Part shown: piece by piece, positions 1-64,000 of the stretch
How positions within the stretch are numbered: the first letter of the stretch is position 1
Layout of the letters: every line of letters starts with the position of its first letter
From: a virus
IMG/VR virus record: IMGVR_UViG_3300028416_000014
Coordinates: 3,429-67,428 of that record
Reading direction: 5' to 3' (one strand)
DNA length: 64,000 bases
Position numbers and translations under genes: made by a program
Notes under the pieces: generated by a model
Database searches by the model: none
What the model was told of the DNA's origin: nothing
Seen by the model: only the letters and a program-made list of their open reading frames with translations

Positions 1-42
1 TTGTTTTTATTGTATATAAATATTAAAAATTAATTAATTAAC

Positions 43-2466
43 TTAGTTTACGTAGTATGTCAATTCGTACTTACCACTTGGCATACCATATAATGAAATC
101 TGTAATGCTTTTCGCTGTGGTTTACCATTTTTTAATAATCCGATAGTAGCATCTGTATTTTTTTCTGTGCCTGGTCTAATTCTACCATGTCTACCACCTA
201 GTCCTATTTGTGATTGCCAATCATCTTCATCAATTTCAAATCCACGCTTTTCAATCATTTTTCTGGCATAATTTACAGCTTCGGTTGCACTATCGAAATA
301 AGTATCTTTGGCTTCGTTTACTGATTCAACTTTTATTTTGAGTAGGTCTGTTAGTTTTGTGGATTCGTTTGTTGATTCTAACTTACCACCCATTTTATTA
401 TACATCTTTTTCAATCGAGCTAAGTGTTCTTCATCTCGTGCATTAGTGACCATACCTTGTTTCTTAATTTTATCTTGAAACATTTTTATAGCATCTTCCA
501 ATTTTTTGAGTTCATTGGACTCGTTTACTGATTCTCTGAATAATTTTTTGTAGTATTTTAAAACTTCTTCTTTATCATCAAAAGAGCCACCCCTAGGAAC
601 TAAACTAATACCGGTATCTAAAATTTTTGCGATTGATTTTTTATCACTATATACAAAATAAGCATCAGCACCTCTATCAAAATCACCACCAGCGATTTTC
701 TTTCCTTTATATGATACGGTAACAGAACCATCTTTTGATACAAATCTAAAGTTACCATCTTTTACATCCCAACCTTCGTTTACTGATTCTTTAAGTTCTG
801 CATTGCTAGCTATCAAAGAGTTCATTTTTAAAACACCTTTAATATCTGAATCTTTCAATGAACCTTTACCATATGCCTTAGCGTATTTATCACTCATAAA
901 GATTATTTTAGTAGTACTTTTAAGTCGTGATACTACTGCAAAAAGTGCAGTTGTATTATATTTGTTAGCTGTCGTACCATATAAATAAATCAATGGATTT
1001 TTAAATGCTTTGGAATATTTTTTAAGTTGCGCATCAAATTTATCTGGTTCTATTCTAATTGGATTGGGATATAATTTAATTTCATCATCGGCTATATTTG
1101 CCCAATCAATCTTTTTATCTAATGATGCTTTTATCTTAGAAGATGATACTGCTTCGTTTACTGATTTAACTTTTTTTTTGAGTATATCAGTTAGTTTTGT
1201 GGATTCGTTTGTTGATTCACCTACGAATTTCTTAGCGTTTTCTTTATCTTCTTTATCAACACCAGTTACTTTGTAAGTTTTACCATCTACTTCAAATGAA
1301 TCTTCACCACTTGCGATTGCTTTTGCTCTTGCAGCACCAAACTCATTACCTTCTTCCAATTCGTTGATTTCGTAGTACTTTCCTAATACTTCACCAATTT
1401 CATCGTATGCTGATTCCAATCTTTGTTGTAGTGTAGAAACTTCTTTAAGTGTTTTTTCAAATACTTTAAAAGATTCATTCATCCTTTTCATATGTCTACC
1501 TACAGTAACACCATCGAACCAATCTTGCGTTTCATCAATAGTCATTTTTTGTGCTACTTCCACCACGTTTTTGATTGATTGGTATACCTCTTTTAAATCT
1601 CGATTTCTGTAGATAGATTCACTATACCGTTTGTATGATTTAACTGCTTCTAAAAACGCTTGTTTTTGTTCTAAGTTAAGTCCAGATTCTCGTTGTATTT
1701 CCTCACCCTTTTCATTTACAAATGAGCGAGCGTATGGGTTAGAGTATACTTGACCTATTTTCATATTCCCATTGAAGTATGCTTGGGATTTAAACTCTTT
1801 TAATAGTTCTATAGCGTCATCCATTGTGGATTCATTTACTGATTTATATTCTGTAGTTAATCTTTTTTTATGTTTCTTAGCCATTTTCACTGCGGCTTTT
1901 AACGCACTTTTAAAATCAGTAGTAGATTCAAATGCTATTTGGTCGTCATAAGTGTCAATACTAACATAATACCCATCATCATCACCAAACCCAATATATA
2001 ACATCATTTCATCACCACCCGCAAATAGAAAATCGCTAGTACCCGAATCGTATCTAGTCTGAGTAGTTTCGGAGTCTACTCTTACACCCGTTGCTCGTTC
2101 TAGAGCTTTTCTAACCATCTCTTGCTCTTTATCTGTTAAAGCTTCATCCGATGATTCGTTAAGTTTGGCTTCATTTACTGATTCTCCATAGAGTTGCTTC
2201 CATGTTTTTGCAGCACCTTTTACAGGTTCAACGATATAATGGTTAGTTCCTCTCTTACCCTTACCTGAATATTTTACTACTTTGGCTAATATAGATTTAC
2301 CTTGTTCATCTTCGGCTCGAATTATACTACCAATTTTTAGTTTTTCGTCAGCTGGTACTTTTATGGTCATTGGGCCATCATATTTTTCGTTTACTGATTC
2401 TTTAAGTTCACCTCTTAGTCGTTTGATTTGTTCATTCATCAATTCTCTATTCTTTTTGATACTCAT
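43..2466 (-). CDS. Putative internal head (capsid cargo) polyprotein with repeated (E/K)S(V/T)NE linkers
   Basis: 807-aa ORF immediately downstream of the prohead protease. Nine (E/K)S(V/T)NE motifs separate dissimilar segments of roughly 45-200 aa. Confidence 0.6.
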   Translation of the reverse strand: MSIKKNRELMNEQIKRLRGELKESVNEKYDGPMTIKVPADEKLKIGSIIRAEDEQGKSILAKVVKYSGKGKRGTNHYIVEPVKGAAKTWKQLYGESVNEAKLNESSDEALTDKEQEMVRKALERATGVRVDSETTQTRYDSGTSDFLFAGGDEMMLYIGFGDDDGYYVSIDTYDDQIAFESTTDFKSALKAAVKMAKKHKKRLTTEYKSVNESTMDDAIELLKEFKSQAYFNGNMKIGQVYSNPYARSFVNEKGEEIQRESGLNLEQKQAFLEAVKSYKRYSESIYRNRDLKEVYQSIKNVVEVAQKMTIDETQDWFDGVTVGRHMKRMNESFKVFEKTLKEVSTLQQRLESAYDEIGEVLGKYYEINELEEGNEFGAARAKAIASGEDSFEVDGKTYKVTGVDKEDKENAKKFVGESTNESTKLTDILKKKVKSVNEAVSSSKIKASLDKKIDWANIADDEIKLYPNPIRIEPDKFDAQLKKYSKAFKNPLIYLYGTTANKYNTTALFAVVSRLKSTTKIIFMSDKYAKAYGKGSLKDSDIKGVLKMNSLIASNAELKESVNEGWDVKDGNFRFVSKDGSVTVSYKGKKIAGGDFDRGADAYFVYSDKKSIAKILDTGISLVPRGGSFDDKEEVLKYYKKLFRESVNESNELKKLEDAIKMFQDKIKKQGMVTNARDEEHLARLKKMYNKMGGKLESTNESTKLTDLLKIKVESVNEAKDTYFDSATEAVNYARKMIEKRGFEIDEDDWQSQIGLGGRHGRIRPGTEKNTDATIGLLKNGKPQRKALQISLYGMPSGKYELTYYVN
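311..1218. repeat. 68-bp direct repeat pair (311-378 and 1151-1218) encoding ESTNESTKLTD(I/L)LKxKVxSVNEA
   Basis: 63/68 identity by manual comparison, with a 29-bp perfect core at 350-378 and 1190-1218. Confidence 0.9.
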
Positions 2467-2484
2467 TTTTGATTCCTATTTTAA

Positions 2485-3099
2485 TTATAAACAACAAACG
2501 CCATCAATCTCACAAATGATGTCACGTATTATATTATTGATTTTATTATATGATTTTAATTTATTAGATGTTATTGATTCGTTTATTGGTCTCATAAATG
2601 CACCATGTGTAGATGGATTAGATACAAAATCCCAACAAACTAAATCAAAGTCATCTTCTACTACAACAGTGCCACCCTTTGATTCTTTTACTGAACCCAT
2701 ACCACGTGATGATATACCAACTGTACAGCCAGCTTCCAATAGTTCTTTTAGGATGTTTCCGGCTGGAGTTTTTAGAATTTCAACTTTACCAACCACATCG
2801 TTACCATCCCACCATACATCTCTAACTATATGTGATGTATTTTTTAATTCCACCACCGATGAATCCGGATGGTCTAATTCACCATAAGCACGATTTTCTT
2901 TGATTTCTCTATCTTTGTATTTAGATACTTCACGCATTAGGATTTCTTTTGGATATACCCTACCATTTTGGTTTTTAGCTTCAGCCCTTTGTAAGACACC
3001 CTCTACTATTAACCTACCACCATTAGTTGCAATAGCCTCATTGATTTGTGCTTTTGTTAAGCTGAAATTTTGTGTATCTACTAATAGTCTTTTCATCAT
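2485..3099 (-). CDS. Prohead core protease (T4 gp21-like)
   Basis: Motifs NQNGRVYP, GELDHP, GISSRGMGS and WDFVSNPS are typical of gp21-type proteases; close to the portal gene. Confidence 0.92.
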   Translation of the reverse strand: MMKRLLVDTQNFSLTKAQINEAIATNGGRLIVEGVLQRAEAKNQNGRVYPKEILMREVSKYKDREIKENRAYGELDHPDSSVVELKNTSHIVRDVWWDGNDVVGKVEILKTPAGNILKELLEAGCTVGISSRGMGSVKESKGGTVVVEDDFDLVCWDFVSNPSTHGAFMRPINESITSNKLKSYNKINNIIRDIICEIDGVCCL

Positions 3100-3106
3100 T
3101 TCCTTG

Positions 3107-3613
3107 TTATGAGCTTAGTTCTTTTATTTTTCGTGCAACTCTAACCATTCTTTCAGATATTTTCTGAAATCTAGCTTGTGTTGATTTCCAATATTGTCCG
3201 TTGTGTACACCTGCTTCTTGTTTTAATTTTGAATTTTGGTTTACAATACGTTCCATTTTATACATCATCGAATTTATCTTTTTGATTGAATCGTTTATTT
3301 TTTGATAATCCTTTCTTGAATCATCTTTTTTGTATTCTTTATAAGATATTTCGTTGATTAATGATTCCATCTTAGTTTCAAAAGCTTCCATTGCTTGTGT
3401 ATGCTTATTGGATTTTTTGGATTTTTTGTAACCCAACACTTCAATTGTGTCATCATCCAAATCATCTTCATCGTTAGATTTTGAAAATGCCATTGGCGTT
3501 CTTGGTGGGCCTTCACCACCATCTAAATTAGATGTAACATTCGCTTCATCCAATTCTTCTTCTTCATATTGTTGAAATTTATCGTTAAGTTCTTTTATTA
3601 AACTTTTCATCAT
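3107..3613 (-). CDS. Hypothetical head-region protein
   Basis: 168-aa ORF in the head operon with an acidic N-half and coiled-coil C-half; contains a SLINE motif. Confidence 0.7.
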   Translation of the reverse strand: MMKSLIKELNDKFQQYEEEELDEANVTSNLDGGEGPPRTPMAFSKSNDEDDLDDDTIEVLGYKKSKKSNKHTQAMEAFETKMESLINEISYKEYKKDDSRKDYQKINDSIKKINSMMYKMERIVNQNSKLKQEAGVHNGQYWKSTQARFQKISERMVRVARKIKELSS

Positions 3614-4455
3614 TTATATACCTTTTTCAGTTCTTTGTATAATTCATAATACCTAAGTAATGATAATACTTGAGATTCTGATATTATTTTCGATTCTTTC
3701 AATTTGGCTGTAAGCTTTGTAACTTCATTTACTTTTATTTTTATAACATCATCTGTTATGTTAATTTTATTTAGAGCGGATTCTAAGATATTACATTCTT
3801 TAACAACAAATGATTTCAACTTTTCAGAATTATCTACTGAATTGATGTATTCCTTTAATACACTTCTTTGTTTTTTAGTCAGCGTTGTGTATTTTTCGTT
3901 AAAGTTTTCAACTAAAAGTTTCCAAGCGAGTAATCTAACTTCTTTAGGCTGTTTTGAATAACTTTCATTTACTTTAGATTCTACAACAGATTTTTTAGAT
4001 TTACCAGTCATATGCTCTAACAAAGTTGATTTACATTCTATATGTTGTTTAGGGCTATCGTTACTTGAATATTCAAATAGTTTATATATTGATGCATTTT
4101 CTTTATAGTTTGTAATTCTATATTTAAAGAAATCCTCTAAAACATATTTATTTTTAATATCTTTTATTAAATTATACTTTTCTCTATTTAATGATTTTTT
4201 ATTTAATTTAGAGCGCTCGTTAAGTATTATATTTAAAAATTCACTAGCTTTATATTCTGAATTAAATACTTCGTTGATTGTAGTTTGGTATAATTTAAGT
4301 TCTTTTGATAAATCAGTATTATTACTAAAATACTTTTTGATTATAGCCGTAGCGTTTGAATCTCTATTGTTTAAAGTATCAGTAGCTATCTGCCTTACCA
4401 AAAGCTCAAATAGAACACCAGTATTTCTATATTTGTTGTGTTTAAGTTTTTTCAT
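3610..4455 (-). CDS. Hypothetical head-region protein
   Basis: 281-aa ORF between portal and protease, with a 4-bp overlap with the next gene. Confidence 0.75.
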   Translation of the reverse strand: MKKLKHNKYRNTGVLFELLVRQIATDTLNNRDSNATAIIKKYFSNNTDLSKELKLYQTTINEVFNSEYKASEFLNIILNERSKLNKKSLNREKYNLIKDIKNKYVLEDFFKYRITNYKENASIYKLFEYSSNDSPKQHIECKSTLLEHMTGKSKKSVVESKVNESYSKQPKEVRLLAWKLLVENFNEKYTTLTKKQRSVLKEYINSVDNSEKLKSFVVKECNILESALNKINITDDVIKIKVNEVTKLTAKLKESKIISESQVLSLLRYYELYKELKKVYK

Positions 4456-4500
4456 TATATTACATCAATTTTTACAAACTATAAGTTAACTATAAATATA

Positions 4501-6333
4501 CTAAATATCAGATTCCAATATATTTTTTTCATCTAACATATCAATTTCATCTTTATTATCAGTAGGTTTTAAAGATTCTGTTATAATTTTCTTAGTTTTA
4601 AGCTTCATCTTCATAGAATCTAACATAGCATTAGTAGATTCACTATTTATAGATTTATTTCCCAATGGGTCACGACCAAATGGTGATTTATCAGTTGCGT
4701 AATTACCACCCTCTTTTGGTCTACCAGCACCTTCCCAACCACCATCTGGAACTTCATTTTCAAACTGTGGTTTTTCACTATCACCGCCACTTTCTGTTTG
4801 TTGGATTGTTGCAAGGTCGTGTGGTGTTCCGAATGATTCACCTGTAACCGATGGGTCATTACCCTCATTCTGTATTTGCTCTTGCCTGAACCCTAATTTC
4901 AAATCATTGATAACGCCATATTGTTCTTTTTGCCACTCTTGCTGAGACATATTGAATATATTTTCATATATCCATTTTTGAGATATCAATTTACTATCTT
5001 TCAAATCATTAGCTAATCTAATTTTTTCAGACCATAAATTTGCTTTTTCTTGGTCATATATTACCGATGGGTTTGTTAATTCTATGTTGAAATTAACCAA
5101 ATCGGCATCAGTATATCCTTGAGAGTATAAATGTATTATTGCTATTTTAGTTAGTTCTGAAAGTGCAATCTTTTGGATTCGTTCAACCGAGCGAGCGAAC
5201 CTAATATCTTGTTGAGCTAACGTAGCTTTACCCGATACACCCTCATCATATCCGATAAACGATTTTGGCACTTTAAGACCTGCTAACATTCTGTTTTTTA
5301 AGTATTCAACATCATCAATACCACCAAATTCCATCCCACTTAGAGAATCAATTTCAGTTCCACTCTGACCACCCCTAATTGGCAAGTAATAATCTTCCAA
5401 CATATTTTGAAGATTGAACTTTAGATTGTAGTCTCCAGTGGTTTCATCTATATATGGTGTTTTTTTCATTTGGTCTATGATATTACGCATATATGTATCC
5501 ACTTCACCCGGTGGTATATTACCAATATCAATTTTAAAGATTCGCTTTTCAGGCGCCCTCATAATGCGATGTATCATCATCGCATCTTCCATCAAGGTTA
5601 ACTGCTTCCAAGTTTTCCGTGCTCCTTCTAATAAAGAGCGGCCGTAGGGTAGGAAATTACTATCAGATATTAATCTGAAGTGGGCCACTTGGAATGATTC
5701 TAAGTATTTTGTATTACTTTTAACTGAATGATGGTTTGTATTGTGTTGTTCTACTTCAAATCTAACTGAATATGGGTTATCCAAATCGTAACCTTCTTCT
5801 CTTATAGTTTCATATACTGAGAGTGGTTGTACATTTACAACACCCAATTCATCATCGATATCCAAATATAAATAGTAGTCACCATATTTGACCATACCAC
5901 GAATCCATGCCCATAGGTTGAATTCGATATTCAAAACATCATAGAATAAATTATTTAAAGTTTTCTTTATTTTTTCATTTGATGAATTTATTCTAAGAAC
6001 ATCATTCATATCATTTTTTAAAGTACATTCATCAGAATATATATCCAAAACAGATGATATTATGGAATCCTTATCCATAGCTTCATAGTCTGTATAAAGT
6101 TCTAATTTGTTAGAATGATAATTAAAACGGTCATTGTAAGTTTGCCAATTCTTCTTTGAGTTAGAGCCGTGTAATCTACCGTATCTATCATAGTAAGATG
6201 AGCTTTCTGAATTACCAGAGCTCTGAAGTCTTGATGAGTCAACTACTTTGATTTTGTTTTTGCCGAGCCGCCTTACAACAACTTGTGTTGAAAACAATCG
6301 TTGAAGTCTACTGAATAATGATTTATCTGCCAT
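4501..6333 (-). CDS. Portal protein (T4 gp20-like)
   Basis: EDAMMIHRIMRAPEKRIFKIDIGNIP and MLEDYYLPIRGG...TEIDSL match T4 gp20-family motifs. Confidence 0.95.
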   Translation of the reverse strand: MADKSLFSRLQRLFSTQVVVRRLGKNKIKVVDSSRLQSSGNSESSSYYDRYGRLHGSNSKKNWQTYNDRFNYHSNKLELYTDYEAMDKDSIISSVLDIYSDECTLKNDMNDVLRINSSNEKIKKTLNNLFYDVLNIEFNLWAWIRGMVKYGDYYLYLDIDDELGVVNVQPLSVYETIREEGYDLDNPYSVRFEVEQHNTNHHSVKSNTKYLESFQVAHFRLISDSNFLPYGRSLLEGARKTWKQLTLMEDAMMIHRIMRAPEKRIFKIDIGNIPPGEVDTYMRNIIDQMKKTPYIDETTGDYNLKFNLQNMLEDYYLPIRGGQSGTEIDSLSGMEFGGIDDVEYLKNRMLAGLKVPKSFIGYDEGVSGKATLAQQDIRFARSVERIQKIALSELTKIAIIHLYSQGYTDADLVNFNIELTNPSVIYDQEKANLWSEKIRLANDLKDSKLISQKWIYENIFNMSQQEWQKEQYGVINDLKLGFRQEQIQNEGNDPSVTGESFGTPHDLATIQQTESGGDSEKPQFENEVPDGGWEGAGRPKEGGNYATDKSPFGRDPLGNKSINSESTNAMLDSMKMKLKTKKIITESLKPTDNKDEIDMLDEKNILESDI

Positions 6334-6387
6334 AATATAATTTAGTTAATAATATCTTACAAAATATAAATATTGAAAAAAATACAT

Positions 6388-7959
6388 TTACAATAACCAC
6401 CGAATATCTTCATTGTTTTTACCAACTTTCATATTCCACATATCGGTAGCTTTTTTAGATGTAGTTTTGAATACACCTGAATTTTTAGTTGTTAGAGATA
6501 GTGCCCTTTTATTTAGCTCAATACCCTGCTGTCTTAGTTTTAAGGCGGTATCTCTAACCCATAGCGATGTTGAGAATGATATTACCAAATCATCATTATA
6601 CCCACGCTGAGCTTCTGCTCTACTACCATTCCAAATAAATACAAATAATTCATCAATCAGCCGTTTTGAACGTATAATTGGTACACGCTCCCTCATATAA
6701 GTATCTAATTTTGATATTACCAGCGGCCTAGTCCTACTTGTCATTGAAAATCCAGGTACCATTTGTGATTTATCTTTTAAATCATATGCCTTTTGTAAAT
6801 GTATATTTTCATCCACATATCCAAATTCCTTATATGAATAGTATAAGTTTTTATAGTTTCTATCTATTGCTTCTTGAATTACAGCCCAGCCAATATTAGC
6901 GTTTTCAATCACTAACAATGCATCATTCCATTCAGTAGCAACATTTACTAACAGATTACCATATTGTTTAGTTTCTATCTTACCTTTATACTCAGCCACT
7001 TGTTCTACCGTTTCAACATCAATTACATGGAATGCTGAATAATCTGCGCCATCACCACGAGCAACATCCGCAACAACAATATAATTTTTTGTGTAATTTG
7101 GCTGTGACCATAACCAATAATTCCCATCAAAACCACGTTTTTCTATTGGAGTTTGTATGTGGGTATCTTCAAACCATTTTAGCAATTCACCATCAACAAC
7201 TGTGTAACCAGATGATATGAAATCGCAATCACATTCTTGTGCTGCCATCTTTTCACCTAATAGTTTTGTTTGTTGCTTTCTCCACTTTTTATCTCTTTCT
7301 GGATGAACAGTCCAATGTAGTTTAATAGGATTCCATTCATCACCCTCTTCACCTTTCAACCAAGTTTTATGAAAGAAATTACCAACACCGTTTGGAGTTG
7401 ATAACACAATTGCTTTACCACCGGTTGATAGTGTAGATTGTGATGATGCCCATATTTCATCAATACCTTTGATAAATGCCGCTTCATCTATAATTAACAT
7501 TGATAGTGCTTCAGAACGACCAGCGTCACCACTTGCTGATGTTGCTTTAATTTGTGAACCATTACCAAGTCTAAGTGAAAGTTTGTTATCTTCTATTGTA
7601 TTTCCACGCAACCACGATGGTAAGTTTTCATGCATATATCTAACTTTAGTAACTAAGTTTTTAGCTATTTCTTGTTTGGTTGCAATTACTAAAATATTTT
7701 TATCTTCGTGGAATAACATCATCCACAATGAATATCCAGCTGATAATGTTGATATACCCAATTGTCTTGATTTTAATATAACATTATATTGGTATTCATT
7801 GAATTGACCTAATGCGTTTTCTTGGAAATCATATAGATTGAATAAAATTTTGCCACGTTTTGGATGTTGGATGTAACAATATTTTTTAAAGAAGTATATT
7901 GGGTCTTTTGCACATTTTATATACTCTTCTCGTATTAATTCTTTTATACTCTTAGCCAT
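6388..7959 (-). CDS. terL: Terminase large subunit (T4 gp17-like)
   Basis: KSRQLGIST (Walker A), LIIDEAAF (Walker B), STPNG, ADVARG and DDLV nuclease motifs. Start set at MAKSIKE (7959). Confidence 0.95.
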   Translation of the reverse strand: MAKSIKELIREEYIKCAKDPIYFFKKYCYIQHPKRGKILFNLYDFQENALGQFNEYQYNVILKSRQLGISTLSAGYSLWMMLFHEDKNILVIATKQEIAKNLVTKVRYMHENLPSWLRGNTIEDNKLSLRLGNGSQIKATSASGDAGRSEALSMLIIDEAAFIKGIDEIWASSQSTLSTGGKAIVLSTPNGVGNFFHKTWLKGEEGDEWNPIKLHWTVHPERDKKWRKQQTKLLGEKMAAQECDCDFISSGYTVVDGELLKWFEDTHIQTPIEKRGFDGNYWLWSQPNYTKNYIVVADVARGDGADYSAFHVIDVETVEQVAEYKGKIETKQYGNLLVNVATEWNDALLVIENANIGWAVIQEAIDRNYKNLYYSYKEFGYVDENIHLQKAYDLKDKSQMVPGFSMTSRTRPLVISKLDTYMRERVPIIRSKRLIDELFVFIWNGSRAEAQRGYNDDLVISFSTSLWVRDTALKLRQQGIELNKRALSLTTKNSGVFKTTSKKATDMWNMKVGKNNEDIRWLL

Positions 7960-7960
7960 A

Positions 7961-8560
7961 CTATTTACCAATTCTATATGAATATTGTAAAGATATAGCT
8001 GGTTGTAAATCACTATCAATACCAATACCCAATCCAAATAAATTACGCTTTTTATCTTTATAATTTATCTGAGGTCCTATGAAACTTAATCTTTGTGGTG
8101 TTCCAATCAATCCCAATCCTAAATAAAATTCACGTCTGTTTATGAAATGTTTTTCAGTTATCGTTATTGTAGGTCTAACTAATGTATAATCTATACCACG
8201 TGATAGTATTTTATTTTTTGATATGGTATCATTGATTACAAACTTAACCGAATCAAAATCTTGCGTATCTTTGTAAATATATTGAGCAAAGAAATCTTCA
8301 AGAATCTTAGATGTATCTATAACGATATCACCATATAGTGTATCATATTTTACTATGTATAAACTATCTGTTACAGTATCTACCTGTCTGATTATACGAG
8401 TCGTAAGTTTTGGAATGTAGTTTGTTATTTCATTGGTGATTGTATCGTATTTTATTTCCGTTTTAGTTATTACAACAGGCTCTACATCACCACCACAACT
8501 ACGTAATAGTATTATTAAAATAACCAACCCAATAATTAATATATCCTTTATGTACTTCAC
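7961..8560 (-). CDS. Membrane-anchored protein with C-terminal amphipathic beta-strands (possible spanin-like lysis protein)
   Basis: N-terminal hydrophobic helix followed by LLRSC, a repetitive DT-rich stalk and four C-terminal alternating-hydrophobic strands. Confidence 0.5.
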   Translation of the reverse strand: MKYIKDILIIGLVILIILLRSCGGDVEPVVITKTEIKYDTITNEITNYIPKLTTRIIRQVDTVTDSLYIVKYDTLYGDIVIDTSKILEDFFAQYIYKDTQDFDSVKFVINDTISKNKILSRGIDYTLVRPTITITEKHFINRREFYLGLGLIGTPQRLSFIGPQINYKDKKRNLFGLGIGIDSDLQPAISLQYSYRIGK

Positions 8561-8581
8561 ATTGATACTTTAGTATAAATA

Positions 8582-8869
8582 TTAAAATTTCTTTAGTAAT
8601 GATATCTTTAAATTAGTATTACCTTTAATGATACGGTGATATTCACCCTTTTTAATATATATAACATCACTCTTATTTAGTATAAATGGTAGTTCATTAT
8701 CACGTTGGAATTTCCAACCATTACCCTCTAGTATTGTAACTTCCCTATCTTCTTTATCTCTATGCCATACCAATTCTGAAGAATCCGTATCTACTGTAAA
8801 TTCTCTAATGTAAGTGTTATTACCCTTACTTATTTCGTTATATGGGTTACCAGAATCTACCACCACCAC
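8582..8869 (-). CDS. Small cupin-like protein
   Basis: WHRD...E and IKKGEYHRI follow the cupin pattern; start uncertain. Confidence 0.6.
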   Translation of the reverse strand: MVVVDSGNPYNEISKGNNTYIREFTVDTDSSELVWHRDKEDREVTILEGNGWKFQRDNELPFILNKSDVIYIKKGEYHRIIKGNTNLKISLLKKF

Positions 8870-9368
8870 TTAGCCCTAATGATTTAGCGTATCTTGGCAA
8901 TGCACATGACCAATACCCAGCTTTTGTTTTATCCTTTTTATTAGGACAATCGTGTCTATCGGAAAATGCTTTTCTTGCTTTTGGGTCTTTAAGTTTTACT
9001 GCGAGTTTACCACCACCACCTTTAGCACCAAATGATACTTTTATAACATTACCTTTTTTGTTTTTAACATACACATAGAACTTTTTAGAACCACCGCGTT
9101 TAGGTTTATTCAGTTCTACTTTTTTACTCTGATACTCAGCTTCAGCTAGTATTGGAAAATCTAACAATACAGGTTCACCTTTATATCTACCAACGTTACC
9201 AATATCAGAATCTAAAAAGTATTTCAAATTATCACTAACAGATTCCAATTTAAGTTTTCTTAAGTCATTGAAATATTGAAAAAACTTTACTGAACCATAT
9301 CTGTATGGATTCTTATGTAGTGGTACGTTATTGTCCACATTGTATATTATACCTTCATTTAGTTTCAT
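8847..9368 (-). CDS. Hypothetical protein (two modules, basic C-terminal module)
   Basis: 173 aa; begins MKLNE; internal ILAEAE precedes a basic KKFYVYVK...RHDC...YWSC module. Confidence 0.7.
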   Translation of the reverse strand: MKLNEGIIYNVDNNVPLHKNPYRYGSVKFFQYFNDLRKLKLESVSDNLKYFLDSDIGNVGRYKGEPVLLDFPILAEAEYQSKKVELNKPKRGGSKKFYVYVKNKKGNVIKVSFGAKGGGGKLAVKLKDPKARKAFSDRHDCPNKKDKTKAGYWSCALPRYAKSLGLSGGGRFW

Positions 9369-9375
9369 AGTAGTA

Positions 9376-11331
9376 TTATATATTTGTTAAATCTGATAGT
9401 AATTTCATTAATTTTTTATCGTTCTTTTGTTTAGCCAACTTAGCGATATTCTTTAGGTTTTTCTTATTAAGACCCTTACCACTATGCCCAACTAAATCTG
9501 AATAACCTTTCATCCATCTATCCCTTTTATAATCAATAGAATCTTTGTGATTGACTTGGATATGTTTTTTGATTTGTTTTTGTATAGTATCAATCTTCTC
9601 CATTTCCGACCAAGATACTTCGTTTATTGATTTGAAATAATCTTTCCAATAATATTTAAGAAATCTAAAGTTATTAAATGATAAACTGGTTGTCCAATCC
9701 TCTATACTATAGTCTAACGATGACCCGCCTGAATGGAAGTGAACAAATAAATCTTCCGGCGTATCTTGTTCATGATATACTTGAGCAAATCTAAAATCGT
9801 TAGTCGTATCTGGATGAATAAAAATAGCGAGTGTAACAATACCATTTTCATAATAAAAAGGCCCATTCTTTTTTATCCATTTTTCTGGATTCTTAATTGA
9901 TTTGAATCCCTGTATTTTAGCAAATTTCTGAACCATATTCAATAAATTAGTAGTAGAGTCTACTTCATTTATCGATTCACCTAGTGGTTTTAAGTCAGTC
10001 ATATCACCACTCAATTCATAATCAGCAGTCCAACCTACTTTGTTTAACTGCTTAATAGTTTTTTTAGCAGCAGCATATGAATCATCATCGAAATCATGTG
10101 CATCTAATACATCTTGTACTTCTTGTGGTAGTAGTTCATATTCATCAAAATAATCTATCTTAGGGTCGTATTTGAACTTAGCTTCATTAATTGATTCATC
10201 AAGATAATCTAAGAAATATAGTGCTTGTTTTAATGTTCGTGGATAATTACCAGTTTTTTCTTTAGCCAATTTAACTATGTACATAATAGCTTCTTTCCTA
10301 CCTTTACCAGCCTTAACTTTATCTGTTATTGATATAGCTTTATCCAATTTCTGCTTTTCATCAGATGATAATTTAATTTCATTTACTGATTCTTTTATAC
10401 CTTGTTTTTTGATAGCTTTCAATAAGTCATCTGTATCTACATACAAAGTTCCAATAACTTCTGTATCACCATCAGGTAGTATTTTTTTAAATGTGGCACT
10501 TGTTGCATTTACGTTTGTACCTTTTCCTAAATAATATTGATTTTGACCAATTTCATACTTTTTACCATCCTTACCTATTATGTTATGATGTTGTCCATGA
10601 ACCCACATCTGACCACCTACAAATTGTTTTAATCTCTGCTCAGCACTCTTTGCACTTCCAACTACCGATGGCATTATTTTTTTAAGTAAAGATAGATTCA
10701 TATCTGGCTGTGACATATAAAAGTTTCTATCTGTCCATTCATTTACGGATTCTTTCTTCCAACCACCACCTGCGGCTTTGTATTTCTTAGCGGCCCATGC
10801 ATTTGCATATGCAGATGGGTATACATCAAACTTTTTCTTAGCTTGTGATTTATAGTAAGACCACTTTGATGGATTTGTAGGTACATTCTTTTCTAACAAT
10901 GTATTTAACTTTTCCACCAAATTGGGTTTATTTGTTGATTCATGTAAACCCATATCAACCCACATTTTTAAAACTTTATAATAATCATCAGGAGTTAAAC
11001 CTCTATCTTCTCCCCAAGTTGTTTCACTTGTAAGGTCGTACATTTGTTTTGCTAACGCTTTTAAATTCCCCTCTTTCCAATAAAGTGTTGCTCTACGGTT
11101 TCCTCTATCCATCAACCTTAATTCTCTACCTCTTTTATCGTGTGGGTCTGTACTCCATCCAGCTGATGAATTTACGTTAATACTGAACTGTGGTAATCCA
11201 TCAACTTTAAAAACTGTAAAATCTGGACCAGTTGCATAGTCCTTTGATTGTCTAGTTATTTTTAAAGTTTCTGTAATCTGAGATTCTCTTAAACTATCTA
11301 TATATGATATAGTCCACTCTTTTAAATTCAT
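9376..11331 (-). CDS. Second putative capsid cargo polyprotein with (E/K)S(V/I)NE linkers
   Basis: 651 aa; ESVNE x2, ESINE x2, KSINE and ESTNK separate dissimilar segments. Confidence 0.6.
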   Translation of the reverse strand: MNLKEWTISYIDSLRESQITETLKITRQSKDYATGPDFTVFKVDGLPQFSINVNSSAGWSTDPHDKRGRELRLMDRGNRRATLYWKEGNLKALAKQMYDLTSETTWGEDRGLTPDDYYKVLKMWVDMGLHESTNKPNLVEKLNTLLEKNVPTNPSKWSYYKSQAKKKFDVYPSAYANAWAAKKYKAAGGGWKKESVNEWTDRNFYMSQPDMNLSLLKKIMPSVVGSAKSAEQRLKQFVGGQMWVHGQHHNIIGKDGKKYEIGQNQYYLGKGTNVNATSATFKKILPDGDTEVIGTLYVDTDDLLKAIKKQGIKESVNEIKLSSDEKQKLDKAISITDKVKAGKGRKEAIMYIVKLAKEKTGNYPRTLKQALYFLDYLDESINEAKFKYDPKIDYFDEYELLPQEVQDVLDAHDFDDDSYAAAKKTIKQLNKVGWTADYELSGDMTDLKPLGESINEVDSTTNLLNMVQKFAKIQGFKSIKNPEKWIKKNGPFYYENGIVTLAIFIHPDTTNDFRFAQVYHEQDTPEDLFVHFHSGGSSLDYSIEDWTTSLSFNNFRFLKYYWKDYFKSINEVSWSEMEKIDTIQKQIKKHIQVNHKDSIDYKRDRWMKGYSDLVGHSGKGLNKKNLKNIAKLAKQKNDKKLMKLLSDLTNI

Positions 11332-11750
11332 TATGCTCCTGTTTTTGAATATGTTGGTTTTTGACCTTTTTTCTTTTCACCACCCTTTTTGGTGTCTCCA
11401 CTTTTCTTTTGTGCTGCACGTTTTCTTCTTACAAATGCGGCTCTTCCTTTTTTACCTAATTTTCTAGCTTTTTCTGCTGATAAACACGCGGCATATGCAC
11501 CACCCTTTTTACCACCACCACACTTACCTAACTTTTGACCCTCAGCCCCATATCTATCCCAACCACCTTTAGTTGTTCCACCAGCACCACCTTGACCAAA
11601 CCATTTTCTTAAATCTTCAGTCATTAGGTTTTGATTACACAACACTTCATAAATATCTGAAAGTGCGTATTCTTTACACAAAGTAACATCCACACCTTCA
11701 TTATAATAATGTTTGAACCTACTGTTTAGGTAATTCTTTAGTACTTCCAT
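11331..11750 (-). CDS. Hypothetical basic, Gly/Lys-rich protein
   Basis: 139 aa; LMTE followed by a DLRKWF...GGWD...KCG basic module. Confidence 0.65.
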   Translation of the reverse strand: MEVLKNYLNSRFKHYYNEGVDVTLCKEYALSDIYEVLCNQNLMTEDLRKWFGQGGAGGTTKGGWDRYGAEGQKLGKCGGGKKGGAYAACLSAEKARKLGKKGRAAFVRRKRAAQKKSGDTKKGGEKKKGQKPTYSKTGA

Positions 11751-11976
11751 GTCCTTTTGCCCAAATTTTATCTACAGATGCTAAACCTAATGAACCAAAT
11801 GCTAGAGCAGTTACTGCGTTTATCAAACCCATCTCAACCGGATGTTCTGTAAATAGGTTAATGAATAAAGCTACACATAGACTTAACCCAGAAACAATAC
11901 CGATAAATCGTTTAGATGATGGTGTACCCTTTTCATCTTTAAGTAATCCAGTTAACCAATTAACTATCTTTTTCAT
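11719..11976 (-). CDS. Putative holin-like two-TM protein
   Basis: 85 aa, PSSKR followed by two hydrophobic helices. Confidence 0.5.
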   Translation of the reverse strand: MKKIVNWLTGLLKDEKGTPSSKRFIGIVSGLSLCVALFINLFTEHPVEMGLINAVTALAFGSLGLASVDKIWAKGHGSTKELPKQ

Positions 11977-12556
11977 TCAAATCCGTTTTTAACTTTCCAA
12001 TATATTCTTCTTTAAATTTTTGGAAACCTTTTTCTATACGGTCTATTACTTCATCTTTATTTAAACCACCCCACTTTTCAATAGAACCATCTTCATTTAT
12101 AAAGTTAGCTTCAATCGAATATTTTAAAATATCCTTTTCTATCTCTGCTTGTTTCAACCATGCTTCTGCATTAGCTAATAACTTTTTCTTTTCGTATTCA
12201 TCATATGTGCCATCTAACTTCATCTGATGTTCCATGTCCACAACACAATCTAAGCACATTCCATGATATGCTTTCATTTTTAAATCAGCTTGCGCTGGGT
12301 CTAAACAACTACATTCATCCTTTCTACAATTAGGAAACTTTTTTAAATCATTTCTGAGCTTATGTAGTTTACCTAACTTTACCTTATACCCTCGTTTTTG
12401 TTCCCACGTCTGACCATCTTCATCAGTCCAAACATCACCAACGTTTCGTTTTACAACTTCTTTTGTTTTATCAAATGATACAGTTTTCTTTGTTTGGGTT
12501 TTGTGTTTACCCTCTAACATTTCTTTAACTGCTTTGATGTTTTTTAATTTACTCAT
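11960..12556 (-). CDS. Hypothetical protein with Cys cluster
   Basis: 198 aa with CRKDECSC...CLDC. Confidence 0.7.
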   Translation of the reverse strand: MSKLKNIKAVKEMLEGKHKTQTKKTVSFDKTKEVVKRNVGDVWTDEDGQTWEQKRGYKVKLGKLHKLRNDLKKFPNCRKDECSCLDPAQADLKMKAYHGMCLDCVVDMEHQMKLDGTYDEYEKKKLLANAEAWLKQAEIEKDILKYSIEANFINEDGSIEKWGGLNKDEVIDRIEKGFQKFKEEYIGKLKTDLNEKDS

Positions 12557-12593
12557 AACTTTTGGTTTTTTAAAGTAATTGATAATAAATATG

Positions 12594-15077
12594 TTAATAA
12601 TACATTAAACCTAATATCTGATTCAATGGTGCAAATGTGCCTGTTAATTTGTAGGTATTACCTTTATATACAAATACAATACCCTCACTTGGAACTAATT
12701 TTTGCTTACCACCTGCGGCTAGTAATCGTTCTAATTCTAATTTTAATTTTTCTATTTTACGTACATCACCACTCTTTTTGATATCTTTTACAGTCTGGTC
12801 TAATCGTTTTTTCATAGCTCGTAGTGCAGTATCACTATTTACAGTTAAAACCGAACTCATTATCGATAATACATCAGCACCAACCCCTAAGAATATATCT
12901 TCAAACTTTCTTAAATTAGATTTTGATAATTTCTTTTGGTCTTTCTTATCAGTTTTTTTAGCCCAAACTAATACATTCGTATCTGTTATGTTTCGTTTAT
13001 CCAATCTAAAAGATTTATCCATAAACGCCCACCTCTTAACTAATCCCATTTTAGTTTTATTATCTAATGTAGATGGTGAATTTTCATCAACCCACACTTC
13101 CCACCAAGCTTGATGATAATCAGCAACACCATCACTATCAGTTAACCCATACTCTTTTTGTAATTTATCAATCATTGATAGATATTTAGATTGTTTAGTT
13201 GATAGCTGGTCTGATTTAGGTAATTGTGTTACGGGCGGCCCTTGTATTGTGTAATTTTTCTGAATGTTTTTATTTATTTGCTTAATCATACCGGCTAGCA
13301 TTCTAGCAGCACTTTGATTTTCACCAATTGCCTTACCATCCACATCATACTGCATTGTACCATGAAATATAAGTAGCGGTTGTCCGTATGGTATTACATT
13401 TACGGATGTTGGATAAATTACCTCTAAATTCATAAACGATGAGCCTTGCTGAAACACTTTATCTCTTTGTGATTTACTTAATGATTTGATAGCATTACTC
13501 AAATCAACCATAGCAAAATTATATGCATCTGTTAACCCACCCCTACCTTGAAACTTTGAAGCTATACCACTTATATCCAACGCACCCTCACCACTATTTT
13601 TTAGATGTGATTTATTCCTAGCAGCAATCAAACCCATATCATCACGCCAACTTATAGCTAATGCTTGACCATCAGTTTTTTCTCTTGTTAGTTCTAAGTT
13701 ACCGGTTAGAGCACCCCTAACTATATTTTTCAAATCACTAAAGGTTAAATTCATTTCAATATCAAATGGATGATTCATATGCCCATATGCTCCACCTTCT
13801 GTAAGTAATGATTCGTTTACGGGTGTTCCACCCAAAAATTCAACAAGTTTATATCCGACTTGAGTAGCAACATTATTAATATGATTTTTCCAAGTTTGAT
13901 AATCAGGTGAATCTTTTATTGATTTATATGATTTAGCATTAACACCACTTACACCAGATGGAAAAAATGATACAGGATAAGCATCATCTATTGAACGATT
14001 ATCATCGGCATATATATCATCACCATTTGGATTTAATATGTAATCTATAACTTGAAATCCAAGTCGAAATGCAATTTTATCATTAATAGCCTTATATGAT
14101 TTTGAATCTCCAAAGAAAACTCCAGGACCATCATCTACCAATGATTTACCTAAAGCTCCATTTGTTGATGCTTCTTTAATCGTTACAAAATTTTCCGATT
14201 CTGGTATTTCATCATATACTTTATATACTGATTTTATTATAGCATGTAATCCTTCAGTTTCATCATCTATTTCAGATGGATACATATTATCTGCTGTTGG
14301 AAAGTGTAATTGTGTATATTTTAGTTTTTCAAACCACGGCTCACCTCTACCTTTAGCACTATTTTTACCGATAACCCTAACATCATTAGGTGGTAAATAT
14401 CCTTCTTCAGGCTCACCGGGTTCTACATTCGATTCTGATATTAGTTTGTTTATATCAAACGTACTTAGAAACGATTCTAAAGTAGATTCAAGTTTATACA
14501 ATTTACCACTTATTAGGTTGAAAATTTTAGGATTAAACTTACCGTAAATACGTTTGAATTCAGATTTACGTTTGGATTCACTACCACTTGATAATGATTT
14601 TCTAACTTCAGTACCACTAATTGTGCTTAGAGCTGGTGCTACATAAACATACCCCTTTTGTTTATATCCCATTTGGATTTTATCAGGATGGTATGGGTCG
14701 AAGTACTTCCCTTTTAATCTATACCTATCCTTTTCACCAACCACCGGTATAAACGCTGTGGTATTCGAATCGAAATTACCAATGATTTCTTTAGGTGCAT
14801 ATGGATTTCTAATCTGAACTATTTTGGATGATGGAATACCAAACATTTTCATCATTATTTGTTTTTTTTCAACAAACTTAAATGGTGATTTTAAAGTATC
14901 TGTTTTGTTTGATGTTCCAATGTAAACATTATCTTTACCAAACTTATCTACTAAGTGTTTGTAAGTAGCGTAATGTCCTGAATGAAATGGTTGAAATCTA
15001 CCACTATACACTATAACTTTATTTTCTATATTTTCGGTTAATATGTTCTTAACCCATTCTTTAATTAATTTTCCCAT
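12594..15077 (-). CDS. Multidomain protein: N-terminal HxGH cytidylyltransferase-like domain plus C-terminal ATP-dependent ligase-like domain
   Basis: GRFQPFHSGH and ISGTEVR in the N-domain; EKTDG, NLEVI and EGIVF...YKLTG in the C-domain. Start set at MGKLIKEW (15077). Confidence 0.75.
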   Translation of the reverse strand: MGKLIKEWVKNILTENIENKVIVYSGRFQPFHSGHYATYKHLVDKFGKDNVYIGTSNKTDTLKSPFKFVEKKQIMMKMFGIPSSKIVQIRNPYAPKEIIGNFDSNTTAFIPVVGEKDRYRLKGKYFDPYHPDKIQMGYKQKGYVYVAPALSTISGTEVRKSLSSGSESKRKSEFKRIYGKFNPKIFNLISGKLYKLESTLESFLSTFDINKLISESNVEPGEPEEGYLPPNDVRVIGKNSAKGRGEPWFEKLKYTQLHFPTADNMYPSEIDDETEGLHAIIKSVYKVYDEIPESENFVTIKEASTNGALGKSLVDDGPGVFFGDSKSYKAINDKIAFRLGFQVIDYILNPNGDDIYADDNRSIDDAYPVSFFPSGVSGVNAKSYKSIKDSPDYQTWKNHINNVATQVGYKLVEFLGGTPVNESLLTEGGAYGHMNHPFDIEMNLTFSDLKNIVRGALTGNLELTREKTDGQALAISWRDDMGLIAARNKSHLKNSGEGALDISGIASKFQGRGGLTDAYNFAMVDLSNAIKSLSKSQRDKVFQQGSSFMNLEVIYPTSVNVIPYGQPLLIFHGTMQYDVDGKAIGENQSAARMLAGMIKQINKNIQKNYTIQGPPVTQLPKSDQLSTKQSKYLSMIDKLQKEYGLTDSDGVADYHQAWWEVWVDENSPSTLDNKTKMGLVKRWAFMDKSFRLDKRNITDTNVLVWAKKTDKKDQKKLSKSNLRKFEDIFLGVGADVLSIMSSVLTVNSDTALRAMKKRLDQTVKDIKKSGDVRKIEKLKLELERLLAAGGKQKLVPSEGIVFVYKGNTYKLTGTFAPLNQILGLMYY

Positions 15078-15108
15078 AATAATAAATACTATTTTAAAAA
15101 GTTTACGT

Positions 15109-17439
15109 TTAACTTGGTGCAGTTGGTAGCTCTGGTGAGTCAGAAACAGCCCCACTCGATGCATTAGCTGAAAACTGTCGTGTTGCGAATATATTTATGT
15201 TTTTAATTCTAGTATTAGCACCTGATGTTCCTGTACTTAAACTGAATATAATTTTAGAGTATTTGTTTAAGCTGCCAGTTGGTATTTCTTGTATAGCGCC
15301 AGCAACAAATCCAGAAGATATTGAATAACTTGATGTTAATGTAGATATAGCAGTACCGGTTGAACTTAACGGGTATGTTTGTATATTTGAAGTTGATTCG
15401 AACGAATCGTAGTAATCGATAGTTGTACTACTACCAGTTAAGGCGTTTGCTATTGATATTATAACATTATGTGAGCTTAATACCACACCATTAGCCGTAC
15501 CTTTTGCTTGAAATGATATACCCATATGGGTTTCACCTTCTAAAAATCGGACCGGATATTCAACTACAACTGTGCTTGGGTTTACATCTGATATATATTC
15601 AGTATTATCTTGAACTAACACACGGCCTAAGTTTCTAAAATCAGCTACACCTGCTTGGGTGTTTATAAGTTCATATAAAGTACCACCATAATTTTGTCTA
15701 ATTAGTAAGTTAGACCCACTAATACTACCACTTGCATTTAGAACTAAAGCGTTTATACTGCTTGATATTTCAAACTTAGATTCTATTGATTGTGATGTTA
15801 TTGTGAATCCACCAATATCACCTGCTGTAGCCGTTACAGTACCATTTAAGGTTACATCACCATTTGGCTGTAGGTGAAAGTTAGATGAGCTTATTTCTAT
15901 GTTTCCATCTGAACCACTTATGAATTGTGAACCCGTATTACCTACAAAGAACTTATCGGTTTTTATATCTAATACACCACCACCAGCGGTTGTGAATATC
16001 ATATGCCTATCATCATTATCACCTACCAATTGTAAACCCACCCCACTTAGCGAATCAGAACCTAAAGTAATACTTCCCGAATACATTATAAACCCACCAG
16101 CGCTTAACCCTAAAGATGCACTTGTTTGGCCGAGATAACCAACTGATTGAATTAACCCGCTTGAACGGCCAGACATTTCCATACCCTTTCCAATTTCATT
16201 GGATAGATACATTGAACCAGTTACAAGATTATCATTTCCAGCAAAATAATAATTACCACCTTGAAAAACATATGGTTCTGATGTAGTTAGAGTTTTGGAT
16301 ATTTCACCACCATAATTTAGGTATTGGAATCTTAGCTTCTTAGCATCTTTTAAGTGTTCTGATGGTATTGGTACTTTGATAGTGAATGATGTGCTAAATG
16401 GAACTTGCACTTCGTGTAATAGCTCATAGTCACCCGGCAACCCATCTGATTTTATTAATACCTTTACCTTCTCCACCAACCCAACTATTGGGTCTACATT
16501 ACTAAGTGTAATATTAGCGTATGACCTCTTATTTTCTGTTGCTTGATTTGAGCTAGTTGAAAAGTAATCAACCGATGTTCTAACTTCATCTACAAAATTA
16601 AATGTATGGGTTAAATCAGTTTTATCTTGAAACTCGGTAGTGTATGGTTTATCTAATATAACAGTATTACTATCAATTACAGAAACAATTATTGGATTAT
16701 AGTTAAGTGATATTGGGTTTGGTATATTAGTAGCCGGTGTTGCTTTGTTAAATACAGTTGGTGTATCAAAATCAAGTGTAGACCCGACCATCTCACCATT
16801 AAAAGTGTTGCCAGTAGTACTTGTTTTTTGAGCGATTGGTGTACTTCCTTTATAAATATATCTGACTTTTATTGTACCAGAACTTACTTTAGTTAATTCA
16901 GTACCGCTAAATGGTAAGTTCTGGTACGATTCTATACTTTCAGATATGGATACTGATGGTAATGATGTTGGGTTAAATAAAACGGGCGATAGGTTATTCC
17001 TATCCCTATCCACTAAAACAACAACAGACCATCTTACGTTTGGGTTACCTTTGAATCTATCTGGTATAGGATTACCATTTAAATCCACTTTAGATTCACC
17101 AACAATTGTTATCGTAGCGTTACCATTTGGTGTATTATCATCATCTTTATCATGGTATATCCAAATTGATATAACCCGACTCTTATCATCTTCTATGTAA
17201 TCTGGTATTTCAAAATATATAGGATTTCCATTAGAGTCTCTAACATCAATCAATACTTTAGAACCATCAACAAGGTTTGTTGGATGTGCTTTTATCCTTA
17301 AAAGATTCTTCCCTTTCTGTAGTATTTGTGGAACATCGGATACTCTAAAAAAGTTTGGTGATAGCGGTGTACTATCATCAATATAAACTTCTATATTTTG
17401 TAAATCTTCCCTCTGTTCGTTTTTAAATGTTAATGACAT
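15109..17439 (-). CDS. Virion structural protein (tail/baseplate-associated)
   Basis: 776 aa, Ser/Gly/Thr-rich beta-type composition, with a fibre-like GTVTATAGDIGGFTI motif. Confidence 0.6.
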   Translation of the reverse strand: MSLTFKNEQREDLQNIEVYIDDSTPLSPNFFRVSDVPQILQKGKNLLRIKAHPTNLVDGSKVLIDVRDSNGNPIYFEIPDYIEDDKSRVISIWIYHDKDDDNTPNGNATITIVGESKVDLNGNPIPDRFKGNPNVRWSVVVLVDRDRNNLSPVLFNPTSLPSVSISESIESYQNLPFSGTELTKVSSGTIKVRYIYKGSTPIAQKTSTTGNTFNGEMVGSTLDFDTPTVFNKATPATNIPNPISLNYNPIIVSVIDSNTVILDKPYTTEFQDKTDLTHTFNFVDEVRTSVDYFSTSSNQATENKRSYANITLSNVDPIVGLVEKVKVLIKSDGLPGDYELLHEVQVPFSTSFTIKVPIPSEHLKDAKKLRFQYLNYGGEISKTLTTSEPYVFQGGNYYFAGNDNLVTGSMYLSNEIGKGMEMSGRSSGLIQSVGYLGQTSASLGLSAGGFIMYSGSITLGSDSLSGVGLQLVGDNDDRHMIFTTAGGGVLDIKTDKFFVGNTGSQFISGSDGNIEISSSNFHLQPNGDVTLNGTVTATAGDIGGFTITSQSIESKFEISSSINALVLNASGSISGSNLLIRQNYGGTLYELINTQAGVADFRNLGRVLVQDNTEYISDVNPSTVVVEYPVRFLEGETHMGISFQAKGTANGVVLSSHNVIISIANALTGSSTTIDYYDSFESTSNIQTYPLSSTGTAISTLTSSYSISSGFVAGAIQEIPTGSLNKYSKIIFSLSTGTSGANTRIKNINIFATRQFSANASSGAVSDSPELPTAPS

Positions 17440-17452
17440 TTATTCTCCTTAA

Positions 17453-20400
17453 TTATAAATATCGTATGGTGGAAAAACCATCTATTTTGTTAATATCTAT
17501 TATCTTATCAACCATATCACGTGTTTTATCAATGTGAGATATTGTAACTATAAAATCAAACTGCGTTTTTAGGTAATCAAACAATAAATATAATGAATTG
17601 AAGTTACCACTATCCAATGAACCAAACCCCTCATCAATAGCTATAAAATTAGGTCGTGGTAAGTTTGATACATTCGTTAGTGCTGTTCTAATTGCTACCG
17701 ATGATATGAACCGTTCCATACCACTTGATAATTCCAATGGCCAATATTTATCATCAGAATATGCTATATATGAATTTATATTTTTACCATCGGTGTTTAG
17801 TAGTATCTGAAAATCTACTAATGGATTTAATATGTTGTTGATTTCAATTTCTAACTTTGGTAATATGTTGGATATTAATTGATATGGTATACCATCTCGC
17901 TTTACACATGATAGGTATGATTCATAACCCTCATACTTGTTTTCCATAGTTTCAAGCGTATCAATTGATGCACTTATATTTTCGATTGTATTAGTGGATA
18001 TACTCACATTACCACTAATATCAACTATGGATTCATTTATTTCACCTATAGCTTCATCCATATCACTTAATGATATCCTATGTTCATTTATCTTTTCGTT
18101 TAATTTTGAATTATATTGAATTAAAACTTTTTTTTCTATCCAATTCTGAATGGATTGATTTGTAGATTCTAGTGAAATATTTAGATTTTGTAATTCCAAT
18201 TTACAAGAATTAGATATTAGTTTCAACCTATCAATTTCATTTTCAAGCTCTAATATCGATACGTTCAACTCCTTTACTTCTGTTAGTGTGTCAGTTACAT
18301 CGTGCTTTTTAACCCCAATAGATGCACTATCGAATTCACCACCAAGTGTAAGTAATTTCATAGATATAAGCCTAATTTCATTTTCTAAATTTTTAGCTTG
18401 CTTTGCAAATGGTGTATTTTTATTAGCTACACAATGGGTGCACCCATCATCGAAAGATAAAGAACCAATACCATCTAAGTGTTTTTGTTTATGTGACATA
18501 TCATTTTCCAATTCAGATACTTGCAATTGAATTTTATCTAATAATTTGGAGTAATGTTGATATTTGGTGTAGCTTTCTTTTAGTGATTCAATGTTAAATT
18601 TAGAATATTCCATATTCAAGCAGTTTAAAGTAGTACCTTTTTTTGAAAGTATATCAATGTACTCCCCATACTCAATCTGCTTTTTTTGTATTTCATTTTC
18701 AAGATTATCTCTATCTGTAGTTAATTCTTCTATATCGATATTAGTTATATCAATTGACTTTATTTGAGATAACAATGTCTCTATTTTATTAGATAAGTCG
18801 TTTCTATTTAGTTTTAATTTATTTAATTTTAATTTAGTGTCTGATAATATAGCATTCTGCTTTTTAAATTCAATTTTTGATTGTGATAGTTTTTCCGGTA
18901 AGTTTCTATTTTTATAATCCTTAACCAAAGCACTTAGTTCTTTTATATCATCGCTAGCTATTTGATACAACTTTTCAAATACGTTAATATTTAAAAACTG
19001 AGCTAATAGTTCCTTTCTTTCTTTTTGTGATTTATTAATGAACCCACCGCTATTGTTTTGGTTTGACATGGCTGTTAATACAAATTCATCATAAGAACCA
19101 ACGTACTGTCTTATTATTGAATTAGTTTCCCTACGTTCTTCACCATTTAATGAATGTGTTTCACCATCTATAATACAGTAAAACTCGACATTAACTTTTA
19201 CAGTACCCCGTTTGGGTGATTTTTTACCAATTCGTTCAATGTAATAATCTATACCATTTATTTCAAAAACATACTTACAACTGAATTGTGATTTTTGGTT
19301 ATTTAATACATCAATAGCCTTTGATGTTCTTGAACATTTATCAAATATACAAAATGATAAAGCATCCCATAATGATGATTTTCCACTTGCATTTGGCGCA
19401 AATATACCATAAGTACCATTTAAATTTTGAAAATCAATGATATTATTTTCACCATATGAAAACATATTTGAAAATTCAAATCGTTTAGGTTTCCAAATTA
19501 TATTTTTAAGCTTGTTATTATTAGTGATTCTGTTGTTAATATCAGTATTTATTGATGTTACTACATCAATCTGCGTATCACTTAGGATAAGTTTATCGTT
19601 CAAAAATTCTTTAATAAGTTTATTTTGAAATCCAACATCATCCAAGTTATGAATTGATAAGCTTGATTTTTTATTGGTGCTTTCATTTACATTAAGTACT
19701 TTTTGTATGGATAATTCCTGTACCTTGCAATTTGTCTTTATATTGGTAACTATTTTATCCAACTGTGATTGTGTTGTGTTGTTAGCTCTGATTCGTATTC
19801 TCGGCTTAGTTGGTATCTCAGGATTACCAATTAATTTGCCATTTTGTACATCTAAAGTAACATATCCATAATCATTATGTATTGGTACGAATTCAGATTT
19901 TTTAGTATCAACATCCCATACCAAAATACCATGTTCGTTATATTTAGCTTCTGAGTGGTTCTGCATAATAGTTGAACCACAATATTTAACAGTCCCACTA
20001 TCATTTAAAGATTGATTTGGAACGTGTATATCACCTAATAGTACTAAATCGTAACCATTAAATGAGTCAATATTTACATTCTTATTTTCTATCTGAAATC
20101 CATGTTCTGTTTTTACGTTATTAACAGGCCCATGATATAATGCTATTTTATAATCACCACTAACATCGTTTGATTTTATTATATTTTTCGAATCACCAAA
20201 TACAGATGTATGTGAAAATGAAATACCACCCATTTGCCAAACACCACTATCTTTTAAGTAATGTAAGTTTTTATGGTTTATAGCATTTACAATCGGTGTA
20301 AGCGCATCCATTCTAGATGGGTTATTCAGATTAGCATCGTGGTTTCCCGGTATCAATATGGTTGGTAATAAATCAGATAGTCTTTTTAGAAATGTTTGAG

Positions 20401-20623
20401 TCATTTCTATAACTTCAGGTGTCATATCGGTTTTAGCATGGACTATATCACCGGCTAATACAATAACAGATTCTTTGGTTTTTGTATCTGAAATATATTT
20501 ATATAGTCTATTAAAAACTTCTCTATATTCTTTGTGTCGTTTAAGGTTTCTTATATGTACATCAGCAATATGGTAAATTTTACCTATATTACCCTTATAA
20601 TCAATCTTTATTGGTTCTAGCAT
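17453..20623 (-). CDS. Mre11/SbcD-Rad50/SbcC fusion (gp47-gp46-like) recombination nuclease
   Basis: ADVH, AGDIVH, PGNHD and LGDIH phosphoesterase motifs, then APNASGKS, a coiled coil with CTHC hook, LSSGME, IDEGFGSLD and ISH. Confidence 0.93.
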   Translation of the reverse strand: MLEPIKIDYKGNIGKIYHIADVHIRNLKRHKEYREVFNRLYKYISDTKTKESVIVLAGDIVHAKTDMTPEVIEMTQTFLKRLSDLLPTILIPGNHDANLNNPSRMDALTPIVNAINHKNLHYLKDSGVWQMGGISFSHTSVFGDSKNIIKSNDVSGDYKIALYHGPVNNVKTEHGFQIENKNVNIDSFNGYDLVLLGDIHVPNQSLNDSGTVKYCGSTIMQNHSEAKYNEHGILVWDVDTKKSEFVPIHNDYGYVTLDVQNGKLIGNPEIPTKPRIRIRANNTTQSQLDKIVTNIKTNCKVQELSIQKVLNVNESTNKKSSLSIHNLDDVGFQNKLIKEFLNDKLILSDTQIDVVTSINTDINNRITNNNKLKNIIWKPKRFEFSNMFSYGENNIIDFQNLNGTYGIFAPNASGKSSLWDALSFCIFDKCSRTSKAIDVLNNQKSQFSCKYVFEINGIDYYIERIGKKSPKRGTVKVNVEFYCIIDGETHSLNGEERRETNSIIRQYVGSYDEFVLTAMSNQNNSGGFINKSQKERKELLAQFLNINVFEKLYQIASDDIKELSALVKDYKNRNLPEKLSQSKIEFKKQNAILSDTKLKLNKLKLNRNDLSNKIETLLSQIKSIDITNIDIEELTTDRDNLENEIQKKQIEYGEYIDILSKKGTTLNCLNMEYSKFNIESLKESYTKYQHYSKLLDKIQLQVSELENDMSHKQKHLDGIGSLSFDDGCTHCVANKNTPFAKQAKNLENEIRLISMKLLTLGGEFDSASIGVKKHDVTDTLTEVKELNVSILELENEIDRLKLISNSCKLELQNLNISLESTNQSIQNWIEKKVLIQYNSKLNEKINEHRISLSDMDEAIGEINESIVDISGNVSISTNTIENISASIDTLETMENKYEGYESYLSCVKRDGIPYQLISNILPKLEIEINNILNPLVDFQILLNTDGKNINSYIAYSDDKYWPLELSSGMERFISSVAIRTALTNVSNLPRPNFIAIDEGFGSLDSGNFNSLYLLFDYLKTQFDFIVTISHIDKTRDMVDKIIDINKIDGFSTIRYL

Positions 20624-21552
20624 ACATTCATTAGTTTGTATTCCATTAACTTCTTAAAAGTTAATTTTTTAGTATTTTTCATTAATTCGTAAAAACTATT
20701 AAATCCCATTTCAGATGGGTCTGAATTTCCAAGTTCTATAAGATGTACATCTATACCAGTGTTCATCAATTCTTCTGCAAATCTTACTGAATTTTTTAGT
20801 GCATCCGAATCTAATGCAAGATATATTTTACTTACACCATTTTTTATGATACTCTTTTTTATATTTGATTGTGGTGATTTACCAAATAATGGTATTGAAT
20901 TATTCCTTATTGCTATAGCATCAAATACACCTTCACATATCACAATAGGAAAATCCCAATTAACAAACAATTCAAACCCAATTACATCTTTTGATACTTG
21001 TGGGTTTTTGTGTTTAAAGTTACTTTCATAGAAACTTCTACCTACAAAGTAATTTAATCTACCATTTGAATCATATGATGGTACAATTATCTTATTTTTA
21101 TATTGACCACTATCACAATATCCGATTGAATATTTTATTATTTCACTTGGAGATACACCCCTACCAATCAGATAATTTAATGCGTGTTTTCTTATTATAG
21201 AGTTTGATGGTTTCCAAAGTGGGATGTATTCAGATGGTAGTTGAACACTTTCAGTAACTTCATCTTTTTTATTAGTATGGTATCTATACTTTCGCTTGAG
21301 TATAGAATTGTGCTCAGACCATACATTCTTACTAACCTTTAGTTTTTTGAATAGGGATTTTACAGTTTTTCCCTTTTCATCTGAAATCCAACAATGCCAC
21401 GGGTTTAATCCATCCGAATTTAATCGTATGTTTATTTCTAATTTAGGTTTGTAATGTTGTTCAAACGGCGAATAGAATGCATAGTTATCACCTGAGGTTT
21501 TTTTAGATTTACCTAAAACTGATTCCAATAAATTTAATAATCGTTCTTCCAT
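20617..21552 (-). CDS. DNA primase (DnaG/gp61-like)
   Basis: WHCW zinc-domain remnant, ICEGVFDA and ALDSD TOPRIM motifs, DPSE. Confidence 0.9.
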   Translation of the reverse strand: MEERLLNLLESVLGKSKKTSGDNYAFYSPFEQHYKPKLEINIRLNSDGLNPWHCWISDEKGKTVKSLFKKLKVSKNVWSEHNSILKRKYRYHTNKKDEVTESVQLPSEYIPLWKPSNSIIRKHALNYLIGRGVSPSEIIKYSIGYCDSGQYKNKIIVPSYDSNGRLNYFVGRSFYESNFKHKNPQVSKDVIGFELFVNWDFPIVICEGVFDAIAIRNNSIPLFGKSPQSNIKKSIIKNGVSKIYLALDSDALKNSVRFAEELMNTGIDVHLIELGNSDPSEMGFNSFYELMKNTKKLTFKKLMEYKLMNVC

Positions 21553-21581
21553 ATTGTTATAATATACGAAAAAAGATTGAA

Positions 21582-22013
21582 CTATCCAAAAAAAGTTTGA
21601 AATTGTTTTGGTGGTTCATCAATCCATTCTTGTGGTATCTCCTTCTTTGCCCACTTGAATCCGTTTTTGGTGCACCACTGCGCATATGTAGTTTTAGAAC
21701 CTTTATATATCTTACCATTTGGCGATTGTAATACGAACCGTAAGTCCATATCAGGATTTTGCTCTTTTATGATTAAGTGTTTTTTTCTATCACCAGGTAG
21801 AAACCACCCTTTAGATTCTATGTATATACCATTTGGTAATCTAAAATCAGGTTTATACGTATGTTCTGTAGCAGGTATTACGTACTTTATCTCATTCTGT
21901 TCATACTCACCATCAATTCCTTTGGACTTTAGTTGCTCATCTATCTTAGTTTCAAAACCACTTTTATGCCCCTTTGAACGTTGAATATGTGCCCAATTTG
22001 ATTTTTTTATCAT
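21582..22013 (-). CDS. Endonuclease I-like Holliday junction resolvase (T7 gp3 family)
   Basis: KSGFE, YKPDF, IESKG, DRKKHL and TTYAQWC match T7 endonuclease I motifs. Confidence 0.9.
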   Translation of the reverse strand: MIKKSNWAHIQRSKGHKSGFETKIDEQLKSKGIDGEYEQNEIKYVIPATEHTYKPDFRLPNGIYIESKGWFLPGDRKKHLIIKEQNPDMDLRFVLQSPNGKIYKGSKTTYAQWCTKNGFKWAKKEIPQEWIDEPPKQFQTFFG

Positions 22014-22249
22014 ACTTCATATGGATTTATTCGCCAAGAATCTGATTCTATTTCTGAATGAATTTCACCATCAACATATTCTGTATAATTCGATAGCTCA
22101 TCATAAATACACTTATCACAACTTTTCAGTTTTATTAAAACTTTACTACCATCTAAAGAATATCTAGCGCTGGTTGGGTTTGTTACGGCAAATGTAAATA
22201 TTTTATCTAAATTTTCATCATTAGAATTTACTATGTAATATCTATTCAT
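22010..22249 (-). CDS. Hypothetical protein (possible fibre-associated chaperone)
   Basis: 79 aa directly after the LamG protein; RYSLDGSK motif. Confidence 0.55.
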   Translation of the reverse strand: MNRYYIVNSNDENLDKIFTFAVTNPTSARYSLDGSKVLIKLKSCDKCIYDELSNYTEYVDGEIHSEIESDSWRINPYEV

Positions 22250-22255
22250 TTTAAA

Positions 22256-24940
22256 TTATGTATCAAATGGTGATTGAAATATTTGGTCACCAGATTCCAT
22301 ATTTCTGGTTCTAACACTACTTGTTGTAGCTGATAAATCAGTTATGGTAAATTCACCATCGCTGAATATGGAGTTATTTATATCAAGATTTATTATTAGA
22401 TTGCTAGAACTTGGAATTAGTGTATTATTATACAGATTGTTTACATCGTTTGATGATAATTCAACATCCCACATCCGTACTATATGTAAATCACTATCTG
22501 TATAAGCACCAAGGTCTGGTATACTACCTATTGTTAATGGTTCTGAATTTAATATTGTTCCACTTGTGATTGGGCCACTACCTAATACTGATGTGAAATG
22601 TGGTTTCGTTGATGCTGTGTTGTTTATATAAAATTCAATATCATCTTTAGTTCCACCACCATTGTAAGTAGTAACCACATGATTCCAAGCATCAAATGTT
22701 ACAGCGCTGCCGCTAGAATATGCATCAATATACCCAGCTGCTGCTTGTCTTAATTGTAAACGTGCTGTACCGCTAAGAGTGGATGCTGGGTTATATCCTA
22801 ATACTGAATTAAAATAACCACGAGGTAGACCACCATCCCACTTTGATAATTGAAACTTTGTACGAGATGATGTAGTAGCATAAAACCACGTTTCAATACT
22901 AAATGCATCAGTCCATTGCTTTCTATATTCTACATTATTACCTAATAAAATATCTTCATCTACACCATCAAATCTTAAAGATTTTATTATTGTTGGCGAT
23001 GGAACGATTGGACATGATTTTTTAGGTTGAACTGATTTAGGTAACGTTATTGTGTTTTCAGTAGTTGCAGCCCAATCCACATCAATTGGTTTATTCCATA
23101 CAAAAGAACCATCCGATGTTTCTGTTAGCGTTATGTTTGGTGATTGCTCTTCTAACTGCCCAACGAATGGCGTTCCAAATACACCATCTAAATCAAATCT
23201 AACTTTTACAGTTACATCAGTATCATTTCTTTTTTTAAGTGCTGAACCAAGTTTACCAACTGCTAATAAATCACCAAAATCATTGTATAATCCAATGGTG
23301 GTAACATATGGTTTAAAATTAGAACCAGTAGCGAATCCCTTTAAGGATGTGTTATTTATATCATCATTTTTACGTAGAGTTGGGTTTTGTGATACGTTAA
23401 ATTCATTAGCACCAATTTCACATAGTAATGATACTTCGTTCAACTGCTTTGATGATTTATATTTAACTTGGAATCCACTATCAGAACCATAATCCCAATT
23501 ACCATTTTTACCAACTAAAACATTTTTATAGATGGGTCTTGGGTCTGATATGGATATTATACCATGTTTGTAAAAAACTTCACCAACCACATTTGTTTGA
23601 TATGCCGAACCGGTAACATAATCATTATTTGATAATAAGTCTATTTGTGTATCTGTTAAGTTTGTGTTGTATATTCTAACTTCATCTAATGATGCGGATA
23701 ATGCTCTGAAATCACCACCTATCACATCGTTATCGGCATCGGATAAAAACTTAGAACCAAATAAAATATCGTATTCGTTTTGAATCTGACCACCAAATGA
23801 TAAAGATGATGATGCTTCTTTAGTACCATCTACCCATAATTCTAATTCAGAACCATTTTTATTGAAAACAATATGGTGTTGGTTTGTGTCATTCACCCTA
23901 GTTGTGGATAATAATGATGTAGTTGTTAGTCCATCTGAAACAGCTATTTCTACAAGACCTATATTAGTATTACCCGAACCATCTACACTTGTTCTGTTGT
24001 GTACTTTTATTTCAAAGGGGTATATTGATGTTGAAACGTTTCTACGTCTTAAAATAGGATTTATGGATGTATCTATACCATAGTCTCTAAAAGTACCATT
24101 TTTACTAACTATCCAATTATATTCTGAAGATACATCAAATTGATAATTAGGTAACGTAACCCACAATGATATAGCGTAACTATTATCTTTAAAGAAATTG
24201 AAATTTGTGTTGTGGTCTACTCTAACATAGGAAGAACTACCATTTAAGGATATTTGCTTACCAGATGATAGCTGTGCATCACCAGTTGTTTCTATACCAC
24301 CAATATATTTTAAACACCTACCAACCGCATTGTGGCTGTAATTACTATTATCTTTGATATGGTCATCATATGGGTTTCTATTATTTAATTCTTCATTAAA
24401 TCCCCAATAACCAATTAGATTGGTGTAAGAAGCGTATGAACTTGTACTTATAGCATTATCTATAATATTACCATGATATTCATTTATCTTTTCATCCGAT
24501 AAATTTAGTGCTGATACTATTGATGATGTTACACTATTATCTGTTATGGTGATGCTATTGGGTTTTAAACCATCACCCATTCTTTTAACCGGTACTGAAA
24601 ATATAGAAGCGGATGTATATAATATTCGTTCATTACCAGCCCTATGTTTATAAAATGTTTGATTTAAGCTAGACCAAACATTCTTTTGAAACATATTAGA
24701 AAGTAGTGGTTTGTTATTTGATGCTGAATTATCTAATTCATCGGATTCTCTAACAACTTCGTTATCTACAGATTCGGATACATTTATTTTTTGATTCAAT
24801 AACGGGGTTATACCTTTTAATACAGATATTTGATAGTAATCATCACGATAATTAGAATCGGTTACTATCCAATTTTTGTATACATAATAAGGTTGTGTTC
24901 TTATTAATCCACCACATGGTAACGGTTTGTAAACTGCCAT
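22256..24940 (-). CDS. Virion protein with two LamG/concanavalin-like domains
   Basis: LIGYWGFNE...ISLWV...HHIVF...LDEVRIYN and SLRFDGVDE...FSIETW...WNHVVTTY...VRMWD. Confidence 0.85.
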   Translation of the reverse strand: MAVYKPLPCGGLIRTQPYYVYKNWIVTDSNYRDDYYQISVLKGITPLLNQKINVSESVDNEVVRESDELDNSASNNKPLLSNMFQKNVWSSLNQTFYKHRAGNERILYTSASIFSVPVKRMGDGLKPNSITITDNSVTSSIVSALNLSDEKINEYHGNIIDNAISTSSYASYTNLIGYWGFNEELNNRNPYDDHIKDNSNYSHNAVGRCLKYIGGIETTGDAQLSSGKQISLNGSSSYVRVDHNTNFNFFKDNSYAISLWVTLPNYQFDVSSEYNWIVSKNGTFRDYGIDTSINPILRRRNVSTSIYPFEIKVHNRTSVDGSGNTNIGLVEIAVSDGLTTTSLLSTTRVNDTNQHHIVFNKNGSELELWVDGTKEASSSLSFGGQIQNEYDILFGSKFLSDADNDVIGGDFRALSASLDEVRIYNTNLTDTQIDLLSNNDYVTGSAYQTNVVGEVFYKHGIISISDPRPIYKNVLVGKNGNWDYGSDSGFQVKYKSSKQLNEVSLLCEIGANEFNVSQNPTLRKNDDINNTSLKGFATGSNFKPYVTTIGLYNDFGDLLAVGKLGSALKKRNDTDVTVKVRFDLDGVFGTPFVGQLEEQSPNITLTETSDGSFVWNKPIDVDWAATTENTITLPKSVQPKKSCPIVPSPTIIKSLRFDGVDEDILLGNNVEYRKQWTDAFSIETWFYATTSSRTKFQLSKWDGGLPRGYFNSVLGYNPASTLSGTARLQLRQAAAGYIDAYSSGSAVTFDAWNHVVTTYNGGGTKDDIEFYINNTASTKPHFTSVLGSGPITSGTILNSEPLTIGSIPDLGAYTDSDLHIVRMWDVELSSNDVNNLYNNTLIPSSSNLIINLDINNSIFSDGEFTITDLSATTSSVRTRNMESGDQIFQSPFDT

Positions 24941-24952
24941 TATTGTTCATAT

Positions 24953-26038
24953 TTAAAAATCTAATTTAACCTTTACTAAGATTTCATTTGAAAACGATTT
25001 TAGTATAGGTTGTGATAATTTTGCTACTGCTAATAGTTCTTGATTGTTATTATATAAGCCAACTGTAGATATGTAGACTTTAGGATTATTTACAAATGTA
25101 GTTTGAGTAAATGAACCATCAGATGATGTTGAAAATGATGGATTATTTGAAAAGTTATATTCACCATTTTTAGCTCTTACAAAATAGAATGTTGATTTAA
25201 CATCTTCTTCATTACGTGCTGCAAATCCATATGATGTATTTATAACAGCCGCTCCACTAATTGATGTAAATAGTTTAAATGAATTATCACCATTTAAATT
25301 AGAACCTGTAACTGTATTGAAACTTAACTCACTATTAAGGGTATCAGCGTTTATTACTATAACACCTTGCTCTGGATAGACTTGACCATAATATGTTTTG
25401 GGTGAATATACACCTGATGATATAGAACCTGATACTAAATTAAACACCCTACCAATCTGTGTTGATGTTTGGTTTGAATCACCAGAATCATCTATTAGCG
25501 ATACAACTTTATTTATGGTGGTATCCACTTGTACATTTGAGCCAGTATGTACATTATTAGCAAAAACACTACCACTCAATGCGGCTAAATTAAGTTGAAA
25601 ATTACCGGGGTCTAATCTATCTTTCAATCTGGCTCTATTAACATTTACAACATATATTTGGTTAGTAGATACCGAGTTGAATTCAAATGTTCTTTGGCTA
25701 TCCGGTAAAAGCGTTTGAACATATTGTGAGTATATGGCTTGTGATGGTGAATCCTCATTAACTGATAATGAGCCACTACCAAGTTTGTTTCCATATGTAA
25801 CTGAGAATTGTGCTACCGATGTAGATGTCGTAGAAACGCCATCAAATATTTCATAGTAATACTGCTTTTGCGTAGATGATTGACCGGATGATGTATGAAA
25901 TGTAGTTAATGTACCTACATTACCAGACCATAGACCCCTAGTTACTCTTTCAGAGCCACCTTCAACTACATCACCAACTTTAAATGTTGTATATGTTCTT
26001 TTTACAGTATTATATACACCTGCGGGTAAAACTGACAT
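24953..26038 (-). CDS. Virion structural protein (baseplate/fibre attachment)
   Basis: 361 aa; C-terminal YISTVGLYN...ELLAVAKLS...VKVKLDF is shared with the 894-aa protein. Confidence 0.65.
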   Translation of the reverse strand: MSVLPAGVYNTVKRTYTTFKVGDVVEGGSERVTRGLWSGNVGTLTTFHTSSGQSSTQKQYYYEIFDGVSTTSTSVAQFSVTYGNKLGSGSLSVNEDSPSQAIYSQYVQTLLPDSQRTFEFNSVSTNQIYVVNVNRARLKDRLDPGNFQLNLAALSGSVFANNVHTGSNVQVDTTINKVVSLIDDSGDSNQTSTQIGRVFNLVSGSISSGVYSPKTYYGQVYPEQGVIVINADTLNSELSFNTVTGSNLNGDNSFKLFTSISGAAVINTSYGFAARNEEDVKSTFYFVRAKNGEYNFSNNPSFSTSSDGSFTQTTFVNNPKVYISTVGLYNNNQELLAVAKLSQPILKSFSNEILVKVKLDF

Positions 26039-26061
26039 TTATTTTCCTTTTATTATTTTAA

Positions 26062-26715
26062 TTAAAATGATGTTGTTGGTACGTTGGATATGGTGGGGTT
26101 ATTATTAACTTGTAAAGTTATTTCCGTTCTACCACCAGTTTCATTTCCAACCACTACAATTTTTGTGCTTATATTTATACCAGTATCTAATATTTTAGAA
26201 GTAACTGTAAAGGTTGAACCACACGTTACTGTTATATTTCGTCTATCTTCATTTACACCTACAGGGTCGGTGTTGTTACCAATACCATTACCATCGCCAG
26301 TAATAGTTGCGGCATCTGAATTTAAAAGTGTTACTGTGTATCCCAGTGATTCATTACCGCCATTTATGGTTGTTAAATTTACAGTATCGGTAAACCCACC
26401 TTCTAATAAGGTTATACTATCCTTAGCATTTATAATTGGTATTCGTACTGTATTCTTAGGTAAGCTAAGTAACTTATATTTTAAAGAATAATTCTCGTCT
26501 GTAACAGCTTCTATGATTGGCATATTTTCAATTATGATACCATAGTAGTCAGACCCAAGCGGATGTGCTGGATTCCATAAATTATAATCAACTTCATCGT
26601 CAGCTAATGCGAATTGGCTGATAACAAAGAAGTCTCTACCTTTAGCTAGCAATTCACGACCTTTTTTTGTTAAAATAGCATCTACCGTAATTGATGAATT
26701 ATCTAAATATCCCAT
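26062..26715 (-). CDS. Virion structural protein
   Basis: 217 aa; ILTKKGRELLA...FALADDEVDY; lies in the tail cluster. Confidence 0.6.
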   Translation of the reverse strand: MGYLDNSSITVDAILTKKGRELLAKGRDFFVISQFALADDEVDYNLWNPAHPLGSDYYGIIIENMPIIEAVTDENYSLKYKLLSLPKNTVRIPIINAKDSITLLEGGFTDTVNLTTINGGNESLGYTVTLLNSDAATITGDGNGIGNNTDPVGVNEDRRNITVTCGSTFTVTSKILDTGINISTKIVVVGNETGGRTEITLQVNNNPTISNVPTTSF

Positions 26716-26783
26716 ATGTGATTTTCCTTTTTATTATGCTTATCTTACAATAAATATATTAATAAATATTGTTAAGTTAAATT

Positions 26784-27770
26784 TTACGTATATTTTAAAA
26801 TGTAATCCTTTTCACTACTATCATCCAATAAACTTAGTCTAAGTTTTTCTAATTCTAATTTCTTTTTAATTTCAGTATCAGTTATCTTATCACGATTGGT
26901 TAGTATAAGTATATCACTTGAATTTGTTATTGAATTTATATCGAAATCCGATTCACTACTTTCTATAATATCTCTATGTGGTATTATTACTCTACCCATT
27001 GATATTTCCAAATCAGAAATATCTTGCTTTGTTTTTTGAGTCGGACTAAGATTTTCAATTTCTGGATTTGATTTTAACTTTACCTTTTGTTCTAACATAA
27101 CATCATCTTCCAAAAAAGTTTGTATTTCGGATGGTGTTAATTTGTTTATTTTTAGTTCGTTTTCTGATAATTTTCTTAATTTTTCACGCGCCAACCTATC
27201 TACTTTGTTTTTTTGTAACTCAGCGTTGGGTATTTGTAATAATTCTTTACCACGTTGTATAGATTCTTTTACAGTACGTTCTTCACCACTGGTAATGAAT
27301 TTATCCTTTACTATCATTGGATATGTATTTTTAACATATAGGTTAAATTCATCTTTCATCAATTGTATCTTTTTATTAAAGTTTTGCCTACGCTTTAGTT
27401 CATCTTGAAATGCGGATTCAATATCAACCCGACGTTCGTTTTCGATAGTTCTTCTATAGGTTTCTTCTTGCATTAATCTTATTGAATCTTCATCATTTAA
27501 CCCATCCGTTGATATAACAGTTGGAACGTTCTTAATTCGCTTAGCTGGTTTAGCTAATATTTCAGATAACTGTTCATTTGTTACCTTATCTGAATCTAAA
27601 ACTAATTTATTATTTTTTATTGGTTTGCCAGTGTCTACTATAAGTTCTACTGGTTTTATAATACCGGACACCTTAGTGGATTCAGATGTAACATCAGTTG
27701 GTGAACTTACTAATGGCTTTGATTCTGAAACCTTTATTTTATTATTTACTATTTTTTCGTTTTCATCCAT
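26784..27770 (-). CDS. Hypothetical charged/coiled-coil protein
   Basis: 328-aa ORF abutting the upstream gene. Confidence 0.65.
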   Translation of the reverse strand: MDENEKIVNNKIKVSESKPLVSSPTDVTSESTKVSGIIKPVELIVDTGKPIKNNKLVLDSDKVTNEQLSEILAKPAKRIKNVPTVISTDGLNDEDSIRLMQEETYRRTIENERRVDIESAFQDELKRRQNFNKKIQLMKDEFNLYVKNTYPMIVKDKFITSGEERTVKESIQRGKELLQIPNAELQKNKVDRLAREKLRKLSENELKINKLTPSEIQTFLEDDVMLEQKVKLKSNPEIENLSPTQKTKQDISDLEISMGRVIIPHRDIIESSESDFDINSITNSSDILILTNRDKITDTEIKKKLELEKLRLSLLDDSSEKDYILKYT

Positions 27771-30700
27771 TTATTTACCATTTTTTATATTAAATTCATT
27801 ACGTCGGGTATCTTCTGTATCCTGTCTTAACTTTTCTAAACTAAAGTTTAAGTCAAATTCACGTATACGTTCTTCTTCAATTTTTATTAAGTTTTGTAAA
27901 TTTCTACGAAATTCAACCAAATCATCGTTATATTGCTGTTGTTGATTAAATTGTAATTGTGAATTTATAACTAATTCATCCATTAATAATGTACTTGGCG
28001 TTGTGTTTGTTCCTAATTGTAAATTACCATCAACTGCATTTTGTGATGTTACCACCAATATGTTTGGGTCTGCATTAAAAACTTCAACTACAGGCCCACC
28101 ATCAGGTGTTTGTGTTGAATTCGTTGTTATTGAATCCGATGTTATACTACATCCATTGAAAAATAGGTTATCTAATGATAGTGGTAAATTATCTGTTGAT
28201 GTTACAGATGGTTTTAATGATGATGAATAAAATAAACCAAGTGATGCTGATAATGATGATGAATAAAAGAACTCGGTCGTTGATGCATCTACAGATGGTC
28301 TACTATTAAGTATAGATGTACCAATTGGATTGTAATTCCAACTACCATTCGAACCCGTTATCCAATTTATACCAACTCCGATATTAGCCGATTGTGAATA
28401 TATTAAGATATCATATTCATATACAGATGGTGTATACTGTGTACTTACTGTATCAGCCCCAACCGATTCTAAATCATCTCGCTGTGCTGTAACTACTAAT
28501 TCATTACCCAAATCAAATGTGGTATTATATATTGTATTTGAGCCTGTTATATTATCAGATACATCTATGTTTAAAGTAGCTTCGTAATTAGAGTATTCAC
28601 CACTTGGTGGTTTATCGGTTTGTTTTAATATTAATGTGTATTGTGGTTGTGTATAACTTAGATTAGTTTTTGATTTAACCTTTGGCCTTTCTAAGATATG
28701 TGGTTCAATTAGGATACCAGATTGATACTTAACCCTAGCGGGTAGCAATTGCTTAATCTGTTTAAATACTGATAAATCATATCTTGATAACAAATCTATT
28801 ACCGTATCTATCAAATTCCTAGAACTATACTTTCTAAAAACTTGCCTTCTTAAATGGTCTAACTCAACATTTGTATCATTGTATCCATCTCTAAAATCAG
28901 GGTCACCAATAAAATCATCCAATTCAAAATGTCCTGTATGGTTGTATATATCATCATTATACATACTTGTAGCGGATAGATAAATTCCCAATAAATTTGA
29001 ATCAATTGGTGCCCTATCAAATGCAGATTTTTCTTTTTTATTATCAACATCTAAATTACCACTCAATGTACTAGATTCAATTCTAACTTTATTATTTAAT
29101 ATATTGTTGAATGCGGCTGATGGTACTTTTGTATAATATTCATCAACAACACCTAATAAATCAGTAGAATCAAAACCAAATAATGATGCCGATACAATTC
29201 TTCCATCTTGACTTGATGTTATTTGCTGATTTGGGTGTTGTGATAATACACCATATGGGTTTGTTACACTTTTTAACTGAGAATCTGTTATATACCTAAA
29301 TTTCAAATCAAAAAATGATGCAGTTGGTGAATTACTATGATACATTTCTCTTGATAGTGTATGTTCATCCATTACTATTTCAGATAGTGGATTTGCATAG
29401 TATCTTATTTCTTGAATAGAACCACTTAAATAATTTGATGATGCCCATAGTGATGGAACACCACTAGCTGGAACTGCTGGGTTACCGATTAAAACAGTAC
29501 CACTACCAGTCCACGCCGCATTATACGATGGGTCGGATGACCCATTGATTGATATACTAGCAGATTTTCTTACTGATATTTCATCTGTTCTATTTCTACG
29601 ATAATGGATAGTATATATATTATTTTGTGTAATATCATTTATGGGTGTACTTCTTTGTAAAAAGAAACTACTCATAGTTGAATCGAATACCTTAACATCG
29701 GATATTGATGCTGATTTATACCCACCACTACCACTAAGATATAAATGTATATTACCCCTATCGGATGAACCTGTTGGTTCTAATAGAACTAAGAAATCAA
29801 CCGATGAGCTGCCTGTTTTGTAAAGTAGTGTTGTTTTTTGTTGAACATTCTGTTTGAATTGAAGTTCAATAGTATCCATTGAATTTACACTATCTAAAAC
29901 ATAAGTTACCGGATTTATATCATTCATCTTATCCCAAGGTACTGATACATAACTTGGTGAATTCATTCTTAAATTATAAACAAATCTGTCATGTTCCCAT
30001 ATTGGTTTAACATCACCATCAACAACAGGCCCACCATATTCCTTTATGTTTAAAAAAGTTTGTGGTATACCATACGTTGATATAAGTGCTTTTACTGACC
30101 TAGCAGTACCTTTTGTTTTTAGTAGGTATGGTAGGGTATTTACAATTCTTCTCCAAACCTCATAAGTTATCTGTTCATCGGATTTAGATGCTAATGAACC
30201 ACTTTGTAATGGGGTACCTGTATTATCAGTACCCAATGCGTACTTCCATAAATCAGAAGTTTGTTTACTATTAGTAAGTTGCCATCCCATTGACTTAGCA
30301 ACATCATATAATAATTCGCTTGGCATACCATCAAATGGATGTTCTTCACGCTCATGTATTGATGTTAACTTTTTAATGTAACTCCATGTTATATCAAAAT
30401 GATGACCTACCATATCAATAAACAACACATATTCAAGATTTAAAGAATCTTCAGCTATTGATGCTGGTATCAATTTGGTTAATCTAGCATCATTACTTGC
30501 ATCAAATATACTTGCTGAATCAATTAACCCATTGTAATGATTCGTACCTAATGTAGATATGGTTGATACTAATTCTAATGGGTATTCGGATGTTTTAGGC
30601 CAAGGACTAATACTAAAAGCAGATGAGCTATAGTGGGTATATAATGAACCTGTTGTTTCATAATATAAGAATTTCTCAAACCCATCAAAACCACTTACTA

Positions 30701-32174
30701 CATTATCACGCCTTGTTATCGATTGTGATATATTTGTTAGTGCATTAGAACCACTTACAGATTGTAAGGTTGTGATTCTACTGTTAAATGATTGTATTAA
30801 TTCTAGCTTATATTTAAAGTTACGTACACGTTCAACCGCTGATGAAAAATGAACAAAGTTACCAAAATCAGTATAATCTACATTTACATTGATATTACCG
30901 AACGATGAACTTATATATTTATCTATTATCTGCTGTGATGTACTTAGGTTAGCATCTAATAGGGAATTCCAACTTTGTAAATCTGTTCCAGCTGATTGAC
31001 CATATGGTGTAAGATTTAAAGTAAAGTTTGGTGGTGAGAAGTTATTTTGAATTTGTTCTACAATAGCTGGGTATAATATAATCCTTTCAATTTTTGAATC
31101 TCTTACGATTCTATGCATTATTGGATTTATATTTTCCAAAGCTGGACTCAATGGCTTGTATAACTTAACAATTATTTTTTTAAGATTATTAGGACTACTT
31201 GTATCTATACTAGCATCAAAATAACGTACTTTAAACTCTGGTATTATAAAATCACCAGTGTATGTAAAATCTGCTACTATATTGTAGTATCTACTTAAAT
31301 CACTTGTATCATTAGTATAATATATAGGGTTACCATTAGTATCCGTCTCTTGAACTAATGTTACATCAGTTACATTACCATCTACATCTAATATGGGTGT
31401 TACGATGAATTTAGCGGCACGGCCGGTTGTTTTATTACCAGTCACATTTCCGGCTAAGTTGAAGCTAGCATCTGTTATTTCTATCCAAAAGTTATCATCG
31501 GAATCTTGTAGTGTTGGATAAAACTTTGTAGGTGTTGATATCGGACCAGTGGAAAAGCTATCAATTGGAAACCCATTTGATGGTGTAAATGATTTAACAA
31601 CTTCACCAACACGTTTATTGTTATCAAATCTAACATCGGTTACAATTGATAATTCGTTATTTCCAAAGTTTAAAGATAGGTTTTCTTTGTTATTATTTGC
31701 AAAGTTACCAAACCCAATTAGCTGATATAATTCTGTTAAGTTTTCTAAGTTATCAAATGGCGATAATTCCAATTCAGTACCATCCGCTGATATCCTATCT
31801 ATCTTTAATTCAGATGTTATTGGTTTAACGTAGTTGTAAACAACACTATAATAACCTTTATTTAAATTAGCTTGCCTTATATCGTATTCAGGTACATTTA
31901 ATATATCATATGTATAGTCGGCAGTTGGGTCTGCTGTTGTATATTTTAACTCGTATGGTGGTAGTGATTGTATTAGATTTCCAGATGAATATATATGTGT
32001 TTCTACAAACGCATTATCCATTATATTTTCCGATGGTGGGAATTGTGTAGCACTATCCGATGGTAGATTTAGCCTAACCAGCTTTGATAAATCTAGCGCA
32101 GAAAAAACAGGCACACTATCTATTGGTGTTTTTGTATCTGTTACTATATTTGGGTTTTGAAATCTATCTATCAT
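27771..32174 (-). CDS. Large baseplate-associated structural protein
   Basis: 1467 aa; LPYLLKTKGTARSVKALIS resembles baseplate wedge/tail protein I (KGT) motifs. Confidence 0.65.
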   Translation of the reverse strand: MIDRFQNPNIVTDTKTPIDSVPVFSALDLSKLVRLNLPSDSATQFPPSENIMDNAFVETHIYSSGNLIQSLPPYELKYTTADPTADYTYDILNVPEYDIRQANLNKGYYSVVYNYVKPITSELKIDRISADGTELELSPFDNLENLTELYQLIGFGNFANNNKENLSLNFGNNELSIVTDVRFDNNKRVGEVVKSFTPSNGFPIDSFSTGPISTPTKFYPTLQDSDDNFWIEITDASFNLAGNVTGNKTTGRAAKFIVTPILDVDGNVTDVTLVQETDTNGNPIYYTNDTSDLSRYYNIVADFTYTGDFIIPEFKVRYFDASIDTSSPNNLKKIIVKLYKPLSPALENINPIMHRIVRDSKIERIILYPAIVEQIQNNFSPPNFTLNLTPYGQSAGTDLQSWNSLLDANLSTSQQIIDKYISSSFGNINVNVDYTDFGNFVHFSSAVERVRNFKYKLELIQSFNSRITTLQSVSGSNALTNISQSITRRDNVVSGFDGFEKFLYYETTGSLYTHYSSSAFSISPWPKTSEYPLELVSTISTLGTNHYNGLIDSASIFDASNDARLTKLIPASIAEDSLNLEYVLFIDMVGHHFDITWSYIKKLTSIHEREEHPFDGMPSELLYDVAKSMGWQLTNSKQTSDLWKYALGTDNTGTPLQSGSLASKSDEQITYEVWRRIVNTLPYLLKTKGTARSVKALISTYGIPQTFLNIKEYGGPVVDGDVKPIWEHDRFVYNLRMNSPSYVSVPWDKMNDINPVTYVLDSVNSMDTIELQFKQNVQQKTTLLYKTGSSSVDFLVLLEPTGSSDRGNIHLYLSGSGGYKSASISDVKVFDSTMSSFFLQRSTPINDITQNNIYTIHYRRNRTDEISVRKSASISINGSSDPSYNAAWTGSGTVLIGNPAVPASGVPSLWASSNYLSGSIQEIRYYANPLSEIVMDEHTLSREMYHSNSPTASFFDLKFRYITDSQLKSVTNPYGVLSQHPNQQITSSQDGRIVSASLFGFDSTDLLGVVDEYYTKVPSAAFNNILNNKVRIESSTLSGNLDVDNKKEKSAFDRAPIDSNLLGIYLSATSMYNDDIYNHTGHFELDDFIGDPDFRDGYNDTNVELDHLRRQVFRKYSSRNLIDTVIDLLSRYDLSVFKQIKQLLPARVKYQSGILIEPHILERPKVKSKTNLSYTQPQYTLILKQTDKPPSGEYSNYEATLNIDVSDNITGSNTIYNTTFDLGNELVVTAQRDDLESVGADTVSTQYTPSVYEYDILIYSQSANIGVGINWITGSNGSWNYNPIGTSILNSRPSVDASTTEFFYSSSLSASLGLFYSSSLKPSVTSTDNLPLSLDNLFFNGCSITSDSITTNSTQTPDGGPVVEVFNADPNILVVTSQNAVDGNLQLGTNTTPSTLLMDELVINSQLQFNQQQQYNDDLVEFRRNLQNLIKIEEERIREFDLNFSLEKLRQDTEDTRRNEFNIKNGK

Positions 32175-32175
32175 T

Positions 32176-33069
32176 TTAAGTTATATTTGTAATCTGTATG
32201 AAGTTTGGGCTTGGGTTTATAAATTGATTGGATGCATTCCAATCTCCAGTTAATTTAAAAATACCAATGATTTCACCAGTTTGATTTATTTGTAATATAC
32301 CACCCGTATTAGTAGCATTATTCCAATTAGATGATATATCAGTTTTGATAGTACCCGGTATTTGATTCCACCCAGTACCTTGGGTATCGGTTACTATCTT
32401 TTGAAGTAAATCATTATCAGCCGCGTTTAGTTTAGTGGATAGATTAGTATCTTTTAATTCATCAAACGATTCTATTAAAACATAATTATTAGTATAAGTT
32501 CCAACATATGGTGTTGTAGTACTACTATCTGTATATAGTTGAGCTCCAGCTGTTAACTGACCTACATAATAAACGGTGTTCTTATTAGAAGTATTAACTA
32601 TAAAAGGTTCTAATACGTGTTTCCATTGATTAGATGAAATTCCAACACTAGGTGGGGCTATGGCTGGTCTCAATGTTTCTTTAAGCCTTCGCCTTGCACC
32701 TTGGCTACTTTGGTCGATATAGTTATTATTACCATCACCATATATCACCATCTCAACTGTATTGGATACTTGCTGTTGCTGTTGTATCTCAGCATCACTT
32801 AAAACTAAGTTCAAATCCACAAAATTATTACTTACTACAGTTGGTTGTAAATCTGAAATATCATTTATTAATTCATCTGATGCCAAATCAATAACATCAT
32901 TATATTTTTCAGTTTGGTAAAATACAGTTTTAGCAGGTATACGTTTTAACCCATATTGTAGCGTTGAGTCGCTTGGTAACGTATACGATATTATCTGGTC
33001 AGAAAAGTTCTTTCTGATTGCTCGTCTGTTTATTAATAAATCATATATGTTTATTGGTGTATTTGGCAT
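32176..33069 (-). CDS. Hypothetical structural protein
   Basis: 297-aa ORF in the tail cluster. Confidence 0.6.
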   Translation of the reverse strand: MPNTPINIYDLLINRRAIRKNFSDQIISYTLPSDSTLQYGLKRIPAKTVFYQTEKYNDVIDLASDELINDISDLQPTVVSNNFVDLNLVLSDAEIQQQQQVSNTVEMVIYGDGNNNYIDQSSQGARRRLKETLRPAIAPPSVGISSNQWKHVLEPFIVNTSNKNTVYYVGQLTAGAQLYTDSSTTTPYVGTYTNNYVLIESFDELKDTNLSTKLNAADNDLLQKIVTDTQGTGWNQIPGTIKTDISSNWNNATNTGGILQINQTGEIIGIFKLTGDWNASNQFINPSPNFIQITNIT

Positions 33070-34169
33070 TATCTAACTACTTTAAATATGTATCCATTAT
33101 CAAAATATTCTTTTCTACCACTTCTATCAACTCTAAATTCAAACTTATAGAATCTTTCAGCTTGTAGTGTATTGAATCTAAAATCAAAGTAATTGCCAGT
33201 TGAATCACAACTTACCTTAGTATACGTTGTATCAAATGGTATCAACACTAAATTAGTTTCAGCATCTCTTACTTGATAATAAGTAGTTTGTGGTAGATAC
33301 TTTATGGTTGAATACGTAGATGATGTTGAAAAAGTTCTTGTTGGATATCTATCCCTACCAACTATTCTAATTTTAGCAATTGATTCTTCTTTGTATTCAG
33401 ATAATAAATTCTTAGGATACATAACTATATTTTCATTTGTTAATTCTTGCAAAGATGTAGTTACAAATGATGAATCATCCCACCTAGCTTCTAAAGTTGG
33501 AACATATATAGTATGTGTTTCATTTGAAAAGAACTTTGATGAACCATATCTTATAGAACCACTTTCTTGGGTATCTGGTCTTTTTATGATAAACCCATTA
33601 TTAACACGTGAACCACTTAACCAATCTCTAACATATTCACTTATTTCAACTTTCAAATCGCTAGTTGATTTGTTAAACGTTTGTGAATATTGTGTATTGT
33701 TAACAGATGATGTATACCAAGTGCCACCACCATCGTTAATTATGGATGAACCAGTAGTACCAGTAGTAAATGAACCAGTCGGCCATTTAAAACTATCATT
33801 TCTGAATTGCCAAGAGCACCCATTCGTTACGATTGGATTATAATGGAATTGACCAATACCTTCTGACCAACTTTGTGAAACTTGTCGTATATCTAGTTGA
33901 TATTCAGATTGAACTTCGTTTTCTTCAGTAGATGTTAAGTTAAGATAGAATTTAGCATTTGGTGATATATCACCATCTACAATTGATTGTGATATGTTCG
34001 AAATATCAAATTGTACCAATATTCTACTATTACCAATGAAAGTTTTTTCTGTTTCTTCATCATAAAACTTGGTTACCTCTAATATTTCATCGACACCGGT
34101 GTTCTGAGCTCTACGAGTTGTTTGCTCATATATCGTTGAATCTTTTTGTCCGTATATTCTAAATATCAT
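33069..34169 (-). CDS. Structural protein (DNRLRE-like beta domain)
   Basis: KDSTIYE...SRILVQFD...NNGFIIK...PTLEARWDD pattern. Confidence 0.6.
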   Translation of the reverse strand: MIFRIYGQKDSTIYEQTTRRAQNTGVDEILEVTKFYDEETEKTFIGNSRILVQFDISNISQSIVDGDISPNAKFYLNLTSTEENEVQSEYQLDIRQVSQSWSEGIGQFHYNPIVTNGCSWQFRNDSFKWPTGSFTTGTTGSSIINDGGGTWYTSSVNNTQYSQTFNKSTSDLKVEISEYVRDWLSGSRVNNGFIIKRPDTQESGSIRYGSSKFFSNETHTIYVPTLEARWDDSSFVTTSLQELTNENIVMYPKNLLSEYKEESIAKIRIVGRDRYPTRTFSTSSTYSTIKYLPQTTYYQVRDAETNLVLIPFDTTYTKVSCDSTGNYFDFRFNTLQAERFYKFEFRVDRSGRKEYFDNGYIFKVVR

Positions 34170-34180
34170 TTATTTACCTT

Positions 34181-36121
34181 TTAAAAAGTTTGTGGTATAA
34201 CTCTACCACGAATATCACTATTTGGAAACTTAACTTCAAAAACTGATGGGTCTTTTGGTGGATATATAATACCCTGCTTTGATGCCGTTTTTATACTATA
34301 TTTATTTGGCGAATAACTACCATTAAATTTATTACTGATTTGTAAACCACCAGCACCATTTATATCTGGTCTTACAACCGATAGTACACCATCGATACCA
34401 TCCAATAAAACATAAATTTTAGATAAATATATTGGTTCGTTTATTCTCCAATTATCTATATTGAAATATTCTTTTAATACATTAATACATCTTAGTAGAA
34501 CTTCGTTAGCGTTGTAGTTTGGTAAAGTTATTATTTCAAAATCAACTGCTATATTTACTATAAATGCGTTTTTAATATTTACAGCATCGGTTAATATCCT
34601 ATGATACGATATATACGTTCTTAAATTATCTTTGGTAGCGGGATTTAATTCAGTTAATATTTTATTATTATCATACCCCAATGTATATAAATTAAGTGCC
34701 AGCGGGTTATCAATTTCAGTTGTTGTTATCTGACCTTCACTTTCTACACTTTGTAACTGACAATCTTGTGTTATATATGCTTTTGCTACTGAACCGAATT
34801 GTGGTGGTAAAGCATAACATCTCATTAGGTAATCTTCTCGTGTTACAGTTCTGTTTTGTGCTCCGAAATATGCCATAGCATTATTACGAATTTCTTCCAT
34901 CGTTTCTTCACTTCTAGCACCACGAGCTGGTTCTTGATTAGTTGTGGCAACTGAACTACGTACAAATCTAACTAAAGAACCATCTAACTGATTTTCGTTT
35001 TTGAATGTTGTAGTTATGCTTGTTACGTTTGTTAAGTCTTTAGCAGGTACATTATCAGCTATACCATTACCAACTAAATATTCAACAGTTAATGTTGTAT
35101 TGGATGGTGCAACACCATAGGTTTTTGTATATAAAAAGTTTGATGGGTCAATACCTTGGTCTAAATCACCAACCACATTATATAAAGCTGAACCAACGTT
35201 ATCTGGATTTGGTATTATTTCTTCATCAGCATTAGATGATATACCTGCGCCAAATTGTATAACAACCGAATCCTTATCTTCAAATCTAGTTGTAAATCGC
35301 TTTGGAACTTTTTTTAACTCTAAAAGATATGGTGTATCACCACTATATGGAAAATATTCAGTAGAATTATCTTCATTATTTTCAACTTGCTCAAATACTG
35401 TATTTTGTGCTAAGTATGGTACTTTAGTCCAAACATCATCATCACTATCAGTTATTTTTGTAATTCTAATAATATCTTCATCTTCAATTTTTATCTTATC
35501 ATATATTCTTGGTGAACCAAAAGTAAATGTTGATGTTTTAACAGTACCACTACTAGCTTTTATATTCTTTTTTAAAAGATAATATGTTGGTTGATTTGTA
35601 GTGTTATCAATCTGATAAACGGTTACTTCTGTAGGACTGAATGATGATGATACTGAAAAATCTATAAGTTGAGTAGTTCTAAATTCAACATCTCTAAAAT
35701 CAGTAGACCCGATAGTCATTCCTTCAGCTATAATCATAGCATATGAAAAATCAGGCTTTACATTATCACCACTTCCCTTTGCCGGTACTAACTGAAATAC
35801 ATCCAAATCAACAGTAGCAGGTACAACATTCTTTGGTTTGTAACCATATGCCGCGGCAAGATTAAATAGATTAGCTTTTTCTTCCGCCGTTGTAAGTAAT
35901 GATTCTCTAAGTTGTGTATCTGTATAAAATGATAATACATCACCAACATAAGATGCCATTTCTATAAACATCATACCAGGTGATGATTCATTAAAATCAT
36001 TATATGTATTTGGAAAATAGGTTTTAGCAAAATCTATTAGGTTTTTTCTAAACTGCCCGAAATCCCTACCAATTAAACTAACATCCCTATTTAGTGTTTC
36101 ATATTTTTTCTTTGTTGGCAT
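34181..36121 (-). CDS. Baseplate wedge subunit (T4 gp6-like)
   Basis: RDFGQFRKNL, ASYVGDVLSFY, AQNRTVTREDY. Confidence 0.9.
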   Translation of the reverse strand: MPTKKKYETLNRDVSLIGRDFGQFRKNLIDFAKTYFPNTYNDFNESSPGMMFIEMASYVGDVLSFYTDTQLRESLLTTAEEKANLFNLAAAYGYKPKNVVPATVDLDVFQLVPAKGSGDNVKPDFSYAMIIAEGMTIGSTDFRDVEFRTTQLIDFSVSSSFSPTEVTVYQIDNTTNQPTYYLLKKNIKASSGTVKTSTFTFGSPRIYDKIKIEDEDIIRITKITDSDDDVWTKVPYLAQNTVFEQVENNEDNSTEYFPYSGDTPYLLELKKVPKRFTTRFEDKDSVVIQFGAGISSNADEEIIPNPDNVGSALYNVVGDLDQGIDPSNFLYTKTYGVAPSNTTLTVEYLVGNGIADNVPAKDLTNVTSITTTFKNENQLDGSLVRFVRSSVATTNQEPARGARSEETMEEIRNNAMAYFGAQNRTVTREDYLMRCYALPPQFGSVAKAYITQDCQLQSVESEGQITTTEIDNPLALNLYTLGYDNNKILTELNPATKDNLRTYISYHRILTDAVNIKNAFIVNIAVDFEIITLPNYNANEVLLRCINVLKEYFNIDNWRINEPIYLSKIYVLLDGIDGVLSVVRPDINGAGGLQISNKFNGSYSPNKYSIKTASKQGIIYPPKDPSVFEVKFPNSDIRGRVIPQTF

Positions 36122-36129
36122 TATAGTTC

Positions 36130-36567
36130 CTATTCTATTATTGTATTTCCAGCTGAATCTACAAAGATTATTATTTGTGTATTAGCTCCTTGCTTAGTAA
36201 CTCTAAAAGATAATTCTATTCTTACTAAGTTTCTATCAAAATCCGGCTGTATTAATATATCATCTATTACTATATATGGTAACCAAAATCCTATATCATC
36301 ACGTAATGATTGTTCTAAATCGACTTCTAAAGAAGAGTTCATTTGTTCAAATAATAATGATGGTATATTAGAACCAAAATTAGGTTGAAATACACGCTCA
36401 CCCTTTCTAGTCAATAGTAAGTTTTTAAGATTGGATATTGATTGTTCTTCAGTAGTATAGCTTAAATTAAATAAACCACTACTTTTACCAAATGGTAAAG
36501 TTATACCAACAGCAACATCCTTATTTAAATCTAAAGGATTATAGAAATATTCTTTCCGCTGTGCCAT
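36130..36567 (-). CDS. Baseplate wedge protein (gp25/GPW-like)
   Basis: NLKNLLLTRKGERVFQPNFGS...LLFE motif. Confidence 0.92.
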   Translation of the reverse strand: MAQRKEYFYNPLDLNKDVAVGITLPFGKSSGLFNLSYTTEEQSISNLKNLLLTRKGERVFQPNFGSNIPSLLFEQMNSSLEVDLEQSLRDDIGFWLPYIVIDDILIQPDFDRNLVRIELSFRVTKQGANTQIIIFVDSAGNTIIE

Positions 36568-36570
36568 TTA

Positions 36571-37056
36571 TCATTTCCCTTTTTTGGCGTTTATCTTTTT
36601 CATCAAAGATGAATAGTCACGTGTTAATGCTTCACCAACTTTAGTTCCTTCCAAATTTACATCCATTGGTCTACCATCCGGGTCAACGGTTGGTGTCATA
36701 TTATTAACGGTAGGTGTTCCACTATCATATCCTAACATTTCAGCCATAGCACCACGATTAAAACCTTGTGCTTGTTGGGATGTAAACATACCATTACCAT
36801 TTATGTTCTGCCATTCATCAGAATCATAGGTTTCAGTCAATATCTGATTAACCATATTATCTTTTGAGAATTTAATCTGTTTCTTAGACTTAGGTTGTTT
36901 AGTTTCTAATATATGGGAAACATCTAATGGGTCAAACTTTGGCTGTTTAACTTTAGGTTGTACATTCTTAGATTCGTTAAGTAGTGATTTGAATTCTTCT
37001 CTAACTACTTTTCTAACTATACTTTCTAATAATTTAGCTATTTGTCTTGGTTTCAT
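36571..37056 (-). CDS. Hypothetical protein
   Basis: Start set at MKPRQ; contains IVRKVVREE...LLNES and ILTET. Confidence 0.7.
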   Translation of the reverse strand: MKPRQIAKLLESIVRKVVREEFKSLLNESKNVQPKVKQPKFDPLDVSHILETKQPKSKKQIKFSKDNMVNQILTETYDSDEWQNINGNGMFTSQQAQGFNRGAMAEMLGYDSGTPTVNNMTPTVDPDGRPMDVNLEGTKVGEALTRDYSSLMKKINAKKGK

Positions 37057-37097
37057 AGTATTACTTTTGTATATAAATATCAATCAGTTTTAATTTA

Positions 37098-38198
37098 TTA
37101 CTGTTCCATATTATTTATATTTTGTAAAATTGTCTGAATATTTTGTTTGATGGTTGTACTTTCAATCTTATTTGATTCAGATTTAGTTTTTGATTGTATG
37201 AATGATGTAAAGTTTATCAATGGTTGATTTCCTAATTGTGTAAGTACTTGTGATGTACTTAATGATTGAGCTATACTGCTAGATTCATCATGTGCTTTTT
37301 CCACATTTTCATTTAACTTAATAACTTCATCTATCAACGTTTTTAATTGTGTAAACAATTCATCCATATCCATAGCCCAATTAGGTGTACATATGTTTAC
37401 GGATTTATCAGCTGATAGTATTATATAATCGGATTTAGAATTTAGTAAGATTCTATCGGATGATAGGATTATGCTGGGATTATCAAATTGTGATTGTACA
37501 TCAACACCCCTACCAATATTACGTTGTGATGTTTGTATTCTAACCCGTTGTGATGCTGTTAACCAAATAGATGATAAGTCATCATCTATATTTTCAATAG
37601 TAAATTTATTGTATTCACCACTTTGAGCTCTACCATTTGATATTATAGTGATTGGGTCTGATTCATTTGATGTTGACCATGTGGGTCTTTTGGTAGTTTG
37701 TGTTGTAGATGGTGTATATCCAAATCGGATAGAATGACCAAACCTTCCTTCAATTAAAACATCACCTAAGAATGGTTGTAATGGACTAACACCGGATTCT
37801 TCTATAAAACCCTCACCTAAATCATTTGAAGTATCATCTGTATTAGCAACATTTGGTGTACCGCTTGACGTGTTATCATAATCGTTATTATTTGATTCCG
37901 ATGGCTGTGGTGCTATAACTGGTGGTAACGCATTATTATTTGGGTTTAATTGAATTGATATGGGATTCATATAGTATAATCTTGAATCCCTAGTAGCTCC
38001 ATTAGTATTAACACCAATGCTAGGGAATAGTAGAACTAATTCACCTAGTATTGGTAATCTTTTTATATTTGTATCTAACGGATACGCTTTTCGAAGTAAT
38101 CCAGAAGAGTCGGATATAAGAACATCTATACTATAAATTTCATTTATATCTGAGTCTTTTAGATTTATATTTTTAATTACTCCGGTTTTAAAATTCAT
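37098..38198 (-). CDS. Baseplate hub/spike protein (gp5/gpV-like)
   Basis: LPILGELV (OB-fold), GDVLIEGRFGHSIRFG, IILSSDRILLNSK. Confidence 0.65.
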   Translation of the reverse strand: MNFKTGVIKNINLKDSDINEIYSIDVLISDSSGLLRKAYPLDTNIKRLPILGELVLLFPSIGVNTNGATRDSRLYYMNPISIQLNPNNNALPPVIAPQPSESNNNDYDNTSSGTPNVANTDDTSNDLGEGFIEESGVSPLQPFLGDVLIEGRFGHSIRFGYTPSTTQTTKRPTWSTSNESDPITIISNGRAQSGEYNKFTIENIDDDLSSIWLTASQRVRIQTSQRNIGRGVDVQSQFDNPSIILSSDRILLNSKSDYIILSADKSVNICTPNWAMDMDELFTQLKTLIDEVIKLNENVEKAHDESSSIAQSLSTSQVLTQLGNQPLINFTSFIQSKTKSESNKIESTTIKQNIQTILQNINNMEQ

Positions 38199-38560
38199 TA
38201 AGACTCCATATCTTTTAATGAATCAATTTTATCATCAATTATTTTAGCGTTTTCTAATAATTGTTTTTTTTCTTCATCGGATAACCCAAATGAATCTTCC
38301 ATATTAGATGATGAGTCTTTAAGCATTCTTTGAATTATTGCCGCTAGTTTTACAATCTGGTCATCATTCTTTACTGCGATTTCCATATATTCTTTAATTA
38401 AAGGTACTACAACGGTAGCATCATTTATATCCTTAACCAACGGCTCTAACTGACTTATTAATAATTTTATCTGCCTATCTTTCTTTTTTGAATTTGTATA
38501 TATATCAGACATTATATCTGAAAATGTTTTTCCTTTGAAAAGTTCGGTATCCTTATCCAT
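38198..38560 (-). CDS. Hypothetical helical protein
   Basis: 120-aa ORF coupled to both neighbours. Confidence 0.7.
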   Translation of the reverse strand: MDKDTELFKGKTFSDIMSDIYTNSKKKDRQIKLLISQLEPLVKDINDATVVVPLIKEYMEIAVKNDDQIVKLAAIIQRMLKDSSSNMEDSFGLSDEEKKQLLENAKIIDDKIDSLKDMES

Positions 38561-39269
38561 ATATATCCTTTAATTTATATTCAGGATTTAAATATCCATC
38601 TTTATTGTACTCGGTTAATAATTCAGCATATATCATTTTTAACTTACCAACTACCTTTGTTATGTATTGTGTATGTACATTAGTTCGTTCTCTTATAAGT
38701 ATATATAAAGCCTTCTTATTGTAAGAATATAAGTCAGCTCTAGCTCTAAATAGTTCATTTATGCTATCAGCTATCTTTTGGTCACGTTCTTTTGAAAATA
38801 TATCGAATAAATTAATATCAATATAATCAACGTATTGGTCTATAAAATCGGATTTAGATTCTACTTGATTATTTCGTGTAACCTCATTTGTTATATTACG
38901 CGTGGTATCAATCATAGATATATCAGCCTTTGCTTTCATTCTAGCATAGTTATTATTATTTTCATTAAATAAATAGTTTCTAGCTATTACTGTAAAATAT
39001 GAAAATGCCTTACCTTTACCCTTAGTGAACTTATGTATTTTTTCATTAAGAAACGCAACCACATTAGCCTTTACATCTTCATATGGTACATCGAAGTAGT
39101 AAGTTTTCCAAGTATGTATAGAGTTTTCTGCTAATTTATCAAATGCTTTGTGTATGAATCTATTGTAAATTTTATTCCTAAGTCTATCATCTTCACATTC
39201 ATTATAAGCTATAATAGCCATTTCGGTTATTTTAGTAAAATACCGCTTACCCTTTTTCTTTCGTGCCAT
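38553..39269 (-). CDS. Late-transcription sigma factor (T4 gp55-like)
   Basis: RYFT...KLAENSIH...KF...GKAFSYFTVIARNY resembles gp55/sigma region 2. Confidence 0.7.
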   Translation of the reverse strand: MARKKKGKRYFTKITEMAIIAYNECEDDRLRNKIYNRFIHKAFDKLAENSIHTWKTYYFDVPYEDVKANVVAFLNEKIHKFTKGKGKAFSYFTVIARNYLFNENNNNYARMKAKADISMIDTTRNITNEVTRNNQVESKSDFIDQYVDYIDINLFDIFSKERDQKIADSINELFRARADLYSYNKKALYILIRERTNVHTQYITKVVGKLKMIYAELLTEYNKDGYLNPEYKLKDIYG

Positions 39270-39546
39270 CTATATTATACTTTTCGTTAATAGTATTTAT
39301 TGAATTTTTTAATTGCTTAAATACATATCCAGTTTCATCATCGGATTCAAATGAACCAATCCTATCTAGTTTGGTTATTTTATTATAAGCTGAATCTAAA
39401 TCATTATAAATTGATAATAATAATTCATCCGTTTTATTTAATTCATCTTCAATTTCTTCATATTTTGTTAGTATATTATAAAGAGCATAAAGGCATATTG
39501 CGAATAATGTAAGTACTACTATCAATATTGTTACTGCGAATTCCAT
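39247..39546 (-). CDS. Hypothetical membrane-anchored protein
   Basis: N-terminal TM helix and FESDDETG motif; start set at MEFAV. Confidence 0.65.
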   Translation of the reverse strand: MEFAVTILIVVLTLFAICLYALYNILTKYEEIEDELNKTDELLLSIYNDLDSAYNKITKLDRIGSFESDDETGYVFKQLKNSINTINEKYNIDGTKEKG

Positions 39547-39547
39547 A

Positions 39548-40324
39548 TTAAACTTCAGTTGTGTTTCCAAATATTGATTTAAAATCAACTTTATCTGGCA
39601 TTTTAATATCTTTTAACTTTTGTTTCTTAGTTGGCCTACCACCCTTATTTAAACTATTAGATACTTTTGATTGTTTAAGTTTCAACCATCTTTCATTTTC
39701 ATATCGCGCTGCCATAATATCAGCCTGATGCATTATAAATGGTAGCGATGTTTTCAATGAATTATCTTTATTATATGATATAAAGTATTCTTTATTACCA
39801 TCATCATATAAACCATCGGTTAATTTGATACTTAAATATTCTATTTCGGATATTTTGATTCCATAATGGTTTAGTAGCCAAAAAGTTCTATCATTAAGAT
39901 TCATAAAGTGCATACTAGCGTTTGTTTTATAAATCTTTCCTTGATTTTCTATATGCCATTGTGAATCATTTGGAATGTACCAACTATCTGTATCATTACC
40001 AACCTTTCCCAAATCATGATGTAATGCAGTAAATATTACAGTTTCTTTATCATAATCACCAATACCCATACCCATTTCAACATACAAATCATATACCTTT
40101 ATGGCATTACGTGTAACTCTAAGTATATGGTCAATATACCCACCTGCGAATGCATTGTGAAAATGAGCGGTGGATGATGCTGGCGTAAGGACTATTCGAT
40201 TCTCTAATAAATCATACATATTGTTTAAGGATTCCAACCTACTACCACTAAAGGTATTATTGATTAGTTTTCTAAACTTAACGTAATTTTCTTGTATTGT
40301 TGTTTCATCTAAAATGTGTACCAT
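39548..40324 (-). CDS. HD-domain phosphohydrolase (YhaM-like)
   Basis: PASS...HNAFAGGYIDH, ALHHDLGK, HQAD. Confidence 0.85.
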   Translation of the reverse strand: MVHILDETTIQENYVKFRKLINNTFSGSRLESLNNMYDLLENRIVLTPASSTAHFHNAFAGGYIDHILRVTRNAIKVYDLYVEMGMGIGDYDKETVIFTALHHDLGKVGNDTDSWYIPNDSQWHIENQGKIYKTNASMHFMNLNDRTFWLLNHYGIKISEIEYLSIKLTDGLYDDGNKEYFISYNKDNSLKTSLPFIMHQADIMAARYENERWLKLKQSKVSNSLNKGGRPTKKQKLKDIKMPDKVDFKSIFGNTTEV

Positions 40325-40329
40325 AACTT

Positions 40330-40629
40330 TTATTTTTTATTTTTTAATATTGATAATAATTCACTTTCTCTATAAATGTGATATGTTTTTCCACCATTCT
40401 TATGTTTAAAGCCAGTACCATCTAATAATACAGTATCTCCAACTTTAACACTCATTGGTATTTTATTACCTGTATGTGTAAATAACCCATCACCAACGGC
40501 AATTACCTCACCCATCATTGTTGTTTCTGAACCAGATGGTTTGTAAAGACCACCCTTTGTTTTTTCGTCGTAACGTTTTACTATTTCAATCACAACTCTA
40601 TCCCCTAAAGGTTTGTATTCCATTTCCAT
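40330..40629 (-). CDS. groES: Co-chaperonin GroES
   Basis: KPLGDRVV, KTKGGLY, GEVIAVGDG, VKVGDTVL, RESELL. Confidence 0.95.
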   Translation of the reverse strand: MEMEYKPLGDRVVIEIVKRYDEKTKGGLYKPSGSETTMMGEVIAVGDGLFTHTGNKIPMSVKVGDTVLLDGTGFKHKNGGKTYHIYRESELLSILKNKK

Positions 40630-40631
40630 AA

Positions 40632-41258
40632 TTATATTATTTTATCTACGATTCCTAATTCTAAAGCTTGAGTTGATGTTAAAAAGTAATCAGTTTGTTG
40701 ATTATCTGACCACCATTTCTTATCCTTTTTAGTACATTCTTCCATTATACGATTACAATCATCTTCCAATTGTTCTGCGAATTTAGCATTGGATTTTACA
40801 TCTGATAACTTACCTGCTGTAAATGATGATAGCTGATGTACCATTATTTTTGAATGTTTAGATACTGCTCGTAATCCCGTACCTGCTGTTAATAACAAAG
40901 CCGCTGCAGACATAGCCATACCCCTACATACTATATTTGTTTTAACACCATCATTATCTAATGTACGAATGTAATCTATCAAACCCAATGTTTCAACAAC
41001 ATCACCACCACCAGAATTAAGTAATATGGTTACCGATGTTAAGTTTGGATTAATCTTTCTAAGTAATCTACATTTGGATATAACATCAAATAGTAGTCCC
41101 GGTTCTATTAAATCATTAATCATAATGATATTATCAGCTACATCAATACCATAATCCAATTCTCTGAATTCTTGAAACCACTTACTACGCTCATCTGAAT
41201 TTGTAGTTGTGTAATTTACATTCATTTCAGATTCATTCCCATCGTTATAAAGACTCAT
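40632..41258 (-). CDS. clpP: ClpP-family serine protease
   Basis: NSGGGDV, AMSAA (Ser), IMVHQ (His), DYFL (Asp), ALELGIVDKII. Confidence 0.92.
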   Translation of the reverse strand: MSLYNDGNESEMNVNYTTTNSDERSKWFQEFRELDYGIDVADNIIMINDLIEPGLLFDVISKCRLLRKINPNLTSVTILLNSGGGDVVETLGLIDYIRTLDNDGVKTNIVCRGMAMSAAALLLTAGTGLRAVSKHSKIMVHQLSSFTAGKLSDVKSNAKFAEQLEDDCNRIMEECTKKDKKWWSDNQQTDYFLTSTQALELGIVDKII

Positions 41259-41319
41259 ACTACATATTTTTTTTACAATTTATTAAATATACGAAAAATT
41301 ATTTAAAAAACAAAATTTA

Positions 41320-42324
41320 TTACATATTATTTTCGTTGAATCTATCTGAATCTGAATAATTTTTAAAATTAGGGTCAGCCTGGTTTTTAGGTTTTGTAAT
41401 CTTAGGGTTTGGTGTTTCTATTTGTTTTTTAATTTCTTTTTTTTTACCCAATACTATAGGTAATTCTTCTACATCATCATCAGAATCTTTAATTATAATT
41501 GGATTTATTTTTTTAGGTTTATCTGTATATGTTAATTTGTTAAGAGCTAAAACCATAGCTATAGCTAATGGGTCGAATACAAAAACAATTAGTAAGGTAA
41601 ACCAATTTACAACAACATCCATTGGTTTATTTGTTATTTTTGATAGATATCGAAGTGTGCCTATTTCAGCAGTAACTTCTGAATCGGATTGAACTTTTAA
41701 TATCTTAAAATCAATATTTGTAACAGAGTCGGTTAAACTTTCTATTTTTGTAGAAATTACATTTCGTTGTTCTTTAGATTCTAGTAACTGGCGTTCTAAA
41801 ACTCGGCGTGTTGATGATGATGTAGTCGTTATTATTTGACCAGTTTCTCTATCTTTATATTGAATAACATTGTTTGATAAGCCTTTAGATAGTTCTGTTA
41901 TAGATTCACTCAAATTTTGCTTTTCAACTATTAACATTGATAGTTGATTATTATATCTATCTTTTTTAAATTCCAATACTGATATATTTTTATTTAAGAT
42001 AGCTAATTCATCTGATGTTTTTTGGTATGCTGATGTTAAGAAACCATATATACCAGCTGATGTTATAATCATTAATACGAATATCGATAATGTTAGATAG
42101 TACTTTACCCAACCCGCAGTTTTCCAATGATTGTGTAAATATGATGCAACTATTAATTTAGAAAATTCTAAAGAACTAGCTAAGATTATTACTTCATTTT
42201 TAGCACCGGCAAATAATGAACTAAGTCCAAAAACAGAATAATATGCAGCTGATGTAGCTAGCATAAACGTACTTATAAACATTATGAAAATAAAAATGTT
42301 TCTTTTATTAATGGTTTTTTTCAT
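41320..42324 (-). CDS. Multi-pass membrane protein with coiled coil
   Basis: Three N-terminal TM helices, a coiled coil and a FVFDPLAI helix; start set at MKKTIN. Confidence 0.75.
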   Translation of the reverse strand: MKKTINKRNIFIFIMFISTFMLATSAAYYSVFGLSSLFAGAKNEVIILASSLEFSKLIVASYLHNHWKTAGWVKYYLTLSIFVLMIITSAGIYGFLTSAYQKTSDELAILNKNISVLEFKKDRYNNQLSMLIVEKQNLSESITELSKGLSNNVIQYKDRETGQIITTTSSSTRRVLERQLLESKEQRNVISTKIESLTDSVTNIDFKILKVQSDSEVTAEIGTLRYLSKITNKPMDVVVNWFTLLIVFVFDPLAIAMVLALNKLTYTDKPKKINPIIIKDSDDDVEELPIVLGKKKEIKKQIETPNPKITKPKNQADPNFKNYSDSDRFNENNM

Positions 42325-42476
42325 TTTATTAGTTTTATTAAATTTTAAATCTGTATTTATAAATAAACTATTTATTTTATAATATAGCAAAATATTATTA
42401 ATGGGATAACCCCATCAATAATAATTATTAGAATAATTTAAATAAGAAAAAATAATTAAACTAATCATAAACAAGC

Positions 42477-43388
42477 CTACGGGGTAGTTATATCAACTTC
42501 ACTCCTGTATTTGATTAAACATAGTTCTTTAGCCTTAGCCTCCAGCATTACATCAACATTATTACCATAAGTATTAATATATTCAGATATATAATCTGAA
42601 TGTGCTTGGGGTTTAATCTTATCATTAGATTCGTGTAATGATTTAGATTCAGAATAATGAACAACAGGTGTTATATCACCCCAAGTAGATATCGCAAGTT
42701 CTAATGCTTCTTTCTCAGTAAGACCACCCGTATTGAATCTATGATGGTGGTAATCAAATACTATTGGTATACCAATCCTATTATGTATGTACATTAAATC
42801 TTTTACAGAGTACATGGATGCCTTATCATCGTTTTCTACAGTAAGTCGAGTTTTAACTGAGTCCGGCAATCTTTCAAAGTTTTTACAGAACCTATCCATA
42901 GCAGATTTCTTATCACCATACACACCATTACAATGTATATTGATTTTGTTGTAAGGAGTCCTACTCAATCCCATCATATCAAAAACTTCACCATGTACAG
43001 ATAAATCCGTTATAGTATTGGTAACAACATTATCCTTTGGTGATACCAATACGTTAAATGGGCCTGGATGGCTCGTTATTCGTTGATTATACTTTTTTGA
43101 TAATAACCCAACGCCATTAAGTAAACGTTGTACTTTAGAGTAATCTGGAAGCTCTGATAGTTTATATTCAGATGACCAAGGAAATAGATTGGATGACATC
43201 CTAAAAAAGTGGATATCGTTCTTATAATTCCACTTTATAATCTCTATAAGGTCACGAACATTCTGTAACCCCAGCTCAGAAGCATAACGAATACCTTTTG
43301 ATTGAAAGGTTCGTTTTATCATACCACGATTTGTTGTGATACCATCCTTCCGTAAATTCATATTAATACATGCGTATCCTAAATTCAT
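42477..43388 (-). CDS. uvsE: UV damage endonuclease UvsE/UvdE
   Basis: LGYACIN, FFRMSS, SHPGPF, VENDDK, FDYHHH, HYSES, QAHSD, MLEAKAKE. Confidence 0.95.
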   Translation of the reverse strand: MNLGYACINMNLRKDGITTNRGMIKRTFQSKGIRYASELGLQNVRDLIEIIKWNYKNDIHFFRMSSNLFPWSSEYKLSELPDYSKVQRLLNGVGLLSKKYNQRITSHPGPFNVLVSPKDNVVTNTITDLSVHGEVFDMMGLSRTPYNKINIHCNGVYGDKKSAMDRFCKNFERLPDSVKTRLTVENDDKASMYSVKDLMYIHNRIGIPIVFDYHHHRFNTGGLTEKEALELAISTWGDITPVVHYSESKSLHESNDKIKPQAHSDYISEYINTYGNNVDVMLEAKAKELCLIKYRSEVDITTP

Positions 43389-43390
43389 AT

Positions 43391-43687
43391 TTATTGTTTT
43401 TCTCTTATTTGTAAATAATCAAAAAATCCAACTTCTAATTCTGTATTAGAATCAAAATTGGTTTTCAAAAATGATACCAATTCATTTAAGTACTCTTGAA
43501 TCATATACGTTTCATCGGAATCTCCAAAACTCTGACCATCCGGCCAATTTTCAGACCACTTACGTATAACTTTAGTGGCTATATTAAGTTTCCAACTATG
43601 TGGAATTACTTCTAAATAATCCCAACCTCGTATTAGCTTGGTATACGAATAAAACTCAAACGGATTAACTAACAAATCAACTGCCAT
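43391..43687 (-). CDS. Hypothetical protein
   Basis: Start set at MAVDLL, downstream of a repeated promoter. Confidence 0.65.
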   Translation of the reverse strand: MAVDLLVNPFEFYSYTKLIRGWDYLEVIPHSWKLNIATKVIRKWSENWPDGQSFGDSDETYMIQEYLNELVSFLKTNFDSNTELEVGFFDYLQIREKQ

Positions 43688-43720
43688 AACTGAATATTTA
43701 AAATGTGAATTAAATAACAA

Positions 43721-43780
43721 CAACCCCATAACCAAACAACCTACACTATATTATACGATGTCTAGCTCTAAAATGTTTCA
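43721..43780 (-). promoter_or_regulatory. Repeated phage promoter, class TG(T/A)AAC-N17-CGTATAAT, with conserved leader
   Basis: Minus strand TGAAAC-N17-CGTATAATATAGTGTAGG; one of ten copies. Confidence 0.8.
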
Positions 43781-43791
43781 TTAAATGGCAT

Positions 43792-43821
43792 AAAAAAAGG
43801 GAACTTTTTCAAGTTCCCAAT
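43792..43821 (-). terminator. Intrinsic terminator
   Basis: Minus strand GGGAACTTG-AAA-AAGTTCCC hairpin followed by T7. Confidence 0.85.
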
Positions 43822-43823
43822 TG

Positions 43824-44012
43824 TTAAGTATATTGTTCACATTCAATATCTGTTATCTCATTTACAAAGTAGTAGTAAGGTTCTTTTTTGAATACAGTAT
43901 CAACATCAAGCCATTCTTTCCAAGTTTCTATAATAGGATTATGGTCAATATTAACTTTACGTATAACTGAAAACATTTTATCAGATACTTTTATAACTTC
44001 TTTTCCAAACAT
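43824..44012 (-). CDS. Hypothetical protein
   Basis: 62 aa, coupled to Hsp20. Confidence 0.65.
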   Translation of the reverse strand: MFGKEVIKVSDKMFSVIRKVNIDHNPIIETWKEWLDVDTVFKKEPYYYFVNEITDIECEQYT

Positions 44013-44365
44013 TACTTAACTTTAATTTCAATATTTTTTTTACGTTTCGCTTCGAACTTGGGTATTTTTAAATCCAAAACACCATTCGTAACAGATGCGC
44101 TAGCTTTAGATAAATCCCAATTACTACCAACTTTATAGGATTTACTTATCTGCCTATCAGTACATTCACCATCAATAGTAATAACATTATGTTCGGCTGA
44201 TATATTTAGATTATCCTTAGAGAATCCAGGTACATCTAAAGTTACATTTAAGTTATCATCATCAACCTTATAATTAATCGATTTCATACAAGGTAATCCA
44301 TTACTAAATGATTGTTCAAAAACATCAAAAAGTTCATTGTAAATTCTATTTTTTGTTAAAAACAT
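44012..44365 (-). CDS. Small heat-shock protein (Hsp20)
   Basis: DVPGFSKDNLNI, ASVTNGVLDLKIPK and a C-terminal IEI motif. Confidence 0.92.
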   Translation of the reverse strand: MFLTKNRIYNELFDVFEQSFSNGLPCMKSINYKVDDDNLNVTLDVPGFSKDNLNISAEHNVITIDGECTDRQISKSYKVGSNWDLSKASASVTNGVLDLKIPKFEAKRKKNIEIKVK

Positions 44366-44445
44366 AGTTTATTAATTTAATTAAGTTTTAAAATTTAATT
44401 ATATATATTCAATTTATGTACCATTGTGTTTTTTATGACAAATTG

Positions 44446-44841
44446 TCAGTTTACACATATAGGATTTGATTTACCTATCATAGTAACTGACATTATAACA
44501 TATCCATTATCTAAATGTTCTATTTTACAGTCTGATACAAGCAACCCATTTTCCATCATAAGATTTTTGATTGAAGAAATTGATTCTAAATTTTTACCTG
44601 TAAATCTTATAACAGTATGTTTATCTGTTAATTTAAATTCATCAAAGTTGATTTTTTCACCATCACCCATATCATCATCGATATCATCATCCATATCATC
44701 TTCTTCAAATTCATCATCTATAAACCTAAAAGAATACTTAGATAACATAATTTCATATATATACATCAACTTATCAGCATTAGTCAGTTCACTAAAAAAA
44801 TCAAATTCGTCAGCATCCCAGTAGTCATTACCATTAACCAT
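44446..44841 (-). CDS. Hypothetical acidic protein
   Basis: ORF with an Asp/Glu tract; start set at MVNGND. Confidence 0.6.
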   Translation of the reverse strand: MVNGNDYWDADEFDFFSELTNADKLMYIYEIMLSKYSFRFIDDEFEEDDMDDDIDDDMGDGEKINFDEFKLTDKHTVIRFTGKNLESISSIKNLMMENGLLVSDCKIEHLDNGYVIMSVTMIGKSNPICVN

Positions 44842-44843
44842 AA

Positions 44844-45038
44844 TCAAGCCTTTTTATTTTTGTTATTTAAAATTATTGATTTAACTAACCACGTAACATC
44901 CATACCTGAAATCAAGTTACTAAAATATTCGCTATGTTCTAACAAATATAATTTTAGCTTATGGGATAAGACTTCAGTATCGTTTTCACTTTTTAGAATT
45001 TCCTTTATTTTTGTTTTATGTTCATCTGATATTTCCAT
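44844..45038 (-). CDS. Hypothetical protein
   Basis: Start set at MEISDE. Confidence 0.55.
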   Translation of the reverse strand: MEISDEHKTKIKEILKSENDTEVLSHKLKLYLLEHSEYFSNLISGMDVTWLVKSIILNNKNKKA

Positions 45039-45057
45039 ATAAATAGATATTGTACAT

Positions 45058-45474
45058 TTAATAATTATCATCTAAAAATGGTATATCATCTTTATTTATC
45101 ATATTTAAAAACTCCAAACCATCCTTAGATAATTTAAATAGATTGTTACCGCTATTAGTCATAACAGTTTGTGAATAATAATCTAAAATTTTGTTTAGTA
45201 TGTAATTGAACATATTAACATATTTTTTATTACTATCATTTAACATTTTACTAATATTAGAAATCATCTTTATAGAATAACCACATCCATATTCTTTTAA
45301 ACCGTAATCAGTTCTATCAAATAGGGCATACATTATGGTATTACTTTTAGCAAGTATTATAAAATCTCTACTTTTTGAGTATGAATCATTTAAATTTAAA
45401 GAAATACCAAAGTTATCTTTGAAAGATAATGATTTAACATAATCTATCAGTAATTCTTTGAATTCATCTGTCAT
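45058..45474 (-). CDS. Hypothetical protein
   Basis: 138-aa ORF with a 4-bp overlap. Confidence 0.6.
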   Translation of the reverse strand: MTDEFKELLIDYVKSLSFKDNFGISLNLNDSYSKSRDFIILAKSNTIMYALFDRTDYGLKEYGCGYSIKMISNISKMLNDSNKKYVNMFNYILNKILDYYSQTVMTNSGNNLFKLSKDGLEFLNMINKDDIPFLDDNY

Positions 45475-45758
45475 AACCCCAATGCTATTTTTTTAGTATG
45501 AATTGATAATGCGTTTTCTAAAGTATTTATAAGCTTGTTAATTTCATATTCAGTTAATTCAAATTCCTTATTTGAAACTGATAGCGTACCGATTGGAACT
45601 GATTTATCTCGGAAATTATTTTCATTGATATTACCATTTGGTGAAAAATCAATACTTGAAAAATACTTACCATATGATTGTTTTTGCTTATCTTTTAGAT
45701 TTTTTGGTGTAGCAAATGAATGGTTGATATAACCTTTTAAATTTTTCTTACGAGCCAT
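45471..45758 (-). CDS. Hypothetical protein
   Basis: 95-aa ORF preceded by TATTTATA. Confidence 0.65.
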   Translation of the reverse strand: MARKKNLKGYINHSFATPKNLKDKQKQSYGKYFSSIDFSPNGNINENNFRDKSVPIGTLSVSNKEFELTEYEINKLINTLENALSIHTKKIALGL

Positions 45759-45795
45759 TTTATTTTATTTAAACGTTAACTATTTTATATAAATA

Positions 45796-46089
45796 TCACT
45801 TTGTTTTATTACGACCGGAAATTCTTTGAAATTTTTTATTAAATTTTTCCAAGCTCATTTTTTTCGGATGCGTTCTTTGTATGTTTTGGTTTGTTTTTAT
45901 TATAGAATCAAACCAATACCAAGCCATATGTGATGTTTTTTGTGGTGGTATCATATACTCATTGTGTAATTTATTACCGTCACCATCCCAAACATAATAT
46001 TTACCATTAACCATATAAACCTTTGATTTTGGGTATAAATTCATTACTCTTTTTTTTATTCTACTTAACTTATTATTAGATATTTCCAT
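45796..46089 (-). CDS. Hypothetical protein
   Basis: 97-aa basic ORF. Confidence 0.65.
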   Translation of the reverse strand: MEISNNKLSRIKKRVMNLYPKSKVYMVNGKYYVWDGDGNKLHNEYMIPPQKTSHMAWYWFDSIIKTNQNIQRTHPKKMSLEKFNKKFQRISGRNKTK

Positions 46090-46288
46090 TTTTGTTATTT
46101 TTTAAGAATGATTTAGTGACTCCGATGTGGATGTAAACACTATTATTTGAATCGGTAGTGATATTATCATAAACCTTTAAATCTTCAGTTTGAACTGTAT
46201 ATGTACCTTTTGAAACATCTATAATTTTACCAACTTTGAATTTTTTAAAAGTACTTACAACCACAAAAGAACCACAATTAAAATCCAT
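46076..46288 (-). CDS. Hypothetical SH3/Tudor-like small protein
   Basis: 70 aa with a GSFVVV...GKII...YTVQTED pattern. Confidence 0.55.
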   Translation of the reverse strand: MDFNCGSFVVVSTFKKFKVGKIIDVSKGTYTVQTEDLKVYDNITTDSNNSVYIHIGVTKSFLKNNKNGNI

Positions 46289-46296
46289 ACAAACTC

Positions 46297-46497
46297 CTAA
46301 TCTATTACTTTAATAATCTTAGTATCCGTAACTGATGATACTTCAAAATCAACCACACCGTTTCTAAATTCAGTATGAATTTTTGCTTCAACATCAGTAA
46401 CCGAAACACCGTTTACTAAATACTGCTCTACAACTTTTTTTTCTTTACCATTTTGGTCTGTAATCAGAACCTTTACTTTTGCTATGTAATAAGCCAT
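46297..46497 (-). CDS. DUF4494-like protein
   Basis: KVK...NGKEKKVVEQYLV...TDVEAKI...TKIIKV resembles this Bacteroidota family. Confidence 0.7.
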   Translation of the reverse strand: MAYYIAKVKVLITDQNGKEKKVVEQYLVNGVSVTDVEAKIHTEFRNGVVDFEVSSVTDTKIIKVID

Positions 46498-46499
46498 AA

Positions 46500-46835
46500 T
46501 TAATTATATTTTATGTTAAATTTATTAAATAATGTATCTTCATCAATAAGTTCATACGAACCATTGCATTCACCTAATTCAAAATCTTCAACAACTAAAT
46601 GAAAATATTGAACCATACGTTCACCATTGTGTTGCCGGCCCGCCGGAATTATTATTATATATATAGGTAAATCTTTGTTTATATAAGTTTTGAATCGTCG
46701 TGGGCCTATTTCAGTTTCATCTTTATCATAGTTAGCCCGTAATGATTCAAAATAAGCTTCATCCATTTCAATCCAAATAGATTCACCAAATAAAAATTGC
46801 TCCATTTCTATTACCTTTTTAATCTTATCATCCAT
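46500..46835 (-). CDS. Hypothetical protein
   Basis: 111-aa ORF. Confidence 0.65.
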   Translation of the reverse strand: MDDKIKKVIEMEQFLFGESIWIEMDEAYFESLRANYDKDETEIGPRRFKTYINKDLPIYIIIIPAGRQHNGERMVQYFHLVVEDFELGECNGSYELIDEDTLFNKFNIKYN

Positions 46836-46841
46836 AGTTAT

Positions 46842-47162
46842 TTATTTTAGTTTATCAAATATTATAGTATCATCAACAGAATATGTTGTTTCACCATCAT
46901 CATTTTTAGATTCAACTAACAAACCTCTATCAACTAATGAATCAATAGCATTCCTTAAATTACCATCAAACACTTCAGTATAAATATTATTTACAATAGA
47001 ATCCAATTTTGTAAGTGCATCTAGTTCTGTTAATGGTAGTAGTGATTTGTAAAGTCTACTTTTAAATTTAAATTTATCAATAAACGGGTTATCGAAAAGT
47101 AAGTTACCTTCGAATTCAGTTATAACTTCGTTGGTTACTTCTTTAGCTAATTTAGTATGCAT
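46842..47162 (-). CDS. Hypothetical protein (possible winged-helix C-terminus)
   Basis: AIDSLVDRGLLVE...DGETTYSV. Confidence 0.6.
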   Translation of the reverse strand: MHTKLAKEVTNEVITEFEGNLLFDNPFIDKFKFKSRLYKSLLPLTELDALTKLDSIVNNIYTEVFDGNLRNAIDSLVDRGLLVESKNDDGETTYSVDDTIIFDKLK

Positions 47163-47176
47163 AATATATAATATAT

Positions 47177-47211
47177 AAAGAATTGATGTTTCTTTTTAGA
47201 AACACCAATTC
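47177..47211 (-). terminator. Intrinsic terminator after the AAA ATPase gene
   Basis: GAATTGGTGTTTCT-AAAA-AGAAACATCAATTC hairpin followed by TTT. Confidence 0.7.
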
Positions 47212-47225
47212 AAATTAAGAAATAA

Positions 47226-48527
47226 TTATTTAAACGGATTATCTACGTTATCAGTATTAAACAAATTCGTATCACCATCTGAAATACCTACAAACTTTTG
47301 AACAAATTGTTTGATGTACAATCTTTCTGATTCAACCCCACCACAATCATCAAATAATGGGTAAACTGTAATCTCAGCGGATTCAGCCAAGTTAAACCCA
47401 TCATCAATCAAAGAACCAATTTCAACGGCCGTTCTGGTAGAAAGTGAATTAGTAAGCTGTGGTGCTTCCTTTTTAACTTCACTACGAGTCATTGTAGTTA
47501 TTTCAGATATGGATTGTAAAATCTTTTCATCAACATCAGGATACAACATTGTAAGTAGTGAATGTTCTTCTTCAAGATTAAGAGTATCCATCTCTATAAT
47601 TGTGAAACGGTCAATCATAGCCCGGTCCATTTGACGAGTTGAAGTATATTCATTACCAATGTTAGCGGAAGCGATGAACGAAACACCATCAGCAACTTTA
47701 ACCACAGGTGAATTTGCCGCCTCATCTAATCTAAGGTATCGTTGCCCATTATCCAATACGGTCATTAGAATGTTATGAGCCTCAGGATGTGCTCTGGAGA
47801 TTTCATCTAATACAATTACAGTATTCGGAGTTTGTATTGCTTTAACAAAAGGTGATGGATTAAACACCGTACCTTTGGTATTATCAAATTGAGTATTACC
47901 AATCAGAGTAGTTCGGGGGTCTTGCGTAGAACCAAGATTGAAGATTTCCATATTATACCCATCAAGTGCGTTAGCGGCCGCCTTTGCTGCCATAGTTTTC
48001 CCACAACCAGCGGGTCCTGTCATCATAATATTTTTACCTCTAAGGATATTACGGATTAAATATTTCCATTTAAGTTCACTCATAAATAACATTTTAGGTT
48101 TTAAATCCTTAGCTTCAGAGTGAATGAAGTTCAAAATGTTTTCATTAGATGGTGGTTTAACTGATGTATTTTCTACAGGCGTTTCAGTTATTTCAACCTT
48201 AACATCATCAGAAATATAATTACTATTAATACCAAATTCGATATTGTATTGTCCCATTTCAGCAATATTACAACCAACCATAGCGAATGAACTGGGAACA
48301 CCACCGGATTTTCTAGTGAACTTAGCCAATCGTAAAGCACCATTATTAAACGATACCTTAACACACCACTTATTTGGGTTATTAACTACAGTACCCATAC
48401 GTTTGTAAGTCCATGTAGACCTATCATTTAGTTCATCTACAAAGTACTTATTACCAACACCATCAACTAAGATGATATCTTTATTAGGATTTCTTTCAGC
48501 GGAAAAATAAAAAACTTCTTTTTGCAT
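47226..48527 (-). CDS. MoxR/CbbQ/CobS-type AAA+ ATPase
   Basis: GPAGCGKT, IVLDEISRA, ASANIG, DRAMIDRF, LSTR. Confidence 0.92.
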   Translation of the reverse strand: MQKEVFYFSAERNPNKDIILVDGVGNKYFVDELNDRSTWTYKRMGTVVNNPNKWCVKVSFNNGALRLAKFTRKSGGVPSSFAMVGCNIAEMGQYNIEFGINSNYISDDVKVEITETPVENTSVKPPSNENILNFIHSEAKDLKPKMLFMSELKWKYLIRNILRGKNIMMTGPAGCGKTMAAKAAANALDGYNMEIFNLGSTQDPRTTLIGNTQFDNTKGTVFNPSPFVKAIQTPNTVIVLDEISRAHPEAHNILMTVLDNGQRYLRLDEAANSPVVKVADGVSFIASANIGNEYTSTRQMDRAMIDRFTIIEMDTLNLEEEHSLLTMLYPDVDEKILQSISEITTMTRSEVKKEAPQLTNSLSTRTAVEIGSLIDDGFNLAESAEITVYPLFDDCGGVESERLYIKQFVQKFVGISDGDTNLFNTDNVDNPFK

Positions 48528-48559
48528 ATTTCTTAATTTTTAATAAATAATCAGATTAA

Positions 48560-48626
48560 ATAACAACAGCCCCATAACCAAACACCCTACACTATATTAT
48601 ACGATGTCTAGCTCTAAAAGGTTACA
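48560..48626 (-). promoter_or_regulatory. Repeated phage promoter TGTAAC-N17-CGTATAAT
   Basis: Full match to the repeated element, including the leader. Confidence 0.8.
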
Positions 48627-48632
48627 AAAAAA

Positions 48633-48854
48633 CTAACTTTTTTTGAAAAAATAATGTCTATTTTGATAATGGTTATCAATACTATCTATGTAGTAGCCAT
48701 TATAGTTACCACTCTGATGTAATACCATTTCAATCATATGAGCAATTCCATCTTTGAACCCATCCTTATTAGAATATTCATCAGTCCTACATAACTGTTT
48801 ATTAGCCCAAATAACCATATTTTCAACATTCATTGTTTTTCTACCTTTCGACAT
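48633..48854 (-). CDS. Hypothetical protein
   Basis: 73 aa between two promoter repeats. Confidence 0.7.
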   Translation of the reverse strand: MSKGRKTMNVENMVIWANKQLCRTDEYSNKDGFKDGIAHMIEMVLHQSGNYNGYYIDSIDNHYQNRHYFFKKS

Positions 48855-48881
48855 AATTAAAATTTAAGAGATTAAAAATAA

Positions 48882-48951
48882 CAACAGCCCCATAACCAAA
48901 CACCCTACACTATATTATACGAAAAAAGTGCAACAAATGTTACACTTTTTA
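48882..48951 (-). promoter_or_regulatory. Repeated promoter with overlapping inverted repeat (copy A)
   Basis: 69/70 identical to 51067-51136. Confidence 0.8.
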
Positions 48952-48965
48952 CAAACTTTTTTTAA

Positions 48966-51035
48966 TTAATGAAAGAATTTATTCAAAGATTTAGCCAACG
49001 GTATCAATGATTCAACATTAATTTTTTGTGAATCGTTACCGTACATTTTAACAAAACTATCATAATTCCAAGAATCATAACTATCAGATATAAAATAACC
49101 TAAAACTTTTATACCATTAGCTTTGATTTTATCAACTTGCGTTTTAGTATGTTTAATAGCGTAATCTCTAACATAATATATATCATTGTTTTGAAATTGT
49201 GGTGCTCCATCTGAAAAGTTTATGAAGTACTTTTCTAAATTACCACCGGTATTTATGATATCTTTCATAATAGCTTCAAAACACAAACCTTCAGGAGTAG
49301 TACCCGTACAATCTATATATTTGAATAGTTGTGTAATTTTAGAAAACTTATCTTTTCTACTATCATAAGCCAATATAACCAATGGTGTATCATCATTATG
49401 ATTAGGACAATATGTAGTTCTGTAACTGATAACAACATCTAAATTAGTAGTCATACTTGCCGCCTTAGCAATAGCAACAACCGCAGTTTGTGTTTTATCC
49501 CATCGAGAACCACTCATAGAACCACTAGCATCAACAGATATATGTATAAGAGATGGTGTTCTTTTATCTATCTCTATCTGGTTAAATACATTGTAATTAC
49601 CAGAACCCAATTCATGCATCAATCGGCCGGATATTCTACCTGATTTCATTCTTGGTGTAACTAAAGAACGTTCTTCAGAGCGTTTTTTTAATCTTTTACC
49701 TAACATAATACCCAATTGCGTTCCTTTAACAATGTTTTCATGATATCTATTAACTCTATCAATTCGCCAGGAATCAATATCGAGAGGTAGTAAGGCGCTG
49801 CCCAATAATTTGGATTCAATTAACTTTTTTGTAAAGTTATTTACAATTGTTACATTGGTTTTATTACCACTTCTAGCTTTATTAAGTGAATTTTTATCAT
49901 GCCCACCACCACCACACATTTTACTATTAACACCACTTTCATCAATAGCTTTTATCTTTTTAGAATCAGATTTAGATATTTTACGTTTTTTGATACTACC
50001 ATCGATAAAATCTTTTTGCTTTTTAATAGCCTTATCTAATAGTTGTTTCTGTCTATCAGATAAATTACCATTACCAGCTGTAGTAGTATTACCATTATCA
50101 GAACCATCAGAACCATCACCATCAGAACCATCAGAATCACCATCATTTGATTGTTCGGAATCAGAACCATCAGAACCATCACCATCAGAACCACCACCAC
50201 CGGTAGATTGGTCAGAATCATCACCATCATTTGATGAATTGGAACTATCAACTGATATTTGAGATTCAATAACTTTAAAAACTTCTAAAGATAATTTAAT
50301 AACATCCCATGTATCTTTCAATCTGGAAATGTTTTTTAAATCTAGCATTTGCCAAATCAATCCTAACTTAGATAACGCACCCAAATCACGTTTTGGATTT
50401 GTTATGTTGATAAGACGAAAAAAGTAAGAATCCCAATCTTCTGTACGATATTCAGAACTCAACAAACCCTTATCAATTTGCTTAGCGTTGAAATACTTAT
50501 CGTACATAGATTGATAATAACCCCTGTAGCCAGGTGACGTAGTGTAAACAAACCAATCAATACGTCTATCTTCAATAACATTTACGATATTTTTCAATTT
50601 TGGTGATACGTAATTTTCACAAAAATTTGTGATATCATAAGAACCAACATTAACCATATTCTCATGATACTTTTCATAAAGTGAATACCAATACGAACCA
50701 ACAGAACAATCTTCAACATAGTTAGCCCCATTTATGTGGTTTAGTGTTCTAAAATCGGTAAGTTTAATATGCGACCCTTCGTGAAGAGCCAACCCAACGA
50801 TTGGGTCAAAATCAGTTTCATCAATTTTAGATGAAATAGTAACAGTTTTACCATCCGTATAACTATCACCTGTAACGTTAAAATTAACTTTGATTGATTC
50901 ACCTGTTACGATGTTAACGAAGTTAGATACGGCCCGTTTATATGATGATAAGGCAATATAATCTAACTTAGAATCACCATCAATTGGTGAAAAGAAGTCA
51001 TAATCAATCCAAAATTTACTATTTTTATTATCCAT
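48966..51035 (-). CDS. VWA-domain protein with N-terminal HExxH domain (CobT-like MoxR partner)
   Basis: ALHEGSH and NVIEDRRI, an Asp/Gly/Ser repeat linker, and MIDAS motifs DASGSMSG, TTP, FSDG. Confidence 0.88.
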   Translation of the reverse strand: MDNKNSKFWIDYDFFSPIDGDSKLDYIALSSYKRAVSNFVNIVTGESIKVNFNVTGDSYTDGKTVTISSKIDETDFDPIVGLALHEGSHIKLTDFRTLNHINGANYVEDCSVGSYWYSLYEKYHENMVNVGSYDITNFCENYVSPKLKNIVNVIEDRRIDWFVYTTSPGYRGYYQSMYDKYFNAKQIDKGLLSSEYRTEDWDSYFFRLINITNPKRDLGALSKLGLIWQMLDLKNISRLKDTWDVIKLSLEVFKVIESQISVDSSNSSNDGDDSDQSTGGGGSDGDGSDGSDSEQSNDGDSDGSDGDGSDGSDNGNTTTAGNGNLSDRQKQLLDKAIKKQKDFIDGSIKKRKISKSDSKKIKAIDESGVNSKMCGGGGHDKNSLNKARSGNKTNVTIVNNFTKKLIESKLLGSALLPLDIDSWRIDRVNRYHENIVKGTQLGIMLGKRLKKRSEERSLVTPRMKSGRISGRLMHELGSGNYNVFNQIEIDKRTPSLIHISVDASGSMSGSRWDKTQTAVVAIAKAASMTTNLDVVISYRTTYCPNHNDDTPLVILAYDSRKDKFSKITQLFKYIDCTGTTPEGLCFEAIMKDIINTGGNLEKYFINFSDGAPQFQNNDIYYVRDYAIKHTKTQVDKIKANGIKVLGYFISDSYDSWNYDSFVKMYGNDSQKINVESLIPLAKSLNKFFH

Positions 51036-51066
51036 ACGTAATGTTTTAATTTAAATAAGTGAATAC

Positions 51067-51136
51067 CAACAGCCCCATAACCAAACACCCTACACTATAT
51101 TATACGAAAAAAGTGTAACAAATGTTACACTTTTTA
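51067..51136 (-). promoter_or_regulatory. Repeated promoter with perfect 13-bp inverted repeat (copy B)
   Basis: AAAAAGTGTAACA-AA-TGTTACACTTTTT overlaps TGTAAC-N17-CGTA. Confidence 0.8.
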
Positions 51137-51406
51137 TTACTTTTTTTGTATTTCTTTTTTGATAAAATGTAAAATAGAACTATCCGTCTGATACTTAACA
51201 GCTAAATCCCAAGCCGATTCTAAAAAATTCATATGGTTTTTTGAAAATTCAAATGATAATTCGCCTGAATATGTATTTCTAGAACCGGTTATAAGTGCAT
51301 CAACTGTATAGATATCACTTTTATTAAATGTACCATCAGAGCAATTTTGCATAAGTTCTTTTAGGTACAATATTTTATAATTTAGGGTTATAGATTCCCA
51401 TCCCAT
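51137..51406 (-). CDS. Hypothetical protein
   Basis: 89-aa ORF. Confidence 0.6.
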   Translation of the reverse strand: MGWESITLNYKILYLKELMQNCSDGTFNKSDIYTVDALITGSRNTYSGELSFEFSKNHMNFLESAWDLAVKYQTDSSILHFIKKEIQKK

Positions 51407-51417
51407 ATTACTTAATT

Positions 51418-51738
51418 TTAATCAAACCATTGTGAGCGATGTGTCTTAATATTCTTTACATTTAGATTAGGTTCTTTCAAATCATTTTTAAACATAGTAT
51501 CTATGATTTTATCATTAACCATTTTATCATTTTCAGAACCTATTTCAGAAGCTTTATCTATCCTATCTCTATCGAATTCGTTACCACATATGAAATCTGA
51601 TGTAGCGGTATATAATTTAGTATGATACCTACCTAAAGGTCTACTACATTCATTTAATTCGTTAGAGCGTTCATCTAACAATTTGAATAATTCTTCATCG
51701 GACATATTATCCAATTGCTCTTTTGTATGTTTTCCCAT
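51418..51738 (-). CDS. Hypothetical protein
   Basis: 106-aa ORF. Confidence 0.65.
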   Translation of the reverse strand: MGKHTKEQLDNMSDEELFKLLDERSNELNECSRPLGRYHTKLYTATSDFICGNEFDRDRIDKASEIGSENDKMVNDKIIDTMFKNDLKEPNLNVKNIKTHRSQWFD

Positions 51739-51744
51739 CTTAAT

Positions 51745-52155
51745 TTATTTAGTTTTATAATACCAATATAAATCTTCAGTATTTCCATTGAAATCATCAT
51801 TCATGACAGAATCCCACAAATCGAATCCGAACTCTTTAAACAACGCTTCACGTAACGTACAGAGTCGGTTATATTCATGTTTATGCGCTTCATCATCCAA
51901 CTTTAAAGCACGTACACGATTCATACGACCAGAATCTAACGAATCCATATACTTTGTTATATAACTATTTGATTTTGAATTTTTAAAAGTAGTATCAAAC
52001 AATTCATCAGAAAGCTTACGCTGTGATTCAGCTTGTTCAAAATATGGTGAATATTCAAAATCACCATTACGAATTCTATCCAATAAAGGTTTTGTTGATG
52101 GTAGTGGTTTCTTAATACGACCGGTTACCCACCATCTAAATTTGTTGTATGCCAT
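51745..52155 (-). CDS. Hypothetical protein
   Basis: Start set at MAYNKFRWW; contains LLDRIRNGDFEYSPY. Confidence 0.7.
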   Translation of the reverse strand: MAYNKFRWWVTGRIKKPLPSTKPLLDRIRNGDFEYSPYFEQAESQRKLSDELFDTTFKNSKSNSYITKYMDSLDSGRMNRVRALKLDDEAHKHEYNRLCTLREALFKEFGFDLWDSVMNDDFNGNTEDLYWYYKTK

Positions 52156-52179
52156 AAATCTGTATTTTATTAACAATCA

Positions 52180-52221
52180 CTATACACTATTATATACGAT
52201 GTCTGTTGATAAAAGGTTACA
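52180..52221 (-). promoter_or_regulatory. Repeated promoter variant TGTAAC-N17-CGTATAT
   Basis: Same boxes and spacing; leader diverged. Confidence 0.7.
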
Positions 52222-52239
52222 GTATTTATAACTTTTATT

Positions 52240-52767
52240 TTATTTAGTTAGTGGTACAGATTTCCAATTTATTCTATGTATAAGAGAATCGGCAGCACAT
52301 GTCGCAAACAATTCATCAGGCTTAGATGATACGTTATACCCAAGACCCCTAAACAAACCTTCTGCGGCGGATATAAGTCTATTGGATTCGTAAATCTTAT
52401 TTTTATTAAAATCCAAATCAATACAATGGATATGTATGCCAGAATTCCTAAGTTTTTCAGCTATATACATAGTTGCTTCAACTTCTCGCCACAACCTACG
52501 AAACGTATCCCTAATTTTAGGAACTTTAAATTCTTTATAGATAGTATGAACACCATGTCCATAGAATTCAAAATCATCAAGCGTACCCAAATGAAAAGCA
52601 ACACAAGTTACATAACCTGTATCGGGATATCTTTTTAAGGATTGTGAATCAGTACCAACGTAAATCCTAACATCGAATTGGGCATTTTCTGCTAGGTATC
52701 TTTTTACATATGGTACTAATTCAAATTTATCATGTCTATTTCTTTCAGTTTTCCAAAAAGTATTCAT
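52240..52767 (-). CDS. RNase H-like protein (YkuK/DUF458 family)
   Basis: IYVGTDSQ, RLWREV, IDLDFN, SKPD...ATCAAD. Confidence 0.85.
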   Translation of the reverse strand: MNTFWKTERNRHDKFELVPYVKRYLAENAQFDVRIYVGTDSQSLKRYPDTGYVTCVAFHLGTLDDFEFYGHGVHTIYKEFKVPKIRDTFRRLWREVEATMYIAEKLRNSGIHIHCIDLDFNKNKIYESNRLISAAEGLFRGLGYNVSSKPDELFATCAADSLIHRINWKSVPLTK

Positions 52768-53610
52768 TTATACAATTTCACTTAGTTCACTTTCTTTTTC
52801 TTTTTTTAATAATTCCCAAGCTCTACCCAATCTAGTCAACCCAATACCACCTCCGAATCTTGGAAAGAACTCATAAGATAGGAACTCGTTTAACTCTGAT
52901 TCAACACGCTCTTTACCAAATAGTTCAAATAACTTCTCACAATATGTACCATCCATAATAGAGTAAAAGAAATGCCGCATTTCATCAGAATCACAACTAC
53001 GCTCAGCCGTACCAAATGTCTCTTGGCCGAACAGTATGATATCACATTTATTAAACTTACCATCACCAATATATTTCATATTCCAAAATGGTGATGTTCT
53101 AATTGGGAATGTTTCAAGTGATATCGAATGACCAAGCTCTTTCCACATCTTAGATTCGTGCTCATCTTCGAGTATTTCTACATCACCATATTCTTTACAA
53201 GTCGTATCATAATCAAGTTGTACAGGTGTATCAAATCCTAAATACTCTGCTAATTCAATGTTCAACTTCTTTAGAGCTTCGAAATCACCTTTGGATTCAA
53301 ATTCAAACATTGGGAAAATCTTTTCATGTCTGCCTGGTATTGGGTCTTTTTCATTTCTGTATGATGTGGATACACAAAAACACCCATTCCAATCCGGATT
53401 TTTAAGCAACTCATATTCCAACCACATCTGACCAGTCTGTGGTAATGGCCATACAACACCATCGTAGGTGAACGTTGCTACTGAATGTGGGTTTTCACAT
53501 GCGGCCAATATTGATTTTCTAGATTGTGATGGTACTTCTATAAATCCTTTAGATAAAAAAAAATCTCTTAGTTTTTGAGTAACCTCGTGATAAGTTTGTG
53601 TTTGTTTCAT
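52768..53610 (-). CDS. Class IIb aminoacyl-tRNA synthetase paralogue (catalytic core only)
   Basis: Motif 1 (LRDFFLSKGFIEVP), motif 2 (SYRNE...GRH...F.MFEFE) and motif 3 (GGGIGLTRL); no anticodon-binding OB domain. Confidence 0.85.
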   Translation of the reverse strand: MKQTQTYHEVTQKLRDFFLSKGFIEVPSQSRKSILAACENPHSVATFTYDGVVWPLPQTGQMWLEYELLKNPDWNGCFCVSTSYRNEKDPIPGRHEKIFPMFEFESKGDFEALKKLNIELAEYLGFDTPVQLDYDTTCKEYGDVEILEDEHESKMWKELGHSISLETFPIRTSPFWNMKYIGDGKFNKCDIILFGQETFGTAERSCDSDEMRHFFYSIMDGTYCEKLFELFGKERVESELNEFLSYEFFPRFGGGIGLTRLGRAWELLKKEKESELSEIV

Positions 53611-53615
53611 AAATC

Positions 53616-54488
53616 CTATTTTTTGTTATGTTTAATAATTCTATCAGTTAATCTATATTTATTTATTATATATTTTAATTTTTGTGAATAACATGGCTCT
53701 GTCATACACGATGTAGCATAAACTGAATTACCACGTTTTACAAATTTCTTACTACTATCTACGGTTAAACCACCACATAAAGCGTATAGCCATCTGTTTA
53801 ATGTTGGTTCTTTATGTATTCGCTTTCTATACTTACGCATTAGTAATTGACTATGATATCTAATTGAAAACCAGACTGACCTATATTTTGTGAATCTATC
53901 TGTAGGTGAGTCGTCGTGGGCAATTACAAACATATCTGATTCAGAACCACGATACTTATGCCCGAAATAATTATTAGCTTGGGATGCTAATCTACTCTTT
54001 CCGAAATTTGATTCAATGATAGCTTGAGCTACTATCAGTTCTGGTGGGATATCTGTATAAACAACCGTTTCTTCTATGGCAGCCATACACATAAAATCTA
54101 TAAAATTATCTATTTCGGTACTTTTCCAAGCTCTAAATGCTTTCTTTTGTACACTACCCCTACAATGACTACCACGCCATTCACGTTGTGTTACCCAATT
54201 ACGATATCTTGGCGCACCATTCCATAAATATTTTGAAAGTTTTTTAGTGGGTTTTTCATCGATAACTACTGAATCAAATCTACCAGCATATATTTCTAAA
54301 TCAAATAATAAAGAATCGGTAGTATTGTAATTAATAATATCAACAGATGTATTGATATTTGTATTAGTAGAATCATCGATAATTAAATTAGAATTACTAC
54401 TTTTGTAGTTTAGCGTTAATAAGTATAATAATAGTATTAATAATATTGCTAATTTGTAATTCGATATGAGTATCTTCCAAAATTTCAT
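53616..54488 (-). CDS. GH73 glucosaminidase/muramidase with N-terminal membrane anchor
   Basis: IVAQAIIESNFGKSRLA..ANNYFGHK, FTKYRS, YATS. Confidence 0.88.
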   Translation of the reverse strand: MKFWKILISNYKLAILLILLLYLLTLNYKSSNSNLIIDDSTNTNINTSVDIINYNTTDSLLFDLEIYAGRFDSVVIDEKPTKKLSKYLWNGAPRYRNWVTQREWRGSHCRGSVQKKAFRAWKSTEIDNFIDFMCMAAIEETVVYTDIPPELIVAQAIIESNFGKSRLASQANNYFGHKYRGSESDMFVIAHDDSPTDRFTKYRSVWFSIRYHSQLLMRKYRKRIHKEPTLNRWLYALCGGLTVDSSKKFVKRGNSVYATSCMTEPCYSQKLKYIINKYRLTDRIIKHNKK

Positions 54489-54489
54489 A

Positions 54490-54876
54490 TTATAACAGTT
54501 TGGTATTAGTATTGTTAATAAGTATTACACCATTCGGAATTTGTATATTTAATGTTACATTTTCTTCAAGTTTAACACCATTAATAAATACTATTTTTTT
54601 TATTCTATCCAATAGAATTTCACCATTTTTTATAATTATGTTGTATCTACCTACTTTAAAAAGTTGATTAAGTATCCTATCATTTGTATTTGCTTTTATT
54701 TCCGCAGAAATTGTAATTAAGTTGGAATTTGTTGTGGAAATCTGTGTATCATAATCTTCATTAGATATGAAGTACTCATGTGTATTTACTTTAAACTGTT
54801 TTACAAAATTCAATGTTGATTGTGAATATGTAAATGTTGATGCGAGTATTAAAATTGCTGTTAGTAATTTTCTCAT
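54490..54876 (-). CDS. Hypothetical secreted protein
   Basis: Signal-peptide-like MRKLLTAILILASTFTYSQ. Confidence 0.65.
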   Translation of the reverse strand: MRKLLTAILILASTFTYSQSTLNFVKQFKVNTHEYFISNEDYDTQISTTNSNLITISAEIKANTNDRILNQLFKVGRYNIIIKNGEILLDRIKKIVFINGVKLEENVTLNIQIPNGVILINNTNTKLL

Positions 54877-55112
54877 AACTTTAGGTTTTTAATTTTTAAA
54901 AATTCATTTCGATTCTAATATACAAAATATTATCTATATATACAACTTTTTTTATATAAAAAACAAAATTAAATTTTGAAAAAGAAAGATTAATAAAATA
55001 AAGAACAAATAAAAAACTAAAATTTTCATTATAGTATACATATATAATGGTTACATATTATTTAGTAGAATATTGTATTGTATTTACAATAATAACAGAA
55101 TCAAAAAACGGC

Positions 55113-55149
55113 ATAAAAAAATGGGTTTGATGTAAATCAACCCAAATTT
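55113..55149 (-). terminator. Intrinsic terminator closing the tRNA array
   Basis: Minus strand TGGGTTGAT-TTAC-ATCAAACCCA hairpin followed by T7. Confidence 0.75.
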
Positions 55150-55153
55150 AAAG

Positions 55154-55238
55154 TACCCGAAGTGGGAATCGAACCCACACTCCAACAATTGGAACAGAAT
55201 TTTAAGTCCTGCGTGTCTACCAATTCCACCATTCGGGC
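55154..55238 (-). tRNA. tRNA-Leu(TAA)
   Basis: Cloverleaf with long variable arm; loop CT-TAA-AA. Confidence 0.92.
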
Positions 55239-55246
55239 TTATTCAG

Positions 55247-55331
55247 CGGAAAGAGTGGGATTCGAACCCACACATCAAATCTATGATGTACAGATTAGCA
55301 GTCTGCTGTATTACCACTCTACCATCTTTCC
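55247..55331 (-). tRNA. tRNA-Ser(GCT)
   Basis: Long variable arm; loop CT-GCT-AA. Confidence 0.92.
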
Positions 55332-55335
55332 ATAG

Positions 55336-55410
55336 TGCACCTAATAGGATTCGAACCTATGACCCCCTCGGTGTAAACGAGGTGCTCTGAACCAACTGAG
55401 CTATAGGTGC
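55336..55410 (-). tRNA. tRNA-Val(TAC)
   Basis: Stem CCTCG/CGAGG; loop TT-TAC-AC. Confidence 0.92.
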
Positions 55411-55703
55411 TAAAACAAATTAATTAGTATTGGTGCTACTTTGTATCCGAAAAAAGCACCAACGGCTGTCGGTATTGGAAAAACTATAAACTTACCAACA
55501 TTAGTAACATATTTAGGTCTATTTATAACCTTACCTAAGAAAAAATAATACATTAGATATGTTATCAAAACAGGCAAATCATGCCCTAATTTGATACTTA
55601 CGATTATACTAGCCCCAAGTAACCCATAAGTAAAATTACTTAAACTATGCAAAACTACTTCAGAAACAGTTATAACTTCTTTTTTGTTTTTGTTCTTACC
55701 CAT
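55410..55703 (-). CDS. Small membrane protein inside the tRNA array
   Basis: 97 aa with three hydrophobic segments. Confidence 0.7.
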   Translation of the reverse strand: MGKNKNKKEVITVSEVVLHSLSNFTYGLLGASIIVSIKLGHDLPVLITYLMYYFFLGKVINRPKYVTNVGKFIVFPIPTAVGAFFGYKVAPILINLF

Positions 55704-55728
55704 ATGTAAATTATTTAATTTTTAAAAG

Positions 55729-55802
55729 TGGTCCCTGTAGGACTTGAACCTACGACCAACGGGTTATGAGTCCGTTGCTCTAACCAACTGAGCTAAGAGA
55801 CC
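55729..55802 (-). tRNA. tRNA-CAT (Ile2-type or elongator Met)
   Basis: Loop CT-CAT-AA, G1-C72; body resembles tRNA-Ile2. Confidence 0.85.
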
Positions 55803-55807
55803 TTTTG

Positions 55808-55880
55808 TGGTAATGATAGGATTCGAACCTATGACTCACGGTGCTTCAAACCGATGCTCTACCAACTGAGCTACATCACC
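55808..55880 (-). tRNA. tRNA-Phe(GAA)
   Basis: Loop TT-GAA-GC. Confidence 0.88.
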
Positions 55881-55887
55881 ATATTAG

Positions 55888-55961
55888 TTGTCCTAACCAG
55901 ATTTGAACTGATGACCTTTCACTTATCAGGCGAACGCTCTAACCAACTGAGCTATAGGACA
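55888..55961 (-). tRNA. tRNA-Ile(GAT)
   Basis: Loop CT-GAT-AA. Confidence 0.92.
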
Positions 55962-55968
55962 ATAAAAG

Positions 55969-56042
55969 CGGTCTGGACGGGATTCGAACCCGCGACCCTC
56001 TGCGTGACAGGCAGATATTCTAACCAACTGAACTACCAGACC
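55969..56042 (-). tRNA. tRNA-Asp(GTC)
   Basis: Loop CT-GTC-AC. Confidence 0.93.
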
Positions 56043-56050
56043 TTTATTTG

Positions 56051-56135
56051 CGGAAGATGTAGGATTCGAACCTACGATACCTTTCAGTATGCTTGATTTC
56101 AAGTCAAGTGCATTCGACCACTCTGCCAATCTTCC
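56051..56135 (-). tRNA. tRNA-Ser(TGA)
   Basis: Long variable arm; loop CT-TGA-AA. Confidence 0.92.
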
Positions 56136-56147
56136 AATATTATTTTG

Positions 56148-56219
56148 TACTCCATAGGGGAATCGAACCCCTCTTACCAGGATGAAAACCTGGCGTCCTA
56201 GCCGATAGACGAATGGAGC
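56148..56219 (-). tRNA. tRNA-Glu(TTC)
   Basis: Stem CCAGG/CCTGG; loop TT-TTC-AT. Confidence 0.92.
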
Positions 56220-56225
56220 AGTACC

Positions 56226-56291
56226 GGTAAGAACGGTAACATATAGCATCTTTGTATGAACTTGTTCTACAACGCTTTTTTCGTTCTTACC
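56226..56291 (-). ncRNA. Bulged rod-shaped RNA between tRNAs
   Basis: 10-bp closing stem GGTAAGAACG/CGTTCTTACC, central bubble and inner helices. Confidence 0.5.
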
Positions 56292-56308
56292 TAATGTTCA
56301 AACATTTG

Positions 56309-56380
56309 TCGCAGAGCTGGGAATCGAACCCAGGACTTACAGGTTATGAGCCTGTCGAGCTACCGCTGCTCTACTCTGCA
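56309..56380 (-). tRNA. tRNA-fMet-like (CAT)
   Basis: Non-Watson-Crick 1:72 pair, GAGC/GCTC D stem, loop CT-CAT-AA. Confidence 0.85.
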
Positions 56381-56385
56381 ATTTG

Positions 56386-56459
56386 TCGCCATCAAGGGAG
56401 TCGAACCCATATCCTCTCGGCCGTATGACCTAGCGCTTTACCGTTTTAGCTTCATGGCT
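56386..56459 (-). tRNA. Atypical tRNA with 8-nt anticodon loop (TCATACGG)
   Basis: D and T arms intact; imperfect acceptor and anticodon stems. Confidence 0.6.
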
Positions 56460-56524
56460 AATAATTTACAATATCAATTTCTTCTGCAGCTTCCATATCA
56501 ATGTTAAATTATGTTTCTTATTTG

Positions 56525-56672
56525 TGGCCCATAGGGGACTCGAACCCTAGACTTAATCAAACATATTGGGTTGCCGGCCGGACAAGCCATATCTGATAAT
56601 GTCTGTGTACAGTTAATGCCAATTATCTCTTAGACTAATAGAAGAAGGCCTTCTTCTCTGTACCTTTGAACC
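56525..56672 (-). ncRNA. Expanded tRNA-framed ncRNA A (148 nt)
   Basis: GGTTCA/TGGGCC acceptor, discriminator A plus C, T-loop TTCGAGT, two large internal stem domains. Confidence 0.7.
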
Positions 56673-56675
56673 ATG

Positions 56676-56749
56676 CGTCCTGAATAGGATTCGAACCTAT
56701 GACCCTCTGATTAACAGTCAGATGCTCTAACCAACTGAGCTATCAAGAC
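56676..56749 (-). tRNA. tRNA-Asn(GTT)
   Basis: Loop CT-GTT-AA. Confidence 0.93.
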
Positions 56750-56755
56750 AAATTT

Positions 56756-56824
56756 TAATTGCAATAGGAGTTTAACCTATATTTCTTAGATAAGTACTAA
56801 GCGTATTAATTATACTATACAATT
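56756..56824 (-). tRNA. Atypical tRNA-Lys(CTT)-like RNA 1
   Basis: All four stems paired; D loop AATTA, T loop TTAAACT, anticodon loop TA-CTT-AT. Confidence 0.65.
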
Positions 56825-56893
56825 ATCCACAATAGGATTTTAACCTATATCCCATCAGTTAAGAACTGAGTACATTTGTTATGCTATGTGACT
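56825..56893 (-). tRNA. Atypical tRNA-Lys(CTT)-like RNA 2
   Basis: D loop AACAA, T loop TTAAAAT, anticodon loop TT-CTT-AA. Confidence 0.65.
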
Positions 56894-56894
56894 G

Positions 56895-56965
56895 CACGTC
56901 TGTAAGGAATCGAACCCTACCACCGAAGTTTTGGAGACCTGGTCGGCACCTTGCCTGTCAGACGT
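56895..56965 (-). tRNA. tRNA-Trp(CCA)
   Basis: ACGTCTG/CAGACGT acceptor; loop CT-CCA-AA; compact atypical D arm. Confidence 0.85.
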
Positions 56966-56973
56966 ATTTAAAA

Positions 56974-57114
56974 AATTGAAGAGTGGTTTTTAAAGGAACT
57001 TTGGTGGCTCCCCCTTCAGATGTTTACATCATCAATTAATTACTTATCCTTTTTATAATCTTGTCTCTTTATTGTATAAACGAACAATGGAATACAAGCG
57101 TTTGGAAAATAAGT
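56974..57114 (-). ncRNA. Structured spacer RNA(s): bulged rod (57042-57114) plus three-way junction (56974-57037)
   Basis: Helices ACTTAT/ATAAGT, CTTGT/ACAAG and ATTGT/ACAAT; AATTGA/TCAATT encloses two hairpins. Confidence 0.45.
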
Positions 57115-57124
57115 TAAACCAGTG

Positions 57125-57197
57125 TCCACCGAGAAGGAATCGAACCTTCACTCCCCTGATTAAAAGTCAGATGCTTTGCCAATTAAGCTACCGGTGG
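57125..57197 (-). tRNA. tRNA-Lys(TTT)
   Basis: Loop CT-TTT-AA. Confidence 0.92.
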
Positions 57198-57214
57198 TTT
57201 TATTAAAAACATAG

Positions 57215-57285
57215 AGCGGATACCAAGATTCGAACTTGGAACTGAAGATTGGAAATCTACAATGTTACCATTACACCATATCCGC
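57215..57285 (-). tRNA. tRNA-Gly(TCC)
   Basis: Loop TT-TCC-AA, discriminator T. Confidence 0.92.
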
Positions 57286-57301
57286 TTGAAAAAAACCCAC
57301 A

Positions 57302-57314
57302 ATGTCAAAGAACT
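57302..57314 (-). promoter_or_regulatory. boxA-like antitermination element
   Basis: AGTTCTTTGACAT just downstream of a promoter and upstream of tRNAs. Confidence 0.7.
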
Positions 57315-57321
57315 AACACCC

Positions 57322-57377
57322 ACTATAACCAAACAACCTACACTATATTATACGATGTCTATCATCAAAAGGTTACA
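57322..57377 (-). promoter_or_regulatory. Repeated promoter TGTAAC-N17-CGTATAAT inside the tRNA array
   Basis: Matches the repeated element. Confidence 0.8.
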
Positions 57378-57416
57378 ATAAATATGATTTTTTTTAATTT
57401 TTTTTAATTTTTTTTG

Positions 57417-57489
57417 TGGAGCTATTCGGACTTGAACCGAAAATAATAGAATGCAAATCTATCGTGATAGCCAATTTCACCATAGCCCC
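57417..57489 (-). tRNA. tRNA-Ala(TGC)
   Basis: GGGGCTA acceptor with G3:U70; loop TT-TGC-AT. Confidence 0.92.
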
Positions 57490-57495
57490 ATATCG

Positions 57496-57566
57496 AGGTT
57501 GGTGTAGGAATCGAACCTACTTAAAAAGGGTTGCAACCTTTCACCTAACCATTCGGACAACCAACC
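57496..57566 (-). tRNA. tRNA-Cys(GCA)
   Basis: Loop TT-GCA-AC, discriminator T. Confidence 0.92.
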
Positions 57567-57573
57567 ATAATTG

Positions 57574-57656
57574 TGGAAGTAGAGAGATTCGAACTCCCGA
57601 AACCATAGGTAACAGATTTACAGTCTGCCTGCTTTGAGCCACTTGCATATACTTCC
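57574..57656 (-). tRNA. tRNA-Tyr(GTA)
   Basis: Long variable arm; loop CT-GTA-AA. Confidence 0.92.
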
Positions 57657-57660
57657 GAAA

Positions 57661-57855
57661 ATGAATGCTTAGCAGGACTCGAACCTGCGCGCTTATGTAG
57701 TTTTTCTCAACGGACTGTTTTACCTTCTAGTCAGTAAAATTCCCCACCGTGTTTCGATTCAGAAACTTACCTAGGTATTTCAACTACTTGCTCTGTAAAC
57801 TGTGTGATGGGCGTAAGAGCGCACCAGTGACTCCAACTGAGCTATAAGCATTCAT
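57661..57855 (-). ncRNA. Expanded tRNA-framed ncRNA B (about 195 nt), or tRNA with two insertions
   Basis: 11-bp terminal stem, TAGCTCAGTTGG...AGAGC D arm with a ~38-nt insert, GTAGTT/AACTAC stem enclosing ~75 nt, canonical T arm. Confidence 0.75.
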
Positions 57856-57868
57856 TGTTTTTTAATAG

Positions 57869-57942
57869 TACTACTGGTGGGATTCGAACCCACACTTATA
57901 TGATTCTAAGTCATATGCCTCTGCCAATTGGGCTACAGTAGT
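57869..57942 (-). tRNA. tRNA-Leu(TAG) with short variable region
   Basis: Loop CT-TAG-AA; no long variable arm. Confidence 0.88.
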
Positions 57943-57949
57943 GTTTTTG

Positions 57950-58024
57950 GGTGCTATATCAGAATCGAACTGATAACCTTTGGAATCACAATCCAACGCT
58001 CTAACCGATTGAGCTAATAACACC
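57950..58024 (-). tRNA. tRNA-His(GTG)
   Basis: Encoded G-1:C73; loop TT-GTG-AT. Confidence 0.92.
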
Positions 58025-58029
58025 ATTTG

Positions 58030-58101
58030 AGCGAAAGGCGGGATTCGAACCCACAACTTTCTACTTGGTAAGCAGATACTCTACCATTGAGTTACTTTCG
58101 C
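58030..58101 (-). tRNA. tRNA-Gly(ACC)
   Basis: GCGAAAG/CTTTCGC acceptor, discriminator T; stem TCTGC/GTAGA; loop TT-ACC-AA. Confidence 0.88.
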
Positions 58102-58106
58102 AGTTG

Positions 58107-58180
58107 AGCCATCTATCAGAATCGAACTGATAACCTGTTGATTACAAATCAACTGCTCTAGCCAATTGAGCTAAGATGGC
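58107..58180 (-). tRNA. tRNA-Thr(TGT)
   Basis: Loop TT-TGT-AA. Confidence 0.92.
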
Positions 58181-58185
58181 ATTTG

Positions 58186-58259
58186 TACATCCGATAGGAT
58201 TCGAACCTATGACCTACGCATTAGAAGTGCGTTGCTCTATCCAGCTGAGCTACGGATGC
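58186..58259 (-). tRNA. tRNA-Arg(TCT)
   Basis: Loop CT-TCT-AA, A20. Confidence 0.93.
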
Positions 58260-58300
58260 TTTAATAAAAAACCCACAATATCAAACAACATTTATCTTAG

Positions 58301-58375
58301 TCGGAATTACAGGATTCGAACCTGTGGCTTCTACATCCCAAATGTAGCACTCTAACCTAACTGAGCTAAATTCCG
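58301..58375 (-). tRNA. tRNA-Pro(TGG)
   Basis: C1-G72; loop TT-TGG-GA. Confidence 0.92.
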
Positions 58376-58379
58376 ATAG

Positions 58380-58707
58380 TGGAGCTGGTGGGATTCGAAC
58401 CCACGTCCAATCATACTTTCACTATAAGGTTTACAGTAATTAGGATAAGTTTTTCTAAACTTCCAAAACTGATATCATTAAAAATGATTGGGAATCATTT
58501 ACGGTTAATCTATCAATACCTTATTTTACCATCTACTTCCTTTTACATCTTATTCAACTACAAGCATACTTACTGAAATGATGTGCTTTCTTACCTAAGA
58601 ATTAGGCTGCGATAGCAAGAGAAGTGTCGCCACTTAAAGGTTTGATGTAGGTCATCACCCATACTGAACTTATAACTTCCATACGCTGTCAATTCCATGT
58701 CAGCCCC
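58380..58707 (-). ncRNA. ssrA: tmRNA, tag peptide GDTSLAIAA*
   Basis: 5' GGGGCTGACATGGAATTGAC, 3' GACGTGGGTTCGAATCCCACCAGCTCCA, internal ORF GGC GAC ACT TCT CTT GCT ATC GCA GCC TAA. Confidence 0.95.
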
Positions 58708-58732
58708 AATTTTCAAATAACTTTTTTTGTTG

Positions 58733-58806
58733 TAACCCATAAGAGATTCGAACTCCTAACCTTCTGGTTCGTAGCCAGATACTCTATCCAATTGAGCTAA
58801 TGGGTT
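58733..58806 (-). tRNA. tRNA-Arg(ACG)
   Basis: Loop CT-ACG-AA. Confidence 0.92.
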
Positions 58807-58814
58807 TTTAATTG

Positions 58815-58886
58815 TTGGTTCATTAGGATTCGAACCTAAACTAACTGCGTCAAAGGCAGTTGTGCTAACCGTTACACTATGAACCA
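58815..58886 (-). tRNA. tRNA-Gln(TTG)
   Basis: T1-A72; loop CT-TTG-AC. Confidence 0.9.
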
Positions 58887-58892
58887 ATACCT

Positions 58893-59150
58893 TTAGTTAA
58901 TGTATTTAGTAGGATTTGAATTTCGTACACGTTGTTTTGTGTAAATGTGAACTGTATCACTACCATAAATTGCGTAAAATTCATCAATCAATTCACCATC
59001 GTCGTGAAACCTATCATCACCATAACGAAGTGTATACGTTTTATCCGGCATCCGTACACATTTGCCGGATTTTAATGATGGTGAAACAATCCAAGGTGAA
59101 CAACTTGAAAAAACAAACGCAAAAACCGAAAAAATTAAAAACTTATTCAT
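58893..59150 (-). CDS. Putative lipoprotein
   Basis: MNKFLIFSVFAFVFSSC lipobox-like start. Confidence 0.7.
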   Translation of the reverse strand: MNKFLIFSVFAFVFSSCSPWIVSPSLKSGKCVRMPDKTYTLRYGDDRFHDDGELIDEFYAIYGSDTVHIYTKQRVRNSNPTKYIN

Positions 59151-59189
59151 ATGTATCAAAATATTTTTAAAAAGTCAAAAAATCAAAAC

Positions 59190-59232
59190 AACTTACACTA
59201 TATTATACGAAAAAATTCCTAATTATGTTACA
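59190..59232 (-). promoter_or_regulatory. Repeated promoter TGTAAC-N17-CGTATAAT upstream of the RNA array
   Basis: Same boxes and spacing. Confidence 0.8.
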
Positions 59233-59541
59233 TTTTTTTTATTTTTTTTTAAGTTTTTCTTAAATTATTTATCAAAAAAAGTGCGGATACTATGTTAATA
59301 GCATAAAATGTGTACTTTAGTGTAGGTACAACCGATGCATAAAACAATAACATCGATAAAACGAATAAAATCCAAAACCTACTTTTATAAATTTTTGTTT
59401 TCATGTTTATTTTTTTTTGTTATATGGTAAAATTGCTGTTCATCACCCGGGTCGGATACTATAACACCATTAATACTTTTTTTCTTAGATATTAATGTAT
59501 TCAAAGCAGTTCTTAGCTTTTCTATCCGTTGTTTTTCTTTA

Positions 59542-59754
59542 TCATCCATCTTCATTTCGCTTTGATATTTCTGTTTTTAGGAATTCAACCAAGTTTTGAG
59601 CTTCTATAGCTTGCCCTATTTTAATACCAAGCTTCAGAAGTGTATATGCATCGGTATCAAATTGATTAAATACACCATAAACTTCACCATTAAAGGTGAT
59701 TTTAAATTCATTTTCGTTTTCAGTTGGTGTAAATATTAAATTAGAATCATTCAT
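59542..59754 (-). CDS. Hypothetical protein
   Basis: 70-aa ORF. Confidence 0.6.
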   Translation of the reverse strand: MNDSNLIFTPTENENEFKITFNGEVYGVFNQFDTDAYTLLKLGIKIGQAIEAQNLVEFLKTEISKRNEDG

Positions 59755-59881
59755 AACTTTTTCTTTATTTTTAAAAATTGATTATATGATTTGTTCATAA
59801 ATAACAAACCATGATATATTAAAATTACATATAAAATGGTATTAAATATGATACTTTCCAATGAATTCATAAGTAATTGGG

Positions 59882-60412
59882 TTAGCTTGTTACATAATAT
59901 TGGTGTTTTTTGGTAGCCAATACAAATTTATATTTTGGGTTTCCACTATGATATGTACATTTATGATTTGAAAAATACTTAGTATCACCCATATCATAAT
60001 ATACCACACCATTTAATACGTTTTTAATTTCCGATTCAATTAATGGTTTATATTTTTCACTTTTAGTAGTAAACCAATATCTACCACCACCACGTTTTAC
60101 AGTACCACTACCATACGATGTATTACTATATAACATATTAGATATGTAAGTAAACCCACTCATTTTAAATCGATTTAACATCACCTGAATCATACAGTTG
60201 ATATCAACACTATCATTCTTACTTTGAGTTAAAATATAAGCCGCAAGTGTATCTAAATTAGGTAATCTAGAATCACATACAGTTACCGTATCAATATCAA
60301 TGGTAAGTGTAGTATCTATAATATCACAAAACTTGCGATTAATACTATTATCATTTTTCAAAGAAGTGTTAAAACAACTAACACAAATGTAAAACAGAAC
60401 AAAATATTTCAT
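59882..60412 (-). CDS. SleB/cell-wall hydrolase-like protein (degenerate)
   Basis: LAAYILTQS...QVMLNR...KYFSN...HQYY; hydrophobic N-terminus. Confidence 0.5.
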   Translation of the reverse strand: MKYFVLFYICVSCFNTSLKNDNSINRKFCDIIDTTLTIDIDTVTVCDSRLPNLDTLAAYILTQSKNDSVDINCMIQVMLNRFKMSGFTYISNMLYSNTSYGSGTVKRGGGRYWFTTKSEKYKPLIESEIKNVLNGVVYYDMGDTKYFSNHKCTYHSGNPKYKFVLATKKHQYYVTS

Positions 60413-60554
60413 AAATTATTACTTTAGATTTTTAACATCCCTATTCCAAGAATCAATATCATCAGCGATATCAGTATACAAACTACAAGCAATCAAAGAA
60501 AGAACGCAAATCCAAATAATCATAATAACATTTTTTAAATATGAAAAATAACAA

Positions 60555-60612
60555 CCACCACAACCAAACAACCTACACTATATTATACGATGTCTATAGT
60601 CAAAAGGTTACA
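60555..60612 (-). promoter_or_regulatory. Repeated promoter TGTAAC-N17-CGTATAAT
   Basis: Matches the repeated element. Confidence 0.8.
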
Positions 60613-60745
60613 ATAAATATCATTTTTTTTAAAAAAATATTACCCCCATCTCCAGAATCAATAAACCTTTTAAGATTATTCATTTCATCATCACTTAAAT
60701 CTTCATTTAAAAACCATTCCCTTAATAATTGTTTTATATGTTGTT

Positions 60746-60973
60746 TCATAGTTTAAATTTAGATAAAATGGTATCCACATTATCAATATTTGATTTATCC
60801 ACTTGCCAACTTCCATAAAACCCACCCATCCATAAATTTTGAAATCCAATTATGAATGCATGTCTTGGAATCATCGGTTTATCAAACTCAGTTATGATAG
60901 GATGTTCTTCAGCAAATGAGTTGGATTCTGAAATAAAGAAATGATTTACAGATTCTCTAATATAATATTTCAT
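60746..60973 (-). CDS. Hypothetical protein
   Basis: Start set at MKYYIR. Confidence 0.55.
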   Translation of the reverse strand: MKYYIRESVNHFFISESNSFAEEHPIITEFDKPMIPRHAFIIGFQNLWMGGFYGSWQVDKSNIDNVDTILSKFKL

Positions 60974-60983
60974 AAGTACCAAA

Positions 60984-61274
60984 TTAAATATGTGAATATA
61001 ACCCATAACCACCGGCCGGGTCTATATCTGAATCCATATCATCACATTCATCATCAATAGTTTCCCATTGGTTACGTTCATTGACATCTTCAAGACACAT
61101 AATTGCTTCTTTTAAGCAATCTATCATTTCAGATTTCATATCATTAATATCCGATGCTCTAACACAATGTTTAATTTCATACACATACTCCTTAATCCAA
61201 TCTAAGGTTTTAACCGCTTCACTAAAGTTAGGTTCACAATCCCAACCATCTTCATATGTTTTTTTGATAGCCAT
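60984..61274 (-). CDS. Hypothetical protein
   Basis: 96 aa ending DIDPAGGYGLYSHI. Confidence 0.7.
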   Translation of the reverse strand: MAIKKTYEDGWDCEPNFSEAVKTLDWIKEYVYEIKHCVRASDINDMKSEMIDCLKEAIMCLEDVNERNQWETIDDECDDMDSDIDPAGGYGLYSHI

Positions 61275-61310
61275 AATATAATTAAATTTTAAAAATGAAA
61301 AAAATCAAAC

Positions 61311-61368
61311 ACCCCATAACGAAACAACCTACACTATATTATACGATGTCTAGCTCTAAAATGTTTCA
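61311..61368 (-). promoter_or_regulatory. Repeated promoter TGAAAC-N17-CGTATAAT
   Basis: Near-identical to 43721-43780; overlaps the end of the upstream ORF. Confidence 0.8.
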
Positions 61369-61562
61369 AAAACAGAATAAGGATTTAAATATTTATATTC
61401 AGAAACCAATGATGCAGTTACACCTTTAGCATTATAGTTACGGTTTTTAATCATCCGTTTGGCTTCTGTTTTATTTTTAGCAGTAACAATGTAATCATGT
61501 CTAAATCTATTAGATGTGTAACCACCGGTGTAGTATGATACTACATAATCTTTATTATCCAT
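61356..61562 (-). CDS. Hypothetical protein
   Basis: 68 aa with VTAKNKTEAK. Confidence 0.65.
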   Translation of the reverse strand: MDNKDYVVSYYTGGYTSNRFRHDYIVTAKNKTEAKRMIKNRNYNAKGVTASLVSEYKYLNPYSVFETF

Positions 61563-61667
61563 CTTTATTTAGTTTTATTACTTTTAACAATATTGGTTAT
61601 AGTTTGTTTAATTACACAATACCAACTTAAAAAAACAAAAATCAACTTTATTATAAAAAAATCCATT

Positions 61668-61850
61668 TTATTTTTCGTTTATATAATCTTCTAAAAAAAT
61701 GTATCCACAACCATATAAACAGTAAACTTGAGTTTTGTCCTCACCCTCATTTTCTATTAATGGCTCCGGTGTCCAACTTTCTTTACAACTTGGGCATTTA
61801 AAAAACCCATTTTCAATACAACTATTTAAAACAAGCATTTGATTATCCAT
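61668..61850 (-). CDS. Small zinc-ribbon protein
   Basis: CPSC...CLYGCG; start set at MDNQML. Confidence 0.65.
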   Translation of the reverse strand: MDNQMLVLNSCIENGFFKCPSCKESWTPEPLIENEGEDKTQVYCLYGCGYIFLEDYINEK

Positions 61851-61860
61851 CTTTATATTT

Positions 61861-62199
61861 TTAGTATCCAACAAAATTAATTTTAACACAATCAGAAACA
61901 AGACCACTTTTAACTGCGTAATCCCATTCTTGATTCAACCAATAGTTAGGAACTCTTTCCAACTCCGTTAAACACCGGTCCCATATCTCACCAATAGTAA
62001 ATCCTTCACCAAACTCACCACTACCCAATACACAACTTAACTCATTAAGTGTATCTCTATCATCAGCTTTTCCAGCCTCATTGATTTTGATTTGAAGTTC
62101 AGCTTTCATTAAATCAGCAACCGTTTCGTTCCATTCGTACATTTCGTTTGACCAAGGTTTTGTTACTGTTGGTGGTGTAATAGATTTCATACTTGTCAT
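61861..62199 (-). CDS. Hypothetical protein
   Basis: 112-aa ORF. Confidence 0.7.
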   Translation of the reverse strand: MTSMKSITPPTVTKPWSNEMYEWNETVADLMKAELQIKINEAGKADDRDTLNELSCVLGSGEFGEGFTIGEIWDRCLTELERVPNYWLNQEWDYAVKSGLVSDCVKINFVGY

Positions 62200-62254
62200 A
62201 TTTTATTTATTTAAATGTGATTTAATCCCCTCATTCCCTATCAACCTTACTATA

Positions 62255-62311
62255 TAAAGATACGATAAGTATAGCAAAAAGTCAAGTCCTAAAGTGTTAA
62301 GGAAATGTTAA
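62255..62311 (-). promoter_or_regulatory. Bacteroidota sigmaA-type promoter with upstream TTAACA direct repeats
   Basis: CTTG-N20-TATCTTTA; TTAACA x2 at 11-bp period (62295-62311). Confidence 0.65.
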
Positions 62312-62314
62312 AGT

Positions 62315-62563
62315 TTAAGATAACAACTTAGATAATAATAACTGATTACTCTGCATCGATTCAACCGCATCAACAGCTTCTTGCCATTTGTTAACTTCAT
62401 TAGAGGCTTCCAATATGTCCCCCAAACCAACATCAGAATGATGGTTCATATGTTTTTCGGATGTTTCATTCCAGTGTTCTTTAGCCAAAGCCAACTTATG
62501 TTTTAATTCACCCAATAACAAATCGGATTTTGTCCACCTTAATAACTTTTTATGTGATTTCAT
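62315..62563 (-). CDS. Hypothetical protein
   Basis: 82-aa ORF. Confidence 0.65.
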   Translation of the reverse strand: MKSHKKLLRWTKSDLLLGELKHKLALAKEHWNETSEKHMNHHSDVGLGDILEASNEVNKWQEAVDAVESMQSNQLLLSKLLS

Positions 62564-62596
62564 ATTGTATTTTTAAGTATTTTAGATATAAACAAA

Positions 62597-62845
62597 TTAT
62601 TTTTTAACTCTACATTTTTCAAAGAAAAAGATGTAATCTTCAAGTGATATTCTCATAGTGTTACCTCCATTAATATCCTCAGCGTAGTACCTTGAAGAAG
62701 TGATTTCTCCTTCATCAAATGGGTTTAATGTATCAACGCTCCAAACGTATAATTCAGTTGTGGTTTCAAACGGCTCTGTCATATTGATTGCGTTAATATC
62801 ATTCTTAGCCATTTCGTATCTTTTCATTGCATTTAACTTTTTCAT
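62597..62845 (-). CDS. Hypothetical protein
   Basis: Start set at MKKLNA. Confidence 0.65.
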   Translation of the reverse strand: MKKLNAMKRYEMAKNDINAINMTEPFETTTELYVWSVDTLNPFDEGEITSSRYYAEDINGGNTMRISLEDYIFFFEKCRVKK

Positions 62846-62900
62846 ATTATCTTTATTTAAATGTGATTCAATAACCAATCCCCCCATCAACCGTACAATA

Positions 62901-62967
62901 CTAAGATAGAGCATTTAAAGCAAAAAAACAAGCTTTAAATGTTAAAATTTTGTTAAGAAAATGTTAA
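62901..62967 (-). promoter_or_regulatory. Bacteroidota sigmaA-type promoter with upstream TTAACA direct repeats
   Basis: CTTG-N20-TATCTTAG; TTAACA x3 at 11-bp period (62940-62967). Confidence 0.65.
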
Positions 62968-62988
62968 AGTCCTTTTAAATTATTTAAT

Positions 62989-63240
62989 TTAATTCCAATT
63001 TAAATTCGAAACATATACATCAAAAGCACTATCATTAGTAGCAACACCACCACCATAATAGCTATTAGTAGCTTCAGAAACTATTTCCAAATCACCCTCA
63101 GATAAGTGTGACCACCATTCATCAGAACAATCAGCGATATCGACACCTTCATTTGTATACCAACCACCATCAGCTAAAATAGGATAAATGGTAATAGTTT
63201 CATCATTAAAATAACAACCAACAGATTCTAAAACAATCAT
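62989..63240 (-). CDS. Hypothetical acidic protein
   Basis: 83-aa ORF. Confidence 0.65.
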   Translation of the reverse strand: MIVLESVGCYFNDETITIYPILADGGWYTNEGVDIADCSDEWWSHLSEGDLEIVSEATNSYYGGGVATNDSAFDVYVSNLNWN

Positions 63241-63291
63241 ATAAAATATTTTTTAAAGTTATCAAATAATTACAATCTTAATTAACGTATC

Positions 63292-63328
63292 ATACTATAT
63301 TATACGTATAAATCGGTGTGATGTTACA
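63292..63328 (-). promoter_or_regulatory. Repeated promoter variant TGTAAC-N16-CGTATAAT
   Basis: Same boxes with a 16-bp spacer. Confidence 0.7.
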
Positions 63329-63366
63329 AAAAAACTGGCGTTTTTCCGTTCATATTATTATTTAAA

Positions 63367-63425
63367 TCATAACAGTTGCTAAAAACAACTCCTTTTAGTC
63401 GCAGATGTTTAGCTTATTGTTATCG
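63367..63425 (-). mobile_element. attC-like recombination site (59 bp)
   Basis: CGATAAC-AATAA-GCTAAAC...TTTTAGC-AACT-GTTATGA, starting 4 bp after a stop codon. Confidence 0.7.
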
Positions 63426-63429
63426 GCAA

Positions 63430-63627
63430 TTACTTAAACTCCCTACCCCAATCATCTGTTTTTTCATCTCCATCATAGATTATTGCTGAATAAGTAAATC
63501 TTGGGAATGCTTTTACAGCTTTACCGCAACATTTAGTTATTGTTAAAACGGGATTTTGGTAGCTTTCCATATTTCTTTCACTATTTTCTGGTATTTCGAG
63601 TTCTTTACCGCAATGTGGACAAATCAT
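63430..63627 (-). CDS. Cassette-like small zinc-binding protein
   Basis: MICPHCG...KCCG, 65 aa; flanked by attC-like sites; no promoter motif of any class seen. Confidence 0.75.
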   Translation of the reverse strand: MICPHCGKELEIPENSERNMESYQNPVLTITKCCGKAVKAFPRFTYSAIIYDGDEKTDDWGREFK

Positions 63628-63646
63628 ATTTTTAAATTTTAAAAGC

Positions 63647-63709
63647 CGATAACAATAAATAAAATCCATACGCCTATCGGCTTGACGTATTTTATTAGAA
63701 CCGTTAGCT
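63647..63709 (-). mobile_element. attC-like recombination site (63 bp)
   Basis: AGCTAAC-GGTTC-TAATAAAAT...GCC-GATA-GGC...ATTTTATT-TATT-GTTATCG, starting 4 bp after a stop codon. Confidence 0.7.
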
Positions 63710-63713
63710 GCAA

Positions 63714-63965
63714 TTAAAATTTAAATAGTTGCAACTTTTCAATCTCTTGGTTATACATCCGCTTTATAAAAGGTTTAAATGGTTCGTAATCATTCTTATC
63801 TTCAATCCATTCCCTTTCATCCATTTCACTATTCCATATCATAATCTCGCCAAATTTTACAATATCTTCATATCCATTTGTAGAGTAGCTAAAGTCTCTA
63901 CCTATTTCACCAACCTTTTCATAAAGCTCTTGGTTTAGCTCATTAATAATTTCTAAGTAATTCAT
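63714..63965 (-). CDS. Cassette-like hypothetical protein
   Basis: 83 aa; stop is followed by TTGCAGCTAAC. Confidence 0.7.
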   Translation of the reverse strand: MNYLEIINELNQELYEKVGEIGRDFSYSTNGYEDIVKFGEIMIWNSEMDEREWIEDKNDYEPFKPFIKRMYNQEIEKLQLFKF

Positions 63966-64000
63966 ATCTTAAATTTTTTTGTTTAATCTTGACATTAATA

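Follow-up and report, generated by a model that had tools for sequence, protein, structure and literature searches.

Probable edge of an integron-type cassette array at the end of a marine phage contig

We analysed a 64,000-nucleotide window of viral DNA (positions 3,429 to 67,428 of IMG/VR record IMGVR_UViG_3300028416_000014; coordinates below are window positions), the end of which is likely to be the edge of an integron-type cassette array in a marine phage whose host is probably a member of the Flavobacteriaceae. This reading draws on the anatomy of the sites, covariation of unit ends, precise breakpoints, variation at the population level and, in relatives, the linkage of arrays to a recombinase gene. 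Taken alone, the contig gives a modest finding of two weak sites and two genes with no assigned function; the window end is also the contig end, and the whole record (67,428 b) amounts to 37% of a genome.

Genes and sites at the window end

Two small genes lie on the minus strand. ORF2 (63714..63965) encodes 83 aa of putative cassette cargo, function unassigned, with no Pfam match and relatives in 31 clusters of unnamed metagenome proteins; a close-relative scan of one-genome-per-species bacteria found none. ORF1 (63430..63627, ATG at 63627; an alternative longer frame starting at 63669 overlaps site A) encodes a 65-aa ORFan with a CxxC...CC pattern and a weak zinc-ribbon likeness (Zn_Ribbon_1, E 0.041, which fails the cut-off). 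It has a single cluster, 95% identical, among 5.8 billion proteins, and gave nothing better in IMG/VR than weak partial matches to the CxxC start. Neither ORF1 nor 13 other small window proteins had a tblastn match in any compared locus, and blastn of 62000-64000 against INPHARED phages gave no match. The ORF at 62989-63240 has no relative in IMG/VR, so a longer contig of this phage was not obtained.

As the initial annotation described, and all on the minus (coding) strand, each gene ends in TAA-TTGC-nnn-TAAC followed by an imperfect palindrome, site A (63645..63711) after ORF2 and site B (63365..63427) after ORF1, which measure 63 nt (63709..63647) and 59 nt (63425..63367) respectively from the R'' 7-mer to the R' 7-mer. 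Both have paired outer R and inner L boxes, unpaired spacers, a variable loop and the end triplets AAC ... GTT. In site A, TAAC (63706-63703) is followed by the spacer GGTTC, arms at 63697-63686 and 63672-63658, the spacer TATT and GTTA (63653-63650); in site B, TAAC (63422-63419) is followed by the spacer AATAA, arms at 63413-63406 and 63387-63378, the spacer AACT and GTTA (63373-63370). Read in reverse complement, the right end of the upstream site, GTTATCGGC (63653-63645), is identical to the left end of the downstream site, GCCGATAAC (63427-63419), and this pair, already pointed out in the initial annotation, flanks ORF1 and matches at 5/5 variable bases. The complementarity is indeed wider than the core ends, with an inverted repeat around ORF1 (63414-63432 / 63640-63658) that pairs at 17/19 positions.

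Each site is a hybrid of two neighbouring units. The ORF2 cassette has the 3' end CAGCTAAC (63710-63703), and the R'' of site A (GCAGCTAAC) comes from this unit; the spacer GGTTC, both arms and the R' (GTTATCGGC) of site A belong to the ORF1 unit, which also supplies the R'' of site B (GCCGATAAC). The inner hairpin of site B with GTTATGATT is common to the window and to the related locus L024. The putative 284-nt ORF1 cassette (63419..63702, minus strand) runs in the order site A hairpin, GTTATCGGC, a 17-nt leader, ORF1, TAATT and GCCGATAAC. The initial annotation placed each hairpin after a gene and opened the attC at G^TT. On the coding strand the crossover falls at the TAAC beside the upstream gene, a position that reads G^TT on the plus strand; the hairpin therefore belongs to the gene downstream and not to the preceding one. 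Just downstream of site B, the promoter-like GTAACA-17-TATAAT (63299..63327, minus strand), a diverged copy of a motif with eight copies in the window, stands where the cassette stretch stops and the ordinary phage gene string begins.

The 67,428-b record has two exact copies of TAATTGCNNNTAAC, and these are the two at the ends of ORF2 and ORF1 (reversed control 0); with one mismatch there was no enrichment (4 found vs. 2.84 expected). A covariance model built exclusively from sites of other loci, and searched on both strands of the window, ranked site A first (26.4 bits, E 0.037) and site B second (19.7 bits, E 0.53, match on the plus strand), ahead of the next match at 16.1 bits. Support from this model is marginal for site A and, for site B, not significant and on the opposite strand. 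Folded as single-strand DNA, site A reaches −7.0 kcal/mol (z −0.97) and site B −6.4 kcal/mol (z −1.18), no better than shuffles; ten other family sites have z of −1.6 to −4.4. Whole-contig scans for pairs (35 vs. 38-41 in shuffles) and for sites (27 vs. 12-26 in shuffles) were at background, so the record holds two sites only. A loose hairpin scan was noisy (87 matches vs. 55 expected; 79 vs. 58 at bacterial pattern loci and 135 vs. 61 at viral loci) and was set aside, strict matches and chain pairing being used instead.

Unit boundaries in relatives and other metagenomes

The end of a further site beyond ORF2, GTTAGCTG.., had been predicted in advance, and it lies 35-36 nt before the ORF2 ATG in 6/6 close relatives as well as in one metagenome contig overlapping 63862-63977. 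The pair GTTAGCTG..CAGCTAAC flanks the ORF2 homologues in L013, L022, L023, L024, L025 and L031, the homologues in L017, L035 and L037 have the ends GTTAGCACA..TGTGCTAAC, GTTAGGCACA..TGTGCCTAAC and GTTAGCCTTA..TAAGGCTAAC respectively, and cross-complementarity with yet other variable bases surrounds dozens of other small genes. In L013, L022 and L023 the ORF2 unit (348-353 nt) is 99.4% identical and its flanks differ on both sides. Among near-identical ORF2 copies (n = 7), divergence starts exactly after CAGCTAAC, and the next 30 nt are unrelated in 7/7 (mean ungapped identity 0.29). Between the window and L024 there is one indel, of about 284 nt, with ORF1 inside it; L024 lacks this unit as one block, and ORF2-CAGCTAAC is there joined directly to the inner part of site B.

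Other seawater metagenomes have contigs with breakpoints at the same cores. X9 contig 25 matches 63061-63422 and X14 contig 6 matches 63458-63706, each with 0 differences before it diverges, and both break exactly after a plus strand GTTA, that is at the TAAC cores of sites B and A (parts of 62600-64000 are without contig cover in X9 and X20). In the X14 metagenome site B is a high-copy node with a depth of 746, vs. 3-8 for ORF1 and ORF2. Unit gain, loss and re-ordering are precise at the conserved core, as would be expected of the cassette signature that the initial annotation recognised in the cross-complementarity, and on these alignments we take the divergence points of the ORF2 copies, L024 and the metagenome contigs to be cassette boundaries. 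Upstream of ORF2 copies with 95-97% identity there are two hairpins that do not align with each other, which indicates that some exchanges fall outside TAAC. Slippage or homologous exchange at the two direct repeats TAATTGCnnnTAAC could also, without any other process, give an L024-type deletion.

The site family and its recombinase

The end pairing seen around ORF1 is a rule of a wider site family. Across 20 loci, the 5 variable bases in the R' of one site pair with those in the R'' of the next at 5/5 in 31/56 neighbour pairs, with a further 11 pairs at 4/5 and an overall mean of 3.95, vs. a mean of 1.76 and 5/5 in 0/83 within single sites. A consensus structure with 18 base pairs was obtained from 22 aligned family sites, and the TAAC and TGTTA columns are invariant in alignment A3; some host sites have CAAC/GTTG instead. 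The attC core consensus RYYYAAC / GTTRRRY, as given in the available text of PMC9892861, fits a minority of the strong viral sites (R' 13/62 and R'' 8/62), and each of the window 7-mers AGCTAAC, CGATAAC, GTTATCG and GTTATGA fails it. IMG/VR contigs contain arrays with as many as 9 chained sites, DNA methyltransferases being amongst the array cargo, and the cultured Polaribacter phage P12002L has two strong family sites beside DNA methyltransferase genes. Family arrays with the same core, GYRTAT..ATAYRC arms and chain rule are also present in chromosomes of the Flavobacteriaceae Psychroserpens and Patiriisocius; the Patiriisocius array was missed by the TAAC/GTTA scanner because many of its cores are CAAC/GTTG, and was recognised by visual inspection and a scan with relaxed settings. 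The two groups differ in polarity: 33/34 viral cassette ORFs (10 viral loci) are on the site-polarity strand, whereas of the host array genes 2 are on the same strand and 30 on the opposite one. In phage units the hairpin travels with the downstream gene, and phage cassette genes are thus on the strand opposite to host-array genes.

The initial annotation saw no integrase in the window, and the entire record likewise has no match to the tyrosine recombinase family PF00589; nor does G011 have one, a viral record that is 98% complete and contains 6 sites. Relatives of a 266-aa Xer-like tyrosine recombinase (PF00589) are encoded in 54 IMG/VR loci; 35 of these extend 1.5 kb or more upstream of the gene, and in 34/35 that region has at least two same-strand sites. 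Site density at the recombinase loci is 1.28/kb upstream on the same strand vs. 0.22-0.32/kb elsewhere, and these upstream sites score 40-86 bits with a model trained on other loci. The recombinase gene lies 60-95 nt past the last cassette, downstream of the cassette genes and in the same direction. Amongst the host recombinase genes, those of G003 and G005 are 56-132 nt from a contig end, too near for the link to an array to be read, and the best homologue in G014 lies 520 kb away from the stretch that has the sites. A tblastx comparison of G000 with the recombinase-bearing contigs gave 3 weak matches and nothing more.

The 266-aa protein aligns over its full length with XerC-like and XerA chains, and the alignment shows the R, HxxR, H and Y motifs, while IntI4 (2a3v) residues about 218-265 have no counterpart in it. 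It scores 158/155 bits in two stretches against TIGR02249 (cut-off 265) and 195/188 bits (cut-off 220) against its best family, NF040815 (XerA/integron integrase). By sequence comparison, therefore, the phage recombinase is Xer-like, is without the IntI-specific segment and falls below the integron-integrase cut-offs. The host recombinase of Patiriisocius and Psychroserpens, 375 aa long in the latter, is 43% identical to the phage one and adjoins the array; it is extended at the N terminus by about 107 aa, and its gene is upstream of the cassette genes in the same direction. The initial annotation proposed integrase-mobilised cassettes; the recombinase beside the arrays of relatives is Xer-like and not of the IntI type.

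On the coding strand a unit opens with a 5-6-nt spacer, an imperfect hairpin and a 1-4-nt spacer, continues with GTTA and about 5 unit-specific bases, a short leader and one small gene, and closes with the reverse complement of those unit-specific bases and TAAC. Units are joined head to tail at TAAC|G, so that each visible site is a hybrid whose left arm comes from the preceding unit and whose hairpin and right arm come from the following one. From this we infer the following mechanism. Once excised, a unit would be a circle in which the two ends pair and complete the hairpin site; a tyrosine recombinase of the Xer/IntI family would then act on the folded site and, as integrons do, exchange a single strand at its AAC core. 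Were the system active in this phage, the enzyme might come from the unsampled 63% of the genome, from a co-infecting phage or from the host.

It is unlikely, though not far-fetched, that the hairpins are instead hot spots for homologous or microhomology recombination between co-infecting phages with no dedicated recombinase, a situation similar to that of the promoter-stem-loop regulatory cassettes in T4-type phages, and one in which hairpin cleavage by the phage's own SbcCD-like nuclease might help. The contig does encode an SbcC-like protein (17453-20623) and no tyrosine recombinase, G011 has sites without a recombinase, ORF1 and ORF2 close with near-identical 14-mers, and the two different hairpins upstream of ORF2 also fit. 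However, the junctions fall on a 4-5-nt core and not over longer conserved stretches, homologous exchange does not create or maintain end complementarity that is specific to each unit (5/5 in more than half of the neighbour pairs), and the arrays are tied to the recombinase gene at all but one of the 35 loci.

That the hairpins are mere terminators or RNA processing signals, their complementarity being due to chance or to pairing of 5' and 3' untranslated ends at the RNA level, is very improbable. The sites are intergenic, site B stands just before the promoter-like motif, and covariation alone does not separate DNA from RNA; moreover, the minimum-energy fold of the plus strand at site A is a 9-bp perfect, GC-richer stem (AAGCCGATA / TATCGGCTT) with a 21-nt loop, followed by TTTT. 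Yet a terminator scan of 58000-64000 returned 3 terminator-like sites, none of them at site A or B, and Rfam gave nothing at either; precise gain, loss and reshuffling of units and the recombinase link would be left unexplained, and a fixed RNA role does not fit host genes that lie on the other strand (30/32).

We give least credence of all to ORF1 being a small transposable unit moved by an end-recognising transposase, an alternative offered in the initial annotation and suggested by the 17/19 terminal inverted repeats, because past GTTA/TAAC the repeat varies from one unit to the next, which leaves no common transposase-binding end, the additional pairing of 5 bases (TTATT/AATAA) involves spacers that belong to different units (the matching spacer in L024 is ACTAA), nothing but the shared TAAC is duplicated at the target, and ORF1 occurs in just one other protein cluster.

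Comparison with known systems

Integrons are known as bacterial gene-collecting devices. In canonical integrons (IntI, attI, attC) a gene precedes its own attC and lies on the strand opposite to the recombined one. The integron-type arrays described here have in common with them AAC...GTT cores, hairpins with unpaired spacers and a variable loop, cassette-specific end pairing, head-to-tail arrays and a crossover at the core, and in phage relatives, as in integrons, a tyrosine recombinase gene adjoins the cassettes. They differ in that the phage gene is on the strand with AAC in the 5' arm, which we take to be the analogue of the recombined bottom strand, so the hairpin precedes the gene; host arrays show the usual arrangement. 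The phage recombinase gene also lies downstream of the cassette genes in the same direction.

Other mobile systems share single features with these arrays. In CTX phage an Xer-type recombinase acts on a hairpin of one DNA strand, and in the pdif modules of Acinetobacter plasmids small gene modules lie between Xer sites of alternating orientation; both use 28-bp dif-like sequences, whereas here there are hairpins of 48-127 nt, unit-specific ends and long co-oriented arrays. The promoter-early stem-loop cassettes of the large virulent T4-type phages likewise hold small accessory genes in a hyperplastic region, set apart by stem-loop repeats at the points of difference between genomes. The T4-type repeats are nearly identical to one another, carry promoters and act by homologous exchange, whilst the sites here vary in sequence, match no promoter and have unit-specific complementarity, the repeated promoter motif of the window being an element separate from them.

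A CALIN (cluster of attC sites lacking an integrase) is defined by a distance rule for attC sites and by the lack of an integron integrase nearby; the two sites of our record are 228 nt apart with no PF00589 match. As far as the available text of Qi et al. (2023, PMC9892861) goes, CALINs, for which two attC sites are the minimum, occur in 17 phages, P12002L included, this phage has two predicted sites "with divergent directions", and IntI1 recombines one of them, P12002L_attC2, into attI1. The phage CALINs likewise consist of at least two attC-like sites between small accessory genes with no integron integrase. P12002L, which is virulent, belongs to both sets, and its attC1 and attC2 may or may not be the two family sites found here. 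The category itself is not new, as phage-borne integron pieces have been in print since 2023, mostly in the form of isolated predicted sites. The available text of PMC9892861 has no description of chained arrays, of an Xer-like recombinase linked to them or of inverted polarity. For Bacteroidetes, the available text on IntegronFinder 2 (PMC9024848) gives In0 elements and one complete integron (Salinibacter). Our literature search found no paper on recombinase-linked attC-like arrays in large phages, nor on the Flavobacteriaceae arrays.

There is about an even chance that large marine Bacteroidota phages possess an integron-like system of their own, with the 266-aa Xer-type recombinase, arrays of up to 15 cassettes, inverted polarity and a separate pool of counter-defence genes, of which our window would hold an array edge. 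With the phage cassette genes inverted relative to host arrays, phage and host would then keep two separate cassette pools served by one recombination chemistry; the phage pool would hold counter-defence genes such as DNA methyltransferases, and the recombinase of this phage would be encoded in the unsampled part of its genome or borrowed. If true, this would explain the turnover of hyperplastic regions in large marine phages, provide a second, simpler enzyme for studying folded-single-strand recombination and make it testable whether phages and hosts exchange cassettes or keep separate pools. Swappable units bounded by hairpins would give phages a way to trade accessory genes. Natural phage populations differ by whole cassettes with single-base-precise junctions, the viral arrays are tied to a small Xer-like recombinase and not to a classical integron integrase, and one site family is common to Flavobacteriaceae chromosomes, the cultured phage P12002L and dozens of uncultured viral contigs.

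The contig end and its two hairpin sites

The record is recognisable as a phage by genes for a portal, large terminase, baseplate wedge protein and SbcC-like nuclease, has a G+C of 31% with nearly all genes on the minus strand, and is estimated to be 37% complete. The IMG/VR record is 67,428 bases long and the window covers its final 64,000, the contig ending at window base 64000. At this end, two small genes alternate with two imperfect hairpin sites on the minus strand: in coding-strand order, ORF2 (63965..63714, 83 aa), site A (63711..63645, 63 nt between outer 7-mers), ORF1 (63627..63430, 65 aa) and site B (63427..63365, 59 nt between outer 7-mers), followed by a promoter-like motif (63327..63299), after which the ordinary gene string begins. 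Both genes end in TAA-TTGC-nnn-TAAC, and both sites run from TAAC through a 5-nt spacer, paired arms with a loop and a 4-nt spacer to GTTA. GTTATCGGC and GCCGATAAC are exactly complementary, within a wider repeat matching at 17/19 positions. The initial annotation had described integron-like cassettes here, and every detail that it listed (gene ends, 63- and 59-nt sites, layout and cross-complementarity) is present, confirming the observation.

Judged within the window alone, sites A and B are only partly more than chance. The exact 14-mer pattern occurs at only two places in the whole record, the ends of these two genes; when one mismatch is tolerated there is no enrichment (4 found vs. 2.84 expected), neither hairpin folds better than shuffled controls (z −0.97 and −1.18), and searching the full record for additional sites or GTTA-X...X'-TAAC pairs returned background levels. 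A covariance model trained on 22 sites from loci elsewhere gave its best match in the whole window at site A (26.4 bits, E 0.037); site B came next (19.7 bits, E 0.53, matched on the + strand), and all other matches were at ≤16 bits. The same model gave 40–86 bits for arrays on which it was not trained and 32–37 bits for ORF2-flanking sites; because their scores are low against other family sites, sites A and B are weak members of a family of hairpin sites with TAAC...GTTA cores. This contig carries two cassettes, both of its sites are weak, and it encodes no recombinase. Whether the sites are real cassette boundaries is a question that the window leaves open and that its relatives, at the level of sequence comparison, settle.

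Unit boundaries in relatives and metagenomes

ORF1 is an ORFan, and ORF2 has no Pfam match; the relatives of ORF2 form a small family, 31 clusters of unnamed metagenome proteins. We fetched 6 viral and 24 metagenome loci encoding ORF2 for comparison. In every viral relative, DNA similarity to the window ends inside or at site A. Six close copies of ORF2 carry GTTAGCTG 35–36 nt 5′ of the start codon and CAGCTAAC 3′ of the stop, and more distant copies carry other end pairs (GTTAGCACA/TGTGCTAAC, GTTAGGCACA/TGTGCCTAAC and GTTAGCCTTA/TAAGGCTAAC); the outer GTTA/TAAC is constant and the inner bases covary between the two ends. The 30 bases 3′ of CAGCTAAC are unrelated among seven close copies (mean identity 0.29). 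Three loci (L013, L022 and L023) share a 348–353-nt block at 99.4% identity, and the sequence on either side of it is unrelated; the block begins just past an upstream AAC, takes in the hairpin, GTTAGCTG, leader and ORF2, and closes with CAGCTAAC. From these precise limits we infer that the mobile unit is a hairpin plus a gene, joined at TAAC on the coding strand (G^TT on the window + strand), whereas the drawing in the initial annotation implied a joint at the coding-strand GTTA. In locus L024, what comes directly after ORF2-CAGCTAAC is the interior of site B as found in the window; compared with this locus, the window carries an additional block of ~284 nt (63702..63419) which contains ORF1.

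ORF2 copies sharing 95–97% identity are preceded by two unalignable hairpins (L013/L022/L023 vs. L024/L025/L031), which points to some exchange at or near the GTTA side too. GCCGATAGGC is common to the loop of site A (63680-63671) and the loop upstream of ORF2 in relatives (L013 ~125-135), and resembles GCCGATAAC, the end of ORF1 itself. Three loci with ORF2 homologues (L018, L027 and L030) have the same leader, TTTAAAACCAAAGAGAGATG, before each small gene and no hairpin sites were seen there; the ORF2 family therefore exists outside cassettes as well.

The stretch is present in more than 20 seawater and viral-fraction metagenome runs, and we compared contigs of four runs with the window, assembled contigs being evidence of adjacency, not of rates or circles. 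One contig from run X9 is identical over 63061-63422 with other sequence beyond, one from X14 is identical over 63458-63706 with other sequence beyond, and one from X20 itself ends at base 63706; positions 63422 and 63706 are where the + strand GTTA ends in site B and in site A, respectively. A further site past 64000 had been predicted, and past 63977 X14 does carry it, as the leader typical of ORF2 together with GTTAGCTG and an accompanying hairpin. Depth in X14 was ~190–270 over 62600-63370, 746 over site B and 3–8 over ORF1 and ORF2; this depth and the breakpoints show that the same phage backbone mostly carries other units at this place.

Chained arrays and their recombinases

A strict scan of 20 loci found arrays of up to nine sites, in which the right arm of one site pairs with the left arm of the next (the chain rule): over five variable bases, pairing was 5/5 in 31/56 comparisons and 4/5 in 11/56, most low values probably being due to sites overlooked by the scan. 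Pairing inside one site averaged 1.76 of 5 and reached 5/5 in 0/83. For ten family members at other loci, the fold is more stable than that of shuffled sequence (z −1.6 to −4.4). Sites fall into three length classes (about 48, 87 and 125 nt); in the short class the loop TCGTTTTAATG is constant and the stems covary (alignment A3 of family sites). These features were also noted at L238 2866-2923, L028 632-689, L297 17998-18055 and L299 30003-30061, and one identical short hairpin is common to two unrelated contigs.

No tyrosine recombinase was found in this record, nor in a nearly complete viral record with six sites. In two viral records, G009 (108 kb) and G012 (18.6 kb), the array is followed by a gene for a 266-aa tyrosine recombinase, which starts 60–95 nt past the last ...TAAC in the same direction as the cassettes; G012 also has genes for a phage DNA polymerase and for UvsX-like and SbcC-like proteins. 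Relatives of the 266-aa enzyme occur in 54 IMG/VR loci, with at least two same-strand sites upstream in 34 of the 35 that have at least 1.5 kb of upstream sequence, and site density is 1.28 per kb same-strand upstream vs. 0.22–0.32 on the other strand or downstream. XerA/XerC/XerD-type models match it about equally to integron-integrase models, all curated family cut-offs lying above its scores; its alignment to XerC-like and XerA structures runs the full length, and that to IntI4 is in two pieces, skipping residues about 218–265. Two viral records (L297 15945-16020 and L298 914-1010, minus) both have TAT(T/C)ATATAT-rich sequence in the gap separating the TAAC of the final cassette from the start codon of the recombinase, and a TATATA stretch resembling it lies ahead of the first GTT next to the Patiriisocius recombinase; this position is a candidate attI-like place.

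A search pattern of 14 bases taken from the site's right half also matches the genomes of many Flavobacteriaceae (Psychroserpens, Winogradskyella, Lacinutrix, Aquimarina, Polaribacter, Tenacibaculum and others), several with 2–3 matches within 8 kb, and Psychroserpens mesophilus contigs and one complete Patiriisocius chromosome hold arrays obeying the chain rule. A host recombinase (375–390 aa, Xer/IntI-like) lies upstream of cassette genes in the same direction (L286, L288, L296 and L300, the last a Patiriisocius chromosome stretch, at 2293-17651 and 17921-19051), with family sites following within 0.3–4.8 kb in four host genomes; in two further genomes its gene is at the contig end. Its score narrowly exceeds the NCBIfam 'XerA/integron integrase' cut-off (225 vs. 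220 bits) and stays below the one for integron integrases, and the 375-aa chromosomal enzyme of Psychroserpens is 43% identical to the 266-aa phage enzyme. Genes are opposite to site polarity in 30/32 cases in host arrays and on the same strand in 33/34 in viral arrays. The strand with AAC in its 5′ arm is coding in phages and non-coding in hosts; the gene of a host cassette that entered a phage array would accordingly point the wrong way, which suggests two cassette pools, phage and host, with one common site family. Viral cargo includes C5 and N6 DNA methyltransferases, a phosphatase and a HAD-domain protein, and P12002L, a cultured virulent Polaribacter phage, has two strong sites, each adjoining a DNA methyltransferase gene on its strand.

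Proposed exchange mechanism and alternatives

Integrons excise cassettes as circles, and a tyrosine recombinase exchanges the folded single strand. By analogy, a unit would be excised as a circle in which its two complementary ends complete a hairpin site, one strand would fold, the recombinase would exchange it at AAC of the 5′ arm, and replication would then resolve the product. What the sequences show directly is the anatomy, the covarying ends, the exact junctions, variation between populations and, in relatives, the linkage to an enzyme; single-strand folding, circles, the enzyme that acts and any activity in this phage are predicted from the analogy. A process of homologous or microhomology exchange at the hairpins would fit a record lacking a recombinase and the two different hairpins upstream of ORF2, but it leaves the unit-specific complementarity and the 4–5-base junctions unexplained. 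A unit with terminal inverted repeats, the alternative offered in the initial annotation, fails since the repeats vary from unit to unit. Hairpins acting only as terminators would not explain the rearrangements and are contradicted by the opposite gene strand in host arrays, though the sites may also terminate transcription. The cassette interpretation is thus supported, with the crossover moved from GTTA to the coding-strand TAAC and a non-canonical enzyme.

Qi et al. 2023 (PMC9892861) describe integron parts in 21 phages, 17 of them CALINs, including P12002L, one attC of which was recombined by IntI1; the cassette idea is therefore of a known kind. For Bacteroidetes, IntegronFinder 2 (PMC9024848) gives only In0 elements and one Salinibacter integron. 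In the literature searched we found no report of chained arrays in many uncultured phages, of their link to a Xer-like recombinase without an IntI segment, of inverted gene polarity in phage arrays or of matching Flavobacteriaceae arrays. The family is a new variant of the integron theme, worth bench tests.

This phage (17453-20623, minus) and the array-bearing phage L298 (6387-8417) both encode an SbcC-like subunit of a nuclease specific for palindromes, which could act on the hairpin sites. A single minus-strand block (55153-58886) contains 24 tRNA genes and a tmRNA gene (58379-58707, tag GDTSLAIAA). Distinct from the cassette sites, a promoter-like element (GTAACA, 17 nt, TATAAT, then the conserved leader ATAGTGTAGGKTGTTTGGTTATGGGG) is repeated at eight places on the minus strand over 43740-61345 (e.g. 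48586-48603, 51089-51106 and 60572-60589) vs. 0.11 expected, some copies being preceded by a short hairpin overlapping the −35 box.
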